A DNA stretch of 64,000 nt from Thermoguttaceae bacterium (GCA_028695965.1 JAQVHZ010000002.1:24001-88000); one strand, 5' to 3'. Shown: positions 1 to 64,000, counted from the first letter of the stretch. Program-made: numbers and translations. Notes: generated from the sequence alone by a model not told the origin.

Positions 1-132
1 TCGCTTTGTATTGATCTCTGTTTCTATAATGTCAATAGTTGATTGAAAGAGAGCGGCGTTTCAACTCCATTGTTTAACTTCTATCCTGTCGAATTGACGC
101 CGTCAGAAACGCAGACCTGAGCCTGTTGTCGA

Positions 133-960
133 ATGGACGATCTAAGAAAACGCACAGAGCCGAGCGAAACGGAACAATTTCGCCGAACGGAGTTGATGCT
201 TGGGAAACCTGGCCTTGACGCGCTGCGCAGCTCGCGCGTGATGGTCGTTGGCTTAGGCGCGGTGGGGAGCTATGCGGTCGAGGCGCTCGCTCGCGCCGGC
301 GTCGGGCGGTTCCGGCTCGTCGATTTTGATCGTATTCAGGAGAGCAATATCAATCGCCAGCTGTTCGCGACCCATCTTTCTGTTGGAAAGTTGAAGACGG
401 ACGCTGCACGCGAACGTATTGCGTCGATTAATCCGACTGCGGTCGTCGAGACAAAAGCAATTTTAATCAACGACAAGACGCTCGGCGAACTCTTTGGAGG
501 AGACTGGGCGAGCCCCGTCGATTATGTCGTCGACGCGATCGATTCGCTTGGTCCGAAAGTAACGCTTGTCGCCGAACTCGTGAAACGCCGCGCGCGATTT
601 ATGTCGAGCATGGGCGCGGCGCTCCGATTCGACGCGTCCCTTGTCGAGGTCGGCAAGCTGACGGACGTCGTCAACTGCACGTTGGCAAGGCAGCTTCGCA
701 AGCGTCTTCGGCGCGTTGGAATCGATACGGACGCCGTGAAGTGCGTCTATTCGCCCGAGCCGGTCAGGGACGCGCAGCACGCCGGTAAAGACGTTTTCGA
801 ACGCGTCGAGCCCGCCGCCGCGCTCACGCCGGAGAACGCCGACAATCCGCCGGGCCGTCCTCGAAATACGCTTGGCAGTTTGCCGACGGTCGTCGGGCTT
901 TTTGGGCTGCGCATCGCCCATGAAGCGTTGCTCGACCTTTCTGGCGCTCGCGAGCGCTGA
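133..960 (+). CDS. tcdA: ThiF/MoeB/HesA-family E1-like protein, best fit tRNA threonylcarbamoyladenosine dehydratase (TcdA/CsdL)
   Basis: 275-aa ORF. Rossmann motif VVGLGAVGSYAVEALARAGVG is followed by RLVDFDRIQESNINRQ, the ThiF/TcdA signature. No MoeB/ThiF-type C-terminal CxxC pairs. Motif recognition only. Confidence 0.75.
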   Translation: MDDLRKRTEPSETEQFRRTELMLGKPGLDALRSSRVMVVGLGAVGSYAVEALARAGVGRFRLVDFDRIQESNINRQLFATHLSVGKLKTDAARERIASINPTAVVETKAILINDKTLGELFGGDWASPVDYVVDAIDSLGPKVTLVAELVKRRARFMSSMGAALRFDASLVEVGKLTDVVNCTLARQLRKRLRRVGIDTDAVKCVYSPEPVRDAQHAGKDVFERVEPAAALTPENADNPPGRPRNTLGSLPTVVGLFGLRIAHEALLDLSGARER

Positions 961-974
961 ACGTCGAGCAGCGC

Positions 975-3272
975 TTAGTTAGTTCGGCGTTGTCGAGAAT
1001 TGCGCAGCGCGTTCCAGAAATCGTCGAGCTTTTCGTCGACGGCGTCGAACCCCCAGAAGATCGGCTCGTTTCGAATGACGTCTTGCGTCGCCGCGCTCTC
1101 TTGCGCCGCAGCGGACGTTTCGTATTCTTCCTGCGCGCCAGACCCGCCCTGGACGGGCATATTCTCTTGCCCGTTTACAGCGCTGAGGATAATCACATAT
1201 TCTTCTCCGCCGTAACCCAAAGAATCGAGGACGTTAAGCGTGATGGCGCGCAGCCCGTTTACCGGCGCCGCGCAGTAGAAATGCGCGGCGTTCAACTTGT
1301 ATCCAAGTTCCGTAAAGAGCTCGGGCTCAGCGCCTTCGCCCCAGTCGATCGACCATTGCGCGACAGCGCGCCCGGTTGGGACGGTAATTGAGAGCGCAAC
1401 GGCGGCGCCCTCTAAGAACGTCTGCGCTTCGACGATAAACGTAGGCTCAACGCGCTCTTGGAACAAATAGATTTCTTCAATAGTCATGTCGACGCCGCGC
1501 TTAACCATAACGCGCGCCAGGGCTCTCTCTTCAATGGAATAGCCCGACGCAGAGGGGTTAAACCAGAGTTCCCGACGTCCTTGGATGAAGTTATTGAAGT
1601 TGATTTCGCGGGCGTTTGTAAGATCCCACCAGTATTCGCATTCTTCCGACTCGCCCAGCGCAGATTTCGCGCGCAAGAGAGCGGCGTTTCCCTCCTGAAC
1701 GCACTGCGCTTCAAATTCCTCGGTCGTAACGCGCGCGGCTCTTGACGCCGCGGTTTGGGCGATGAGGGAATCTTTTGCACAGACGCGGTAGAGCGCCGTT
1801 TTCTCGAAGGGTTTATAGGTTAGGGCCTCCGCTGTCCAGGAAGAGTCGGTAACTGACAAGTTGACCGACGTCCACGCTAATTTGTTGGAATCTCTGCTGA
1901 CAAGCGCGTATATCCGGCAGCTCGACGCGCTTGGCGTCCAAGAAATGACGTCCCCTTCTTTCGCGGCGGTTACGCATATTTCCGAATATGCCGTAACGTT
2001 GTTTCTATAAACGCGATAGAGGTAGTTTGTATTTGGCTTGACCGAACGGTCGACGTAATTTGCCTCGACAAGATTGTCGGCGACAACCGTCCACGTTCTG
2101 TTTTCATGCGCTATGTTGCGGTCGTCGACGCACCGTTCGACGGTATAATACGCGCCGCTTCTCTCGGCTGACAGATCTCCGTTTCCTCTTTGCCAAGTTA
2201 GCAGGACGTCCGCGCCGTCCGTTTTCGCAGTGACTTTAGTAGGGACGGGGGAATTGAGCGCGTCTGCGAAGGCGTAGTCGACTCGATAGCCTAAGTCTTC
2301 CATAATTCCAAGGGTAACGGGGGTAATCGTCGCCTCGTAACTTGCCGAAATGGCGTAATTCATGCAGTCGCGCTGATTCAAATAGAAATAGTACGTCGCA
2401 TAGAGCGAGCTGATATGGCAGCCGAAGGAGCCTGACGACGCAAAGGTTTCCATCAGAAAAGCGCCGTCGGCTACCATCGACGTAATTTCTGCCGGATAAG
2501 TCTTCTGGAACTGCTCAACCCCCTTTTGACCGACATAATACCAGTAGTGGGTTTCCGCCGCCAGCGTGTCTGCCAGATAAAGGGGCGTCTGCATACGTGT
2601 TTCGATGACGTTCAGCTTATGCATATAGGACAAGTTGTAGCCTAAGGAGTGCGCTATTTCGTGGAGCGCCGTGTTGTAGAAGACTCTTTGGACAGTCTCG
2701 CTGGGATTGGCGACGAAGTATTTTGCATTGAAAATCAGCGAGCCGGTCGCCGGGAGACCTGCTCCGTCGGCGCGATAGTATCCGTTGTTAAGAGACGTTC
2801 CAAGGCTTAGCGTCGAGGCGTAAGAGTCGGTGAAGCCGAAGTAGAGACACATATCGTCGATGGTAATCGTTTGGCCGTCGACGGCGTGCGGATAGTTTAC
2901 GTCAGGAGCGCCTTCGGCAAGAACTTCTTCCCAATGCGCAATAGCTCGTTCCCAGAGATCAATGTAGACCTGATCGGTAAGAGGGCAATAATAGTAATCT
3001 CCGTAATATTCTAAGCCCGAATTGCCAAGAATGCGGACGCGGCCCGTAGTGCGGAGGGTGTAATCGATATTGTAATCGTCAAAAAAAAGTTCGCTTTCGG
3101 CGTCGGCGTAAGGAGCTTGCACGACGTCGTCCAGAACGTTCAATGCCGAGTCGGCGCTGAGTAGCGCGCGTTCTTCCAGAAATTCGACGCGCAAGCGCCT
3201 CGCCGCTTCGCCATGGCGCGACGTTTTGGTCTTGCGTTGACGCTTCAAGCGTTTTAACATTTTCTGGAACAT
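975..3272 (-). CDS. secreted zinc-metalloprotease-like protein with FN3-like C-terminal modules
   Basis: Long ORF. Preferred start is ATG at 3272 (MFQKMLKRLKRQRK...) rather than the ORF-track start at 3344. A basic N-terminus is followed by LRVEFLEERALLSAD. HEIAH (HExxH) lies at 2649-2663. FN3-like segments include 'VLLTWQRG...YYTVER...YLYRVY'. Confidence 0.75.
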   Translation of the reverse strand: MFQKMLKRLKRQRKTKTSRHGEAARRLRVEFLEERALLSADSALNVLDDVVQAPYADAESELFFDDYNIDYTLRTTGRVRILGNSGLEYYGDYYYCPLTDQVYIDLWERAIAHWEEVLAEGAPDVNYPHAVDGQTITIDDMCLYFGFTDSYASTLSLGTSLNNGYYRADGAGLPATGSLIFNAKYFVANPSETVQRVFYNTALHEIAHSLGYNLSYMHKLNVIETRMQTPLYLADTLAAETHYWYYVGQKGVEQFQKTYPAEITSMVADGAFLMETFASSGSFGCHISSLYATYYFYLNQRDCMNYAISASYEATITPVTLGIMEDLGYRVDYAFADALNSPVPTKVTAKTDGADVLLTWQRGNGDLSAERSGAYYTVERCVDDRNIAHENRTWTVVADNLVEANYVDRSVKPNTNYLYRVYRNNVTAYSEICVTAAKEGDVISWTPSASSCRIYALVSRDSNKLAWTSVNLSVTDSSWTAEALTYKPFEKTALYRVCAKDSLIAQTAASRAARVTTEEFEAQCVQEGNAALLRAKSALGESEECEYWWDLTNAREINFNNFIQGRRELWFNPSASGYSIEERALARVMVKRGVDMTIEEIYLFQERVEPTFIVEAQTFLEGAAVALSITVPTGRAVAQWSIDWGEGAEPELFTELGYKLNAAHFYCAAPVNGLRAITLNVLDSLGYGGEEYVIILSAVNGQENMPVQGGSGAQEEYETSAAAQESAATQDVIRNEPIFWGFDAVDEKLDDFWNALRNSRQRRTN

Positions 3273-3446
3273 TCCGCCCGATCTTTCTTTTTCACAATGC
3301 CCCCATTTTTGATTTAGACGCATAATACTTGCAATAATGCGCATGATTTTAAAATAATCAGCGCGTGTTGTCTAGCCCGAATATAAAGACCGTATCGATT
3401 TTACGAGCCGCGGAGCCGATCTTTCAGTGGATTTTTTGAAATCTGC

Positions 3447-3475
3447 TTGACTTCTTGAACCCTAATCTTTATCCT
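3447..3475 (+). promoter_or_regulatory. sigma70-like promoter candidate for ligA
   Basis: TTGACT (3447-3452), 17-nt spacer, TATCCT (3470-3475), ~40 nt upstream of the ligA ATG. Planctomycete promoter rules are poorly known. Confidence 0.3.
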
Positions 3476-3518
3476 AATCTAGATATTAACCAAGTCCATC
3501 TTTTCGGAGTATTTCCTA

Positions 3519-5591
3519 ATGACACGCGACGAAGCCCAACTTGAAATTGCACGACTCAGCGACGAAATTCGACGCAACGACCAACTCTATTACGTCGAAG
3601 CCGCCCCAACGCTTTTGGATCACGAGTACGATTATCTTGTCAAGCGTCTCAAGGAGCTTGAGGAGGAGTTTCCGGATCTTATTTTGCCGACGAGTCCAAC
3701 GCAGCGCATTGGGGAAAAGCTCGAAGGAAAAGCGGAGGTCGTTCAGCATACGACGACGATGCTCTCGATCGAAAACGTCTACGACGACGGGTCGCTGCGC
3801 GAATTTGTTGCGTCGGCGCAGAAGAACTTCAACGAGCCGCTCGCGTGGGTCTGCGAATTGAAAATCGACGGGGTCGCCGCGTCGCTCTTTTATGAACGCG
3901 GCGTCTTGACGCGCGCGCTCACTCGCGGCGACGGACAATTTGGCGAAGACGTCACCGCCAACGTTCGCACGATTCGCGACGTGCCGCTGCGCTTGCAGGA
4001 CGGGGCGCCAGACTCGCTGGAAGTTCGCGGCGAGATCTACATGACAAACGAGAATCTCGCGCGGCTCAACGATCTCGAGTACGAACGCGCGCTCGCGGCC
4101 GGGCGCGAATTCAAGCCTTATGCGAACTCGCGCAATTTGACGTCCGGCACGATTAAGCAGCGCGACCCCGCCGTCTGCGCCGAACGCCGCCTGCAGTTCT
4201 TCGCGCACTCGACCGGCGCGGACCCCGGCGTCGTGGCGCCGACCCATTTTGAATTTATGCAGAAGCTGCGCCAATTTGGTTTTTCGACCGCGCCGTTCCT
4301 GAAACGCTTCGAGGATTTTGAGAAAGCGTTGGAATATGTTCATGAAACGCAGGAACGTCTGCACGAACTTGATTTTGAAGTCGACGGATTTGTGCTGAAA
4401 GTCGACGACTTCAACGCTCGAGAGGAAATTGGCTCGACGTCGAAATATCCCAAGTGGGCCGTCGCGTGCAAATTCGAAAAATACGAGGCGCAGACGACGG
4501 TTCGCGATATCGTCGTTCAGATCGGCAAGTCGGGAGTCGTAACGCCGGTTGCGGAACTTGAGCCGGTCGAGATTGCCGGAACGACCGTCTCGCGCGCAAC
4601 CCTTCACAACGCCGAGGAGATCGAGCGCAAAGACGTCCGCGTTGGAGACGCGGTCATCGTCGAAAAGGCGGGCAAAATCATACCGCATATTGTGCGCGTC
4701 GAGACCTATTTACGTTCGCATGAGAATCCGCCAAAACCCTTTGAGTTTCCGGAGGAATGTCCGAGTTGCGGATACGAGCTTAAAAAAGACGCCGACTCCG
4801 TCTTCATCCGCTGCGGCAATCCCGAATGCGCGGCGCAGTTCCGCGAAAGACTCGCGTTTTTCGCCTCCAAAGACGCCATGGATATCGACGGGGTCGGGCC
4901 GGCGCTCGTCGAACGGCTCACGAGCGCATTGCCCGGCAATTTGTTGGGGGACGAATCGCGGCTCGTCAGGTCTTTTGCCGATCTCTATCGACTGACGCCT
5001 GAAGACCTTATGCAGCTTGAAGGAATCAAGCAGAAATCGGCGGCGAATATTGTCGAGGCGATTCAAGGGAGCAAGAGCCGCGGTCCCGCGCGGCTTCTCG
5101 CGGGCATTTCGATCGCGGGTATCGGCGTCAGCGCCGCTAAGAAGATTATCAAAAAATTCCGGTCGTTTGACGCGCTGGAGCAGACGACTTCCCCCGACGA
5201 TTTCCTTACCGTCGAAGACGTCGGAACGGTTCTAGCCCAGAATCTTTTCGACTTTTTCCATTCCGAGGAGGGGCTTCGTATCGTCGCAGACTTGCGTTCG
5301 GTCGGGCTTGATATGGCGCTTGAACCCCTTTCGGAAGAAGAGACCAGCGCCGCTAAGCCGCTCGAAGGCAAGACGATTTGCGCTACCGGAACGCTCGACA
5401 ATTACGATCGATCTGAAATCAAGGAGACGATCGAGCGTTTTGGAGGGAAAGCAAGTTCGTCCGTTTCTAAGAAAACGACGTTTTTGCTTGTCGGCTCGAA
5501 CCCCGGCGCGGCGAAAGTCGACAAAGCGGCGGAGCTCGGCGTTCCGACCATTACGGAAGAGGAATTCCAGGCGATGATTGAAGCCGAATAG
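3519..5591 (+). CDS. ligA: NAD-dependent DNA ligase LigA
   Basis: 690 aa. Adenylation motif CELKIDGVAASL (KxDG), Zn-finger CPSCGYELKKDADSVFIRCGNPEC, HhH region and a C-terminal BRCT-like 'GKTICATGTL...FLLVG'. Confidence 0.97.
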   Translation: MTRDEAQLEIARLSDEIRRNDQLYYVEAAPTLLDHEYDYLVKRLKELEEEFPDLILPTSPTQRIGEKLEGKAEVVQHTTTMLSIENVYDDGSLREFVASAQKNFNEPLAWVCELKIDGVAASLFYERGVLTRALTRGDGQFGEDVTANVRTIRDVPLRLQDGAPDSLEVRGEIYMTNENLARLNDLEYERALAAGREFKPYANSRNLTSGTIKQRDPAVCAERRLQFFAHSTGADPGVVAPTHFEFMQKLRQFGFSTAPFLKRFEDFEKALEYVHETQERLHELDFEVDGFVLKVDDFNAREEIGSTSKYPKWAVACKFEKYEAQTTVRDIVVQIGKSGVVTPVAELEPVEIAGTTVSRATLHNAEEIERKDVRVGDAVIVEKAGKIIPHIVRVETYLRSHENPPKPFEFPEECPSCGYELKKDADSVFIRCGNPECAAQFRERLAFFASKDAMDIDGVGPALVERLTSALPGNLLGDESRLVRSFADLYRLTPEDLMQLEGIKQKSAANIVEAIQGSKSRGPARLLAGISIAGIGVSAAKKIIKKFRSFDALEQTTSPDDFLTVEDVGTVLAQNLFDFFHSEEGLRIVADLRSVGLDMALEPLSEEETSAAKPLEGKTICATGTLDNYDRSEIKETIERFGGKASSSVSKKTTFLLVGSNPGAAKVDKAAELGVPTITEEEFQAMIEAE

Positions 5592-5644
5592 GCGTTTGAG
5601 CTCGAAAGACGTCGAGGCTCTAAGAGCGCCGAGAATCTCAGCGT

Positions 5645-6271
5645 CTACGCCGCTTTTTCTTTGAAGGTGACCTTCATTCGCCGCGTTCCGTTCCTTTCCG
5701 AATCTTGGACGCGCTCGCGCGCGGGCGCGTTCCGTTCTCCTTTGCCGCCGTCCGCCGTTTCGGTTCCGACTTCTGGCGCTGTTTTGCCTGAACCGTCGTC
5801 GGGAGCAAGCTCTGTTGTTTCTGCGGATTCCGAGGAGACGAAGCTCGGTTTTGCTAAGAGAACGGCGCCAAGCGCTGCGAACAGCGTCAGCATAATGGCA
5901 AAGGAAAGAACAAGCGCCGTCCAGAACAACTTCATGCTGGAGACGTCCCTTTTTTCAGAGGAGTCGGCAAGCGCTTTGGAAACTATTGGCTCGGTTGAGT
6001 CGGAGACGGACGATTCGTCTAAAAAATTGCTCGTTTCCGAGGAGAAGATGCGTTCAATTTCTATTTCTTGAACCGTGTTTTTCAGGTAGAAGATTAACTC
6101 CTTGTTGACAAGTCTTTCGTCGACGTCTCGCGCGCGCCCTTGAACGCCGTCGAGCCAAACGCGCTCTTCAGCGTCCAACTCGCCGGACGCCGTCTTGTCG
6201 AAGAACTGCGCGACGCCGATTTCTGTTCGAATTCCGTCGATTTCAATTTCAAAAGTCTGCATTGTTCTCAC
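5645..6271 (-). CDS. hypothetical single-pass membrane protein
   Basis: 208-aa ORF with balanced composition. One clear TM helix (LFWTALVLSFAIMLTLFAALGAVLLA) and an acidic/Gly-rich C-terminal tail. The overlapping plus-strand ORF 5661-6071 is Ser/Arg-rich and shadow-like. Confidence 0.55.
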   Translation of the reverse strand: MRTMQTFEIEIDGIRTEIGVAQFFDKTASGELDAEERVWLDGVQGRARDVDERLVNKELIFYLKNTVQEIEIERIFSSETSNFLDESSVSDSTEPIVSKALADSSEKRDVSSMKLFWTALVLSFAIMLTLFAALGAVLLAKPSFVSSESAETTELAPDDGSGKTAPEVGTETADGGKGERNAPARERVQDSERNGTRRMKVTFKEKAA

Positions 6272-6416
6272 TTTTGGGAATCGCGAGGACGAGAAACGTT
6301 ACGTTTCTCATTTGTCAACGCTCTTATTCTAAATTTGTTTTATTGGGGCGTCAAGAGAGCGGAAAATCTGCGGTTGTTTATACTGTTCCGGGGGCTGTAA
6401 ATCGGATTTCGAGCGC

Positions 6417-6445
6417 TTGCGTCTCACGTGAAAATCGTGTATACT
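6417..6445 (+). promoter_or_regulatory. sigma70-like promoter candidate for accA
   Basis: TTGCGT, 17-nt spacer, TATACT. This would give a ~105-nt leader before the ATG at 6557. Confidence 0.35.
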
Positions 6446-6556
6446 ATCGGGGGTAATTTTCGACGTGTCAGCGCCCGGGCTTTCGCGCCGACGTCCGGCG
6501 AGAAACGTTTTTTCGCCGGGTATGACCGACCGCCGCTTAGAACAGAGAGTATCTTC

Positions 6557-7573
6557 ATGCCAGCGCCTGAACAACGTCTTTCTTTTGAAAAGCCAATTTT
6601 TGAAATGGAAGCGCGTCTTGAATCTTTGCGCCAAAATGCGAACTCGCCGGAGATTCGAGACGAGATCCAACGGCTGCGTCTCGGGCTTGCCGAGTTGACG
6701 CGCAAGATTTATGCGGACCTTTCGGCATGGGAAACAGTTGAAGTCTCGCGACATCCGGAACGTCCTCAAACGGTCGATTATATCGACCTTGTCTTCGACG
6801 AATTTGTCGAGCTTCACGGGGACAAGACATTCGGAGACGACCGCGCTATTCGGACAGGCTGGGCCAAACTCGACGAGTTCAAAGCGATGGTCGTCGGGCA
6901 CCAGAAGGGCCGCGATTCCAAGGAGCGCGTCCTATGCAATTTCGGCTGCGCGCATCCAGAGGGATATCGCAAAGCGATCGCAAAGATGAAGATGGCGGCA
7001 AAATTCGGCATACCGATCGTCTGCTTTGTCGACACGCCGGGCGCGTACCCCGGCATAGCTTCTGAGGAGCGCGGCGTCGCTCAGGCGATCGCGGACGCCA
7101 TGTTTGTCGCGTCGACCCTTCCGACGCCGATCGTCTGCGTCGTCATTGGCGAAGGGGGCAGCGGGGGCGCGATCGGAATTTGCGTCGGGGATCGCGTTGC
7201 GATGCTCGAGTTTTCGTATTACAGCGTCATTAGCCCCGAGGGCTGCGCTGGGATCCTTTGGAAGAGCGGCGAGTATAAAGACAAAGCGGCGGAAGCGCTC
7301 CGATTTACGTCCAAAGACCTGCTCAAATTCGAGGTTGTCGACGACGTCATCGAGGAGCCGGTCGGCGGCGCGCATCGCGACCATCGCCTCATGGCGCTGC
7401 GCGTCAAGCAGTATCTTCGCGCTCAGCTTCGCGAATTGACGAAGATTCCTGTCGACGAACTGGTCGAAAAACGTTACCAACGTTTCCGTAAATTTGGCGT
7501 TTTCGAAACCGAGGCTCTTGAGACGGCGTCTGAAGTATCAGAAGAAAAGCCAGACGGCGCTCAGGTAATTTAA
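6557..7573 (+). CDS. accA: acetyl-CoA carboxylase carboxyltransferase subunit alpha
   Basis: Homology-like sequence begins at MPAPEQRLSFEKPIFEMEARLESL. Motifs include 'HPERPQTVDYI' and 'FVDTPGAYPGIASEERGVAQAIA'. The ORF-track start at 6428 would add a non-conserved 43-aa extension. Confidence 0.95.
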   Translation: MPAPEQRLSFEKPIFEMEARLESLRQNANSPEIRDEIQRLRLGLAELTRKIYADLSAWETVEVSRHPERPQTVDYIDLVFDEFVELHGDKTFGDDRAIRTGWAKLDEFKAMVVGHQKGRDSKERVLCNFGCAHPEGYRKAIAKMKMAAKFGIPIVCFVDTPGAYPGIASEERGVAQAIADAMFVASTLPTPIVCVVIGEGGSGGAIGICVGDRVAMLEFSYYSVISPEGCAGILWKSGEYKDKAAEALRFTSKDLLKFEVVDDVIEEPVGGAHRDHRLMALRVKQYLRAQLRELTKIPVDELVEKRYQRFRKFGVFETEALETASEVSEEKPDGAQVI

Positions 7574-7610
7574 TCGTTTTCGTACTCTTGCGAGTGGAGC
7601 GTGAACTATT

Positions 7611-9149
7611 ATGCTTGCGAAATTAAAGACGTTTTCGCTTCAAGGCGCGTCCGCTTTTGCCATCGACGTCGAGGTTTCGTTCATCTATCGCGAAGGAGCC
7701 GTGCCTAACACGACGATCGTTGGTCTTGCCGAGACGGTCGTGCGCGAGAGTCTTCCTCGCGTGAAGACGGCGATCATCAGCTCAGGCTATGCGCCTCCCG
7801 TCGGGGACCTGGTCGTGAATCTTGCGCCTGCGGACCTTCCGAAACAGGCGGCCTCCTTCGATCTGCCGATCTCTCTTGCTCAGATCGTCGCGTCCGGGCA
7901 GGCGAATTTGAATTTCGACGATTACGCTGTGGTTGGAGAGCTTGCGCTCGACGGCTCTGTCCGCCCTTGCCGCGGCGTCTTGGCGTTTGCTCGAAAAGCG
8001 CGCGATATGGGCTTAAAGGGGATCGTTGTGCCCGCCGAAAACGCCAGAGAGGCCGCGCTTGTCGACGAAATCGAAGCGATTCCCGTCTCCACGCTGACGC
8101 AAGCGGTCCATTTTCTTTCCGGCGAACTGATGATCGAGCCCGCGCCGGGGCTCATGATGGACGAGTACCGTCGGCTTTCTCAATACGATATCGATTTTTC
8201 AGAAGTTCACGGTCAAGAGACGGCCAAGCGCGCGATGACGATCGCCGCCGCCGGCGCGCACAACCTCTTGATGTTCGGGCCACCGGGCACAGGTAAGACG
8301 ATGTTGGCGAAACGTCTTGCGACGATTTTGCCCCCTCCCACCCTTGACGAAGCGCTCGAGACGACGGAAATTTACAGCGCGGTCGGAAAAGTAACCTCCG
8401 ACACGCCCCTAATCGCAACGCGGCCTTTTCGCGAGCCGCACCATTCGATTAGCGAGCCCGGCTTGATTGGCGGCGGGGCGTACCCGACGCCGGGCGAAAT
8501 CAGCTTGGCAAACAACGGCGTCCTCTTTCTGGACGAATTGCCGGAATTCAACCGCAAGACGCTCGAATCGCTGCGCCAGCCGCTCGAAGACGGCAAGGCG
8601 ACCATCAGGCGCGCGAACAGAACGGAGACGTTTCCCGCAAGATTTATCCTGATCGCTGCGATGAATCCGTGCCCGTGCGGGTTCCGGAACGATCCGCGCC
8701 GAGAGTGCCGATGCACGACCCTTCAGATCGAACGCTATATGGCGAAAATTAGCGGTCCGCTCCTAGACCGGATCGATATCCATATCGAGACGCCTCCTGT
8801 CGCGTATAAAGATCTGGCGTCGACCGAAGGGCAGACGTCGAGCGCCGAGATTCACGTGAAGGTCATGAAGGCGCGTCAAGTTCAGTTGGAACGTTATGAA
8901 AACGCTAAAATAACGGTCAATTCTCAAATGCGCCGCAGACATATCAACGAATGGGGACGCTTAGACGAGGCCTGCGGAAAAATGCTTGAAAAAGCAATGA
9001 ATGATTTTGGATTTTCCGCGCGCGCTCACGACAAAATATTGCGCGTCGCGCGCACCATTGCCGACCTGGAAGGGGAAGAGAAAATCGTCGAGCAATGTTT
9101 GTGGGAAGCGATCGGGTATCGGACGCTTGACCGTAAATTGTGGAAATGA
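7611..9149 (+). CDS. comM: YifB/ComM-family Mg-chelatase-like AAA+ ATPase
   Basis: 512 aa. N-terminal Lon-protease-like domain, Walker A FGPPGTGKTMLAKRL, 'LFLDELPEF' Walker B, and a 'CPCG...C.C' zinc motif typical of the family. Confidence 0.93.
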   Translation: MLAKLKTFSLQGASAFAIDVEVSFIYREGAVPNTTIVGLAETVVRESLPRVKTAIISSGYAPPVGDLVVNLAPADLPKQAASFDLPISLAQIVASGQANLNFDDYAVVGELALDGSVRPCRGVLAFARKARDMGLKGIVVPAENAREAALVDEIEAIPVSTLTQAVHFLSGELMIEPAPGLMMDEYRRLSQYDIDFSEVHGQETAKRAMTIAAAGAHNLLMFGPPGTGKTMLAKRLATILPPPTLDEALETTEIYSAVGKVTSDTPLIATRPFREPHHSISEPGLIGGGAYPTPGEISLANNGVLFLDELPEFNRKTLESLRQPLEDGKATIRRANRTETFPARFILIAAMNPCPCGFRNDPRRECRCTTLQIERYMAKISGPLLDRIDIHIETPPVAYKDLASTEGQTSSAEIHVKVMKARQVQLERYENAKITVNSQMRRRHINEWGRLDEACGKMLEKAMNDFGFSARAHDKILRVARTIADLEGEEKIVEQCLWEAIGYRTLDRKLWK

Positions 9150-9163
9150 GATAATATAGAGTA

Positions 9164-11317
9164 ATGATAGAGTTGTTTGAGGGATTCGACGAGCTAAGCG
9201 ACAGCGAGCTTGAAGAATGCGTCAGCCGCTTGCAGCGCGAAGTCGACGAGGGGAAGGTCGACGCGTGTTGGCAGTTGGCGTCGTTCTACGAGAATGGACG
9301 CGTCGTTCAGCGCGACGCGCGGCGCGCTTTTCAGCTGCGCGAACAGGGCGCCCTTGCCGACGAGCCGAACGCGGTATTTTGGCTCGGCTACTCTTACGAA
9401 CACGCCGTTGGCGCGCATTACGATCTTCAGAAAGCGATCGAACTTTATGATCGCGCGCTTCAAGGCGACTCGGATTTTCAGTCTCGCGTCTTCGCGTGTT
9501 GTCAATTTTCGATCTATAAGATTTTCAAGCGCGTAACGTCGTTCAAACTTTTGGAAAAAGAGCTCGACGGCGAGACCTATTACGAGACGCACATTGAGAC
9601 CGACGCCGAAGGCTCCGAAGACGAACGCCTGACGGCAATCTACGCGCAATGCAAGCCTTCGGTGAATCCGTTCTATTGCGCCGAATTGGCAGAGATAATG
9701 CGCAAATTGGGTGAACCTAAGGAATCGTGCGAAGTTGCGGCGTCGCAGCTCGACGCGAAAGCGGCGGAACTCTTTGAAGACGCCGCAGAACGCGGCAACG
9801 CCGTCGCAGCCGGCAAACTGGCCGAGTATTACGGACACGGCAAAGGGGTCGAGGAAGACGGGGCTTACGCAATGCAGCTCACTCGCCGCGCCGCCGACGC
9901 GGGATACGCGCCCGCGATCGTCATGATGGGGTTCGTCTGCGAGTTTGAGGGGCTGTTTGACGAAGCGCTGGAACACTATTTGCGCGCGGCGGAACTCGAT
10001 TGTCCAGACGGGTTATGCAAAGCAGGTCTAAGAAAAGAAGCGCTTGGCGAGACCGAGGAGGCGCTGCGCCTCTTTCGTCGCGGCGCGCAGCTCAATCACG
10101 GACCTTCGCTTTTCTTCTTAGGCAGAAGCTATTGGGCAGACGAGAAGATTGAGAGTAAGGAAAACGCCGTCGAATGTTGGCGTCGTTCTGCGGAACTTGG
10201 ATTTCCGTTGGCGATGGAGCGGTACGCCGCCTACCTAAGTTCCGACCTAGACGAGGCGAGTCCTCGTGAAGCGTGGGCGGAAGTCGCCGAATATTATAGG
10301 CGCGCGATGGAAGAAGGCGTCGATACGGCGAAAGTTAACTACGCGTGTATGCTCCACGACGGCCTTGGCGTCGAGAAGGATCTCTGGGAGTCGGCGCGGC
10401 TTCTGAACGAAATCTCGCAAGAAGGCGACACGGAGGCTAAAGAATTACTTGCCGCGCGAAAGTTCGAAGGAGACGGCTGCGACCGGGACCCCGACGGAGC
10501 GTTCGAACTGCTCCAAGAAGCGGCGCAAGAGAGTACGACCGCCCAAATTGCGCTTGGATTTCGGTATTTTTTCGGCGACGGCGTTCTGCAGGATTATTTC
10601 CGCGCCGCGCGTCTATTTGGCGAAGCCGCTAAGTCGGGCGCCTCTATTGCGCTGATTAATTTTGCGCGCTGTTGTTTTGAAGGTCTTGGAGTCTTTCGCA
10701 ACGATCTTGCGGGCGAGTATTTTCTTCGCCTTGCCGCAGAACAAGGGGATCCAATAGCCGCGTATCGTCTTGGACTGCGCTTTGCGTCGGGCGAATACGG
10801 TCCCGAAGACTGGCGTCTGGCCATGCAATGGTTCCACGTGGCGTCGGCGAGTCAAGACGCGCTGGCGACCGAACGACTTGCGTTCGGCTACTGGAATGGG
10901 CTTGGCGTCGAGCGCGATCGCGTCTTAGGCGCTTATCTGTGGGAACTTGCAGACGACTATGGCGACGAAGAAGCGCTCGAGGAGCTCGAACGCGCTGAGA
11001 GCGCGCTCTATGTCGAACAGCTCTTCAGTGAGTCGGAGGATCCTCACGAAGCGCAGCGGGACGCCGCAGTTGCCGAAGCGATGGGGATATGGATGGAGTC
11101 GAGGACGAGCGCTTCCGGCGATTTCCCCAGCAGGGCGGAGTTTGTGAACGAGTATAAGTTGAGAGTCGACGCGTTTGGCAAATCGAACGCCCGACCTGTC
11201 GCGACCGTGTCTAAGAGCGGCGGAGCCGTTCAAGCGCTCCTAAAGATGTACCGCGCCTGCGCCGCTGCCGACGCGACGCGCTCTGTTGCAGCGGAAGGAA
11301 TGGCGTTTGAACCATGA
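9164..11317 (+). CDS. Sel1-like (SLR/TPR-class) repeat protein
   Basis: 717 aa. Many repeats of the form 'A..W..KAAE.G...A...LG..Y..G.GV..D...A' (for example 'AAERGNAVAAGKLAEYYGHGKGVEEDGAYA'). No signal peptide. Its stop overlaps the priA start (ATGA at 11314-11317). Confidence 0.8.
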   Translation: MIELFEGFDELSDSELEECVSRLQREVDEGKVDACWQLASFYENGRVVQRDARRAFQLREQGALADEPNAVFWLGYSYEHAVGAHYDLQKAIELYDRALQGDSDFQSRVFACCQFSIYKIFKRVTSFKLLEKELDGETYYETHIETDAEGSEDERLTAIYAQCKPSVNPFYCAELAEIMRKLGEPKESCEVAASQLDAKAAELFEDAAERGNAVAAGKLAEYYGHGKGVEEDGAYAMQLTRRAADAGYAPAIVMMGFVCEFEGLFDEALEHYLRAAELDCPDGLCKAGLRKEALGETEEALRLFRRGAQLNHGPSLFFLGRSYWADEKIESKENAVECWRRSAELGFPLAMERYAAYLSSDLDEASPREAWAEVAEYYRRAMEEGVDTAKVNYACMLHDGLGVEKDLWESARLLNEISQEGDTEAKELLAARKFEGDGCDRDPDGAFELLQEAAQESTTAQIALGFRYFFGDGVLQDYFRAARLFGEAAKSGASIALINFARCCFEGLGVFRNDLAGEYFLRLAAEQGDPIAAYRLGLRFASGEYGPEDWRLAMQWFHVASASQDALATERLAFGYWNGLGVERDRVLGAYLWELADDYGDEEALEELERAESALYVEQLFSESEDPHEAQRDAAVAEAMGIWMESRTSASGDFPSRAEFVNEYKLRVDAFGKSNARPVATVSKSGGAVQALLKMYRACAAADATRSVAAEGMAFEP

Positions 11318-13920
11318 CGACGTCGCGGCCCGGTTTCTTTGATCCGTCCTTTCCAGCGTGGGAGTCTTACGATCCTAGTCGTGAGATAACGGTGGCGAAA
11401 GTCGCTTTTGTCGACGGCCCCGACGGCTTGTTCGATTACAAGGTTCCCGAAAGACTGCTCGAGCGATTGCGGCCAGGTATGCGCGTTTTGGCGCCCCTCG
11501 GCATAAAAAACAGGTCGGTAACCGCCTATTGCGTCGAGCTTACGCAGCAAGAGAGCGAAGTTGTTGCCGAGCTGGAAAAGCCGACGAGTTTGAGCGCGGA
11601 AGAAGAACCGAAAGAGTCTGGCGAGGGGCTGTTGTTTCCGGAATTGGCGTCCCCGGCCCCGGAGCAAAAGAAGAAAACGAAAAAGAAGACTAAAACCTTT
11701 CGGCTAAAGGAGTTGCTCGACGTCGTCGACAAGAAGCCGATTCTTTCGGCGAAAGGCTTGGAACTCGGCGTCTGGCTTTCCAAACGTTACCTTGCTCCTC
11801 TTGGTCAGACGCTCGACGGAATTGTGCCTGCCGGGGTAAGAGACTCTATCGGCACGCGCATGACGACGGTCTACGAACTTGCCCCGGATATCGATAAAAA
11901 ATTGAATCGCGTCGACGAGGTCAAAAATAAGCGCGCTTACGACCTCCTGACGCACAAGCAGCGCTACGTTATCGACGAGATGCGCAAGCTGACGGAACCG
12001 CCGACCCTTTCGGAACTTGGTCGAGTTGCGAAATGTTCGAGCGCGCCAATCACAGCGCTCAAGAATCTCGGCTTCCTTCGCGTGAAGCGCGTTCGCCGCG
12101 TGAGCGATTTCTACACGGAGCTTTTGGAGACGGAAAAGACCGCCGCCCCGACTGAGCCGCATATTCTGAACGAAGAACAACAAAAGGCGCTCGACGCGAT
12201 CCTCGGCGCGCTTCGGAACGAAGAATCGTCCGCCTTTCTGCTCCACGGCGCGACGGGAAGCGGCAAGACGGAAGTCTATATTCGCGCTATTGAAGAAGTC
12301 GTCTCCTATGGCAAACAGGCGATCGTCTTAGTGCCTGAGATCAGCCTGACGCCGCAGACCGTCCAACGGTTCCGCGCTCGGCTCGGTTCGGTCGCCGTGC
12401 TGCACAGCCGCCTGACCGACTTGGAACGCAAAGCCGAATGGGAAAAAATAGCGACGGGGAAGGCGAAAGTCGTCGTCGGAGCGCGCAGCGCGATCTTCGC
12501 GCCCGTGCCGCGCTTAGGGATCGTGGTCATTGACGAGGAACACGAAACGTCCTTCAAACAAGACGTTACGCCTCGTTATCACGCGCGCGTCGTCGCGCGT
12601 TGGCGCACGCAGCGCGAAAACGCGCCGCTCGTCTTGGGCTCCGCGACCCCTTCGCTGGAAAGTTGGCGCAACGTTCAACTTAAGAACTATAAACTCCTAA
12701 CGTTAGCGCATCGCGTTCGCAATCTTCCTCAACCTCCGGTCTATGTCGTCGATATGCGCGCGCGCGCGGCGTCCGGTTTTTCGACGGGCGCGTTGTGCCG
12801 TCGGCTTTGCCGCGATATCGAGACGGCGCTCGATGCGGATCCGACGAATCAGATCGTTCTTTTGCTCAATCGCCGCGGATTTTCGACGCACATTCAGTGC
12901 CCTTCGTGCGGCGAGACGATTCAATGCCCGAACTGCGACGTCGCGCTTACGCATCATATAACGCAGCAAATAGCGATTTGTCACTATTGCGACTTTCAGG
13001 TTCCGGCTCCTAAGTCGTGTCCTTATTGCGGTTTTGTTGGAATCAAGTACGGAGGATTCGGCACGCAGAAGCTCGAACAGGAGTTATGCGCTCAATTTCC
13101 AAACGCGCCGATTTTGCGGATGGACTCCGACACGACGCAGGCTAAAGACGCGCATGAGAAGTGTTTGTCGGCTTTTCGTCGGGGCGAATACCGCATTTTG
13201 CTGGGCACGCAGATGATTGCAAAAGGTCTTGATTTTCCGAACGTCGTGCTCGTTGGAATCATCAACGCGGACGTGGCGCTTCACCTGCCGGACTACCGCG
13301 CCGCAGAACGGACGTTCGGCTTGATTCTTCAGGCGTCCGGCCGCGCGGGCAGGGGCGACAAAGAAGGAAAGGTTGTCGTTCAGTCTTATTATCCTGATCA
13401 TCCGGCAATTGTGGCTGCTGTTAAAGGCGATTATATTGGATTTGCCAATTCTGAACTTGCGGCGCGGCGCGCGTTAGGGTTCCCGCCGTTTGTGTCCGCG
13501 ATTCGATTTGTCGCGCGAGGACCGGACGAGCAAGACGTCGCTGAATTTGCGCGGACGCTCGGAGACGCGCTGCGCGAGGCGGTGCGCGAAATCAACGACA
13601 AACACGGATACGATCCCGGCGCGCTCGCCGCGTCGGCGCCGGAGCCTGAGGAACCTGGCGCGGCGCGCGATTCGTCGGACCGCAACGTCGTTTCGTTCCG
13701 ACCGGCGAAGCGCGTTCGACCGCCCCTTGTCGCGCGGATTTTAGGGCCCGCCCCAGCGCCCTTTGCGAAATTGCGAGGGAATTTCCGGTTCCATCTTCAA
13801 ATTCTTGGCGCGCCGGGCGCTCTTCTTCGCGACGCCGCCGAGCTCGTATGCAACGCGAAATTGAAGGCGCCTCGACACGTCCAATGGATAGTCGACGTCG
13901 ATCCGCTCGAATCGCTATAA
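11314..13920 (+). CDS. priA: primosomal replication-restart helicase PriA
   Basis: 868 aa. Walker A HGATGSGKTEVY, DEEH box (VVIDEEHE), and a Cys-rich zinc region CPSCGETIQCPNCDVALTHH...CHYCDF...CPYCG. Carries Lys/Glu-rich insertions relative to the usual ~730-aa length. Confidence 0.93.
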   Translation: MTTSRPGFFDPSFPAWESYDPSREITVAKVAFVDGPDGLFDYKVPERLLERLRPGMRVLAPLGIKNRSVTAYCVELTQQESEVVAELEKPTSLSAEEEPKESGEGLLFPELASPAPEQKKKTKKKTKTFRLKELLDVVDKKPILSAKGLELGVWLSKRYLAPLGQTLDGIVPAGVRDSIGTRMTTVYELAPDIDKKLNRVDEVKNKRAYDLLTHKQRYVIDEMRKLTEPPTLSELGRVAKCSSAPITALKNLGFLRVKRVRRVSDFYTELLETEKTAAPTEPHILNEEQQKALDAILGALRNEESSAFLLHGATGSGKTEVYIRAIEEVVSYGKQAIVLVPEISLTPQTVQRFRARLGSVAVLHSRLTDLERKAEWEKIATGKAKVVVGARSAIFAPVPRLGIVVIDEEHETSFKQDVTPRYHARVVARWRTQRENAPLVLGSATPSLESWRNVQLKNYKLLTLAHRVRNLPQPPVYVVDMRARAASGFSTGALCRRLCRDIETALDADPTNQIVLLLNRRGFSTHIQCPSCGETIQCPNCDVALTHHITQQIAICHYCDFQVPAPKSCPYCGFVGIKYGGFGTQKLEQELCAQFPNAPILRMDSDTTQAKDAHEKCLSAFRRGEYRILLGTQMIAKGLDFPNVVLVGIINADVALHLPDYRAAERTFGLILQASGRAGRGDKEGKVVVQSYYPDHPAIVAAVKGDYIGFANSELAARRALGFPPFVSAIRFVARGPDEQDVAEFARTLGDALREAVREINDKHGYDPGALAASAPEPEEPGAARDSSDRNVVSFRPAKRVRPPLVARILGPAPAPFAKLRGNFRFHLQILGAPGALLRDAAELVCNAKLKAPRHVQWIVDVDPLESL

Positions 13921-13964
13921 ATGACCCGAACTAAAGAATAATATTTACGAAAGGCAATGCGGAT

Positions 13965-14912
13965 ATGTCGGCGATGATTCGGCCAGCCGCGCTGGTAGGC
14001 GCGTTTGTCGTAGGATGGTTTTTTCCGCAAGGGGCGGTGTTGAGGCCCCTTATCCCTTGGTTTGTCGGGTTCATGCTTTTTATGACCTTTTTAGGTCTGG
14101 ACGTACACAAGATGGCGGTTCGGCGCAGCCATATGGCGATCGTTATCTTTAATATTTTAATCGGGGTTGGCGGCTACCAGATCGTCTGCTTTTTGAGTTC
14201 TGAAAAATCGCTGGCGCTCGCGACCTTTTTTGCCGGGATGGCGCCGACGGCGACCGCCGCGCCTGCGATAGCGCGCTTCTTGAAGCGAGAATCGGAATAC
14301 ATCGTGACGGGCTTGCTTCTCACGACCGCTTGCATAACGATCGCTCTGCCTTTTCTGATACCTTGGGTTCTCCAAGAAGAGTATGCAGGCGGCAAGTTTT
14401 TCGTCGGCGTTTTATCCGTTGCAAAAAGCGTTGCAACGACGCTCGTCTTGCCGATCGTTTTGGCGCGGACGCATCGCGCTATTTTTCCAAGCAGCAAGAC
14501 GTGGACAGAGCGTTTCAAGAATGTAACGTTCGTCGTTTGGATCCTTATGGTGGTGATTATTGCGTGCCGGGCGTCGGCGTTCATTCGCGACCCCGCGAAC
14601 GGAGTCAGCCCAACGATCCTATTCTATGTTGGAGCGTCGTCGTTAATCGTCTGCGTCGCTAATTTTACAATTGGGTATTTTATAGGCGAGAAAGAGTATC
14701 GCGCGGAAGCAAGTCAGACGCTCGGGCAGAAGAACACGGCGGTGATGATCTGTTTTGCCACCCTCTACACAGGCCCTCTCGCTTCGCTTGGCCCGACGAT
14801 TTACGTTCTTTGGCATAACCTCTGGAACGCGGCGCAGTTAGCGCTTGTCGCAAGACAGGATCGAAAAGCGCTCCATGCAGAGAAGACGGCCGCGAACAAA
14901 CACGCTGAGTAA
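13965..14912 (+). CDS. polytopic membrane transporter, bile-acid:Na+ symporter (BASS/SBF)-like
   Basis: 315 aa with about 9-10 hydrophobic helices. 'FFAGMAPTATAAPAIARFL...LLLTTACITIALPFLIPWVL' resembles the SBF-family core. The CDS call is firm; the family call is weak. Confidence 0.6.
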   Translation: MSAMIRPAALVGAFVVGWFFPQGAVLRPLIPWFVGFMLFMTFLGLDVHKMAVRRSHMAIVIFNILIGVGGYQIVCFLSSEKSLALATFFAGMAPTATAAPAIARFLKRESEYIVTGLLLTTACITIALPFLIPWVLQEEYAGGKFFVGVLSVAKSVATTLVLPIVLARTHRAIFPSSKTWTERFKNVTFVVWILMVVIIACRASAFIRDPANGVSPTILFYVGASSLIVCVANFTIGYFIGEKEYRAEASQTLGQKNTAVMICFATLYTGPLASLGPTIYVLWHNLWNAAQLALVARQDRKALHAEKTAANKHAE

Positions 14913-14926
14913 CGAAAGGAAAGAAA

Positions 14927-15409
14927 ATGTATCGAGTCGGTTACGGATGCGATCTTCATCGTTTTACCGAAGGAACGTCATTGCGGCTGGGGGGCGTAAC
15001 GATACCCTTTACATACGCGCTTCTCGGTCATTCGGACGCAGACGTCCTGCTTCACGCAATCGCCGACGCGCTGCTCGGCGCGGCCGCGCTCGGGGATATT
15101 GGCGAGCTCTTTCCGGACGACGACGAAGAGAACCGAGGCAGAGATTCCGCAGAGATTTTGTCGCTGTGCAACGAAGCGGTCGAAGAGGCGGGCTGGCGCG
15201 TTTCGAATCTCGACTGCGTCGTGTGCGCAGAACGACCGAAATTGGGCGCGTTAAAGAAGGCGATGCGCTCGCGAATCGCCGCGATCCTCGGAGTCAAGCC
15301 AGATCAAGTGAACGTCAAAGCTAAGACCGGCGAGAAAGTCGGTCCGGTCGGAAGGCTTGAAGCGATTGAAGCGCGCGCCGTCGTCTTGCTCGAACCGATT
15401 GAAAAATAA
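14927..15409 (+). CDS. ispF: 2-C-methyl-D-erythritol 2,4-cyclodiphosphate synthase
   Basis: 160 aa. Motifs GYGCDLHRF and LGHSDADVLLHAIADALLGA match IspF metal/substrate motifs. AGGAAAG Shine-Dalgarno-like sequence upstream. Confidence 0.95.
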   Translation: MYRVGYGCDLHRFTEGTSLRLGGVTIPFTYALLGHSDADVLLHAIADALLGAAALGDIGELFPDDDEENRGRDSAEILSLCNEAVEEAGWRVSNLDCVVCAERPKLGALKKAMRSRIAAILGVKPDQVNVKAKTGEKVGPVGRLEAIEARAVVLLEPIEK

Positions 15410-15433
15410 CGCAATAGCGGCGAGGTAACGACA

Positions 15434-16600
15434 ATGTCCAACAGACTGCGCCCAACGCCCGGCCCCCTGACCGTCTTTCGACATACGGCGATGGCGTGTG
15501 ATTTTGAAGTGGCGCTGAACGAGTCCCAAGACGAATATGGCGCCGACGCGGCGCTTGACGCGCTCGACGAGGTCGATCGGGTTGAGGAGGCGCTTTCCGT
15601 CTTTCGGTCGACGTCAGCCGTCAGCAGATTGAACCTGCTCGGCGCGGAGATGGGCGTTCGCGTCGACGACGAGCTCTGGAGCTGGATCGAGACGTCGATG
15701 CGCTTGGGCGAGGAGACGGAAGGCGCGTTTGACATAGCTTCGGCGCCCTTGTGGCGCGTTTGGGGGTTCGCTAATCGGGACGGAGAGTTTCCGAAAGAAG
15801 AGGATCGTCAGCGCGCGTTGGAGCTTTCTGGACAGCGACATTTGCGCCTGGATCCTTCCGCGCGGTCGATCGCTTTTGACGAGCCCGGCGTCGAGCTGAA
15901 TTTTGGAGCGATCGGCAAAGGAATCGCGCTCGATCTTGCGGCGGCTAAATTAGAGGATCGGGGCGTCTACAATTTTCTGATTCAGGGCGGCAAGAGCGGG
16001 GCCGTCGCTCGCGGCGGTCGGATAGGCGACTACTCCCCGAGCCTATTTGCAGAACCGACGCGCAACGAGGAGGACGAAGATCCGGAATTCGACGAGGAAA
16101 GCGGCATACGCCGACGCGGCGCTAAGGTCGATTCCGGGGCCGCGCTCGACGCGCTTTTGCCCGACGCGCTGCGTCCTGACGCCGCCCTGCTTGCCGAAGC
16201 GGAACTTCGGACCGCGCCGACCGGCTGGACGATCGGGGTGGCGCATCCTCTGTTCCCGAAACAGCGTATTGGAGAGCTCTGGCTCCGCGACCGCGCTTTG
16301 GGCACGTCGGGGTCGACGTACCAATTCTTCCGCGCCGGCGGGAAGCGCTATTCTCATATCATCGATCCGCGAACGGGCTTTCCGACGACGGGCGTTCTTT
16401 CGACGACGGTTCTCGCGCCGACGGCGTCCGAGGCGGACGCGCTTTCGACCGCGTTCTTTGTGCTTGGACCTGAGAAATCAGAAGAATACTGCCGACGTCG
16501 TCCTGATGTTTCGGCGCTCCTCGTCTTAGAACGCGACGTCGACCCCGGCTATGAACTTGCTGCGTTTAATCTCGGTTCCGACATATTTCGCACATTATAA
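15434..16600 (+). CDS. apbE: FAD:protein FMN transferase (ApbE family)
   Basis: 388 aa. ApbE signatures 'FDIASAPL...WGF', 'NFGAIGKGIALD', 'GTSGSTYQFF...YSHIIDPRTGFP' and 'SEADALSTAFFVLG'. No signal peptide or lipobox is visible. Contains an acidic ~70-aa insertion. Confidence 0.85.
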   Translation: MSNRLRPTPGPLTVFRHTAMACDFEVALNESQDEYGADAALDALDEVDRVEEALSVFRSTSAVSRLNLLGAEMGVRVDDELWSWIETSMRLGEETEGAFDIASAPLWRVWGFANRDGEFPKEEDRQRALELSGQRHLRLDPSARSIAFDEPGVELNFGAIGKGIALDLAAAKLEDRGVYNFLIQGGKSGAVARGGRIGDYSPSLFAEPTRNEEDEDPEFDEESGIRRRGAKVDSGAALDALLPDALRPDAALLAEAELRTAPTGWTIGVAHPLFPKQRIGELWLRDRALGTSGSTYQFFRAGGKRYSHIIDPRTGFPTTGVLSTTVLAPTASEADALSTAFFVLGPEKSEEYCRRRPDVSALLVLERDVDPGYELAAFNLGSDIFRTL

Positions 16601-16619
16601 GAGCGCGTTCTTTTTAAGT

Positions 16620-19600
16620 CTATTCGAACTCCATCAGACCAAACGCATTTTCGCCGGAATCGGAATTTTCAACGTTCCAACATTCGATCCCGACGCCCGG
16701 AACGATTCTCCGCATCGCAACGCGCCAGACTTCGCCTTGCGCCGGCGGCCGGTCGGTCAATTCAGCGAGCGGAATTGCGGCTTCTATCGTCCACATCGAA
16801 CTTGTTTCCGACTTAGCGACGAAGATCGCGGGGTTCCATTTTGGTTCGTTCCAATTGGAGTCGGACAACCATCCTCTGCAGTCAAAGACGAATTTATATG
16901 CAGTCGCATAGTCTCCGTCGAGGTCGAAGAGCAGCTCGACGCGGTCGTAGAACGTCTGGTCGGCGTCGCGTTCTCGACTCGGTTTTTCGCTGTTGGCGTC
17001 GGTTCCCGACGCTTCGTTGAGCGCGTCGGCCAGGTCGCTCTTGGGCGCGGTCTCTTGATCGGAATAGTTAACGCCAGGCGTCTTTTGACAAGTAACGCCG
17101 AGGTAGAGATACTCGGAATCGTGCGCGAACATGACGTTCGTCCCAATCTGTTTCGAAAACGCCTTATTCTTCTGGCGCCACATTTTTGCGCTGCGTTCGG
17201 CAAGCGTCGGCTCGCGCAACGGGGGCGCTTCTTGAAAAGGAGTCGACAAGTCGACTTTTTGAGCGGAGTCCCAGACGCTCGGCTCAAACGCGCCGTCTAA
17301 ATAGGGCTTTTCGAAAATTCGTCCGCATGTGAATTTACTGAGCGGGCAAAACTGCTTCTCCGTCGAGCGCTGGTCGCTTACAGGAGCGCGCAGCCAATAC
17401 TCCGCGGCGGCGCGAGCGCCCCAGACGTCGTCTTCGGACGCCTGCGAACGGATCATGTAGAAATTCATCGCGCCCTCGAGGTCCCCGCTCTTCAGCTGCG
17501 CGGCGGCGAGCGGGAAGCGGATCTCCGGCGCCATGTAAGCATCCGGCGCGAAGTCGCGAATTGTGTCGCCGAGCCGCTGCGCATTGAGAAGCCGGTCGTT
17601 CCAGTTTTCGTTGAGCGTAACTTCGCCCTGGAGCTGCGCGCGCCGCTTCGGCTCGGTTCCACTGTAATATTGGACGAGCCACGTGAACGCTTCGACGCTT
17701 TGCGGATGGTCCGGCAACTCGAGCGCGACGAGCGAATAGGCTTCTTCCGCCGCGGCGAGCGCCCCTTGTTCGGCGAATCGTCGTCCGACCGTTTCGAGGT
17801 ATTCGACGGCGAAATCGGGATCGACGCCTTGGATATTTTCGCGCAGTTGAGCTAGGAGAATACTGCCGCTCGTGCTCTTATTGGAGCTTTTTCGGGTCAA
17901 CGCGTCGACGACGCCGAGTTTCTGGCGCCGATCGCCAGCGCGCGAAGCGAGCGCGTCTGCGGAATTGGCGAGCGCCGACTGCCGCGCGCGTCGCGCGTCG
18001 CATCCGTACGGGAGGTCGAGCCCGTCGAAGAATATCTTGTCGGCGTATTTTGTCGGAACGGCGCTGAACAGGGTCTGGAAATTGGTTGTGTCGCGCGTTT
18101 GCTTGGAATCGGAAAGGATAGCGCGCGCGTTTGCGGCGATTTCCGCAATCGTTCGACCGAGCGAGACGCAGAAGTAATTAGAATCGATCGAGAGGTTCCC
18201 CTGCGTCTTTCCGCGGCACAAAGCGCGCGCCTTTTTTACGGACCAAGGCTCTAAGTTGCAGACGGTGAGGTGTTCGGGAAAGACGGTCGGGTCGGCGGCG
18301 TTCCTCACGGCGCCGGGCAATTCTCTCAGGAGCAGCTCCTGAAAGGGGTCGTGCGGACGCTGGTCGAGGTTCGCAGAATTTACCGCAAGGGCGCCGACGA
18401 GCGCGCGAGCGCCTTCGGGCGTGTTGATATTGAGCGAGTCGGGAATTTGCACGGCGTTCCCGGCGCCGTCGTCAAGGAGCGAGTCGGCGGTCAGAAGCAA
18501 GCTCGGGCGCCAGATTCTTAGGAGCCTGACGAGCCGCTCTCGGAACCGCATCAAGCCGTCGCCGTCGTTTTCCGCGTCGAATCGCGCGAGGATTTGTTCG
18601 ATCGAGTCGCGTTGAACGGCGGGATTCAGCACAAAGAGGCTCGCTTGCGTCATGCCGGACGCGCCCGTTTCGACGAGCGCTTCGTTGAACCGTTCGACAA
18701 ATGGAATCTCCGCGGCGAGCCCTTCTTTGTCCGCCTCGCGCGCGACGAGCGCTATTTCCGTGAGGAAACCGCCGTCGCCGGCAAGTTGGACGAGCGCTTC
18801 GATCGGGACGTCCTCGGCGCGCCCGAATATTCCGAGCATAGCAACGCGCGTACCGCCTGAACGCTGCAGTTTCCAGGTCCTGCCGCCGTCGTTTGTAGCG
18901 ACAATGACGCCTAAATCGCCGACCGCCCAGCCGTTGTTGCGGTCGATAAACGCGGCTTTTCGGAGCGGAGTATTGACGCCTGTCGGAGCGGCGTTCCAAA
19001 CGTTTCCGCCGTCGTCCGAATAGAAGAATAGCGAGCCCGGCGTTCCCACGACCCCGACAAAGCCGTCGAGCGCGACGACGCCGGACAAGTCGAAGTAGTT
19101 TTGAGACTCGTTGGGAAACCCGCCCGGCGTCTGCGACCAGTTGTCGCCGAAGTCAGAGGAGACGAGCGTCAAGCCTTGGTCGCCGACGACCCACGCGCGT
19201 TGGGTCGTTCCGTCGTAGACGACGTCTCTTGCGCGGCGCGTTCCCAGCGAAAGGGGCTTTTGCTCGGCTTGGGCGCCGTCGACGCCCTGGACGTCGCCTT
19301 CGGTCGTCACGCCGACGCCAAGCTGTTCGATCGGGTCGTAGAGCGCGGAGCTCCAGCCGCCGCGTTTGTTCCCATCGACGCGAATCCATTCGACGCCGGT
19401 ATCTGTGCTGAAAAAGAGGCCCGAAGGATAGAGATCGGAGGAGTCGCCCGCGATCCACGCGTATTCTTCGTCGATGATTTTGACGTCGCGCAGGATAGGA
19501 AACGCCGCCGTCGGGACTTCGCCCCACGTGAGTCCGCCGTCGATCGTGCGCAAGACGACGCCCTGGCCCGCATGAGAGGTCGGATTGACGCGCCCGCCGA

Positions 19601-20252
19601 CCGCCAGACCGTAATTTTCGTCGAGAAAAGAGACGCCGAACAGATTGGCGTCGGTTGGCGTCTCGGCAAGGACCCAGTTTGCGCCCGCGTCCGCAGTCTT
19701 CCATACGACGCCGCGGTCGCCGACCGCCCAGCCTTGCGTTGGCGAGACGAAACAGACGTCGTTTAAGCGCGCGTCGTTTTTCTGTTCGGGGAAATTACGA
19801 TAGGAGGGCAGGGCAGGCGCGAAATTTGTTTCGCTGTACGTTTGGGGGATGTTGTCGGCGTCGCCTGATAATTCAGCGGCGTCGTCGGTCAGCGCGCTGG
19901 AAAAATCCAGCATTCCCCCTTCGGAGACGGGCGTGCGAACGCCGCGCTGAACAGGCGGCTCGTCATGCCCTTGCGTTTCTCCCTGAGGAACCGTCTGTTC
20001 TGAACTCGACTCTTCCGGCAACAGGGGGATTTGCTCTTCTTCGCGGTCCTTTCGAGAAACGTCGAACAGCGGGGGCAGCTCCTCTTGCTGCGCTTCGCCG
20101 TCGGCGTCGGGGTCCTGCTTTTTTTTCAGCGCGTCTTCTTTAATCTTTCCGGAGAACAGCCGCCAGCCTTGCGCGTTGGCGACGCTCGGTTCTGTCGAAA
20201 CGAACGGCGTCAGGACAAGCAGAAGTAAGACGAGTACGATCGATTTGCGCAT
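16620..20252 (-). CDS. large secreted Asp-box (BNR/Ycf48-like) beta-propeller protein with CBM9/DOMON-like C-terminus
   Basis: 1210 aa. Sec signal MRKSIVLVLLLLVLTPFVSTEPSVANA. At least six Asp-boxes (TADAGANW, TIDGGLTW, STDTGVEW, SSDFGDNW, SDDGGNVW, TNDGGRTW). C-terminal 'YLYLGVTC...YDRVELLFDLDGDYATAYKFVF...WTIEAAIPL' resembles carbohydrate-binding family 9. Confidence 0.8.
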   Translation of the reverse strand: MRKSIVLVLLLLVLTPFVSTEPSVANAQGWRLFSGKIKEDALKKKQDPDADGEAQQEELPPLFDVSRKDREEEQIPLLPEESSSEQTVPQGETQGHDEPPVQRGVRTPVSEGGMLDFSSALTDDAAELSGDADNIPQTYSETNFAPALPSYRNFPEQKNDARLNDVCFVSPTQGWAVGDRGVVWKTADAGANWVLAETPTDANLFGVSFLDENYGLAVGGRVNPTSHAGQGVVLRTIDGGLTWGEVPTAAFPILRDVKIIDEEYAWIAGDSSDLYPSGLFFSTDTGVEWIRVDGNKRGGWSSALYDPIEQLGVGVTTEGDVQGVDGAQAEQKPLSLGTRRARDVVYDGTTQRAWVVGDQGLTLVSSDFGDNWSQTPGGFPNESQNYFDLSGVVALDGFVGVVGTPGSLFFYSDDGGNVWNAAPTGVNTPLRKAAFIDRNNGWAVGDLGVIVATNDGGRTWKLQRSGGTRVAMLGIFGRAEDVPIEALVQLAGDGGFLTEIALVAREADKEGLAAEIPFVERFNEALVETGASGMTQASLFVLNPAVQRDSIEQILARFDAENDGDGLMRFRERLVRLLRIWRPSLLLTADSLLDDGAGNAVQIPDSLNINTPEGARALVGALAVNSANLDQRPHDPFQELLLRELPGAVRNAADPTVFPEHLTVCNLEPWSVKKARALCRGKTQGNLSIDSNYFCVSLGRTIAEIAANARAILSDSKQTRDTTNFQTLFSAVPTKYADKIFFDGLDLPYGCDARRARQSALANSADALASRAGDRRQKLGVVDALTRKSSNKSTSGSILLAQLRENIQGVDPDFAVEYLETVGRRFAEQGALAAAEEAYSLVALELPDHPQSVEAFTWLVQYYSGTEPKRRAQLQGEVTLNENWNDRLLNAQRLGDTIRDFAPDAYMAPEIRFPLAAAQLKSGDLEGAMNFYMIRSQASEDDVWGARAAAEYWLRAPVSDQRSTEKQFCPLSKFTCGRIFEKPYLDGAFEPSVWDSAQKVDLSTPFQEAPPLREPTLAERSAKMWRQKNKAFSKQIGTNVMFAHDSEYLYLGVTCQKTPGVNYSDQETAPKSDLADALNEASGTDANSEKPSRERDADQTFYDRVELLFDLDGDYATAYKFVFDCRGWLSDSNWNEPKWNPAIFVAKSETSSMWTIEAAIPLAELTDRPPAQGEVWRVAMRRIVPGVGIECWNVENSDSGENAFGLMEFE

Positions 20253-20359
20253 TGCGGCGCTTCTCCGGCGCTTGAATGTTAAAGTAACGTTACCGACTTC
20301 CTGCGGACCTGAAAACGCCTCGCGCGCGCATGGGTTACGGTCCGTAAAGAGCCGTCTGG

Positions 20360-20388
20360 ATGATAGTGAATTTGCGAGAAGACGTCAA
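20360..20388 (-). promoter_or_regulatory. sigma70-like promoter candidate for the 1210-aa gene
   Basis: Minus strand reads TTGACG, 17-nt spacer, TATCAT. It sits immediately downstream of the terminator of the preceding gene, ~100 nt before the ATG at 20252. Confidence 0.5.
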
Positions 20389-20427
20389 GAAAAGAAAAAA
20401 CGGACAATCCCTTTCAGGATTGTCCGT
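20389..20427 (-). terminator. rho-independent terminator after the lipoprotein gene
   Basis: Minus strand reads ACGGACAATCC-tgaaag-GGATTGTCCGT followed by TTTTTTCTTTTC. Perfect 11-bp stem. Confidence 0.65.
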
Positions 20428-20528
20428 TCAATTCGGTCGTTCATGCGAAAACGCTTTTGAGACGTCGCGCTGCGGTTCGGTTGCTGCCGCCGCTCGAGCG
20501 ACTGCAGGAACCGGCGTTGATTATGACG

Positions 20529-21086
20529 TTATTGAGCCATGCTCATATCAGCGTCAACGGCGTGCAGGTGATCTTTGTCGATGTAGACGACTTCTTGCGC
20601 GTCTTTCTTTTCGATAGAATAGGGTATCGGCCAGCCGACGCGAACGTTTTGTTCATAGTAAATAGTACACTTCCAGTGGACGTGGTGAACTTGGACAGCG
20701 CCGACCATGGGGAAGTATCTGGGCGGGTCGACGTAGTCGGCAACGAGTTCTTTGACGATCTTGACGTCGTTGCGATAACGAGTTTCCAAGAAGGGCACGC
20801 CGCCGTCGTTCGGCCTGGCTTTTTCGAGGAGACGAATGACCTCGTCGTCAGAGGGCGGGTCAATACCTTCCGGCACGCCGTCGACAATGGGAGGGAGAAT
20901 CGGAACTTGCGAGTAACGATCTTGCTCAAATGCCATATCTTCGTAGGCGCCCTGGAAGTACGGACTGACCGGAACCGGAACGCTGAAAATCCCGAGGTTG
21001 AATCCGCCGAAGCCGAAGCAACCGCTCGTAATAGCCGCGGCCAGCAGGGTGAGGCAAGCGGCGATTCTGAAATTCATTTTTTTCAT
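20529..21086 (-). CDS. putative lipoprotein, function unknown
   Basis: Preferred start is MKKMNFRIAACLTLLAAAITSGC (lipobox-like ITSGC) at 21086, with AAGGAAG upstream. The opposite-strand ORF 20457-21092 looks like a shadow ORF. Confidence 0.7.
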   Translation of the reverse strand: MKKMNFRIAACLTLLAAAITSGCFGFGGFNLGIFSVPVPVSPYFQGAYEDMAFEQDRYSQVPILPPIVDGVPEGIDPPSDDEVIRLLEKARPNDGGVPFLETRYRNDVKIVKELVADYVDPPRYFPMVGAVQVHHVHWKCTIYYEQNVRVGWPIPYSIEKKDAQEVVYIDKDHLHAVDADMSMAQ

Positions 21087-22558
21087 TTCTAACTTCCTTG
21101 ACAAATGATTTTCAAGAATGAACAACTTGGGGGCGGCGCCGAGGGCGCTTTTATTCGCGGCGCGCGTTCGAAAGGATCCGAAGCCGCATTGGCGAATACC
21201 GTCCTGGTTTTAGTTCCTGAACCCGCTTGTTCTCGTTAAGCGCGACGCGTTTTGGGGCGTCCTTCGCACGAAACCGACCGAACTTTTTACGAATATCACG
21301 GGGTTTTCAGGAGCGACGCAGAATAAATTCTTCCCGCCAATCCTTGTTTATATAGTCTCGACTTGTCGTTTGTCGGGACCGTCGTGGGGTATATATCGAA
21401 CGTCGACGCAACGAAACTTGCGCCTTTTTCGAAATAAAACCAATATAAACGACAAAAAGCCTGAGCGCGTCTGCCGACTTACAGTAAGCCGGGCTGCGAA
21501 ACGCTTGGCAAGAGCCGTGTAAAAGCGGCTTTTCAGCCTCTCCTAAGGCTCTCTTATCGTATTATCGGAACGCTTTTATGTTAGAGTTTACCCTTTTTTG
21601 GTATTTTTCTTTTTTTGCAGTCGACGTCGTTTAAGGCGTTGGAAGCTCGTTGAAGACCTATGGAAGACCTATGGATGAACCTGCGACCCATATTAAGCCG
21701 AGCGGCAGATCGCGCAGGAGCGTTTAGAATCGAGCGTTTAATATAGTGGCGACGGACGCCCGTAACAGGTATCGATAGAAATTAAACTCGTTCCTTATTT
21801 TCATCTGCAGAGGCATGAGGACGCAAAGATTGGCGCGCCGCGTATATATTAATTGACGTCAAGCAAGGGAGTCGGATAACGGTTCGTTGTGGATGCGAAG
21901 AATTGAGAAGGGGGAAAAAAGAAAAAAGAAACGATTAGCGGCGATTTTAGTTTCGAAATACCAAATAAAACGACTTTGAGCAGAGCGCCGGTAGTTTGTG
22001 CAGGACGCCTGAAGATAAGGAACAAAATCGAGGAAATAGTTGCAAGAAAAACCTGGACTGTGGACGATAAAGGGTTCAGGAACGACGGGTGAGCCGGGTT
22101 AAGCCGCCCCGAACGTCGGACGTCTGGGGTCGCATGAGCGTTTTCAGCCGTATGACGCAAGTTGGAAAGATTTCGAAACAGTCCTGTGGAATCGCCTAGT
22201 TCGTTTTTAGATTCTTTCGTTATTAGGAAAATGCTTAAAAAACAGTAGTTTTCGGTTGTAACGGCGGGATTGATTGTAACGTAAAACTTTTCATAGGAAG
22301 TTGTCGTTTTCGGGTAAAATAGCCTTGAAAGCATACGTTTCCGGAATTATACTTGATATCAAGGTCAGGCTTATACGGCGTTTTCCCAAATGCCTCTGCG
22401 GCTTGCGGAGGTGGATAAGATGCGTCAGATAAGCAAAATAAAAAAAATATAAAAAATGGCTAAATCTTAATTGGCTGTTAGCCGATTAGAAAAGAATAGG
22501 AACTATTAGGCTTTCCCAGCCTTAATTTAACAACCCGAAATTTAGGAGATTTTTGCAG

Positions 22559-23158
22559 ATGAAGACTCGTATCCTTCTTTCTGTTGCCGTCGTACTTGCT
22601 GCCGCTACGAGCGCTTTTGCTCAGGATTGCGCTCCTTGCGCTCCTGCCGCTTGCGCGCCGGCCGCCGTTACCTGTGAAGCCGCTCCGGTCACTTGCGCCC
22701 CTGCGGTTTGCGTTCCTTGCATCAATCCTTGCGGCGCCCTCAAAAACGCCGCCGCCAAAGGCTTCTGCGCGATCCAAAATGCGAAGTGCAACCTCCGCGC
22801 TCGTCTTGCCGCTTGCAAGCCGTGCGTAGCCCCTTGCGCTCCCGCCGCTTGCGCTCCTTGCGCTCCTTGCGCTCCTGCCGCTTGCGCTCCTTGCGCTCCG
22901 GCTGAATGCGCTCCGGCTCCGGCTCCTTGCGCTCCCGCTGCTTGTGCTCCGGCCCCGTGCGCCCCGACGGTTGATTGCGCTCCGGCTGCTTGCGATCCGG
23001 TTTGCGCGCCCGCGTTCAAGGCTTCCTGCTGCTTCAAGCCCTTCCAAGGTCTGAAAGCCCGCTTCGCGCGTCCTTGCTTCGCCGCTTGCGCTCCTTGCGC
23101 TCCGGCCGCTGACTGCGCTCCGGCTCCGTGCGCTCCGGCCGCCCCGGCTTGCAACTGA
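22559..23158 (+). CDS. secreted Cys-Ala-Pro (CAP) repeat protein
   Basis: ATG at 22559 lies 10 nt after AGGAG (22544-22548). Sec signal MKTRILLSVAVVLAAATSAFA/QD. The mature ~177 aa are dominated by C, A and P (33 Cys by my count) with CAPCAP / CAPAACAP units. A strong terminator follows. Confidence 0.75.
   Translation: MKTRILLSVAVVLAAATSAFAQDCAPCAPAACAPAAVTCEAAPVTCAPAVCVPCINPCGALKNAAAKGFCAIQNAKCNLRARLAACKPCVAPCAPAACAPCAPCAPAACAPCAPAECAPAPAPCAPAACAPAPCAPTVDCAPAACDPVCAPAFKASCCFKPFQGLKARFARPCFAACAPCAPAADCAPAPCAPAAPACN
22832..22966 (+). repeat. degenerate 9-nt (TGC-GCT-CCN) periodic tract inside the CAP gene
   Basis: Run of tgcgctcct / tgcgctccg / gcttgcgct units encoding PCAPAACAPCAPCAPAACAPCAPAECAPAPAPCAPAACAPAPCAP. 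Boundaries approximate. Confidence 0.7.
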
Positions 23159-23221
23159 GATTGACAATCAACGCCAGAGCAACCGCCAGTTTTACTGAGC
23201 GTCTTGTTCTCTTGACTGAGT

Positions 23222-23260
23222 AAAAGCCGTGAAGCATTTTATACGCTTCACGGCTTTTTC
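23222..23260. terminator. bidirectional rho-independent terminator between the CAP gene and kdsA
   Basis: AAAA-AGCCGTGAAGC-attttatac-GCTTCACGGCT-TTTTT. An 11-bp perfect stem flanked by an A-run and a T-run, between convergent genes. Confidence 0.7.
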
Positions 23261-23318
23261 TATTGTTTTTCGGGGTCTGCCCGCTTGTGTCGCCTTCCGG
23301 TTGGTCTCGGCTTTATCT

Positions 23319-24161
23319 CTATGGAGCCTCGACGGCGCGCCGAATTCTTAGTGTGGTTTTCAACAGCTCCGCGACCTGATTGATCGGAATCATATTAGGA
23401 CCGTCGCTTGGCGATTGTTCCGGATCGAAGTGCGTTTCTAGGAAGAGCGCGTCGATCCCTACAGCCGCCGCCGCGCGCGCAAGAGGCGCCACAAATTCTC
23501 TTTTACCTCCGGAAACGCCGTCCCCCGCGCTTGGCTGCTGGACGCTGTGCGTCGCGTCAAAGACGACGGGCGTTCCGATATTCCTCATGACGACCAGGGA
23601 TCGGAAATCGTTGACTAAATTTCCATACCCGAAAAAAGTTCCTCGTTCTCCGAGCAGGACGTTAGGAGTTCCGAACGCGATGAGTTTTTCTACGACTCTT
23701 GCCATATCTTGCGGGGCCATGAACTGCCCTTTTTTCACATGGACGGGCTTTCCGGTCTTCGCAGCGGCGGCGAGCAAGTCGGTCTGGCGCGCTAGAAACG
23801 CGGGAATTTGGAGCAGATCGACAATTTCTGCGACACGTTCTGCCTGAATCGTCTCGTGAATATCCGTGGTGACGGGCAGTCCCGACTTTTCTCGAATTTC
23901 CGCGAGCAGTTCCAGCCCGGCGTCTAGGCCCGGTCCGCGCCAGGACGACGCGCTTGTTCGATTCGCTTTGTCGAACGAACCTTTGAAAACAAGTTGAACG
24001 CGATAGTCTTCTCGAGCGAGTTCGGAGACAATTTCTTTCAGTTGAAGCGCAATATCTAGAGACGTTTCCGGTTGGAGAACGCAAGGCCCCGCGATGAGCA
24101 GCAGGTCTTTTCCAGCTCCGCATTGATACGGACCTATCGTAACGGGATTGTTCGGACGCAT
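23319..24161 (-). CDS. kdsA: 3-deoxy-8-phosphooctulonate (KDO8P) synthase
   Basis: 280 aa. Motifs '[11 protein letters not shown]', '[12 protein letters not shown]', '[13 protein letters not shown]', '[11 protein letters not shown]' and '[10 protein letters not shown]'. AAGGAG upstream. Confidence 0.93.
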
Positions 24162-24220
24162 TGTCTTCTCCTTGTTTTTACCTTTATTCGCCTAGTCGAC
24201 AGCGCTTTTGATTACCTGTC

Positions 24221-24249
24221 ATCATAGTAAAAATGACGCGGCGGTTCAA
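24221..24249 (-). promoter_or_regulatory. sigma70-like promoter candidate for kdsA
   Basis: Minus strand reads TTGAAC, 17-nt spacer, TATGAT, ~55 nt upstream of the kdsA ATG. It lies outside (left of) the island's left direct repeat. Confidence 0.5.
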
Positions 24250-24325
24250 GAGCTTTTCTAGTCCTAGAAAGGCGCGATTATTGAGGAGAAACGATAGAAC
24301 AGCAAGTTGAAATTGTTAGTCCGAA

Positions 24326-24363
24326 GTTTGTCAACGCTTGTTTTTTGCAGGCGCGTTTGGTAT
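24326..24363. repeat. left copy of a 38-bp direct repeat flanking the AT-rich island
   Basis: gtttgTcaacgcttgttttttgcaggcgcgtttggtat. Identical at 37/38 positions to 31238-31275 (T versus C at position 6). Confidence 0.9.
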
Positions 24364-24488
24364 AGACCAATTATGCTTAACGACAGAAAAAGCAGGGGAC
24401 GTTTAGTTGCTCATTGGTAGTCGTCGCGTCGAGTAAGACAGCGTAAAACGCTTATTGTTGCAATTTTCGTGTTGCTGGTTTTTTGGGA

Positions 24489-25280
24489 TCAACCGGTCAA
24501 GCTGGCTTTCCAGGCGTCAAGTTCTTTTTTCTTTCCGAGCGAGATTAGCCATGCTTCAAACCGCGCGTCCAGGGAGTCGTTATAATCAATTAGGTTGTGA
24601 CAGAATCCTTCAAATTTTTCATAGGAAGAGTCGAGCAGAGTTTTCATATAATTAGCGAGTTCCGAAACGTCCTTAATCTGTTTGTTGCCTACCATGAAAA
24701 GACGCTGACCAGAAAGAAGATACGCCATCGCGCGATAGTTTACAAGCGTTTCTCGGTCGCTCCGGCTATCTGCCCCATGGGCAGTTTCAAGCGCTGAACA
24801 CACAGAAGTAAGTTCTGTGTTCTTGATCTCCGTTTTGGAAAGATAGCTTGTAAGCAACTTGTTGTTCAAAATGCCGTCCCAGTACGGATAGTTCGATTCA
24901 TCGTTTTTCTGCAGTCGTTTTAACATATCGTAGCCAAGGTCTGTAAGGGAATGATAAGACTGTCCCTTCCAGTGGAACCCGTTAAGCTCCGGATAAATCT
25001 CATAAAGAAGATTCCAGTAGACAACGTCGTCATTGCTGTTAGACGCCGCCTCTATTTCCGCTTCCTTACATAAATTGGCAATATCTGCGTCGAAGTCCTT
25101 AAAGAACCTATACGTCAAACTTTGATAAAGTTGTTTTTTGCCTTCATCCCAATTTTTAGCAAGAGCCGTAATTAGGGAGGGAATATCTTGATATTGACGC
25201 CCCAGGAACGTATAGGCGGAATTGAATACTGCAGCGTTGCGATTATTTGCCGTTTGTTTATCCATCGTTATATTTCCCAT
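24489..25280 (-). CDS. hypothetical protein, partner of the helicase-nuclease (no recognisable motif)
   Basis: ORF 24489-25316. In-frame ATGs at 25316 (32-nt overlap with the helicase), 25280 (4 nt after the helicase TAA) and 25265. I list 25280. No TM segment or signal peptide. Apparent three-fold internal repeat. Same low-GC codon usage as the helicase. Confidence 0.7.
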   Translation of the reverse strand: MGNITMDKQTANNRNAAVFNSAYTFLGRQYQDIPSLITALAKNWDEGKKQLYQSLTYRFFKDFDADIANLCKEAEIEAASNSNDDVVYWNLLYEIYPELNGFHWKGQSYHSLTDLGYDMLKRLQKNDESNYPYWDGILNNKLLTSYLSKTEIKNTELTSVCSALETAHGADSRSDRETLVNYRAMAYLLSGQRLFMVGNKQIKDVSELANYMKTLLDSSYEKFEGFCHNLIDYNDSLDARFEAWLISLGKKKELDAWKASLTG

Positions 25281-25284
25281 GCGC

Positions 25285-28200
25285 TTATTTATTGTTGACA
25301 ATTTGCACTTTATCATTAATGATCTTGATTTTTTTGGTTTTAATTAAGAAGTCCATAGCATCGTCCATTTTTGTCTTAATTTTCGGTCCCCTTCGTTCAA
25401 ATCCGAAAGCTCGAGTACATTCGGCTGATAAATTGTCCGTTGTGATTCCAAAAGAATGCTCAACTATTCTTAGCATTGCAGCTGCGATTTCTTCCCTATG
25501 AATGTATTCAATTGGTCGAGGTATGTCGTATGGTCTAGGAATACGAGCGACAGCAGGCTTTTCCGGCGATAGTCTGACGAATTGTTCGTCGTCAATTTTG
25601 ACTTTCCCTTTTAATTTTAGCGTGATGGCCTGTTTAATATAATTTTTTACTCTTTGTTTCGCTTTGACGCCGGTGATTGACGGACGTACTCGCTCGTATA
25701 GCAGATCCGTGTGTATGGGCTGTTCGGCCGAAACAACGTATAGGATGAGTTGACTGACTCGTTCAACTTCGTTTATTGAATTGGAAGAGGGCGCTTGCCG
25801 CCAATCTGTTTCAACGTAATAGGTAAAATCGTATGGATTGGTGGCGGATTCTAGTTGAGATTGCACAGACTCCGTTGCAATTTGCTCAACAGGTATGGCG
25901 GCAGTTTCTTCATTGCTATATTTTACATTACGTTTGATTCTGCCGTCTTTGCCGACAACAGAACGAAGATAGTTAAGGAGCGCTTGCCTTTCTGTTTCAG
26001 GTTTGCACGCCCACTCGGTAGACCAGACTCGATATAGATTCCAGCCCATGTTTTGAAGTATTGTCGATCTCAGATTGTCCCTGTCTCGCGCGGTCTTTGC
26101 TTGAAAATAGGCTGGGCCGTCGCATTCAATACCAGCAATATATTCGCCGTCTACTTTGGGATTGACCACTGCAATATCGATTTTGTAATCGGAACATCCA
26201 ACTTCCGTATGAACTTTGTATCCGTTCTTTTCTAAGAAAGCAACGATTATTTTGCAGAAATCGTCTGTAGTATCGAACGTTTTTTCCTTGTCAGTTGGTC
26301 TGAGCGCGCTCGCGCCTTGTTGTGCAAATTCGATGTACGATCTTAGCATTTGGACGCCTTGGGAGTTTGTTCTGTTGAGATCGACGTCAGAAGGAAGGAT
26401 AGAACCGATAAGCTTCACGTTGCACTTTGCTCTCGTAATGGCAACATTCAATCGTCGTTCTCCGCCTTCATGGCTGAGAGGACCGAAACGCATATACATT
26501 TTTCCTTGTTGATCTTTTGCGTAACCAATACTGAAAAAGACGACGTCTCTTTCGTCTCCTTGTACGTTTTCAAGGTTCTTAACAAAGAAAGGTTCTTCTT
26601 TTGCTTCGTCGAAAAACCATTCATATTGCGGATTTTGCTTTCTGAAATCAAGGATAACATTTTCAATAACGGCCTGTTGTTTTTCACTGAACGCAATAAT
26701 GCCCAACGAACGGTCCGGTCGTTCTTGAATGTGCTCTAAAAGAAGCTCAAGGCACTTTTGCGCTTCTTTTATGTTGCAGTTTTTGCCTCCGCCTTCGTAA
26801 TAGCCGTCTTCCACATAGACGTACTCGACGCCCATATTAGGAACGTTGGCAAGGCTGTTAGGGAACGTGATAAGCTTGTTGCCGTACATTTCTCTGTTAG
26901 AGAAGGCAATCAAATTCTCATGCTTGCTTCGATAGTGCCATAATAAAGATCTGTTAGGTAAAGCCGCCGCTGCTTCTTCCAGAATCGAGTCGGAAACGAC
27001 GTCGTAGTATAGGTCTTCGTCGTCTTCGTCAGAACCGTCGTACTCGCTGTCGAAGTTGTTAGCGGACGCCCTAAAGAAGTTAGTGGGAGGAAGTTGCTTG
27101 CTGTCGCCCGCTATCACGACTTGGGAACCTCGGAAGATAGCGCCAATTGCGTCTTCTGGGAAAATTTGCGACGCCTCGTCAAAGATGACCAAGTCAAAAT
27201 GGTATGCTTCTGCCTCCAAGAAATGCGAGACCGACAGAGGCGACATCATCAAACAGGGTTTTAACGTCAGCAACAGATTAGGGATGAGTCGAAAGAGCCT
27301 TCTTAGCGGCATGACGTTCCGCTTTTTGTTCAATTCCTTTTTGAGGATAGCCACTTCGTCCGTTGCTCTCAGCAATTGATGGGCGGAAGGAAGTTTATCG
27401 ATTAGCATCTCGCGGATGCGCATTTGCGCGGTTGCCAACTGAAAGTTATCTAACTCGATGAACCTCTTAATGCGTTCGTCATGAGTGTTTCTTCCAAACC
27501 GACGCACAGAAGCAAATTCGTCGCGCGCTGCGCCAAGACACAGCGTATAGTAACGCTTCAAGAAGATTTTTTCGATCTCATTGCAACGTCCTGTCGCTTC
27601 TATTTTTTTGATAAAATCTTGAAGATTATCTGCGCAGCATTCTTTTTTTGCTTCCTGATAAGCGATCCAATCGTCCAGCATTGGCAACGCTTCTATGTAG
27701 TTTTTCACCTCTTGGGAAATGGCTGCGAGCCTAGCGTCCTGGTTGAACTGAGACTGAGTGAGCTGAGAACTAATCCATTGAAGGGTAGTACCCGCCTGGT
27801 GATAAAGTTTTGAGATTTCGTCGGCAATTTTCTTGATTTCTTGCTTTCGTGAGACGTCTACATTAATAAGCGCATCTAAGAATCCATGCGTTCTATTTTC
27901 TAGAATATGGCTAGTCTGGCGGAGTAATGAGAGAATGTTGTTCCAGTCTGTTTGACGGTTTTCAAAGAACTCTCCAAAGCGCTGCGCGTTTGTTTCTGCG
28001 TCGTCGTCAAGCTCCTTAGAAAGTTGTCTGTGTGCGTTCAGGTATGAAATAGTTTTATAGACAGAACGAATATCCGTCTTATTGTCCATCAGGTATGGTT
28101 TAAGTTCGTAAGCTTGTTCCTTCACGAGGTTCAGCCGAGTCAAGTAGACCTCGACATTTGCTAAGGCTTCCTGAGCATCAAACTCGGCGTCAACAGACAA

Positions 28201-30819
28201 TGGCGCTTCATTGTCGTTAATCTGATTAACAGCTGTTCGAGCTGTTTCTAGAAGCGTTTCCAAAGACGAGACAACCTCATTATGGTTCTTTGCCAACAAG
28301 TCGAGGAGCGTCTCTGATAAAATTTCCTCGCATTGGAACTTCAGTTTCTGCGCCGTTTGGTTTGCGGAAAGCGCCTCGTCCCATTGCGAATCGATTCCAT
28401 TATAATAGGAGTCGAGCGAGTCTGACAGTGCAGCTCTATTTTCCTCAAACCAAGCAACTTGATCGTGATAATCCTTTAAAGTGAATAAGAGGTCAGCCGC
28501 AATTTCATCGCCATAGTTGCTGACGATCTTTCTTGAGAGACCTTTGATTGTTTTTACGTCCTTTCTGTACTGTGACTTGAAGATTTTAAAAAAGCTTGTG
28601 TGATCGGTTTTGTATCTCAGAAGCATGGGCGCGTAATCCAACTGTAACGCGTCAGGCTCCCATTTTTCAAGGATTCGATTTTTTATTTTATGCAACTGAG
28701 TCGCTTTACTACGGGCTTCTTTAAGAAGCTCTTCATGTTTGTTTAAATTAATGGCAAACCAATTCTTAGGGATAATGTCATTTTTTTTAATCAGTTTTAG
28801 AAGCTGGTCTATTTTTTGCAGTTCGACAATATTGACAGACACATCAACGCCGAGCAACTTGTTGATGGAATTAACAGCTGATATTGCTTGAACTAACGCT
28901 TCTCGAAGACTTGAAAAAATCTTGTATAAAGGACTTTGGTATGCGATAAAGAAATCGGGCGAATCCTTCTTGATATACGGCATAGCAAGGAATTCATTTG
29001 CTACGGACAGAATCTTTTCTTTCCAACCATTATAATCAAACGTATAAATTCCAGAGTTAAAGACCTCGGCAATTTTATTTTCAAAAGCGGTCAGTTTTTG
29101 GTACCTTGTCCTGAGCGCCTGAACTTCCTCAGGAAGCAGAGCAAGGTTCTTTTCATCGAGCCAATGATTAGGTATCTTTGGCAGTTCGTAAACAAGGTCT
29201 ATGAACTGTGTCAAGTTGGGAATGTCCCGGTATTTCAACGTACTCGGCAGTTCAGGACATTCCTTAATTTCCTCTAAGTGAGTTAGGATGGCGTCGATCA
29301 TATTTTGCGAGGAACTTAGCTTCTGCTGTATCGTTTCAGCATATTGATATTCAGTGGAATAAGAGTGTAGCCCTTGCCAGGGGTGGTTGTGAAAGTTGCA
29401 GTTTATTCTCTGAGCGGCATATTCATAGTTCTTTATCCTGTCGAGGTAAGTTCGTAATTGAGATTGCGTTACATTTAACGGCTTTTCCAAATCAAAGACA
29501 ATGAAAGGCGCGCCGTTGACTTCTTTCAATTTGCTGTATAAGTCATAACAACTGAGATTGATTTTAGGAATTACCTTATGCAACTCCTCTACGTACTGAT
29601 TTAGCTGCTCGCGAATGGTCTGCAGCTCTTCGAGATTGCTAAGCGCGTGATCTTTCACACTAATTTGTTTGAGGTCGAGATTTGCAGTAATGAGCTCAAT
29701 GACTTCTCTCTTCTTTGCCTTATGGCTGTGAAGAGGCAAGCAGAAATCAGCCAAATGAGCCTCCTGCAACCTGCGGTAAACAACTTGCAGCGCCGCCATT
29801 TTTTCCGATACAAACAGAATCTTTTTCTTATCTGCTAAGGCTTCGGCGATAATGTTGGTGATCGTTTGGCTTTTACCAGTACCCGGCGGTCCCTGCATTA
29901 CAAAACTAATGTTGTTTTTCGAGTAAAGAATCGCGTCCTGCTGGCTGGAGTCAGCGTTCATTACTTGATAACAATCGGTCGGCTTTATTGCGTCTAGATC
30001 GAATGTTCGCAGTTTGTCGGGCACTTTGTTTACCTTGTTGACGTCGCCAGACAATGCTCTAATTACCGGATTATTCTTGATGCGATTCTCGTTTTGCTTT
30101 AAATCGTTGTACATAGCGATTTTAAGAAAAGAGAGCAGACCGAGGCTAACTTCTTTTAGAATACGCCAACCTTGTTGTTTTGCAATTTCCTCGAGGGTTT
30201 CAAAATAATTGCTCAGGGAGTCTTTGTCTGAGTCATAATTAGGCAGGTCAATACCGAATTCAGTTTTAAGATAATGTTGAAGCGTGGGATTGACGACAAT
30301 GTCGTCTTCATATTTTGAAATAGCATATGGCGAGTTTAATGTCTCAAGGGTCAGTGTTGTCGGCACAAGAACTAGCGGCGCCTTGCGCAACTGAGCCGTC
30401 GAACCTTTTCCGTCTTGCCACTCAATAAAACCAAAAGAAATGTATAGGGCATTAACGCCTTGTTCTTCAAGGGAAAGGCGAGCTTTCTGACGGAGGTTTT
30501 TTAAGGTTTTTTGTCGTTCTAGAATGCTTCCTTCGGCCTTGATATCGCCGATGGCGACGGGTAGCGGAACCGACAGATTTTCGAGCAGAGAAAGAATAGA
30601 GAATACGCGCACGTCCGTTTCTCTATCGACAACTCGTTGGAACGTAAGAGTTTCTTCTTCTATTGCTAGTCTTCGGTACAGCTCTTCGAAAGACGGCTCT
30701 ACTAATTTCAAAGTAGACCTTTTCGTCTCTCGGTAGTTGATCATTCTGTTGCGTTTGCCGAGATCAAGAAGCTGATGTTCCCAGTGTTCAAATTTTTTGT
30801 TTAACAATGCAGAAGACAT
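25285..30819 (-). CDS. DUF4011-like / Upf1-DNA2-like SF1 helicase (AAA_11 + AAA_12 type) fused to a Vsr/DUF559-like endonuclease fold and a DUF3320-like tail
   Basis: 1844 aa. N-terminal 'WEHQLLDLGKRNRMINYRE'. Walker A MQGPPGTGKSQT (aa 308-319, nt 29869-29892 for GPPGTGKS). Walker B VIFDEASQ (DEAS at nt 27169-27180). Also VIAGDSKQLPPT, 'GDERDVVFFS' and 'RRLNVAITRAK'. Nuclease fold 'GYKVHTEVGCSDYKIDIAV...IAGIECDG...GWNLYRVWSTEW' (about nt 26005-26262). Family names are from memory of the signatures, not from a search. Confidence 0.9.
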   Translation of the reverse strand: MSSALLNKKFEHWEHQLLDLGKRNRMINYRETKRSTLKLVEPSFEELYRRLAIEEETLTFQRVVDRETDVRVFSILSLLENLSVPLPVAIGDIKAEGSILERQKTLKNLRQKARLSLEEQGVNALYISFGFIEWQDGKGSTAQLRKAPLVLVPTTLTLETLNSPYAISKYEDDIVVNPTLQHYLKTEFGIDLPNYDSDKDSLSNYFETLEEIAKQQGWRILKEVSLGLLSFLKIAMYNDLKQNENRIKNNPVIRALSGDVNKVNKVPDKLRTFDLDAIKPTDCYQVMNADSSQQDAILYSKNNISFVMQGPPGTGKSQTITNIIAEALADKKKILFVSEKMAALQVVYRRLQEAHLADFCLPLHSHKAKKREVIELITANLDLKQISVKDHALSNLEELQTIREQLNQYVEELHKVIPKINLSCYDLYSKLKEVNGAPFIVFDLEKPLNVTQSQLRTYLDRIKNYEYAAQRINCNFHNHPWQGLHSYSTEYQYAETIQQKLSSSQNMIDAILTHLEEIKECPELPSTLKYRDIPNLTQFIDLVYELPKIPNHWLDEKNLALLPEEVQALRTRYQKLTAFENKIAEVFNSGIYTFDYNGWKEKILSVANEFLAMPYIKKDSPDFFIAYQSPLYKIFSSLREALVQAISAVNSINKLLGVDVSVNIVELQKIDQLLKLIKKNDIIPKNWFAINLNKHEELLKEARSKATQLHKIKNRILEKWEPDALQLDYAPMLLRYKTDHTSFFKIFKSQYRKDVKTIKGLSRKIVSNYGDEIAADLLFTLKDYHDQVAWFEENRAALSDSLDSYYNGIDSQWDEALSANQTAQKLKFQCEEILSETLLDLLAKNHNEVVSSLETLLETARTAVNQINDNEAPLSVDAEFDAQEALANVEVYLTRLNLVKEQAYELKPYLMDNKTDIRSVYKTISYLNAHRQLSKELDDDAETNAQRFGEFFENRQTDWNNILSLLRQTSHILENRTHGFLDALINVDVSRKQEIKKIADEISKLYHQAGTTLQWISSQLTQSQFNQDARLAAISQEVKNYIEALPMLDDWIAYQEAKKECCADNLQDFIKKIEATGRCNEIEKIFLKRYYTLCLGAARDEFASVRRFGRNTHDERIKRFIELDNFQLATAQMRIREMLIDKLPSAHQLLRATDEVAILKKELNKKRNVMPLRRLFRLIPNLLLTLKPCLMMSPLSVSHFLEAEAYHFDLVIFDEASQIFPEDAIGAIFRGSQVVIAGDSKQLPPTNFFRASANNFDSEYDGSDEDDEDLYYDVVSDSILEEAAAALPNRSLLWHYRSKHENLIAFSNREMYGNKLITFPNSLANVPNMGVEYVYVEDGYYEGGGKNCNIKEAQKCLELLLEHIQERPDRSLGIIAFSEKQQAVIENVILDFRKQNPQYEWFFDEAKEEPFFVKNLENVQGDERDVVFFSIGYAKDQQGKMYMRFGPLSHEGGERRLNVAITRAKCNVKLIGSILPSDVDLNRTNSQGVQMLRSYIEFAQQGASALRPTDKEKTFDTTDDFCKIIVAFLEKNGYKVHTEVGCSDYKIDIAVVNPKVDGEYIAGIECDGPAYFQAKTARDRDNLRSTILQNMGWNLYRVWSTEWACKPETERQALLNYLRSVVGKDGRIKRNVKYSNEETAAIPVEQIATESVQSQLESATNPYDFTYYVETDWRQAPSSNSINEVERVSQLILYVVSAEQPIHTDLLYERVRPSITGVKAKQRVKNYIKQAITLKLKGKVKIDDEQFVRLSPEKPAVARIPRPYDIPRPIEYIHREEIAAAMLRIVEHSFGITTDNLSAECTRAFGFERRGPKIKTKMDDAMDFLIKTKKIKIINDKVQIVNNK

Positions 30820-31237
30820 AATTCCCTTGCTCTATTTCAGCGTTTTATCGACAGGCTCTTTTTTGCCCTGACGCTATTTTTGCCCTTTGTCGTTTGCATA
30901 CTTTGGCGGGTGGAAAATCGCTTTGTTGCGGTTCCGTTGACTCATCATATGGCTTGTCTAGTTTGCAACCTATTTTAGAACTCGCTTTTTATGTTTTTGT
31001 TTGCAATAAACGTAACATTTTCGTATGCGTGAACCATACTTATTTCAGAATTTCGGTATGATTGCAACAGTCCAGTATGTATTATAACGCATTGAGGTTG
31101 GAAACATAGGGGTTGTTCTAAAAAAAATCTGGCTTAATCTTTGAAAAATCTTACCAGAAAAAGAAAGTGGGAGGCGAGGGGATTTGACTTTTGCTCAAAG
31201 CGCAAGGATTATCAACAAATTTCGAGATTACTTATAT

Positions 31238-31275
31238 GTTTGCCAACGCTTGTTTTTTGCAGGCGCGTTTGGTAT
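31238..31275. repeat. right copy of the 38-bp direct repeat
   Basis: gtttgCcaacgcttgttttttgcaggcgcgtttggtat. See 24326-24363. Confidence 0.9.
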
Positions 31276-31278
31276 GAT
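31250..31278 (+). promoter_or_regulatory. sigma70-like promoter candidate for the 31371 gene, mostly inside the direct repeat
   Basis: TTGTTT (31250-31255), 17-nt spacer, TATGAT (31273-31278). The -35 element and spacer lie within the repeat. The left copy has TTGTTT-17-TATAGA. Confidence 0.4.
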
Positions 31279-31370
31279 ATAAACGCCATCGAGTCTGCGC
31301 TTGGCGTTTTGTTGCGGCGCGCGGTATTTTGGACGGTTGGGTTAATCCGCAGAGAATTGACGGGTTAGAA

Positions 31371-32801
31371 ATGGAGGATCAAGTGCGACGTTACTCTTTG
31401 TTTTTCACACTGGCGGTTGTGTTTTTTGCCGCAGCTTCTTCGGCGTCTGTTGCGGAAGAATTTCCGAGCCTTACTTTTGAGAAAGGCGGCAAGACGTATC
31501 GTATCGAGGTGGGGGAAGAGCGCGTGATTGTGCGCGGGATCCGGCCGGAAGAACAGCTTTGGGGGCCGTATCAGTTCCCGAGACCTTACGACCTTGGAGA
31601 TCGATTTGTCGTCGGCGTGCATATAACAGAAGACAATATCGCCACTTATGGCGCGAAGAACCGCTGGTTCGAGAGCCGCGACCAAGGACTGACGTGGCAG
31701 GAGGTCGACGAGAGCATAAGGCCGGAGTGCGGGGTTCCGCTTGCTAACGGGGACAAATTGTTCTTTCCGACAGAAAACGCCGTCGACGTTTCCGACTACT
31801 TGATTCGTTCCTTCGAACGTCGGCTTCCGAATTACGACTACACGAAGAAAGCGGAGCCGGGGACCTTTCCTATTCCCGACGGCGTAACGTGTTGGATGGG
31901 CGGGACGACGATCTATGCGTATAACGCGGATCGTCTTCCGGCTCCTTTTGACAAGAAAGTCTGGCGCGCGAAATTACTTCGCGCGGGCGAAAAAGAGGCG
32001 GTCGACGTCGAGGTTCCGGTCGACTGGCCCTGCCTCACTCGAGTCGTCCATATGTACGGTTCTCAACGCGTCTTGAAATCGATTTTTCCGCGCGGCAACT
32101 TAAAGCGCGGGGCTGACGGCGCGCTCTGGATCAGCGCGTTTTCCGGAGAAGGGCATATCGACCCGTCTAACGGTCAGTACTCCCCTTATTACTCCGCCGA
32201 GCTCTTCCGTTCTGCGGACGAAGGGAAGTCGTTTCAACGGGTCGCGCATATGGAATACCCCGCAGACGGACAGTATTATCCCTATGCGAGCGGGGGATTC
32301 AGCGACAGCGATTTTGAATTCATGCCCGACGGTTCGATCGTCTGGTTCTTCCGGTCGAATTGGTACGGCTCGACTGGCGAAGAATGGTCGCCGATGTACT
32401 TTACGCGCTCGACCGATATGGGCAAAACATGGGCCAAGCCGACCCGGTTCGCGCCCGTGGGCACGCTGCCGCGGCTCTGCAATTTGAAGGGCGGTTTTAC
32501 GCTCGTTTGTTACGCGCGACCGGGGATGTTCGTTCAGGTCTGCACGGACGATTCTGGGATTGAATGGAGCGAGCCGCTGGAACTCATGACCCCGGGAGAT
32601 CGGAGCCATTTGGCGAATAAAGTCGAAGAGTCGCCGAGATTTCACGATTGGGACGGCGCGTGCAATAATCCGGAATTGCTCCCGCTCGACGATAATTCCG
32701 CGCTCTTTTTCTACAGCGATTTCTATTATCCCGACGAAGAAGGCGTCAAGCGCAAGACGATCCTTTGCAGAACCTTGACGATTACGGAAGTTGAGAAATA
32801 G
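31371..32801 (+). CDS. secreted Asp-box (BNR) sialidase-superfamily beta-propeller protein
   Basis: Start ATG at 31371 (MEDQVRRYSLFFTLAVVFFAAASSASVAEE, a signal peptide); the ORF-track start at 31329 is a TTG. Asp-boxes SRDQGLTW, SADEGKSF and STDMGKTW. Confidence 0.8.
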   Translation: MEDQVRRYSLFFTLAVVFFAAASSASVAEEFPSLTFEKGGKTYRIEVGEERVIVRGIRPEEQLWGPYQFPRPYDLGDRFVVGVHITEDNIATYGAKNRWFESRDQGLTWQEVDESIRPECGVPLANGDKLFFPTENAVDVSDYLIRSFERRLPNYDYTKKAEPGTFPIPDGVTCWMGGTTIYAYNADRLPAPFDKKVWRAKLLRAGEKEAVDVEVPVDWPCLTRVVHMYGSQRVLKSIFPRGNLKRGADGALWISAFSGEGHIDPSNGQYSPYYSAELFRSADEGKSFQRVAHMEYPADGQYYPYASGGFSDSDFEFMPDGSIVWFFRSNWYGSTGEEWSPMYFTRSTDMGKTWAKPTRFAPVGTLPRLCNLKGGFTLVCYARPGMFVQVCTDDSGIEWSEPLELMTPGDRSHLANKVEESPRFHDWDGACNNPELLPLDDNSALFFYSDFYYPDEEGVKRKTILCRTLTITEVEK

Positions 32802-32870
32802 GACGTCCGGTTTTGAGGGAACGCGAAAGCTGCTTGGAAACTTGGACAATTATTATTGGAGAAGTCAACG

Positions 32871-34580
32871 ATGAAACGAACGGCGTTTTTTTTCGCGGCA
32901 GTCCTTTGGAGCGCCGCTTCTTTGCTTTTGGCGTCGGAGCCCTTGAACCTAAGCTTTGAGTTTTCAGGCGTTTCCCCCGAACAAGGCGAAATTGTCGAAC
33001 AGATTGTCGAACAGCGTCTTTCCGAACGCAGCGCCGGCGGCGAACTTCACGCGTCCTACGCGGTCGACGCCAGCTTTGACGCCGAGGAGTATTCCGTCGA
33101 AACGAACGGTTCGACGGCGACCCTTCGGGCGGGCTCCTTTCCCGGCTTGATTTTTGCAACGGGCAAGCTGCTTCGCTCGATCAATTACGCGCCCGATTCT
33201 TTTACGATCCCGGAGTTTTCGTTCCGCGAAAAACCGTCTGCTTCTTTTCGCTGCTGTTACTTTGCGCGTCATTTCCATAATTGGTACCATATGGCGACCG
33301 ACGAAGAACTTGAGCGTTACGTTGAAGATCTTGCGTTGTGGGGTTTCAACACAATTGCAACGATCCAGATTCCGCTGGTTAATTTGAACCTTGACCCGGA
33401 AACAGAAGAATGGCGTCATGCAGTTAAGGGCGTGAAGACGATTAGAGCCGCCTCTAAGAGGTTGGGACTTTCTTTTGTCGCGTTAGACTGCGTCAATCAG
33501 GCTCCGCGGGATATTCCAGAAGAGCTTATAGCGACCCCCAATATCGATCCCAAGCGCGGCAACAACGGCTGGAACGCCTGCCTTTCTAAGCCGGGCGGTC
33601 TCGAATATATGGACCGAGTAATTCGCGCGTCCTTCGGTTCTTTTGTGGGCGCGCAGGCGGATTACACGTGTTGGTGGCCTTTTGACGAAGGGGGCTGCGA
33701 ATGCGAGGGATGCGGACCTTGGGCGGTCAACGGCTTTTTGAAACACGTCGCCCGCTACTCGAAGCTCGTCAACGACGAATTTGCGCCGGATCAGAAATTC
33801 ATCGTGTCGACGTGGACTTACCACGAAGACGAATTTGAAGCGGTCTGGGAATGGGGCAAAGATCATCCGGAAGTGAAGTACGTCTTAGCGGACGCGCACG
33901 GCGATTTCCCGAAATATCCGCTTGAACGTCCGCTGCCGGAAGGATATGCGCTCGTCACTTTTCCGGAGATCAGCATGCAGGGCCGATTCCCTTGGGGCGG
34001 CTACGGCGCTACCCCTCAGCCTCGGCGCTTTACGGAACTTTGGGAACAAGTTCGCGGCCATGTCGACGGCTGTATGCTCTATTCCGAGGGACTGTTTGAA
34101 GATATTAACAAGATTATTGAATCGGGGTTCTATTTCCGAGACGAAAAAGCAGAAGATTCTCTGCGCGAGTATGCGCAGTACGAGCTGGCAGGCTGCGATC
34201 CGGAAGATTTTGTCAAGTTGTGCCGCAACTTAGAGGCGATTCTTATTTTACGCGAGCAGAACCCCGAATATGCCGCCGCCGCGCTTGACGCGATGAAGTT
34301 GGCGGTCAAGATCGACTCGGAAATTCTTCCGTCCCTTCGAAACGCATGGCGATGGCGTCAGTTCTACTGCCGCTGTCTGCTGGAGTACGAACGCAACGTT
34401 CGCGGCAACGAAAACACGCAGACGTATGTCGACGCGATCCTCGAATTGCAACATATGTATCATTCCGATCTCTTCCCGGAAGGCGTTGTCGACGAGATGC
34501 ACGGGTGTACGACTCCCGTTCTGCCGCAGGGCGAAATCGGAGTTTACCCGCAGCCGGAGGAGGAAATTCAAGAGCGTTAG
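32871..34580 (+). CDS. secreted glycoside-hydrolase-like protein (GH20/GH67/DUF4838-like N-domain plus TIM-barrel-like region), function uncertain
   Basis: ATG at 32871 lies 9 nt after GGAG (the ORF-track start at 32856 is a TTG). Signal peptide MKRTAFFFAAVLWSAASLLLASE. 'LRAGSFPGLIFATGKLLRSI' followed by 'FRCCYFARHFHNWY...DLALWGFNTI' resembles the N-domain/TIM junction of those families. The functional call is weak. Confidence 0.7.
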   Translation: MKRTAFFFAAVLWSAASLLLASEPLNLSFEFSGVSPEQGEIVEQIVEQRLSERSAGGELHASYAVDASFDAEEYSVETNGSTATLRAGSFPGLIFATGKLLRSINYAPDSFTIPEFSFREKPSASFRCCYFARHFHNWYHMATDEELERYVEDLALWGFNTIATIQIPLVNLNLDPETEEWRHAVKGVKTIRAASKRLGLSFVALDCVNQAPRDIPEELIATPNIDPKRGNNGWNACLSKPGGLEYMDRVIRASFGSFVGAQADYTCWWPFDEGGCECEGCGPWAVNGFLKHVARYSKLVNDEFAPDQKFIVSTWTYHEDEFEAVWEWGKDHPEVKYVLADAHGDFPKYPLERPLPEGYALVTFPEISMQGRFPWGGYGATPQPRRFTELWEQVRGHVDGCMLYSEGLFEDINKIIESGFYFRDEKAEDSLREYAQYELAGCDPEDFVKLCRNLEAILILREQNPEYAAAALDAMKLAVKIDSEILPSLRNAWRWRQFYCRCLLEYERNVRGNENTQTYVDAILELQHMYHSDLFPEGVVDEMHGCTTPVLPQGEIGVYPQPEEEIQER

Positions 34581-34582
34581 TT

Positions 34583-35668
34583 TTAATAAGTTGCCGAAGA
34601 GGTTCCGTACGGCGAAACAGCGATCGGCGCGTCGTTGGGCAGCGGACGCATCGCCATTTGGTATTTGAGCGAGAAGAGCAGCTTCTTCACATCGCGCAAG
34701 TACTGAAACGAATCGGGATAGACGAAAATCGTTATCGTCGTGTCGCCGCGATTATATTTCAGCAGTTTCTGAGAGAATTCGGAGTCTTTGCTTGCAAGCG
34801 CGACGTCAACCGGCTCGCCCACTTCGTCGTTCAGCGGGATGCATTCGCCGTACCGGAGCTGCATATAGTAGGTAACGCCGTCGGCGTCCCTTGAGGAATC
34901 TAGGTCGACGATATAGTGAAAATTAAAATTTTCGACAGGTCCGATCCTTTCGTCGATCGTCTTCTTCGTGAGGTCGCCGCGAAAGTTTTTGAAGGAGAGC
35001 CTTAGCCGCTCTTGAAATTCGTTGAGCGGCACGTGCGCAATCCTTCCGTTTTTCAGCTGGAAGAACCCTTCGCGCCCGTCGACGCGTTTGGAAATAGGGG
35101 TCGGAACGTTTTCGAGGACGGTCGCTTTGGGGCGCGCCGCTTGCAGGGCTTCTTTTTCTTTCTGCAGGTCGGCGAGTTTCTTTTCTTTTTCGAAAATCTC
35201 GCTTTTCATATCGAACGCGAGCTGTTCGGAGTCGGCGCGCGACTTCGCCTCTATTTTAAGCGCGGCGTCGATCTCAGCAGACGCGGCTAGAAGCGCGCGG
35301 TATTCCTGTTCGGCGGCGTCCGCTTGTCGTTCGAGCAGAAGCTGCTGTTCTTTGTAATCTTCCGCTTCGACTCGCGTCTTTTCAAGGTTCATTCTCGCTT
35401 TGCCGAGCGCTTCGACGGCGGCGACATATTCCGCTTTACGCGTCTGCTCCTCTTGGTCTTCGAGCGCGACTTCCGGCGTTTCGTCCGCCGCTTGCGCGAT
35501 CTTCATTTCGGACGCCGCGTCGTGAACGCGGTTTCCGGCGATCATGACCAAGATGATGAGAATACCGACAAGATTCGAAACGACGTCCAAGAACGAATCT
35601 TGTCCGTCGTCGATCGTTTCTTCCACCCTTGGGCGGCGTCGGTATACTAAGCGTCGTCGTTTTCTCAT
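34583..35668 (-). CDS. membrane-anchored coiled-coil protein, function unknown
   Basis: Preferred start is MRKRRRLVYRRRPRVEE at 35668. TM helix VVSNLVGILIILVMIAGN is followed by a ~150-aa E/A/K/Q-rich heptad-like region and a globular C-terminus. Confidence 0.7.
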   Translation of the reverse strand: MRKRRRLVYRRRPRVEETIDDGQDSFLDVVSNLVGILIILVMIAGNRVHDAASEMKIAQAADETPEVALEDQEEQTRKAEYVAAVEALGKARMNLEKTRVEAEDYKEQQLLLERQADAAEQEYRALLAASAEIDAALKIEAKSRADSEQLAFDMKSEIFEKEKKLADLQKEKEALQAARPKATVLENVPTPISKRVDGREGFFQLKNGRIAHVPLNEFQERLRLSFKNFRGDLTKKTIDERIGPVENFNFHYIVDLDSSRDADGVTYYMQLRYGECIPLNDEVGEPVDVALASKDSEFSQKLLKYNRGDTTITIFVYPDSFQYLRDVKKLLFSLKYQMAMRPLPNDAPIAVSPYGTSSATY

Positions 35669-35761
35669 CGGTCCAACCTTGTGAACTGGCGCAATGTCTT
35701 GATTCTCGCTTATTGTCAAGACCTCAGCGAATATTAACAAAGCGCCCTTTTTGGCGCAAGG

Positions 35762-35790
35762 TTGATTTTCCAGGCGGCAAGCGATATAAT
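35762..35790 (+). promoter_or_regulatory. sigma70-like promoter candidate
   Basis: TTGATT, 17-nt spacer, TATAAT (perfect -10), ~45 nt upstream of the ATG at 35837. Confidence 0.55.
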
Positions 35791-35836
35791 ACAGCGCAGT
35801 CGACCGAACCAAACCAGTTAGAAAAGAGGATTGACG

Positions 35837-36847
35837 ATGAGAAGAGCGTCGTTATGGACTGTATTTTGCGGAGCGTTTGTCCTGCTATTAGGAACGATAG
35901 GCGCCTATGGCGCGGAGCTCAAGAGCGCGGAAGAGCTAGCGGCGCTTTTGCAGGCGAAAATTGGAAAGTCGTTTGATATCCCAACAGAGTTCTCCTGCGA
36001 CGTCATTACCGCCGAACAGCGCGACGACTGCGTTATTCTTTTCAAGAGCGGCGCCGATTGGAACGATCCTGCCTCAATTCTTTGGCGTTGGGATCCGAAA
36101 GAAGCGCTTCCCGACTTCGTCGGCTATTTTGCCGCCATGACCGAATGTAAGCCGAACCACGACTGCAGCGAGATTGCAATTGCGGCGTCTGGCGGAGGCG
36201 TCGCACGGGTTCGTTTTGCCGACAAGAAAGTCATTTTCTACGGGAACGCCGCAGGGAATACGCATTCAATAGCGACGCTTCCTGACGGCAACGTCGTTAC
36301 TGCGTCGAGCACAGGCAATTACTTGGCGCTCTTTGCGCCGCCAACGCTCAACGAGACGGAAGGAGCGACCGAAGCGACTCCTATTTATGCAAAATATCGT
36401 CTTGTCGGCGCGCACGGGGTCGTTTGGGACGCAAAGCGCGAGATTCTTTGGGCGCTTGGGACTAACGAGATTGCCGGGTACGAGTATGTCGGCACAAAAG
36501 AGGAGCCCGGGCTTAAAGAGATTTATCGGGAGGTGTTGACAGGAAACGCGCGAGGCGGACACGACCTTTACCCCGCGCCGGGCTACGACGCGCTCATGAC
36601 GACTGGAATCGGCGTCAACGTCTTCGACCCGAATGAGCGGAAGTTCTATGAAGTCGTTCCGATGCGCCGCATTAAGAGCGTCTCGCTTTCGCCGGAAAGG
36701 GTTCCGCTCATGCAGCGCGCGGTCGTCGAGTGGTGGTCCGACACGATCTTCTACGGGGACGACAAAGACACGAGCGTCGGCGTTTTTTCCGGCGCGAAGT
36801 TCTACAAGGCGCGTTGGTTCGTCCCGAACGAATTCAGCGGCAAGTAA
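35837..36847 (+). CDS. secreted hypothetical protein
   Basis: ATG at 35837 lies 6 nt after AAGAGGA. Signal peptide MRRASLWTVFCGAFVLLLGTIGAYGAE. No motif recognised. Confidence 0.75.
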   Translation: MRRASLWTVFCGAFVLLLGTIGAYGAELKSAEELAALLQAKIGKSFDIPTEFSCDVITAEQRDDCVILFKSGADWNDPASILWRWDPKEALPDFVGYFAAMTECKPNHDCSEIAIAASGGGVARVRFADKKVIFYGNAAGNTHSIATLPDGNVVTASSTGNYLALFAPPTLNETEGATEATPIYAKYRLVGAHGVVWDAKREILWALGTNEIAGYEYVGTKEEPGLKEIYREVLTGNARGGHDLYPAPGYDALMTTGIGVNVFDPNERKFYEVVPMRRIKSVSLSPERVPLMQRAVVEWWSDTIFYGDDKDTSVGVFSGAKFYKARWFVPNEFSGK

Positions 36848-36876
36848 AAGCGCAACTAGTTGTTTTTTCAACAGAA

Positions 36877-36927
36877 AACGGGCGAGAAGGAGACGGTTTG
36901 GTCTGCTTCGCGCCCGTTATGTTTTTT
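36877..36927. terminator. rho-independent terminator between convergent genes
   Basis: GGGCGAGAAGGAGAC-ggtttg-GTCTGCTTCGCGCCC (15-bp stem with 2 mismatches, extended by AAC/GTT), then ATGTTTTTT. An A-rich run on the other side allows bidirectional use. Confidence 0.6.
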
Positions 36928-36943
36928 GGGGAAAGGGAACGGT

Positions 36944-37798
36944 TTAGAAACCAGAGGCGACCATCCACGCATAAACGCGGTTGAGCCAGTCTCCGACGTG
37001 GTCGTCGGTCGGGTTGCCGCCGAATCCGTGCGCGATTTTAGCGTAGATATGCATTTCGGCGGGGATGTTCATCGCGCGGAGTTTCGAATAGACTGCTACG
37101 GAACCCATTGGGGAATAGACGTCTTCGTCGCCGTGAATGAGGCACATCGGCGGCGTTTTTTCGTCGAACGCGAAGTCGCCGACCATGGCGGAATCGTTGC
37201 CTTTTCCGGCGTTCGGCCCGTCGGCGCCGTCTTCAAGGACATATGCGGGATAGACGGGCGCGGCGAAATTGACGTTGCAGGGCAGCTTGTCGATATCGTC
37301 GATCGGTTTGTAGGAATTCGTTTGACTTGTCGTCGAGGTCATGAGGGTGAGGTGCCCTCCGGCAGAGAAGCCCATGATCCCAATTTTATCCGGGTTGATT
37401 CCCCATTCTTGCGCCCTCGAGCGGACGACGCGCACGCAGCGCTGCGCGTCTTGCCACGCAGCCATGTGTTTCGGAATCCCTTCTCGGCGCGGAACGCGGT
37501 ACTTCAAGACGACGACAGTAACGCCTTTGCCCGTGAAATACTTGGCGATTTTGTCTCCTTCGTGCCCGTAAGCGAGCCCCATGTACCCGCCGCCGGGGCA
37601 GACGATCATGAGCGAATCGGTCGTTTTATTTTCCGGCTTCCAGTACTCGTAAGTAGGCTTCACGGCGTCTTCTTTTTCACCGGGCGCGACGCCGGGCCAG
37701 ACGTTGTATTCATCGAACGCAGACGCGTTGGCGCCGGCGCACAGAAAAGCTGCGGCGACAGTCAGCGCGAACGCGGCGAGGGTAAATGTGCGTTTCAT
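36944..37798 (-). CDS. secreted alpha/beta-hydrolase (carbohydrate-esterase/lipase-like)
   Basis: 284 aa with a signal peptide. Oxyanion-hole 'CPGGGY', nucleophile elbow GFSAGGH, 'HGDEDVYSP' and a late His (AHGF). The opposite-strand 315-aa ORF is a shadow ORF. Confidence 0.85.
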   Translation of the reverse strand: MKRTFTLAAFALTVAAAFLCAGANASAFDEYNVWPGVAPGEKEDAVKPTYEYWKPENKTTDSLMIVCPGGGYMGLAYGHEGDKIAKYFTGKGVTVVVLKYRVPRREGIPKHMAAWQDAQRCVRVVRSRAQEWGINPDKIGIMGFSAGGHLTLMTSTTSQTNSYKPIDDIDKLPCNVNFAAPVYPAYVLEDGADGPNAGKGNDSAMVGDFAFDEKTPPMCLIHGDEDVYSPMGSVAVYSKLRAMNIPAEMHIYAKIAHGFGGNPTDDHVGDWLNRVYAWMVASGF

Positions 37799-37859
37799 TT
37801 TTTATAACTCCATAACGAGCATTAATTCCCGTCGATTCGACGGAACGATTGTTTTCTAA

Positions 37860-37888
37860 ATTGTAAAAAACGCGCGAGGCGGCGTCAA
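37860..37888 (-). promoter_or_regulatory. sigma70-like promoter candidate for the esterase gene
   Basis: Minus strand reads TTGACG, 17-nt spacer, TACAAT, starting right after the nfo stop codon. Confidence 0.5.
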
Positions 37889-37889
37889 G

Positions 37890-38744
37890 TTACAGGAGCG
37901 ATTTAAGGGTTCTCAAATTGACAACGTCCCACGACTCGCCGTCTTCAGTCTCTCCTTTTGGCGTTTCAAGATACATCGGCATACCTTTGAATCTCGGGTC
38001 GTTGACGAGCATGGCGAACGCGTCAAGCCCAATTTCGCCTTTGCCGATATGGTCGTGTCGGTCGGCGCGGGAGCCTAGTTTTTTCATCGAGTCGTTGAGA
38101 TGGAAAGCGCAGAGCCGGTCGAGGCCGATTATATTGTCGAACTGTTCGAACATCGACTCGTAACCCTCTTTAGTACGAATTTCGTAGCCTGCCGCGAAGA
38201 CATGGCACGTGTCGAGACAGACGCAGAGCCTGTCCTTATGGTCGCACGCGTCGATAATGGCGGCGATTTCTTCGAACGTTCCGCCGAGGTAGGTGCCCTG
38301 TCCGGCAGTCGTTTCAATCAGGACCTTGACGTCGTTGTCAGGAATCGAGGCGAAAATCTGATCGAACGATTTTGCGACTCGGTCGATAGCGGATTCTTTG
38401 GTATCGTCTTTTGCCGCGCCGGGATGCATGACCACTTGCGGGACGCCGAGTATTTGCGCGCGTTCGAGCTCGTCGGTGAATCGCGCGATCGACTTGTCGT
38501 GCAGCTCTTTTTCTGGCGACGCCAGGTTGATTAGGTAGGAATCGTGAATGAGCGGTGTAAATTGCCCCGTCTCCTTGAGCGCGTCTTTGAACTTTTGCGC
38601 GGCGTCAGGAGCGATCGGTCTGTTCGCCCAACGATTGCTGTTGCCGGAGAAAATTTGGACGCAATCGTAACCGAGCGCTGAGGAATCGTAGACAGCGGCG
38701 TCGAAACCTGCCGCAATTGATTGATGGACGCCAAAATATGGCAT
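37890..38744 (-). CDS. nfo: deoxyribonuclease IV (endonuclease IV)
   Basis: 284 aa. Motifs 'HDSYLINLAS', 'VVMHPGA', 'LIETTAGQG', 'VCLDTCHVFAAGY' and 'FHLNDS'. Confidence 0.92.
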   Translation of the reverse strand: MPYFGVHQSIAAGFDAAVYDSSALGYDCVQIFSGNSNRWANRPIAPDAAQKFKDALKETGQFTPLIHDSYLINLASPEKELHDKSIARFTDELERAQILGVPQVVMHPGAAKDDTKESAIDRVAKSFDQIFASIPDNDVKVLIETTAGQGTYLGGTFEEIAAIIDACDHKDRLCVCLDTCHVFAAGYEIRTKEGYESMFEQFDNIIGLDRLCAFHLNDSMKKLGSRADRHDHIGKGEIGLDAFAMLVNDPRFKGMPMYLETPKGETEDGESWDVVNLRTLKSLL

Positions 38745-38768
38745 AGCGTAACCTCGTCTGTGTTAAAA

Positions 38769-39758
38769 TTATTCTTCTTGCGTTCGTATTGTGCAGACGA
38801 CAAGATTAGGACGATTGAAAAATCGGGTAGGTATGACGCTTGGACCGAGCCCTCGCGATACGATTTCTGTCGTTCCGTCGATAACGTGTCGTCCGCCAGT
38901 ATAGCGCGGCCAAAATCCTTGGTCAGGGGCGAAAAGGCCGTTTGGCAGCAGGTACGGAATGCGGAACTGTCCGCCATGGGCATGACCAGCTAGGACTAGG
39001 TCGAGCTTGTGGTCGGCATATTTTTCGAAGTGTTCAGGTCGATGCGTGAGCAGTATTGAGTATTGCTCAGGCTTATTAGGAACTTCGGCGAGCAGGTCTT
39101 CGACAATATCGGCGTCTTTACGATACTGTTTGACTAATGGAATCTCGCTGGTGTAAGTTGCTCGCGGGTCGCAAATTCCGGCGAGCAGGATCGAATTTGA
39201 AGTCGGAGTTCTTTCGGGGGCTCTTTCAAACGGAGTAATCACAAGCGCGCCGTTTTCATCGCGCGTAAGCTCAACTTGCGCGTTGTCGAGCACATAAGCG
39301 CCCGACGTTCTGACTAATTCGATGAATTCGCCGCGAAGGGAATCGACGAACTGAGCTTCATGGTTGCCTGTTACGTAAAAGACGGGCGCAATTTCTGTAA
39401 GCCTCTGAATCGTCTTGCGCGCATATTCTAAATCAGGATTGTATTCGTCGATTAGGTCGCCCGTAACAGCAATGACGTCAGGGCCTTGCTTGTGTATTTT
39501 ACGCAACAGCCGAATGTTGTTCTTGCCGAAGCTCTTGCCGTGTAAGTCGGAAAGATGAACGATTTTTAGCTCGTTTAGGGCGTCAGGAATACGCGCGTCT
39601 GTTTCCTCGAAGCTCGTAACGTCGATAATATTGTTTTCCCAATAGAAGAGGAAATAGGTAAAGAATAAGAGAGCGCAAAGCCATTCGGCGGTAATGCGTT
39701 TGAGCCCTCGTGTTCTTCTCGAGACGTCAGGACGAGGCTGTTTAAGGGTTGGCTTCAT
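38769..39758 (-). CDS. membrane-anchored calcineurin-like metallophosphoesterase
   Basis: 329 aa. N-terminal TM helix. Motifs 'VHLSDLHG', 'VTGDLID', 'VTGNHE' and 'LAGHAHGGQ'. Confidence 0.85.
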   Translation of the reverse strand: MKPTLKQPRPDVSRRTRGLKRITAEWLCALLFFTYFLFYWENNIIDVTSFEETDARIPDALNELKIVHLSDLHGKSFGKNNIRLLRKIHKQGPDVIAVTGDLIDEYNPDLEYARKTIQRLTEIAPVFYVTGNHEAQFVDSLRGEFIELVRTSGAYVLDNAQVELTRDENGALVITPFERAPERTPTSNSILLAGICDPRATYTSEIPLVKQYRKDADIVEDLLAEVPNKPEQYSILLTHRPEHFEKYADHKLDLVLAGHAHGGQFRIPYLLPNGLFAPDQGFWPRYTGGRHVIDGTTEIVSRGLGPSVIPTRFFNRPNLVVCTIRTQEE

Positions 39759-39778
39759 AAAATATGGTAATCTGCTCT

Positions 39779-40981
39779 TTATTTCTTACGCCAAAACAGG
39801 GCGTCGGATATGCCTAATTGTTCTCTTGTCTCTTTGACGTCGGCGCGGAACCGGAGCGCGTCGACGGGATAGCCCGCCGTCGGCTTGAGCGATTTGTCGA
39901 TGGCGCGACGCCAAAATTCGTTGAAGGCGTCCATCGACAGTTCCCGCAGGTATTTGGCGCAAATGGACGCGAGCGCGGTTGGAGCGTTCGATTCTCCTTT
40001 TCTGGTGAAACGTATCTCCAGCCTGATAGGAGAGGTAAAGGCAATTTCAGCGCCGTTTCTGTTTTTTCCTTTGCAAGCGATTAATCGGTATACGCTCGCG
40101 TCGCGCGATTCTTTCAAGACGCGTGTTTGGGCGTTTGGAAAGCTTTCGCTCAGGACCGGAGCGTACCGGTCGCGTCCGCCAAGCTTGTCGCACAGGACGA
40201 TAAAAGTCGGCTCTTGCGTCGTCTGGACGACTCGCGCGATCATCTCGACGACAAGCGAAAGAGTAACGTTAGCGATTAAGTCGCTTTTGAGCCCTAACCG
40301 ATCAAGGAGCGCGTTGAATTCGCTCGGCTGCGCGCGCCGCGCCGCTAAGTCGACGAGCGCGATTCTTTCGGCTTGTAAATGGGCGTTAATTTCGCGCAGC
40401 GTTTCGCGCAGCTTTTCCGGCGAGCCGGTTTTCGGGTCGACGGGCAAGGGAAGGTCAAATTCTTCTTCCCACGGCGGCGGAACGAGCGCGTTCGATTCTC
40501 TTGCAACGTTCGCTAGGACCGACCGAAACGACGCGCTTTCTAACGAGTTCGGCTCGACAAGCGCTGCGGCAAGCCAAAAGGAACGTTCGAGCGCGGCGAG
40601 CGACTTTGAGGCGGCGTAGAGCTTCTTCGAATCGACGAGCGGAAAGATCCCTTTTTGCGCGGAAATTGGCGCTAGCGCTTCGTTCATGCGTTCGATAAGA
40701 CGCTGCGTGAAATCCAGATCGCAATTTGTTACCGGTTTCGGAATCGGTTCGACGTCAAAGAGAGTCGGTCCCGTCGGTTCCGGACGCTTTTTCTTCGATT
40801 TTTTGACGGGCTTAACGTCAGCAGACGCGCAAGTTTCCGACGACGGCAGAAACTCTGCGCCGCAATCTTCGTCGGACGCGATTCGCCAACACGAGGCGCC
40901 GACGACGAGCGGACCAAGGTTAGGGCCGTAGCCCGCCTCGTCGAGTCCGAGCACAAACGTCTCTTGCGAACGCGTCGTCAT
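39779..40981 (-). CDS. RNase HII-like domain protein (long, divergent)
   Basis: 400 aa. 'LGLDEAGYGPNLGPLVVGA' matches the RNase HII DEAGRGP motif, and 'LVDSKKLY' matches its DSKKL motif. The two are separated by a ~60-aa Lys/Pro-rich insert. Long C-terminal extension. The start overlaps the folP stop (ATGA). Confidence 0.7.
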   Translation of the reverse strand: MTTRSQETFVLGLDEAGYGPNLGPLVVGASCWRIASDEDCGAEFLPSSETCASADVKPVKKSKKKRPEPTGPTLFDVEPIPKPVTNCDLDFTQRLIERMNEALAPISAQKGIFPLVDSKKLYAASKSLAALERSFWLAAALVEPNSLESASFRSVLANVARESNALVPPPWEEEFDLPLPVDPKTGSPEKLRETLREINAHLQAERIALVDLAARRAQPSEFNALLDRLGLKSDLIANVTLSLVVEMIARVVQTTQEPTFIVLCDKLGGRDRYAPVLSESFPNAQTRVLKESRDASVYRLIACKGKNRNGAEIAFTSPIRLEIRFTRKGESNAPTALASICAKYLRELSMDAFNEFWRRAIDKSLKPTAGYPVDALRFRADVKETREQLGISDALFWRKK

Positions 40982-41958
40982 GCGGATTCGCTTTCGCAGT
41001 CAAGGCTGCCGGAGCGCCGCGCCAAGTCGAGCGCAAACGCAGAAAGGGCGACGTTATGCACGCGCGCTATCTGCACGCCTTTTCGTGCAAGCGCGACGGT
41101 TGTCGCGGTGGTAGCGAAATCGCGCGTTCTTATGGCGTCGGGATCGACGTCGTCGTCCGCGCTGACGCCGCGCGCTTCGTTGAACTGACGCGCCGTTTCC
41201 ATCAAGAACCTCTTGCGCGAGTCGCCGACAAGCAGAACGCCGCCGAGCGTGTGCAGTTTCTCGACGTCGCGGAGCAGTTCCCAGTTCTGTTCGACCGTCT
41301 TTCCAAAGCCAAGACCGGGGTCAAACGCAATTTGTTCGAGCGGCACGCCCTGTTCGAGGAACGCGTCGCATCGGCGCGCTAGGAACGCATAAACTTCGTT
41401 CAACACGCCGTTTGGATACTCCGGAGTCGTCGCCTGCATCGTCTTCGGAACGTCGCGCATATGCATTAGGACGACCGCCGCATTATGGCGCTGCACGACC
41501 TCCGCCATTTCTTCGGGAAAGGCGGCTTCGTCTTCTTGCGCAAAGCGCTTCTGCGAGCCGATATAGCGTCCGGCGCCGACGTCGTTGATAATTTCCGCGC
41601 CCGCTTCTAGGACCGCGTCTGCGACGGCGGGCCGATAGGTGTCGACAGAAATAGGCGCGTCGAACGCCTCTTTCAGCGCGCGGACGGCAGGAACGACGCG
41701 GCGCAGTTCTTCCGCTTCGTCGACGGGATCGATTCCTGGCCGCGTCGATTCGCCGCCGACGTCAAGAATGCCGGCGCCGTCTCGAATTAACTTGCGCGCG
41801 GCGTCGACAAAAGCGTCCAGATCGACTTCGAAGCCTTGCCCATCCTTGGCGTATCGCCCGCCGTCGGAAAAGCTGTCCGGAGTTGCGTTTAAAATTCCCA
41901 TAAGAACGATTCTATCGCATTGGATCGTTCTTGTCTTAAGCTTCCATCTAGCGATCAC
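40978..41958 (-). CDS. folP: dihydropteroate synthase
   Basis: 326 aa. Motifs 'GILNATPDSFSDGG', 'ILDVGGESTRPG', 'ISVDTY', 'INDV', 'DPGLGFGK' and 'LVGDSRKRF'. GTG start in the ORF track, overlapping the upstream gene's stop. Confidence 0.92.
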   Translation of the reverse strand: MIARWKLKTRTIQCDRIVLMGILNATPDSFSDGGRYAKDGQGFEVDLDAFVDAARKLIRDGAGILDVGGESTRPGIDPVDEAEELRRVVPAVRALKEAFDAPISVDTYRPAVADAVLEAGAEIINDVGAGRYIGSQKRFAQEDEAAFPEEMAEVVQRHNAAVVLMHMRDVPKTMQATTPEYPNGVLNEVYAFLARRCDAFLEQGVPLEQIAFDPGLGFGKTVEQNWELLRDVEKLHTLGGVLLVGDSRKRFLMETARQFNEARGVSADDDVDPDAIRTRDFATTATTVALARKGVQIARVHNVALSAFALDLARRSGSLDCESESA

Positions 41959-43043
41959 AGATTCTCCTCTCTAATCATTAGTCTAACGTTCCCTTGTTGA
42001 GTTGCGATCCAAAAGAGGCCGGGCTCTTGTTCAAAGAAAATCGCATAGGCGATCCAAATTTTTTCATTGGGGGTCGACGCGAGGACGACCGGTTCCGACC
42101 ACGTTTTGCCTTCGTCGGCAGAGAAAGCGATCGAGAGCTTGTTGCGGCGCTTAATCCAGCTGTAGCTCATATCCTCGACGATCCAGTCGTTCGGATCGGG
42201 CTCGTAGTTGAACGCGGGGAATTTTTCGTCGCGGTTCCAGACAAGAACCCATCGCCCGTCGGAGAGTTTCGCTAGTTCGCCAAACGAGTTGTTGTTTTCG
42301 ATACCGGTCGACTCCGGCTTCGACCACGTTTCGCCCGCGTCGGTCGAAATTGAACGGTAGAAGGTTCCTTTGGTCGTGCGGATGAGCATATAGACAGAAC
42401 CGTCTTCTTTTTCAAGGAGTTTCGGTTCCATAGCGCCGTCATGGTCGTTGATTTTCGAGCCTTCCATGGTAATCGTTTGGGTTTTCGCCCACGATCGACC
42501 GTTGTCGTCGGAATAATAGACCGGAATCACGTGATTCCACGGCCGGATCGCCATTGTCGCCAAGACGATACGACCCGATTTCAGGGTAACCATAGCGCGG
42601 AGGGCGCCGACCCAATCTCGTTGGACGGGAAGAGGCTCCGACCAAGTTCGCCCGTTGTCGACGCTTCGGATCGTGTAGACGGGAATTTCCCACTCGCTCG
42701 GGCTGCCCTCGTTCCAACGGCCCGATTTCAGTTCTTTGCCATTGTCGAAAGCGATGACGAGCGAATCGTCTTTGGCGCGAACGATGGAGAAGTCGAGCGC
42801 TTGATATTTTTCCGGGTCGATCGCATTGGTCGTTTCCCATGTCTTGCCTTCGTCGACGCTCCAATGGGCGTCGGCTCCGGCGAGCGTTACGATCGAGTTG
42901 TCGGCGGCGCGCACAAATGGGCCCGGGTAGGGGCTCGGAAAGGTTTCTGCGTTTGGATGGAGCGTAATCGACGGATCCATAGCGAGCGCCGACGTCGCGG
43001 CTAAAAACGCGCAGACGCATAATAACGACGCGATTTTTTTCAT
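41955..43043 (-). CDS. secreted Asp-box (BNR) sialidase-superfamily beta-propeller protein
   Basis: 362 aa. Signal peptide MKKIASLLCVCAFLAATSALA. Five Asp-boxes (SVDEGKTW, SVDNGRTW, SDDNGRSW, STDAGETW, SADEGKTW). Confidence 0.85.
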   Translation of the reverse strand: MKKIASLLCVCAFLAATSALAMDPSITLHPNAETFPSPYPGPFVRAADNSIVTLAGADAHWSVDEGKTWETTNAIDPEKYQALDFSIVRAKDDSLVIAFDNGKELKSGRWNEGSPSEWEIPVYTIRSVDNGRTWSEPLPVQRDWVGALRAMVTLKSGRIVLATMAIRPWNHVIPVYYSDDNGRSWAKTQTITMEGSKINDHDGAMEPKLLEKEDGSVYMLIRTTKGTFYRSISTDAGETWSKPESTGIENNNSFGELAKLSDGRWVLVWNRDEKFPAFNYEPDPNDWIVEDMSYSWIKRRNKLSIAFSADEGKTWSEPVVLASTPNEKIWIAYAIFFEQEPGLFWIATQQGNVRLMIREENL

Positions 43044-43076
43044 AATATCACCTCTGCAGCTTGTATCGGTTGACGA

Positions 43077-44435
43077 TTATGCCAGCGCCTTTTTGACTTC
43101 CGGCGCGTATTTGTGTATTCTCCGAACCACGTCTGCGATAACGCCCATATTCTCTTTAGGGGCAAGGAGATGCGATTGGAAGATCCAGATCGTCTCTTCT
43201 GCAATTTTGTGGAAATTCGGCAGCGCTGTTATTTCCGTCCATTCGTCCAGACGACGTTTCGAATAGACTCGTCGTCCGGCGCGCGTGTCAAGCGATTTCC
43301 GGACGTAGCCCATCCAGTCGCAGCTTCGGTAGCCGGTCCCGCAGCTGATTCCCTCGCGATGAATCGCTTGGATCAATTCGTCGCGCGAGAGCCCGAACTC
43401 TTCTTCGTCGACTCGGAACATATACAAATGCCACGCGCTGCGTCCGCCGTCGTAGACGCGCTGAGGATAAACGCCCGGTATTTCTTGCAATAACGCAGAC
43501 AGATGGAGCGCGTTTTCGTTGCGGATATCCGCGTGCCCTGCGATGTAGGGCAGCTGCGCGGAGAGAATCGCGGCTTGGAACCCCGTCATGCGGTAATTTG
43601 ACGCGCGCACCGGTCGATAGGCGTCGAGGGACGCGCCCGAGTGGGGCAGGAAGCCGTGCGTATGCGCGTCCAAGACTTTGTAAGCGAGGTATTCGTCGTC
43701 GGTGAGCACGACGCCCCCTTCGCCGCCCGCGAGGTTCTTCGTGATTTGCATACTGAAACAGCCGAGCGTTCCAAGGGTTCCGAGCTTCTTGCCTTTCCAC
43801 TCGCCCATGACCGCTTGACACGCGTCTTCAATCACGGGCAGGTCGTGTTTTTCGCCAAGCGCCAGGAACGCGTCCATGTCGGCAGGCGCACCTCCGATGT
43901 GTACGGGCAAAATAGCTTGCGTTGCTTCGTTGACGAGCTTGTCTGCTTGCGCGGGGTCGAGCTGGTAGGTTTCCGGATCGACGTCGGCAAAGACGGGCAA
44001 TGCGTAACATTCGAGGATGCTGTTGATCGTAGCGGCGTAAGTGTAAGGAGTAACGATAACTTCGTCGCCGGGACCGATATCGAGCGCCGAGAGCGCCGTT
44101 TGCAGCGCGGTCGTGCCGCTGCTGACGGCAAGACCGAATTTCGAGCCGAGCATGGCGGCAAAGTCGTTTTCGAATACGAGCGTCGGACTATCGGCGCCGC
44201 CCCGATTCCACCGACGCGACGTGAAAACTTCGGTCAGACGTTCGATTTCGTCGCCTGCGAAGAAAGGCCAAGCCGGTCCGGAATCGTATTTTGGGGCCTC
44301 GCCCCCTAGAATCGCGGGCTTAGAGTCTGGGTTGACAGCTCCGAAAATGGGCGCGGAAAAGGCGCCGAACGCGGCGGCAGCCGCTAAAGAGACGTTGGAC
44401 GCTAGAAACTCACGACGGTTCTGATAATGTTTCAT
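43077..44435 (-). CDS. DegT/DnrJ/EryC1/StrS-family PLP aminotransferase with a twin-arginine (Tat) signal peptide
   Basis: Preferred start is MKHYQNRREFLASNVSLAAAAAFGAFSAPIFGA at 44435 (Tat consensus RREFL plus an h-region). Motifs 'GPGDEVIVTPYTYAATINSI' and the PLP-Lys context 'FSMQITKNLAGGEGG'. Confidence 0.88.
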   Translation of the reverse strand: MKHYQNRREFLASNVSLAAAAAFGAFSAPIFGAVNPDSKPAILGGEAPKYDSGPAWPFFAGDEIERLTEVFTSRRWNRGGADSPTLVFENDFAAMLGSKFGLAVSSGTTALQTALSALDIGPGDEVIVTPYTYAATINSILECYALPVFADVDPETYQLDPAQADKLVNEATQAILPVHIGGAPADMDAFLALGEKHDLPVIEDACQAVMGEWKGKKLGTLGTLGCFSMQITKNLAGGEGGVVLTDDEYLAYKVLDAHTHGFLPHSGASLDAYRPVRASNYRMTGFQAAILSAQLPYIAGHADIRNENALHLSALLQEIPGVYPQRVYDGGRSAWHLYMFRVDEEEFGLSRDELIQAIHREGISCGTGYRSCDWMGYVRKSLDTRAGRRVYSKRRLDEWTEITALPNFHKIAEETIWIFQSHLLAPKENMGVIADVVRRIHKYAPEVKKALA

Positions 44436-44468
44436 AGCCAGCCCTTTCTGATAGAGAGAACCACACGA

Positions 44469-44496
44469 GCGCCGACGACCTAAAAGTCGTCGGCGC
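44469..44496 (-). other. intergenic stem-loop between the GH106-like and DegT genes
   Basis: GCGCCGACGAC-(6-nt loop)-GTCGTCGGCGC, a perfect 11-bp stem with no clear U-tract. Could be an RNA processing/stability element or an inefficient terminator. Confidence 0.4.
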
Positions 44497-44534
44497 AAGT
44501 ATGGTTCGATTAACGAATTGAGAAATTCATTAAG

Positions 44535-47500
44535 TTATCTCTCCGTTGCAAGGACAACCGGACCGATAAGTCCGGACTTCTTGAGCGGAGATTGCGGCGT
44601 GTAGGTGTTGACGGGGCACCACGTCTTGCGCTCGGCTTCCGGCAATCCGGCGTCGCCAATGAGACGGTTGACCCAGCAGTTAACCACTTCGATTTCCAGC
44701 GTGTTTTTCCCATCTTCAAGGAAGCTGGTAACGTCGAGCCGATAGGGAGCGGTCCACACGCCGCCGACTTCTTTGCCGTTGATTTTCGCTTTCGCCATTT
44801 CACAGACGTCGCCGAAGGACAGGAAGACCTTGCATTTCGGCACGCCGTTGAGTCGGAAAGTGGTCTTGTAAACTGCGGTTCCGGAATAGAACTTGATCGC
44901 GTCGTCTTCGGAGGTCGTCCAGTCGATCAAGGAATCGAACTTAACGACGTCTTTCGGACCGCGCGCAATTTCTCCGGAATCGAAGGAGACGTCCCACGCG
45001 CCGTCAAAGGCGACGAGCGTCTCGAGTTTGACCGCGTTCGATGATGCGGAACCCTTTGTCGCGTCGGTATCTTCTTCAAAGACGACGAAATAGCTTTCTT
45101 GGGCGGCAAAGGAGAGCGGAATCGTCGTTCTTCCGTCTTTGGCGCTCCACGCTTGAACGTCTCGAGTTTCTCCGGTAGCCGGGAACCAGATTTCCGGCTG
45201 TTTTCCGTCGACGCGGAAAGTAACGTCAACGTCGACGAGTTCCTTGTCGTGTTGGTTCGCAATGAAGTAGACGTCGGAGTCTTTCATCGCGCGGCGGCAA
45301 TAGACGAGCCCGGTTTCTTCCGGATATTCGCAGTCAGGCGCGCAATTGACCATCGCGAGCGCTTCTTCCATCGTCAAGCCGGACGCGATCGTGCCTTTTC
45401 CGACTTTGCGGAACTTGACGTTGACGCCGTCGACGTCGCCCCAGAGCGCGTCGGCGAGCGCTTGAACTTCCTTATCGGCTTGCGGGTAGTTTTGTAAGCT
45501 TGGCGAGCGATTCGGTTTCGGTCCAAGGACAAAGGCGCCGTCTTCGACGAGTTCTTTGACGCGCTTGAGAAGTTCCGGACGCATCGTTTCGAGTTTCGGA
45601 AGGACGAGGAGCTTGTACTGCGTGCCATGCGGCAGGGTCAGGAGCCCGTTGTCGTCGACGCTTGTCGTTTCACGAAGGACTTCGCCGTTGATGAAGTCGA
45701 ATTGATATCCGCTTGGAAGGGGCGGATCGCAGACTCCCATCATTTTCGGGCAGTCTTCGCCGATGAAGTAAGCGACGTCGGCGACGTTCAAGCCTTGCTG
45801 CAGCATATAGTTAGCGCGCTTGAGGTACATGACGTACAGGTCGAGCTGCGTGAACCACGTGTTGTGACGATTGAATTCGTTTCCGAACCAAGCGTTAAAG
45901 CCGGGCTTGCGTTCGTCGGGCTGTTGGACGTAGAGGTGGAGCAGGGTGTTGTTGATACCCTCGGAGAAGAACCGGTCGGTCCGCTTCTTCATATTGACGG
46001 GACTGCGTCCGTAAGGATTGCCGGCGCAGGTGTTCGATTCGGACCAGATTTTCGTCTTGCCGTAGATATGCCCGCACGAGGCGGCGATGCGGTTTTCGAC
46101 GTTGCCCAGCTCGCCTTCAGACCAGTATTCGCCCGCGATTTCATTCGACTGACCGCCATACTGGAGCCATTCTCCTGGGAATCCCCAGTGCCCGTAACAT
46201 TCGAGCCAGGTGTGCCTGCCATGTTCGTTGCTCGCGTCGCGCAGACCGCCGACGTAAGAGTAAGCGACTTCGTCGGCGATGAAGCGGCGCAGGTCCCACA
46301 GGAAACGTTCGGAAATGTCAAGGTTGCCCGCGACCGAGCCGTAGAAGACCGGCAGATAAGGCGTGGGGTCGTACCCGAACGACGCTTCAAATTTTTCGGC
46401 GAAATTGTCGGTGAAGTTCTGACCGCCGACTTCGTAACTGTCTTGAACGACCGTCGTGAAGGACTTCATATCCTCTTCCGGGAAGCGTTCGATGAGGTCT
46501 TTCATATACGCGTTGAAGTGCGTGATCGCGTGTTCGCGGCTCATCTTGTCGACTTCATAGCCGGTCGCTTCGGGGACGGCGGGCGCGTTGGTTGTGCCGG
46601 TCGGGACGGCGCCGAAACGAGCGACGATCCAGTCGCCTTCGGGCACGGTCCAAGTCAGAACGCCGTCTTGGAATTTATCGGTCAGGTCGACGACTTGCGA
46701 GGGATCGTATCCGAGCGAATCGTCGGCGCGGTACGCTTCCGGCGCGGCGGGCCATTGGTATTCGGACCAATACGGCTGCGGCGTCTGGTGCATTTTGGCG
46801 AGCGTCTTATCGAAGACGGCGGCGACTTTGGAGGCCCCGCTAATCTCGACGGACGCAAGCGCGGCGGCGCGGTCGCTCTTGACGACGAGCTCAAACGTTT
46901 TGGCGGCCGTGGGCGCAAAGTTTGCCGTAACGGGGGCGTACGGGATAAATCCAACGCTCTTTTCCGGGTTGTAACGGCTGATTTCGAACGCAACTAATTT
47001 CGTCTTTGTATCGCCGTCGACGGCATAGAGTTCCGCTTGTGCGACAAGGGGGGTCGCGCTCGGCGTTACGGTAACCGACGCCATGCTCTTGACGCCTTTG
47101 TTCTCGAAGACGATCGTTTTCGCTTCGCCCGCGGGCAGCGCGAATCCGTCGGCGAAATCGAACTTAAGGATATCGTTGGACCCTTCCGGCGCGGGATACG
47201 CCAAGACTTTCACGTCTTGGTATTCGTGCGGTTTTTCGGCGTTGACAGGCGGCAAATCGAGTTCGCCCTTGAACTCCATGGGACCTTTCAGCGCCTTTTC
47301 GCTGACGACGACGTAACGCATCGCTTCTTTGTAGGAGATCCACGGACCGCCCGATTGGCTCCAGCCGGGCGAATTAAAAATGCCCATTTCGACGCCGATT
47401 TCAGACGCGGTCTTAAACGCGGTGTGAATGATTTCCCACCAATCGTCGGAGAAGAATCGGACCGGACCGGTCGGCACGGCCTCTTGCCCAATGTCGCCGA

Positions 47501-47810
47501 TATACGCGCGATCAATACCGACCGATTTCATGGCGATTAAGTCTTTTCTGGCGCCCTCGCGCGACGAGTTGCCAGAGAGCCAGTACCAATAGGCTCCCGT
47601 GCGAACTTTGTCGACCGGATTTTGGAAATCGGCGAGCAAGGAGTCGCGATCGGGATTCGTCGGCAGTTGGTTGGTTTCCGGCGGCATTTTATGAGAAAAC
47701 GTCAAGTCGTTGGCGCGTTGTCCGTACGACGGCTGCGTTGCGAACGACGATATGCCGAACAACGCCGCTCCAACGAGCATGCTGAGAAGAAAACGACGTC
47801 CTTTAAACAT
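44535..47810 (-). CDS. secreted glycoside hydrolase, GH106-like (alpha-L-rhamnosidase-type) with a C-terminal GH2-type sugar-binding-like domain
   Basis: 1091 aa with a signal peptide. 'FQNPVDKVRTGAYWYWLSGNSSREGARKDLIAMKSVGIDRAYIGDIG' resembles the GH106 N-terminus. C-terminal 'AKINGKEVGGVWTAPYRLDVTSFLEDGKNTLEIEVVNCWVNRLIGD'. Family call from memory. Confidence 0.8.
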   Translation of the reverse strand: MFKGRRFLLSMLVGAALFGISSFATQPSYGQRANDLTFSHKMPPETNQLPTNPDRDSLLADFQNPVDKVRTGAYWYWLSGNSSREGARKDLIAMKSVGIDRAYIGDIGQEAVPTGPVRFFSDDWWEIIHTAFKTASEIGVEMGIFNSPGWSQSGGPWISYKEAMRYVVVSEKALKGPMEFKGELDLPPVNAEKPHEYQDVKVLAYPAPEGSNDILKFDFADGFALPAGEAKTIVFENKGVKSMASVTVTPSATPLVAQAELYAVDGDTKTKLVAFEISRYNPEKSVGFIPYAPVTANFAPTAAKTFELVVKSDRAAALASVEISGASKVAAVFDKTLAKMHQTPQPYWSEYQWPAAPEAYRADDSLGYDPSQVVDLTDKFQDGVLTWTVPEGDWIVARFGAVPTGTTNAPAVPEATGYEVDKMSREHAITHFNAYMKDLIERFPEEDMKSFTTVVQDSYEVGGQNFTDNFAEKFEASFGYDPTPYLPVFYGSVAGNLDISERFLWDLRRFIADEVAYSYVGGLRDASNEHGRHTWLECYGHWGFPGEWLQYGGQSNEIAGEYWSEGELGNVENRIAASCGHIYGKTKIWSESNTCAGNPYGRSPVNMKKRTDRFFSEGINNTLLHLYVQQPDERKPGFNAWFGNEFNRHNTWFTQLDLYVMYLKRANYMLQQGLNVADVAYFIGEDCPKMMGVCDPPLPSGYQFDFINGEVLRETTSVDDNGLLTLPHGTQYKLLVLPKLETMRPELLKRVKELVEDGAFVLGPKPNRSPSLQNYPQADKEVQALADALWGDVDGVNVKFRKVGKGTIASGLTMEEALAMVNCAPDCEYPEETGLVYCRRAMKDSDVYFIANQHDKELVDVDVTFRVDGKQPEIWFPATGETRDVQAWSAKDGRTTIPLSFAAQESYFVVFEEDTDATKGSASSNAVKLETLVAFDGAWDVSFDSGEIARGPKDVVKFDSLIDWTTSEDDAIKFYSGTAVYKTTFRLNGVPKCKVFLSFGDVCEMAKAKINGKEVGGVWTAPYRLDVTSFLEDGKNTLEIEVVNCWVNRLIGDAGLPEAERKTWCPVNTYTPQSPLKKSGLIGPVVLATER

Positions 47811-47987
47811 AACAAAGACCCTTCTGCTAGGTAACGTTGTTAACCTTTGCGCGTTGCGCCAAGGTTGGAATGTCAGTTTGACCGATTATAACAAACGTAG
47901 AATCGAAAAACAAGCGGGTAAATAATTTGAAAAGCGGGTCCGCTATTATTAAAGGGGTGTTATTACGACGCTTTTTTAATAATTTTC

Positions 47988-48016
47988 TTGACGTAGATAT
48001 TTCAGTCGCTTATAAT
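47988..48016 (+). promoter_or_regulatory. sigma70-like promoter candidate
   Basis: TTGACG, 17-nt spacer, TATAAT (perfect -10), ~75 nt upstream of the ATG at 48091. Confidence 0.55.
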
Positions 48017-48090
48017 TGTGTTATAAGGCGTTGCGGCGTCTTGGCCGCACGGTCGAACGTCAGCGTGATAAGAGAGAACGGAGCGCTTAA

Positions 48091-49899
48091 ATGGCCAGAA
48101 AGAATAAAAAATCGAGAAAGAATTCATCGCCTGGCGACAACAGTATGAATTCGCCTAACGTCTACAATATAAATTCGTCCAGCGCCTATAACGCGAATTC
48201 GCAAGGCGTTGAAAGGGAGCCGCAGCAGGCGTCGGCGCTCGATCACGCCGTCATTGAGGAGACGATACGGCGCAAGGCGAATCGCCGCCTGGCGTCTTTA
48301 GACGCGCTTCGCGGCCTCAATATGCTTTTCATTATTGGTCTTGCCAGCTTGATAGCGGCGTGCTGCAGTCTTCATCGGAGCGATTTTCGCGTCTTTGGGG
48401 ACGAAGGCTATGAGGCGGCGACCGCAGTTCGGCAGTTTGTTTCTCCTACTGTTCTCGTCGAAATCAAGAAGCAGATGAGTCATGTCGTTTGGAACGGTTT
48501 ACGCCATCACGATACGATTTTCCCTCTGTTTCTTTTTCTGGCGGGCGTTTCATTTCCTTTTTCTTACCGCAAGCAGTTGGCAAACGGCAGACCGGCTTGG
48601 CGTATCTGTTTGAAAGCGATCATCCGCGGTTTTTCGCTCTTTCTCGCAGGGTTCCTTTATTCGAACGCCGTGCGATTTGATTTTCCGGAAATGCGCTTCA
48701 TGGGGGTCTTGCAGCACATTGGACTTGCGTGGATGTTTGCGGCGTTTATTTATATGGCGTGTTGGCGGCGCGTGAAGCTCCAAGTTGGGATCTGCGCTGG
48801 CGTTCTAATTCTCTACTGGCTGGTTGTCGCGCTTATTCCGGCGCGGGACGTTGCGCCCGATTCCGCGTTTACTGCAAGCGCTTTTAAATCGCGCGCCGCT
48901 CAACTCTTCACTGTTCGCGCTTACGACAAGTACTTTGACGCGTCGTTGGCCGTTGCCGCAAATGGCGCTGACGCTGCGGCGGCTGAAACTGCGGAAGGGC
49001 AGGCGGAAGGAGAATTGGTCGGAGAACAAACTGACGTCGCTGAGCCCGTAGTTGTGGTCAGACATAGCTTAAAGGGGCTTATTGCCGGAATGTTCGACGA
49101 ACAGCCGCTTCCTGAATTTGGGTCGGCAAGTTATCCGGAGGTTGGAACGGTCGACCATAATCTGCTTCCGGAAGGCTGCGTGGTCAATTATATCGACCGA
49201 CAGTTTGTGCCGGGCAAGCTTTATCACGACCGCGACAATCATCGCACGAAGATGAAGAAGGGCGAAGTTGAAACGACTTACGATCCCGGTATTTGGCGCA
49301 ATATGCGCGATCCGGAAGGCTTGGCGTCGACGTTCCCCGCGATCGTAACCGCGCTGCTGGGTATGTTGTTCGGCGGCGTGCTGCGCGCGGACGATTTAAT
49401 CTGCTCGAAGTCGCGCAAATTGCGCTTGCTGTTCGGGTACGGCGCCCTGTTGGTCCTGATTGGGTTCGCATGGCACTTGTATTTCCCAATCAATAAGAAT
49501 TTGTGGAACAGCTCGTTCGTTTGTTTTGTCGGCGGTTGTTCGGCAATTGCAATGGCGATCTCGTATTTGCTCATCGACGTCTGGAGGATGTACTGGCTAG
49601 GGTTCCCATTCGTCGTTGTCGGTATGAACTCGCTTGGAATTTACATGATTACTCGCATCGTCAACTTCACGTCGATGCGCAACTTCTTCTTTGCCGACGC
49701 CATTTCGAGATTCGTTCCGAACGAGTATCCGGATCCGAACTTTGTCGTCGACCCGAGCGTTGCGGATCCGAGCGCCGTTGAAATTCCAATGATAGCGTGC
49801 GACAGTTTCCAAAATATCGCGACAATCTGCGCGGGGCTCATCGTCTCCTGGGTCTTCTTGTTCTGGCTTTATAGGAAACGAATCTTCTTCAAGCTGTGA
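48091..49899 (+). CDS. polytopic membrane protein, HGSNAT/DUF5009-like (heparan-alpha-glucosaminide N-acetyltransferase-like)
   Basis: 602 aa. 'RRLASLDALRGLNMLFIIG' is the family-typical opening after a ~65-aa Asn/Ser-rich extension. At least 10 hydrophobic helices. 'DPEGLASTFPAIVTALLG' lies after a long soluble loop. Confidence 0.75.
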   Translation: MARKNKKSRKNSSPGDNSMNSPNVYNINSSSAYNANSQGVEREPQQASALDHAVIEETIRRKANRRLASLDALRGLNMLFIIGLASLIAACCSLHRSDFRVFGDEGYEAATAVRQFVSPTVLVEIKKQMSHVVWNGLRHHDTIFPLFLFLAGVSFPFSYRKQLANGRPAWRICLKAIIRGFSLFLAGFLYSNAVRFDFPEMRFMGVLQHIGLAWMFAAFIYMACWRRVKLQVGICAGVLILYWLVVALIPARDVAPDSAFTASAFKSRAAQLFTVRAYDKYFDASLAVAANGADAAAAETAEGQAEGELVGEQTDVAEPVVVVRHSLKGLIAGMFDEQPLPEFGSASYPEVGTVDHNLLPEGCVVNYIDRQFVPGKLYHDRDNHRTKMKKGEVETTYDPGIWRNMRDPEGLASTFPAIVTALLGMLFGGVLRADDLICSKSRKLRLLFGYGALLVLIGFAWHLYFPINKNLWNSSFVCFVGGCSAIAMAISYLLIDVWRMYWLGFPFVVVGMNSLGIYMITRIVNFTSMRNFFFADAISRFVPNEYPDPNFVVDPSVADPSAVEIPMIACDSFQNIATICAGLIVSWVFLFWLYRKRIFFKL

Positions 49900-50002
49900 T
49901 CCGAACCTCGCTGGCGTCGGCGCCGCAAGTCGGCGTTTGACGCCTCTTAATAGGGCTTGGTTATTACGGTAAGGCAGGGATGAAGTCCACGGACGCCGAC
50001 AA

Positions 50003-50042
50003 AAAACGCCCAATTTGCGACGATATGCAAATTGGGCGTTTT
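50003..50042. terminator. bidirectional rho-independent terminator between convergent genes
   Basis: AAAACGCCCAATTTGC-gacgatat-GCAAATTGGGCGTTTT. Perfect 16-bp stem including the A/T runs. Confidence 0.7.
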
Positions 50043-50069
50043 CTCGTTCTTGCGGTTAAGGGAAACCGA

Positions 50070-53000
50070 TCACATATCTTTTCCAGAAAGCGCTTTAACG
50101 AATTGTTCGTTGGAAACGTTCGCTGGGAAATACGCGACGTACTCTGCGATCGACGCGTTTAGGTCGACGATAAGCTGAATGTACGCAAGGATTAGTTCGC
50201 GGTTTTTTTCGAGCGTCACGATCGCTGTTTGCGGGTCGGAGTCTAATTCCAACTTGAGCATGACGTCGGGCGAGCCCAATTTAGCGCTAAGGTCTTGCGC
50301 TGTCTTTAAGCGCTCTGGAATGAGCCCGCTGGAGCGGCGCATATTTGCGTTGAAGGTTCGCGGAGAACCGAGGTCGAAATTTTTTCCGCAGAAGGGGACT
50401 GTCGTCGGCACAGGATAGCCGTAGCCGGGCGAAATGTTCATCATGCGGAGCAATTTGATTTGCGTTTCTCGAACTTTCGTCTGAGCGGCGACCATTCTCG
50501 CTTGTGCGCCGAGCGCCTGCGTGGAAACGAATTGGTCGTTCGGAGCGCTTTTCAGCGCGGCAGTATATTGCTGGAGCGCTAAAGTTTCAATTCGGAGCGT
50601 CGCGACCGCGCCTTGAAGTTCCCAGTAGGTTTTCGCAACGTTGTGTCTTACGTAGGGGACGCCCGGGACCCTTGAAAACGCATTAGCGAGCGAGAGCCCG
50701 CGCTCGGAAACGCCGGTCCGGTCGTCTGTTTTCGGCTGGACCGGCGCGAAATAGATTTCAACGACCCGTTGCACGCGCTGGTAGATTTCCGTCTGTTCGG
50801 CGTTTGCCGCTTCCGCATTGGCGGCGTTTCTTTGCGCCGTTTCGTAAGAAGGCAGGCTGTTCTGCGTTCCGGACGGCGCGTAGGAATCGAATTCTTGTTG
50901 TTGAGCTCTGACAATCATCGTTTCGGAAGGTTCGGCGTCGCCGTCGACATTTTCGCCGCGCGATTCTTCGTACATATCCGCATAGAACTTGTCGAGCTCA
51001 TCGTCAAAAGGGCACCAATAGGCTCCGTCGCCGACAGGGGGCGCTGGGACGACAGGCGTCGGAATGTACAAGGGAGCTTCGAATTGCTCGTATCCGGTGA
51101 TGATAATCGGCAGGGAACCGTCTTGATGCGGCTCGGCGCTCTCGGCGACGTTCGGCTGCACGGCCGCGGTCGCTACTGAAGGAGCGCTTGGCGCCGCTTG
51201 ACTGATCTCAGGGCTGTTCATCTCGTTTTCAGCCGCCTCCTTTGCCGCTTCTTCCTCAGCCGCTTTCTTCGCTTGCTCTTCCGCAGCTACTCTTGCGGCT
51301 TCCGCCTCGGCTTCTTTCTTGGCTTGTTCCTCTGCGGCTACTCTTGCTGCTTCCGCCTCAGCTTCTTTCTTGGCTTGCTCTTCCGCGGCTACTCTTGCGG
51401 CTTCTGCCTCAGCGGCTTTCTTGGCTTGTTCCTCCGCGGCTATTCTTGCTGCTTCTGCCTCGGCTTCTTTTTTGGCTTGTTCCTCTGAGGCAACTCTTGC
51501 CGCCTCTTCCTCAGCGGCTTTTTTGGCAGCCTCTTGGTCGGCGGTTTCTATAGGTTTGTCGATCGTGTAACTTACCGGCAAAATCTTGGTCGTCGAGTCG
51601 GCGGTGAAGGAAGCGAGCGCCATACCGGCCTCGGAATCTTCCGGAATCGGTTCGTCAAGGACGCTCGGAGAATCTGACAAGAGCGTAGGAAGGAGCTCGA
51701 TTTGTGCGGCAAGATTTTCAAGATTGGCGTCTTCTGGAATTGAATCGTCGAGAACGCTTGGCGAATCGGGCAAGAGCTCGACTTGCGCGACAAGGCTTTC
51801 AAGATTAACGTCCTCAGGGATCGGTTCGTCAAGAATGCTCGAAGAATCGGAGGTCAGCGCGGAAAGCGGATCTGCTTGCGCTAGGACGTTTTCAACAAGC
51901 GGCGTTTCAGCGCCGTCCAAGATCAAACGGCGTAAAAGAGCGTTTGCATAGTCGGTACGATAATAGGCGTCGGCGAACGCTTCGCGCGCGGGCTCAAGAT
52001 AGTCGAGACCGGGCAGGACCAGCGGGCAATAAGTTACTCGGTTGGCAGGCTGCGGCGCGTTTTGCGCGGGCGGGGGCGTCTGCTGGGGCGCGCCGGTCTG
52101 GGCTTGGGCGCTCGGGAGCTGATTGAGCGTGCCGAGCAGCCGATCCCCTTGCAAACTGCCCTGGACCGTTTCACAAGAGTAAGCGGCAATAGCGCAGTTA
52201 TACTTGATCGCGGCGGCAATGGCTCCTTTTTGCGCGTTGAAGTACCGGTCTGCGGCGGCAAAGAGGGAGACGGCGGTCGCCGACTGCGATTGGAACTCTG
52301 CCTCAAAGAGCGCTTTTTCCGCCGCCGCTTGGGTTGCGCGCGTTTGGAGCGTGTCGTAGAGTAGCGGCAGCAGAACATTGAGCTTGGTCGCTTCGGCGGA
52401 CATTTTGCGCTGCCGCGCCATTTCTTCGTAATTAGTTTTATAGACGCCTGTGGCGGGCGTCGCGGACGGAATATAGAGCGCGACGACTTCCGAGCCAAAG
52501 AACCGCGTCGTCTTGTTGGGCGCGCCCTGGGCGCGGTTCATTGCGGCGCGTCGACCGGCGGGCGTGGAGAACGCGGCGTCGAAATCATATTGCGCCTGTA
52601 AGAAGTCGAGACGCGCGGCGTCGTACTTCTGTTTTGCCCCGCTTTGTGTGGAGACGGCGAGCGCATAGACGGCTGGAGGAAGATTGTCCGAATGCTTATC
52701 GAGGAGCTGAGCAATGCATTTGTTGATATAGCTATGATTTAGCGCGGATAAGACGACGAGCGCGTGTTTGCCCGAGAGATCCCAATATGCGTCGAGACGG
52801 CGCAGACGGTCGGCAGGGGAATAAGCGCCATGAAGTAGCCGTTCAAGCGGAAGGGGTTCTCCAACGACGTCGGTCAGAGCTGCGACCCGAAAGAACGGCT
52901 CGAGCTGAGCGCCGGCGACGTCGGGGCTTTGCTTTTGTGCGGCGGGCTGTTGCTGCGCGGCTGCAGGCGCGTTGAATTGCGGAGCTTGGGCGTCGTTAGG

Positions 53001-53270
53001 CGCGTTTCCCTGCGCGGAAGGGGCCGCGCCCCCGGCGGGCGGAGTTGCAGGCGCTTGCCCCTCGGCGTTCGATCCGACTTCCGGACCGAAGCCCATCTCC
53101 GGAACGGAGTCGTCTTGCGCGAACGAGTTTGCGGTCAACGCGAGCGTCATTCCTGCCAATAGGACGACAAGATGCGTTAATCGCAGAACCGATCGTTGAA
53201 ACGCATTAAGCGTCATATACGAAAGGACGTTTGCAGACGCGGCGAATTTCATAACTGGCTCCCAGACCAA
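50070..53270 (-). CDS. large secreted repeat-containing protein (possibly TolC/outer-membrane-factor-like halves split by low-complexity inserts)
   Basis: 1066 aa. Alternative starts at 53252 and 53216. Signal-like 'RSVLRLTHLVVLLAGMTLALTANSFA'. A/P/Q-rich region, then two kinds of tandem repeat. 'AYWDLSGK' and 'TYWELQGA' in the N- and C-terminal thirds hint at an internal duplication. The functional call is weak. Confidence 0.75.
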   Translation of the reverse strand: MVWEPVMKFAASANVLSYMTLNAFQRSVLRLTHLVVLLAGMTLALTANSFAQDDSVPEMGFGPEVGSNAEGQAPATPPAGGAAPSAQGNAPNDAQAPQFNAPAAAQQQPAAQKQSPDVAGAQLEPFFRVAALTDVVGEPLPLERLLHGAYSPADRLRRLDAYWDLSGKHALVVLSALNHSYINKCIAQLLDKHSDNLPPAVYALAVSTQSGAKQKYDAARLDFLQAQYDFDAAFSTPAGRRAAMNRAQGAPNKTTRFFGSEVVALYIPSATPATGVYKTNYEEMARQRKMSAEATKLNVLLPLLYDTLQTRATQAAAEKALFEAEFQSQSATAVSLFAAADRYFNAQKGAIAAAIKYNCAIAAYSCETVQGSLQGDRLLGTLNQLPSAQAQTGAPQQTPPPAQNAPQPANRVTYCPLVLPGLDYLEPAREAFADAYYRTDYANALLRRLILDGAETPLVENVLAQADPLSALTSDSSSILDEPIPEDVNLESLVAQVELLPDSPSVLDDSIPEDANLENLAAQIELLPTLLSDSPSVLDEPIPEDSEAGMALASFTADSTTKILPVSYTIDKPIETADQEAAKKAAEEEAARVASEEQAKKEAEAEAARIAAEEQAKKAAEAEAARVAAEEQAKKEAEAEAARVAAEEQAKKEAEAEAARVAAEEQAKKAAEEEAAKEAAENEMNSPEISQAAPSAPSVATAAVQPNVAESAEPHQDGSLPIIITGYEQFEAPLYIPTPVVPAPPVGDGAYWCPFDDELDKFYADMYEESRGENVDGDAEPSETMIVRAQQQEFDSYAPSGTQNSLPSYETAQRNAANAEAANAEQTEIYQRVQRVVEIYFAPVQPKTDDRTGVSERGLSLANAFSRVPGVPYVRHNVAKTYWELQGAVATLRIETLALQQYTAALKSAPNDQFVSTQALGAQARMVAAQTKVRETQIKLLRMMNISPGYGYPVPTTVPFCGKNFDLGSPRTFNANMRRSSGLIPERLKTAQDLSAKLGSPDVMLKLELDSDPQTAIVTLEKNRELILAYIQLIVDLNASIAEYVAYFPANVSNEQFVKALSGKDM
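51225..51539 (-). repeat. in-frame 51-bp tandem repeats (~6 units) encoding AEAEAARVAAEEQAKKE
   Basis: Protein aa ~578-682 read 'AAEEEAARVASEEQAKKEAEAEAARIAAEEQAKKAAEAEAARVAAEEQAKKEAEAEAARVAAEEQAKKE...'. The DNA units are near-identical. Confidence 0.85.
51633..51848 (-). repeat. in-frame ~72-bp repeats (~2.5 units) encoding DSPSVLD(D/E)xIPEDxNLExLxAQxELLP
   Basis: Protein aa ~475-546 read 'SSILDEPIPEDVNLESLVAQVELLPDSPSVLDDSIPEDANLENLAAQIELLPTLLSDSPSVLDEPIPED'. Confidence 0.75.
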
Positions 53271-53668
53271 CGAGATCGGCGCGCCGATTCGTTGAAACGT
53301 GCGTATTGCAGAGCAAAAATATTCGTTTATAATTAATCGTCGTTGACAACGCTTCCAACAGAGAGCAGCGTTCGAGGGGTTTTTAGCTTCCCAGCCTCGT
53401 CTCTGCGCCGCGGTTAAAAGCCAATAAACCGCTTATATTATACTCGGGAAATGATTAAAAAGGAATAGTTTTTTGTGAGACTTTAATTGAATAGGGCTAT
53501 TTTTTTCGATTGAGAAAGTCGGTAATAGAGATAATCGCTTTATGCGCTACAATCAGATAAAAGCGAAATGTTTGGCGTTTTGATTTTTGCGTTGAAATGG
53601 CGCGCGATTTGCCTCGTTGTTTTGTCGTTTCTTACAGAAGTATTGTCGTGCGTTTTTAGGAAAGATAT

Positions 53669-54703
53669 ATGGATCCGTCGTTTTACTTTACCGACCATGA
53701 CGATGAGCTCAGCGAAGCCATTGAGGAAGGGCGGAAGCGTCGTTTTGTCAAGCGTTTTGTCGTCTTTGCGGTGATCCTGGCGCTTTTGGGCGGCGTCGCG
53801 TTGTTTGTGACTCAGCGTTATTTTTCGCCGATCGACCCTGCGAAAGCGACGAAGGACAAAGCGGTCAGCTGGCTTGTGCTGCGCGATTTGAGCAAAGAGC
53901 CTGCGGAGACGCGCGAACAGCTCTTCGAAATGTACATAGGAAACGTCTCGGTTCCCGAATCGACGGACGCCGAAGGGGCGGTCTACGCTTTGCCGAAGTC
54001 TGTCCAGAAGTTTTCGGGTATGTTTTTGTCCGGCCGAGACGAAAAAGTCGCGGCTTGGCGCAAGAAAACGCGTCGCCTTCCCGCCCTTCGAGTCGACTAT
54101 ATCGTTTCCGGGTCCGACGAGCGCGCCGGTCAATACGTAACGTCGAGCGACGTCGTTCCTGGTCCTGCGCTTGTGGAGCGTTGGGAAACGCGTCAGAAGG
54201 CGCTGGAATCTGGCAAAGGGCGCCAAAAGCCGACGAAAGCTGAAAGAAACGTTCAGCTACTCATTATGCAGTGGTTCGTATCGCGTTGCAAGACGTACGA
54301 CGCGACTCCCGACGTCTCGAAACGCGCGAAACTAGACGAACTGGCGCGCGACTTGCAGAACTTTCAGGATTTCTACAACAACATTCGCATCAGCGGCAAA
54401 AAAGACCCGTTGACCCGGTCGGAAATGCTGAGTGAATTCGAGATGACGATCGACAGCTGGCTCGAAGTGTCGACGCCCGAAGAGTTGGCAAAAGTTTTGT
54501 GGTTCAAAGATCTGCTTGTCGCGGTCGTCGTCCAGCAGATGAGCGGCGGCTCCGCAAGGCTTTTCGAGTATCCGCCCGTCATTCCGAAAAAATCAGCCCC
54601 CGCTGGTCCTGATAACTTGCAAGAGCGGAAAGACCGAGCCGACGCCGCGTTCAAAAAGGCGCTCGACAGCGTGAAAGGATACGCGTTCGGCAAGCAGGAA
54701 TGA
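53669..54703 (+). CDS. N-terminally membrane-anchored hypothetical protein
   Basis: 344 aa. TM helix FVVFAVILALLGGVALFV after an acidic/basic N-terminus. Balanced composition. The overlapping minus-strand ORF 53540-54226 is Arg-rich and shadow-like. Confidence 0.7.
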   Translation: MDPSFYFTDHDDELSEAIEEGRKRRFVKRFVVFAVILALLGGVALFVTQRYFSPIDPAKATKDKAVSWLVLRDLSKEPAETREQLFEMYIGNVSVPESTDAEGAVYALPKSVQKFSGMFLSGRDEKVAAWRKKTRRLPALRVDYIVSGSDERAGQYVTSSDVVPGPALVERWETRQKALESGKGRQKPTKAERNVQLLIMQWFVSRCKTYDATPDVSKRAKLDELARDLQNFQDFYNNIRISGKKDPLTRSEMLSEFEMTIDSWLEVSTPEELAKVLWFKDLLVAVVVQQMSGGSARLFEYPPVIPKKSAPAGPDNLQERKDRADAAFKKALDSVKGYAFGKQE

Positions 54704-54759
54704 ACGCTTGCCCATTGAGCTTGCACAAGAGCAATGTCGTTGACGTCATTAGAGAAAGA

Positions 54760-54802
54760 GGCGCGCCGCCTGGGGATTCCTCGGCGGCGCGCCGTCTTTT
54801 TT
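54760..54802 (+). terminator. rho-independent terminator overlapping the acnA stop codon
   Basis: GGCGCGCCGCC-(12-nt loop)-GGCGGCGCGCC followed by GTCTTTTTT. The T-run runs into the acnA TAA (54801-54803, minus strand). Confidence 0.6.
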
Positions 54803-57617
54803 AGCAGGTTGGAACGCCAGCGTTACTCAAGAGTTGACGCAAGACCGTTTGCAGGACGCCGCCGTTGTTGTAGTAGGCGAGCTCGACTTTTGTGTCGATA
54901 CGCGCGCGCGCGCTGAACTTGGTTACTTTGCCGAGCGTTTCGGGGTCGGTGGAGACGGCGGTAACTTCAATTTCGGAGCGCGGAACGAAATCGTCGCTCA
55001 GCTGCGGGATCGTGAATTGTTCGGAGCCGGTGAGACCGAGCGATTTCCAGCTTTCGCCGTTGACGAATTCGAGCGGCAGGACGCCCATACCGACGAGGTT
55101 GCCTCGGTGGATGCGCTCGAAACTCGACGCGACGACGGCGCGGACGCCGAGCAGGGTCGTGCCTTTGGCGGCCCAGTCGCGGCTGGAGCCGGTTCCGTAT
55201 TCGGAGCCCGCCAGGACGACGAGCGGGACGCCTTCTTCACGATACTTCATCGCGGCGTCGTAAACGCTCATGATCGGTCCGTCGTTAGCCGTCTTGCCGA
55301 AATATTTGGTAACGCCCCCTTCGGTTCCCGGCGCTAACAAGTTGCGGATTCGAATGTTCGCAAAGGTTCCCCGGGTCATGACTCGGTCGTTGCCTCGGCG
55401 CGAGCCGTAGCTGTTGAAGTCGCGGAATTCGACGCCGGCGTTCAGCAGGAACTCGCCCGCCGGGGAGTCTTTTTTGATCGCGCCCGCCGGGGAGATGTGG
55501 TCGGTCGTTACGGAATCGCCAAGACAGAGGAGCGCGCGCGCGTTTGCGATCGCCTCTTGCGGCTGCGCTTCTTTTGTCATTTCCGCCAAGAAGGGCGGCT
55601 CTTGGATGTACGCGCTCTTTTCGTCCCAGTCGTAGAGTTCGCTCGCGTCGGTCGGGATAGCGTTCCACAAAGGGTTCGAGTCGAAGATTCCGCGGTAATT
55701 TGCGGCGTAGACCTCTGCGTCGAGCGCGTCTTTGGCGATGGCGTCGATCTCTTCGTTCGTCGGGAAGATTTCCGACAGCATGACCGGCTTGCCGTCTTTG
55801 TCGGTTCTGATCGGTTCGGTCGTCATGTCGATATTGGTCGTTCCTGCGAGCGCGAACGCGACGACAAGGGGCGGGCTGGCAAGGTAGTTCGCCTTGACGA
55901 GCGGGTTGACGCGGCCTTCGAAGTTGCGGTTGCCGCTCAAGACGGCGGACGCGACAAGGTCGGCGTCAGTTACCGCCTTGGCGACCGGAGCCGGAAGAGG
56001 ACCGCTGTTCCCGATGCAGGTCAAGCAGCCGTATCCGACGACGTTGAAACCAAGCGCTTCGAGCGGTTGGAGCAGGTCGGCTTTTTTCAAGTAGTCGACG
56101 ACGACGCGCGAGCCGGGCCCGAAGCTGGTCTTGACGTACGATTTCGGCGCTAGTCCGCGTTCGACCGCTTTTTTCGCAAGGAGGCCCGCGGCGATCATGA
56201 GCCGCGGGGCGCTCGTGTTCGTGCAGCTGGTGATCGACGCGATGACGACGGCGCCTTGTCCAATTTCTTCTTGTCCGGTCTTAGGCAAGCGCGGGGACTC
56301 GGGGCAGTCGGACCCGTCCCAAACGACGGTCGCTTTTTTGTTCGCTTCTTCGTCGGTCAGCGCGAACCCGCGTTCGGCGATCGGAGCGCGGAGCGATTTC
56401 TGAAACGCGTTTTTCATCTCGGAGAGCGGAACGCGGTCTTGAGGACGTTTCGGGCCCGCGAGACTCGGTTCGACTGTCGACAGATCAAGAGCGAGGACTT
56501 TGGTATACGCCGGAGTCGGCGCGTCTGCGGCGCGGAAGAGACCCTGCGCTTTGGCGTACGCCTTGACAAGCGCAGCTTTTTCGGGGGCGCGACCCGTGTC
56601 GCGCAGGAATTGGATTGTCTTGTCGTCGATTGGGAAGAACCCGGTCGTGGCGCCGTACTCGGGCCCCATATTCGCCAAGACGGCGCGGTCGGCGACGTCA
56701 AGATTCGCAGCGCCGTCCCCGAAATATTCGACGAATTTGCCGACGACGCCTTCTTGGCGCAGCAGCTGGACGATCATCAGGGCGAGATCCGTTCCGGTAA
56801 CGCCGCTCGGCAATTTGCCCGTGAGTTCGAACCCGACGACTTGCGGCGCGAGCATATAGTACGGCTGACCGAGCATGACCGCTTCCGCCTCAATGCCGCC
56901 GACGCCCCAGCCGAGCACGCCAAGCCCGTTGATCATGACGGTGTGGCTGTCGGTCCCGACAACGCTGTCCGGATAGAGGACGCCGTCGAGCCCTGCGGCT
57001 TTTATCGTATCGCAGGAGGATTCGCAGACGACTTCGCCGAGGAATTCCAAGTTGACTTGGTGGATGATTCCGACGGCTGGCGGAACGACGCGGAAGTTGT
57101 CGATCGAACGCTGCGCCCAGCGGAGCAGGGAGTAGCGTTCGGCGTTGCGTTCGAATTCCAGCTCGACGTTCTTTTGGAGCGCGTCGTTGGAGCCGAAATA
57201 ATCCGTTTGGATCGAGTGGTCGATAACGGCGTCGACGGGAATGAGCGGATTGATCTTGTTCGGGTCTCCTCCGAGCCTCTTCATCGCCGAGCGCATCGCG
57301 GCCAGGTCGACGACGGCGGGAACGCCGGTGAAGTCCTGCAAGATGACGCGCGCGGGCTTGAATGGAATTTCGATCGTCTGTTCGAGCTTAGGCGTCCACG
57401 CGGCAAGGCTCTTGACGTCCTCTTCGGAGACGGCGAAGTTGTCGCAGTTGCGCAAGGTCGCTTCTAGGAGCACGCGAATTGAATAGGGAAGGGCCGAGAG
57501 GTTGGTCAGTCCGCGTTCTTCCAACGCGCTGAGTTTGTAATAGCCGTATTTTTTACCATTTACGTTCAAGACGTCGAACGAGTTGAAATAATCGCGACCC
57601 GAAATAGCGTCGGTCAT
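54801..57617 (-). CDS. acnA: aconitate hydratase A
   Basis: 938 aa. Fe-S ligand contexts '[11 protein letters not shown]' and '[10 protein letters not shown]'. Also 'VVGTDSHT' and '[10 protein letters not shown]'. AGGAG upstream. Confidence 0.97.
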
Positions 57618-57687
57618 TGAGCGTCTCCTAATGTAGTGTTTATGCTTGATGGCGTCGACTCTCTTGCGCGACGCGATTTTTCCGATG

Positions 57688-57715
57688 ATTCTACACGAAT
57701 TCTGACAATATTCAA
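57688..57715 (-). promoter_or_regulatory. sigma70-like promoter candidate for acnA
   Basis: Minus strand reads TTGAAT, 16-nt spacer, TAGAAT, ~65 nt upstream of the ATG at 57617. Confidence 0.45.
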
Positions 57716-57753
57716 GCGTAACGGGCGCGCCTTGATTCGGGGCGTCCGCAAGA

Positions 57754-57787
57754 AATAAAAAAAGCCGCTTTCAATGAAAACGGCTTT
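57754..57787 (-). terminator. weak terminator-like hairpin after the tRNA
   Basis: Minus strand reads AAAGCCG-(13-nt loop)-CGGCTTT followed by TTTTTATTT. The stem is short and A/T-rich. Confidence 0.35.
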
Positions 57788-57790
57788 GAG

Positions 57791-57863
57791 TGGCGGGGGC
57801 AGGACTTGAACCTACGACCTCAAGGTTATGAGCCTCGCGAGCTACCAACTGCTCCACCCCGCG
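57791..57863 (-). tRNA. tRNA-Met (anticodon CAT), initiator-like; CCA not encoded
   Basis: Hand-folded cloverleaf: CGCGGGG-TG-GAGC-AGTTGGTA-GCTC-G-CGAGG-CTCATAA-CCTTG-AGGTC-GTAGG-TTCAAGT-CCTGC-CCCCGCC-A. C1xC72 mismatch and A11:U24 are initiator hallmarks, but only two of the three G:C pairs close the anticodon stem. Confidence 0.9.
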
Positions 57864-57906
57864 ATCCTTAACGCTGAAAGGCGCTCTTGCGTCTCTCAAC
57901 GACCCC

Positions 57907-57934
57907 ATTGTAACAGAGGTTCGAGGATTGTCGA
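57907..57934 (-). promoter_or_regulatory. sigma70-like promoter candidate for the tRNA
   Basis: Minus strand reads TCGACA, 16-nt spacer, TACAAT, ~40 nt upstream of the tRNA 5' end. Confidence 0.4.
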
Positions 57935-58327
57935 GAGGGAAATTTTCATTTTCTTGAGAATTTGCGCGTTCTGCTGCGGCAAATCACAAAGAAGAGAAGA
58001 CCTTTGCTGCAGAACTCTTGACTTTGAGCAGAGTTGTTTTTAGCGCCCAATTGGGAGAAATTTTAACGCAGTCTCATATCGCTAACGTTTTTAATGGTCA
58101 AGGTTTAGAATATGACGATTCCTGTCTGAAAATTATCTTTCTCGAGACGCCGAGCAAAAACTCTGTAAAAAAGTTGCATTTCATCTTTGCTGACGATACA
58201 ATTGATTCCATATGCGTTAGGCGGCGCGTCGAGTCGCGCTTACGCGGCGCGCCGATTTGACGTCGCCTTTTCGCGCATCCACGACCTGCATTTTGAATAA
58301 CAGTCGTCCTAGAAAGCGAGGCCCTGT

Positions 58328-59725
58328 ATGATGAAAAAAGTTTATTTACTCTTAGCGTTCTTGTGCGCGTCGAGCGTCGCGTTGGCGCAAGATTCCGAGC
58401 AACCGACGACCTACGACCCTGACGCGACGGCAGAGTCGCTCGGACTCGAGCCGTATCGCGCGCCGGAAGGCTTGTTCCCGATCTTCCCCTGGGACCACTT
58501 AGCAAGCTGGGGCGAACAATATCAGCCGCTCGAAGAGGGGATCAAGTCGATGGCGGAATGCAGCTGCACGCTTTCGGGCTTTGTCGCCGACGAACGCGGC
58601 GTCCAGATTGCGAAGGAGAACGGCTTGAAATGCATCTATGAATTGAACATAGACACGTTCGACGAACGCAATTTCACCGAAGAAGAGATCCAAGAGAAGA
58701 TCGCGAACCTCGATTTACACATTAAAGAGCGCGTCGAGTCGACGAAAGACGATCCCGACGTCATCGGCTACAACCTGCGCGACGAGCCGGGCGCCTACCA
58801 TTTTCGGTGCTTGGCTGCCGCCGTTGCCTCGGTGAAGAAGTATGCGCCGGGCAAATTGGCGTATATCAATTTGTTCCCCGGCTATGCGTCGACGATCGGC
58901 GCGAACGTCGATTCGCAGCTTGGAACGCATACGTATCGCGAGTATCTCGAACGATTCGTTCAAGAGGTCAAGCCGCAGTTGATCAGCTATGATAATTATA
59001 TGGTCGAGTACTCGGACGATTTGCGCAATCTCGAGCGGGGCGTCAGCCATTTTGCCGACCTGTTCGAAGTTCGGGACGTCGCGCAGAAATACGAACTGCC
59101 GTTCTGGTACATTGGCAGCAGCCTGTGCATTATGCCAGATTCGTCGCCGCCCAGCCCGACCCGGTATGCGTATCAGATGTACACCGCGCTCGCCGCAGGA
59201 GCCGAAGGAATCACCTGGTTCCTCTATTATCCGCTCGGATGGAAAGAGAGTCCGGTCGACCAACAAGGGAAGAAGACGATCTCTTGGTCCTATATGCGCG
59301 CGATCAACGAGCAGATGAAATCGCTCGGAACCTACTTGCTCGGATATGAGAACGCCGCTTGCGGCATGACGCCGTTGTATACGCAAGAAGAAGCGCCGAA
59401 TTTGCCGCAGTTCCCGGCGCTGCCCGACAACGTCCTGAAAAACGTCAGTATAAAATTCTCGGGGAACGCAACGAACTATGAATCGGGACCGAAGCTGATG
59501 ATTGGCGAGTTCAAGCAAAAAGACGGTGAAAACGTCGCCGCGCTCGCTGTCAATTTGAATATCTCGATCTCGGAAAGGCTTTACTTCGAGTTCCCCGACG
59601 GGTATAAGACCCTCAAAGTCGTTTCTCCTGTCGACGGTTCCGAATCGGTCGTTTCCGACGAGCGAGTCAAGGACGGATTCTGGATTTTGCCCGGGCACGG
59701 AAGGCTCTTTGTCTTTGAGAAATGA
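58328..59725 (+). CDS. secreted clan GH-A-like TIM-barrel glycoside hydrolase candidate, paralogue 1
   Basis: 465 aa. Signal peptide MMKKVYLLLAFLCASSVALA/QD. 'NLRDEPGAYHF' is acid/base-like (NEP-type) and 'AAGAEGITWFLYY' is nucleophile-like. The family is not identified by name. Confidence 0.85.
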   Translation: MMKKVYLLLAFLCASSVALAQDSEQPTTYDPDATAESLGLEPYRAPEGLFPIFPWDHLASWGEQYQPLEEGIKSMAECSCTLSGFVADERGVQIAKENGLKCIYELNIDTFDERNFTEEEIQEKIANLDLHIKERVESTKDDPDVIGYNLRDEPGAYHFRCLAAAVASVKKYAPGKLAYINLFPGYASTIGANVDSQLGTHTYREYLERFVQEVKPQLISYDNYMVEYSDDLRNLERGVSHFADLFEVRDVAQKYELPFWYIGSSLCIMPDSSPPSPTRYAYQMYTALAAGAEGITWFLYYPLGWKESPVDQQGKKTISWSYMRAINEQMKSLGTYLLGYENAACGMTPLYTQEEAPNLPQFPALPDNVLKNVSIKFSGNATNYESGPKLMIGEFKQKDGENVAALAVNLNISISERLYFEFPDGYKTLKVVSPVDGSESVVSDERVKDGFWILPGHGRLFVFEK

Positions 59726-59797
59726 ACGCTGCGTCGATCGTCAAAAAGCTAATGGCAGCAAGATGAATAACAGTCGTTTTAGAAAGCGAGACTCCCT

Positions 59798-61234
59798 ATG
59801 TTGAAGAAAGCTTTTTTACTCTTGGCGCTCTTGTGCGCGTCGAGCGCCGCGTGGGCGCAAGATCCCGATCAGCCGACAACCTACGACCCCAACGCGACGG
59901 CAGAGTCGCTTGGGCTCGAGCCGTATCGCGCCCCGGAAGGTTTTTTCCCGATCTTTCCCTGGGATCATACGGCAAACTGGGTCGGCTCGTTTCAGTCGCT
60001 GGAAGAAGGGTTCAAGTCGATGGCGGAATGCAGCTGCACGCTTTCGTCTTTTGTCGACGACGAACGGGGCGTCCAGGCTGCGAAAGAGAACGGCTTGAAA
60101 TGCATCTATGAAATCCGTCTGGATCCGTCCGATAAGAGCGACGGAAATCGCCGCGGCTCGTTCGAAACGCGCAATCTAACCGAGGAAGAGATTCAAGAGC
60201 AGACCGCGAACCTCGATTTGGTCATTAAAGAGCGCGTCGAGTCGACGAAAGACGATCCCGACGTCATTGGCTACTACCTGTGCGACGAGCCGGGCGCCTA
60301 TCATTTTCGGCTTTTGGGGACCGCCGTCGCCGCCGTGAAGAAATACGCGCCGGGCAAATTGGCGTATATCAATTTGTACCCCGGCTATGCGTCGACGATC
60401 GGCGCGGACGTCGATTCGCAGCTCGGCACGCACACGTTTCGCGAGTATCTGGAACGATTCGTTCAAGAGGTCAAGCCGCAGTTTATCAGCTACGACAACT
60501 ATATGATCGAGTACTCGGACGATTTGCGCAATATCGGCCGCGGCGTCAGCCATTTTGTCGATCTGTTTGAAATTCGGGACGTCGCGCAGAAATACGAACT
60601 GCCGTTCTGGTATATCGGGAGCAGCTTGAATATTATGGAAGAGTCGTCGCCGCCGAGCCCAATGCGCTACGCGTACCAGATGTACACGGCGCTCGCCGCA
60701 GGGGCGGAAGGAATCACCTGGTTCCTCTATTATCCGCCCGAGCCCGAGTGGAGGGATGGGCCGGTCGACGACCAGGAGGGCAAGACCGTCTATTGGCTCT
60801 ATATGCGCGAGATCAACGAACAGATGAAAGCGCTTGGAACCTATTTGCTCGCGTATAAGAACGTCGCTTGCGGGATGACGCCGTTGTATTCGCCAGAAGA
60901 AGCGCCGAATTTGCCGCAATTCCCCGCGCTGCCCGACAACGTCTTGAAAAACGTCAGCATAAAATTCTCGGGGAACGCTTCAACATTTGAATCGGAACCG
61001 AAGCTGATGATTGGCGAGTTTAAGCAAAAAGAGGGCGAGAATGTTGCGGCTCTTGCCGTCAACTTGAATATTTCGATCTCGGAGAGGATTTACTTCGAAT
61101 TGCCCGACGGGTACAAGACGCTCAAAGTCGTCTCGCCTATCGACGGTTCCGAAACAGTTGTTACCGACGAGCAACTCAAAGATGGATTCTGGATTTTGCC
61201 CGGCCATGGAAAGCTCTTTGTCTTTGAGAAATGA
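59798..61234 (+). CDS. secreted clan GH-A-like TIM-barrel glycoside hydrolase candidate, paralogue 2
   Basis: 478 aa, highly similar to paralogue 1 along its full length. Carries a 'RLDPSDKSDGNRRGSFETRN' indel shared with paralogue 3. Confidence 0.85.
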   Translation: MLKKAFLLLALLCASSAAWAQDPDQPTTYDPNATAESLGLEPYRAPEGFFPIFPWDHTANWVGSFQSLEEGFKSMAECSCTLSSFVDDERGVQAAKENGLKCIYEIRLDPSDKSDGNRRGSFETRNLTEEEIQEQTANLDLVIKERVESTKDDPDVIGYYLCDEPGAYHFRLLGTAVAAVKKYAPGKLAYINLYPGYASTIGADVDSQLGTHTFREYLERFVQEVKPQFISYDNYMIEYSDDLRNIGRGVSHFVDLFEIRDVAQKYELPFWYIGSSLNIMEESSPPSPMRYAYQMYTALAAGAEGITWFLYYPPEPEWRDGPVDDQEGKTVYWLYMREINEQMKALGTYLLAYKNVACGMTPLYSPEEAPNLPQFPALPDNVLKNVSIKFSGNASTFESEPKLMIGEFKQKEGENVAALAVNLNISISERIYFELPDGYKTLKVVSPIDGSETVVTDEQLKDGFWILPGHGKLFVFEK

Positions 61235-61288
61235 ACGTTATTAACAGCAGCAAGACAAACAACAGTCGTTTTACAAAGCGAGGTCCCT

Positions 61289-62713
61289 ATGATGAAGAAA
61301 GCTTTTTTACTCCTGGCGTTCTTATGCGCGTCGAGCGCCGCGTTGGCGCAAGACTCCGACCAGCCGCAGACGTACGACCCTAACGCGACGGCAGAGTCGC
61401 TTGGGCTCGAGCCGTATCGCGCGCCCGAAGGATTTTTCCCGGTCTTTCCCTGGGATCATTTTGACGAATGGGGCGACATATTTCAGTCGCTCGAAGAGGG
61501 ATTCAAGTCGATGGCGGAATGCAACTGCACGCTTTCGTCTTTCGTCGACGACGAACGAGGCGTTCAGGCTGCAAAAGAGAACGGCTTGAAATGCATCTAC
61601 GAACTGCGTCTGGATCCGTCGGACAAGAGCGACGGAAATCGTCAGGGCTCGTTCGACGCTCGTAATTTCTCCGAAGAAGAGATCCAAGAGCAGATCGCGA
61701 GGCTCGACGCGCTTATTAAAGAGCAGGTCGAGTTGACGAAAGACGATCCCGACGTTATTGGCTACTACCTGTGCGACGAGCCGGGCTCCTATCATTTTCG
61801 GCTTTTAGCAGTTGCCGTTGACGCCGTGAAGAAATACGCGCCGGGCAAATTGGCGTATATCAATTTGTTCCCCGGGTACGCGTCGACGATCGGCGCCAAC
61901 GTCGACTCCCAGCTTGGCACATATTCGTATCGCGAGTATCTGGAACGATTTGTTCAAGAGGTCAAGCCGCAGTTGCTCAGCTACGACAACTATATGCTTG
62001 ATTATTCGGACAATATGCGCAACATCCATCGAGGCGTCAGGCATTTTATCGATCTGTTCGAAGTTCGTGCCGTCGCGCAGAAATACGACCTGCCGTTCTG
62101 GTTTATTGGGAGCAGTATGTGTCTCAGGGACGAATCGTCGCCTGCCGGCCCAATGCGTTACGCGTATCAGATGTATACGGCGCTCGCCGCAGGGGCGGAA
62201 GGAATCACTTGGTTCCTCTTTTATCCGCGCGAGGAGGGCGGGACCCCGATCGACGAGTATGGGAACAAGACCGTCTATTGGTCCTATCTGCGCGTTATCA
62301 ACGAACAGATGAAAGCGCTCGGAACCTATTTGCTTGCGTACGCGAACACCGCGTGCGGAATGACCCCGTTATATACGCCGGAAGAAGCGCCGAATTTGCC
62401 GCAATTCCCGGAGCTGCCCGATAACGTTCTGAGGAACGTCCGCTTGAAATATTCTGGGTACGCCGAAGCGTTGGAGCCGAAATTAATGATTGGGGAGTTT
62501 GCACAAAAAGACGGTGAAAACGTCGCCGCGCTTGCCGTCAATTTGAATACGTCGGCGACGGAGAGGCTCTACTTCGAGTTTCCCGAAGGCTATAAGACGC
62601 TGAAAGTCGTCTCGCCCATCGACGGTTCTGAATCGGTTGTTACCGACAAGCAATTCGAGCGGGGATTTTGGATTTTGCCTGGTCATGGCGTTCTCTTCGT
62701 CTTTGAGAAATGA
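61289..62713 (+). CDS. secreted clan GH-A-like TIM-barrel glycoside hydrolase candidate, paralogue 3
   Basis: 474 aa with the same architecture. It is the most diverged in the 'FYPREEGGTPIDEYGNKT' loop and in the C-terminal beta-rich domain. Confidence 0.85.
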   Translation: MMKKAFLLLAFLCASSAALAQDSDQPQTYDPNATAESLGLEPYRAPEGFFPVFPWDHFDEWGDIFQSLEEGFKSMAECNCTLSSFVDDERGVQAAKENGLKCIYELRLDPSDKSDGNRQGSFDARNFSEEEIQEQIARLDALIKEQVELTKDDPDVIGYYLCDEPGSYHFRLLAVAVDAVKKYAPGKLAYINLFPGYASTIGANVDSQLGTYSYREYLERFVQEVKPQLLSYDNYMLDYSDNMRNIHRGVRHFIDLFEVRAVAQKYDLPFWFIGSSMCLRDESSPAGPMRYAYQMYTALAAGAEGITWFLFYPREEGGTPIDEYGNKTVYWSYLRVINEQMKALGTYLLAYANTACGMTPLYTPEEAPNLPQFPELPDNVLRNVRLKYSGYAEALEPKLMIGEFAQKDGENVAALAVNLNTSATERLYFEFPEGYKTLKVVSPIDGSESVVTDKQFERGFWILPGHGVLFVFEK

Positions 62714-62820
62714 ACGTTGCGGCAATAGAAAACGCCCGGCGTTCTTGACGCCATAGATTATAGGACTAGCAGATTCTGTAAGCGTCAGACTCAGACGCCG
62801 CTATTGTCGAGCGCGCGATA

Positions 62821-63564
62821 TTACGCTTCTTTCACGAAATAGGAACGATAGACGGGTAGCTCGTTGAGGCGCGTGCGCCGTTCGAAGTGCGTGTGGAAAT
62901 CGAGCGTACCCGTCGAGGGGCGTTCGAGGACCGAATAGGGACCGGAGAGGGAGGTCGATAATTTGATATTATCGACGCCCGAGCGGAAGTATTCTTCGAC
63001 GTCGGTCCAGAAATGGAGTTTTCCGCTGGGCGCAAGCCGATCTTCGATCATTTTGACGACGTCGGGTCGAACGATTCGGCGTTTCCGGTGCGCTTTTTTC
63101 CACCACGGGTCGGGGAAATAGATATGCACGCCGACTAAGGAGTTCAGGGGCGTTATCTCGCGCAAGACGCGCGCGGCGTCGGCGCTCATGACGACGCCGT
63201 TGGGCGTCTCCTGCTTGGCGAGTCTGGACGCGGAGACGAGCGCGTACCGATACGCGATCTCGACGCCGAGGAAGTTTCGGTCCGGATTGGATTTTGCCGC
63301 TTCGGCAAGGAAGAGCCCTTTGCCCGAGCCAATTTCAAGCTCCATCGGAGCGACGCGCCCGAAGATTTTTTGCGAGAACTCCTCGCCGCTCAGCCCGGCA
63401 AGGGACGCATATTCGACGCGCTTGACCTTATCGGCGCCGTCGCCCGGCTGCGCCAAAGCGGTCGTTTCCGGGTCGACTTCTTTCATGAACTCGACTTCCA
63501 TCGGGATGAAGTAACGGGTCAGGTCGCGATTCGCTTGGATCTCTTGGAGCGAGCGTCTTGGCAT
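62821..63564 (-). CDS. trmB: tRNA (guanine46-N7)-methyltransferase
   Basis: 247 aa. SAM motif 'LEIGSGKGLFLAEAAKSNPDRNFLGVEI'. Also 'HIYFPDPWWKKAHRKRR' and 'LHFWTD'. Confidence 0.9.
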   Translation of the reverse strand: MPRRSLQEIQANRDLTRYFIPMEVEFMKEVDPETTALAQPGDGADKVKRVEYASLAGLSGEEFSQKIFGRVAPMELEIGSGKGLFLAEAAKSNPDRNFLGVEIAYRYALVSASRLAKQETPNGVVMSADAARVLREITPLNSLVGVHIYFPDPWWKKAHRKRRIVRPDVVKMIEDRLAPSGKLHFWTDVEEYFRSGVDNIKLSTSLSGPYSVLERPSTGTLDFHTHFERRTRLNELPVYRSYFVKEA

Positions 63565-63586
63565 CTTTTAACTCCGCAGCGTTAAC

Positions 63587-64000
63587 TTACGCGTCTTTAT
63601 TCGATTCGTCGATCGGCAGCGGGAAGCCTTTCAGGACGCCCTCGCAGACAAAGTCGTCGTCGACGACGCACATGAACTTTGCGGTAACGAGGATTTTGCG
63701 CCACTTGAGCATTTCCGACTGAACGATAACGCGGGAGCCCGGCCGGACCATGCCGCGGAACTTCACCTCTTCGAGCCCTGCGAAGCCCATGACGGCGTCG
63801 TCGCCGAACATACGGTGTTTCGTGGTGAAGTAACTTGCCAGCTGAGCGGCGACTTCGCACAGCACGACGCCGGGCGTCAGCGGGAAGTCCGGCATATGGC
63901 CTCGGACCCAGAACTCGTTTTCGGTCATGTCTTTGTATCCGACGCACTTCTTCTCTTCGAAGCTGTCGTAAAGAATGCCGGTCAGCTGTTCCATCTCGTA
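63587..64000 (-). CDS. fabZ: 3-hydroxyacyl-ACP dehydratase, FabZ-like hotdog fold (5' end probably outside the window)
   Basis: 'FWVRGHMPDFPLTPGVVLCEVAAQLASY' matches FabZ GHFPxxPxMPGVLxxEAxAQ. The reading frame stays open to the window edge, and the usual N-terminal 'LPHRYPF' segment is missing. Confidence 0.8.
   Translation of the reverse strand, partial: YEMEQLTGILYDSFEEKKCVGYKDMTENEFWVRGHMPDFPLTPGVVLCEVAAQLASYFTTKHRMFGDDAVMGFAGLEEVKFRGMVRPGSRVIVQSEMLKWRKILVTAKFMCVVDDDFVCEGVLKGFPLPIDESNKDA

Follow-up and report, generated by a model that had tools for sequence, protein, structure and literature searches.

Hhe, described by Gao et al. in 2020, is reportedly a single-protein anti-phage system of E. 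coli in which a DUF4011 helicase is joined to a Vsr-like endonuclease. It protects against lambda, T3, T7 and PhiV-1, and its nuclease residue E1731 is required, as seen with E1731A (bioRxiv 10.1101/2022.06.16.496414). In all isolates of Pseudomonas aeruginosa a DUF4011 gene is core and non-variable and flanks a defence hotspot (PMC10250203); members of the family therefore need not all be defence genes. Here we analyse a 64,000-nt stretch of DNA from a Thermoguttaceae bacterium (GCA_028695965.1, JAQVHZ010000002.1:24001-88000; hereafter the window), in which two adjacent ORFs had been predicted to form an uncharacterised defence module. The larger of these, gene 1, is already known in kind: it belongs to a helicase-nuclease defence type, the PDC-S37/ProA-like/Hhe-like group, and the description as uncharacterised does not hold for it.

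A strain-variable islet with two genes

The two genes lie on a strain-variable insertion of 6874 nt (24364..31237, no strand assigned) in the chromosome of a member of the Thermoguttaceae (Planctomycetota), with kdsA on one side and a BNR-repeat gene on the other. The inserted foreign DNA is missing in sister strains, whose empty-site contigs (L149-L156) match the window at 24062-24363 and 31238-31474 with an overlap of 38 nt, in agreement with the horizontal acquisition that had been proposed. At its borders stand two copies of a 38-nt direct repeat, a duplicated target or att-like core (left copy 24326..24363, right copy 31238..31275, both on the plus strand, 37/38 identical); none would be expected by chance, and island-free strains have a single copy. 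The GC content of the insert is 0.429 vs 0.558 in the rest of the window, and no gene, tRNA or Rfam RNA was found on it beyond the two ORFs, so that the predicted AT-rich, two-gene insertion is borne out. A non-coding leader of 418 nt lies inside the insert, 5' of the helicase (30820..31237, minus strand); its ORFs are all <=55 aa, it has no Rfam match, and a tblastn search with the HTH_26 regulator of L085, whose gene occupies this position in relatives, gave no match. Within the window no defence genes neighbour the islet. The helicases closest to gene 1 (62-64% identity) are on low-GC contigs, and relatives occur on plasmids and beside recombinases or group II introns. We conclude that the source of the islet is low-GC and Clostridia-like, that the islet carries what is left of a larger operon, and that its strain-variable presence and cross-phylum transfer are typical of defence cargo.

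Gene 1, a helicase-nuclease

Both minus-strand ORFs were recovered exactly as predicted, gene 1 at 25285..30819 (1844 aa) and gene 2, in its longest form, at 24489..25316 (275 aa), and every motif quoted for gene 1 is at its exact position. From the N-terminus, and with all features on the minus strand, gene 1 comprises a DUF4011 domain (aa 16-184, 30268..30774; Pfam PF13195, 6.5e-33) and the motif WEHQLLDLGKRNRMINYRE (aa 13-31); helicase motif I, or Walker A (GPPGTGKS, aa 310-317, 29869..29892); an all-alpha insertion of ~700 aa between motifs I and II (aa ~400-1110, 27490..29622); motif II (VIFDEASQ, aa 1211-1218, 27166..27189); VIAGDSKQLPP (aa 1235-1245); the second RecA-like helicase domain (AAA_12, aa 1280-1473, 26401..26982), with RRLNVAITRAK at aa 1455-1465; a PD-(D/E)xK-type nuclease of the REase_MTES_1575/Vsr-like kind (aa 1521-1617, 25969..26259; PF18741, 1.9e-30), with YKIDIAV (aa 1545-1551), GIECDG (aa 1563-1568) and GWNLYRVWSTEW (aa 1592-1603); and a C-terminal tail whose DUF3320 match is barely above the cut-off (aa 1686-1712, 25684..25764; PF11784, 1.1e-5). 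Pfam agrees with the predicted DUF4011, AAA_11 (1.1e-16), AAA_12 (1.8e-15) and DUF3320 domains. As for the Vsr/DUF559-like nuclease, a restriction-endonuclease-like fold stands on the strength of the MTES_1575 match, whereas the DUF559 match is weak (0.0098).

The catalytic motifs, motifs I and II among them, are invariant in 16 homologues; in the nuclease, D1548 and D1567 are invariant across homologues and E1565 nearly so. In the AlphaFold2 model the ~700-aa insertion is helical almost throughout, with a pLDDT mostly of 80-90; it has no match in Pfam, and fold comparison returned SMC-type coiled coils only, at a TM <= 0.1 that is not meaningful. The sequence relatives of gene 1 with solved structures are Upf1-like helicases only (IGHMBP2, Sen1 and Nam7). 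Near-identical strains differ by 11 non-synonymous and 11 synonymous changes, a between-strain dN/dS of ~0.3 that indicates purifying selection on the helicase. Homologues are found in 1 of 50,697 phage genome records.

Gene 2, the remnant of a Ser/Thr kinase gene

The helicase stop codon (TAA, 25285-25287) and the in-frame ATGs of gene 2 (25316, 25280 and 25265) leave the two genes either overlapping by 32 nt or separated by 4 or 19 nt, as originally stated. ATG 25265 is most likely the true start, because the first 16 residues read from it align with the N-terminal leader of homologous kinases (shuffle p 0.0005-0.002). Gene 2 would then encode 258 aa (24489..25265, minus strand), in which tblastn and leader homology place a kinase leader peptide directly before a C-terminal domain, hereafter Cdom. 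By tblastn, gene 2 matches the 560-aa kinases of two relatives (L084 and L085) over their residues 317-560, with 63% identity, and no trace of residues 1-316 of these kinases was found; its homologues mostly form the C-terminus of kinases of 530-660 aa. Judged by this homology, gene 2 represents the ~240-aa, non-catalytic C-terminal domain of a Ser/Thr kinase from which an in-frame deletion has evidently removed residues ~19-316, catalytic domain included, and not the free-standing sensor or antitoxin that had been envisaged. The borders of the deletion coincide exactly with domain borders, and the start codon and leader are retained.

The AlphaFold2 model of gene 2 (pLDDT 84) consists of three hairpin-plus-helix repeats and corresponds to no known fold; searches of Pfam, NCBIfam, PADLOC and PHROG assign the protein to no family, and no enzymatic motif was found in it. 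The reading frame is unbroken across its 774 nt (42% GC), as it is in three further metagenome contigs. Of the 100 Cdom positions that are >=90% conserved it retains 79, with changes that include W->Q, Y->R and R->Y, compared with 95-99% in kinase-fused relatives of comparable divergence, a difference compatible with relaxed constraint. Between strains the Cdom shows one change in all, and this is non-synonymous.

Linkage and operon structure in relatives

Among 75 species-representative helicase loci, Cdom is the sole recurrent downstream partner. In the helicase tree all 39 Cdom-linked helicases fall in one clade, which has zero unlinked members, and the helicase lies directly upstream in 48 of the 54 Cdom loci where upstream DNA is visible; a homologue of the small ORF immediately downstream is thus a fixed feature of this clade, as the original prediction implied. 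In relatives, too, the helicase stop codon overlaps the partner's start codon or lies almost next to it. Gene 1 belongs to this clade and has its Cdom-bearing gene immediately 3', a feature shared with an unnamed helicase-kinase-FHA-PP2C-AAA+ operon of Clostridia.

In the nearest relatives the helicase is followed by a conserved operon in which the kinase gene precedes genes for a 430-aa protein of no known kind, FHA, a radical-SAM activase, AAA+ and PP2C. Of the relatives, 31 have 6 kb or more of downstream DNA, and each of these holds at least four of the five genes that accompany the kinase. The kinase looks active, with HKD, DFG and APE motifs in P0003. The full system in relatives is an undescribed signalling operon of 7-9 genes, and its usual form is not the two-gene module that had been supposed; at window positions 20000-33000 there is no trace of a catalytic Ser/Thr kinase domain or of the cassette genes. 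At least four further deep lineages (L089, L016, L145 and L146-148) also have a kinase-less Cdom gene directly after the helicase; their divergence far exceeds that between the window and kinase-bearing relatives, and because of this recurrence the helicase and Cdom look like a conserved core. Where downstream DNA is visible (the window, L016, L145 and the short L146-147), the cassette is missing too.

Two loci (L135 and L131) have the cassette without the helicase, and Cdom is therefore not strictly helicase-bound. In L136, Cdom relics lie at mobile-element edges.

Possible roles of the two genes

We lean, with modest confidence, towards the locus being a simplified two-gene form, reduced from the larger operon, of a Hhe-like helicase-nuclease effector with Cdom as its dedicated partner. 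The effector, for which we infer an anti-phage function, would load on invading or abnormal DNA, translocate at the expense of ATP and cut with its nuclease, as in Hhe, and Cdom would bind the helicase through a putative direct contact. In the full systems Cdom may link the helicase to kinase, FHA, PP2C and AAA+ signalling, the direction of which is presumed; here, with kinase and cassette gone, it would at most serve to regulate or stabilise a phosphorylation-independent form as one of its subunits. Counting against this explanation, HTH_26 and all cassette genes are missing, as a fragment would show, PDC-S37 is a candidate system only, and the NCBIfam equivalog cut-offs of ProA and Hhe are missed. 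The reduced conservation of Cdom in the window, its relics in L136, the helicase-free cassettes of L135 and L131 and the core DUF4011 gene of P. aeruginosa weigh on the same side.

The same losses of kinase domain, cassette and HTH_26, together with the alteration of 21% of conserved Cdom positions, could mean that the helicase-nuclease acts alone as a single-gene, Hhe-like system and that the 258-aa ORF is a non-functional kinase leftover that has not yet gained stops. Hhe and PDC-S37 are both listed as single-gene entries, the wider family consists mostly of solitary genes with a recurrent partner only in the Cdom clade (75 species-representative loci), and Cdom fragments do survive as debris in L136. 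We regard such a relic as rather unlikely, though a serious alternative, as it sits poorly with an in-frame deletion exactly at domain borders that spared start codon and leader, with an ORF still open over 774 nt at 42% GC and in three further metagenome contigs, with a confident AlphaFold2 model (pLDDT 84) and with the recurrence of kinase-less Cdom genes directly behind the helicase in no fewer than four further deep lineages. It seems improbable that the helicase-nuclease is toxic to the cell's own DNA and is restrained by Cdom until infection removes or titrates it, in the manner of a toxin-antitoxin pair. The tightly coupled operon with the partner 3', the partner's lack of a recognisable enzymatic motif and the persistence of the pair where every signalling gene is lost would suit restraint, for which Hachiman (PMC12278908) offers a known nuclease-helicase pair; but toxicity of the helicase-nuclease is purely hypothetical and most family members are partnerless. 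In full systems, moreover, Cdom forms one protein with a kinase that looks active, which favours signalling over simple neutralisation. Least probable to us is a locus that does not serve immunity at all, whether its role is in DNA repair, recombination or mobile-element maintenance or the whole islet is inert transferred debris. This would agree with the situation in P. aeruginosa, where every isolate has a DUF4011 core gene at the edge of a defence hotspot (PMC10250203), with the relatives on plasmids and next to recombinases or group II introns, and with the window's having no defence genes near the islet, but not with the anti-phage nature of the closest named families, the purifying selection on the helicase, the between-strain presence/absence and transfer across phyla, or the near absence of homologues from phage genomes (1/50,697 records).

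Comparison with known systems

The top profile match to gene 1 is PADLOC PDC-S37 (1390.8 bits, E = 0, in three stretches, the best spanning profile positions 640-1545 of 1550), judged by profile score. PDC-S37 is a one-gene candidate, whereas in the gene 1 clade a Cdom or kinase gene invariably follows directly 3'. NCBIfam NF058533, 'anti-phage protein ProA', matches with 1300.9 bits (E = 0, best stretch aa 845-1809 only), short of its equivalog cut-off of 1500, which the operon-type relative L005 (1315) misses as well. Hhe has the same Pfam domain order of DUF4011, SF1 helicase and Vsr-like nuclease on one polypeptide and, by expectation, would share a nuclease-dependent mechanism with gene 1, which its profiles score at 585 bits (PADLOC) and 863.1 bits (NCBIfam NF042953), the latter far below the equivalog cut-off of 2000 bits; Hhe is solitary, unlike the gene 1 clade with its obligate downstream Cdom or kinase gene. 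These matches uphold the proposed kinship of gene 1 with anti-phage helicase-nucleases; neither PADLOC nor NCBIfam has a model for the gene 2 partner. The precedents originally named fared less well: Nhi profiles had no PADLOC match to gene 1 at E <= 0.1, and Mokosh MkoA/MkoC gave weak partial helicase matches (82-95 bits, PADLOC). Membership in Mokosh was ruled out, since these matches are generic to helicases and a PLD nuclease is missing.

With the Upf1-like SF1B superfamily (IGHMBP2/SMUBP-2, Sen1, Upf1/Nam7), on which Mokosh MkoA/MkoC also draw, gene 1 has in common Walker A, a DEAxQ motif II, the later motifs and two RecA-like domains, but it has neither an RNA-helicase accessory domain nor a PLD nuclease, and the ~700-aa helical insert separates its motifs I and II. 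The relatives resemble kinase/phosphatase-regulated defence systems (TerY-P, MADS MAD6, BREX PglW, PD-T4-6 and Pf prophage KKP): after their helicase come a Ser/Thr kinase that looks active and FHA and PP2C genes. The window itself has neither kinase domain nor cassette. The matches of the relatives' kinase to mad6 and PD-T4-6 are generic and confined to the catalytic domain, and no PADLOC model matched Cdom, the 430-aa protein, FHA, radical-SAM activase or PP2C. No known antitoxin family links the locus to type II toxin-antitoxin pairs, the partner having no match in Pfam, NCBIfam, PADLOC or PHROG. Hachiman HamAB has no sequence relationship to the locus and resembles it in its two-gene logic of a helicase, there sensing DNA state, and a non-helicase partner (PMC12278908); in the present locus a single polypeptide carries both helicase and nuclease, and its partner shows neither a nuclease nor any other known fold. 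We conclude that the locus represents a known helicase-nuclease defence type in reduced form, and that its partnership is undescribed.

Insertion of the islet into a planctomycete chromosome

The two genes under study lie on a 6874-nt islet (24364-31237) next to kdsA (23319-24161), a gene 89% identical to kdsA of metagenome-assembled Thermoguttaceae genomes, and the host is therefore a planctomycete. Eight metagenome contigs carry kdsA at 99% identity with a BNR-repeat gene directly adjoining it; in the window, the BNR-repeat gene sits 7 kb from kdsA. The intergenic DNA of these island-free contigs (L149-L156) matches 24062-24363 and 31238-31474 of the window and contains one copy of a 38-nt sequence, which in the window occurs as a direct repeat on either side of the islet (24326-24363 and 31238-31275, copies matching at 37/38 positions, none expected by chance). 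It follows that 6874 nt were inserted and a 38-bp target was duplicated. The horizontal acquisition proposed in the original prediction is borne out by the empty sites in sister contigs, and the AT-rich character by a GC content of 0.429 in the insert against 0.558 in the remaining window.

The islet is a real, recent and strain-variable insertion. Three other contigs (L087, L088 and L092) carry it at about 99.6% identity or more; its only indel relative to them is a 3-nt insertion which they have in the spacer (25281-25284) that separates the helicase stop from ATG 25280. ORF, tRNA and Rfam scans of the islet found no further credible gene, no tRNA and no Rfam RNA, and a search for a recombinase or integrase and for terminal inverted repeats found none, making it a clean case of insertion in which no recombinase is carried, a 38-bp target is duplicated and matching empty sites are available. 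Another patch of low GC (0.44-0.48) at 21000-22500, which comprises an ORF of 161 aa and a long intergenic region, belongs to the host chromosome and lies outside the insertion, because island-free strains keep the same gene order.

The helicase-nuclease

The larger gene was found as predicted on the minus strand (25285..30819, 1844 aa, stop codon TAA at 25285-25287), and every peptide motif that had been listed for it is present at the residues named. Pfam matches comprise DUF4011 (aa 16-184), AAA_11 and AAA_12 (one for each half of the SF1 helicase), REase_MTES_1575 (aa 1521-1617, 1.9e-30; DUF559/Vsr weakly) and DUF3320. Among sequences of solved structures its relatives are only the Upf1-like helicases IGHMBP2, Sen1 and Nam7. 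Residues K316, D1214/E1215, D1548 and D1567 are invariant across 16 homologues, and E1565 is nearly so. Comparison with the near-identical strains gave 11 non-synonymous and 11 synonymous changes (dN/dS roughly 0.3), indicating that the helicase is under purifying selection.

The first RecA-like domain is split by an all-alpha insert of ~700 aa, confidently predicted, between motifs I and II (aa ~400-1110, window 27490-29622), for which no family match and no informative fold match were obtained. An SMC-type coiled-coil fold for residues 1-1200 was considered and rejected as an artefact of helical content (TM ≤ 0.1, pTM 0.33). A conservation scan for a clade-specific docking segment on the helicase gave only a mild, indecisive signal at aa 41-120.

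The partner gene encodes the tail of a protein kinase

The smaller ORF (24489..25316, minus strand, 275 aa, in-frame ATGs at 25316, 25280 and 25265) is also as originally described, including its lack of a placeable motif: it matches none of the families in Pfam, NCBIfam, PADLOC and PHROGs. The proposed sensor or antitoxin-like gene is not a free-standing one, as it proves to be the tail of a protein kinase. Among its homologues (52-63% identity), most correspond to the last ~245 residues of a Ser/Thr kinase, a non-catalytic domain which we call Cdom. When the 560-aa kinases of the nearest relatives were compared with the window by tblastn, only residues 317-560 matched, at 63% identity; no remnants of kinase residues 1-316, or of the HTH_26 regulator and cassette genes that accompany the kinase elsewhere, were found in the window. 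Read from ATG 25265, the first 16 residues of the gene product, MDKQTANNRNAAVFNS, align with the kinase leader MSNQTVINPNVNATVINS (p = 0.0005-0.002 in composition-preserving shuffles) and lead straight into the beginning of the C-terminal domain. These alignments are most simply read as an in-frame deletion of about 300 codons that took out exactly the kinase catalytic domain. With the leader kept, the true start would be ATG 25265; the protein would then be 258 aa long, and its gene would be separated from the helicase stop by 19 nt.

An exhaustive Cdom profile search returned 332 representative clusters, the commonest architecture being a protein of 530-660 aa with the domain at about residues 320-570. 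The AlphaFold2 model, a confident one (pLDDT 84, pTM 0.76), consists of three repeats of a beta-hairpin with helices after it; the three internal repeats open with a similar motif (YTFLGRQYQDIPSL, FHWKGQSYHSLTDL and LFMVGNKQIKDVSEL). It has no counterpart in PDB or BFVD by Foldseek (best E about 1), nor among PDB sequences by profile search (best E only 0.3).

The operon in relatives

The closest helicases, 62-64% identical, are, like many others, on low-GC Clostridia-type contigs, and one operon sits on an Aristaeella lactis plasmid (L083, NZ_CP069422.1, 13977-27453); further copies are at 757-14987 of contig L084, at 9762-25255 of L085 and in L094-L128. The operon opens with an HTH_26 regulator, followed by the helicase-nuclease, the 560-aa kinase with its Cdom and one or two variable small genes. 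Then come a cassette of a 430-aa unknown protein, an FHA-zinc ribbon protein, an NrdG-like radical-SAM activase, an optional LRR_5 protein, a ClpB-D2-like AAA+ protein (626 aa) and, last, a PP2C phosphatase. The 31 loci with 6 kb or more of visible downstream DNA all have four or five of the five core cassette genes. The kinase has HKD, DFG and APE motifs. For the non-helicase genes, PADLOC v2 holds no system model beyond generic kinase or AAA+ matches, and NCBIfam gave generic, sub-threshold matches and no anti-phage name.

On the A. lactis plasmid, genes for a DUF6273 protein and for another protein kinase, of 952 aa, extend the operon (27467-31839), which is preceded by a WYL-domain gene and an integrase. 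In contigs L085 (5073-8430) and L086 (1273-4630), group II intron reverse-transcriptase and maturase genes come immediately before the HTH_26-helicase operon. A phage origin of the genes was rejected: 50,697 phage records gave one weak helicase match and zero Cdom matches.

Linkage of helicase and Cdom, with and without the kinase

The helicase is immediately upstream in 48/54 Cdom loci with visible upstream DNA, and the stop and start codons of the two genes often overlap in relatives. Six loci depart from this rule. Two of them, L135 (8056-16109) and L131 (1172-8964), have a kinase-to-PP2C cassette with no DUF4011 helicase upstream; that of L135 adjoins three large serine recombinases, and the cassette is thus itself a separable mobile module. 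L136 and L143 are Cdom relics, and in L090 and L112 upstream DNA is visible for only about 600-750 nt. In L136 the 220-aa Cdom fragment has a truncated HisA/F gene and a serine recombinase as its immediate neighbours (297-2717), and it resembles debris left where a mobile element ends. Across the wider helicase family, Cdom proteins are the sole recurrent downstream partner (5 of 75 usable species-representative loci), the helicase being solitary or next to unrelated genes in the others. A neighbour-joining tree of helicase cores at 112 loci, which carries no support values, places 39/39 Cdom-linked helicases in one clade with zero unlinked members.

Forms with no kinase domain were also found elsewhere. 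In L089 a 423-aa Cdom protein directly follows the helicase (identity to the window 41% for the helicase, 39% for Cdom), and in L016 a 412-aa protein does so, its Cdom being about 21% identical to that of the window and 24% to that of the L084 kinase; in L145 (270 aa) and L146-148 (252 aa) the ORF upstream of a kinase-less Cdom gene is a helicase C-terminus. Two apparent stand-alone Cdom proteins, P0002 (a broken low-coverage assembly) and P0010 (a contig end), were artefacts and were left out of this set. As the kinase-bearing relatives lie much closer to the window than these lineages do, the absence of the kinase domain has more than one origin. Those kinase-less loci that have visible downstream DNA lack the cassette as well; kinase domain and cassette thus behave as one removable module, and helicase and Cdom as another.

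A working partner or a relic

The window copy is a reduced form of a clade-wide helicase-Cdom-kinase operon, and the operon is the more interesting object. Whether the reduced form still works was weighed against the view that the small gene is a kinase leftover under relaxed constraint. Of 100 Cdom positions conserved in at least 90% of the family, the window retains only 79, several of the changes being radical, and kinase-fused members of similar divergence keep 95-99%. The sole between-strain substitution in Cdom is non-synonymous, one change being too few to inform on selection, and the HTH_26 regulator and the whole cassette are missing. These observations fit either a relic under relaxed constraint or a functional shift after loss of the kinase. 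However, the deletion is in-frame and exact at the domain borders, the ORF is intact in four independent assemblies, and the two-gene form recurs in other lineages; for these reasons we place a working partner ahead of a relic, but not by much.

A docking or regulatory role best accounts for Cdom, which has no catalytic motif and is consistently encoded next to the helicase, often with overlapping stop and start codons. The helicase-nuclease is probably the effector; by analogy with Hhe and Upf1-like SF1B enzymes, it would load on foreign or aberrant DNA, translocate with ATP and cut with its PD-(D/E)xK nuclease. Where the operon is complete, Cdom would recruit the kinase to the helicase, and the docked kinase would link what the DNA motor is doing to a phospho-signal that the FHA protein would read and PP2C reset, and that the AAA+ and radical-SAM proteins would carry out. 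The window locus has lost this signalling layer and is at most a constitutive two-subunit form. We consider it possible, though somewhat short of probable, that Cdom is a previously undescribed helicase-docking domain, and that an Hhe-like helicase-nuclease and Cdom make up a distinct two-component core to which the kinase and its cassette are usually added; were this true, an immune system built on a helicase-nuclease under phospho-regulation would be encoded by the Clostridia operon, and the window islet would hold its naturally minimised form, still working without signalling.

Relationship to known defence systems

Single-protein helicase-nucleases such as Hhe are validated anti-phage genes. 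The window locus points to a helicase-nuclease clade that is never alone and is tied to a novel kinase-tail domain, and the operon context (FHA, PP2C, AAA+, radical-SAM) offers a concrete handle on the regulation of this effector class. The islet itself amounts to a natural deletion experiment, in which the helicase-Cdom pair has outlived a cross-phylum transfer and the loss of all signalling genes.

In E. coli, Hhe confers protection against lambda, T3, T7 and PhiV-1, and mutation of its nuclease site abolishes activity (bioRxiv 10.1101/2022.06.16.496414). A literature search did not find the source paper for ProA or PDC-S37. Cdom and its operon are absent from Pfam, NCBIfam, PADLOC v2 and PHROGs, and no paper describing them was found.

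Of the precedents originally proposed for the large gene, PADLOC gave no Nhi match and only partial matches to Mokosh MkoA/MkoC; the helicase belongs to neither system. Nor is the gene uncharacterised in kind: its best profiles are PDC-S37 (PADLOC, 1390.8 bits), the NCBIfam 'anti-phage protein ProA' (1300.9 bits, below the cut-off of 1500) and Hhe (585 bits in PADLOC; 863 bits in NCBIfam, below the cut-off of 2000). Since the NCBIfam cut-offs of ProA and Hhe are both missed, it is a relative of those families and an equivalog of neither. The helicase is a new member of the already known Hhe/ProA/PDC-S37-like kind, with the difference that PDC-S37 is defined as a solitary gene, whereas the window helicase has a Cdom neighbour.
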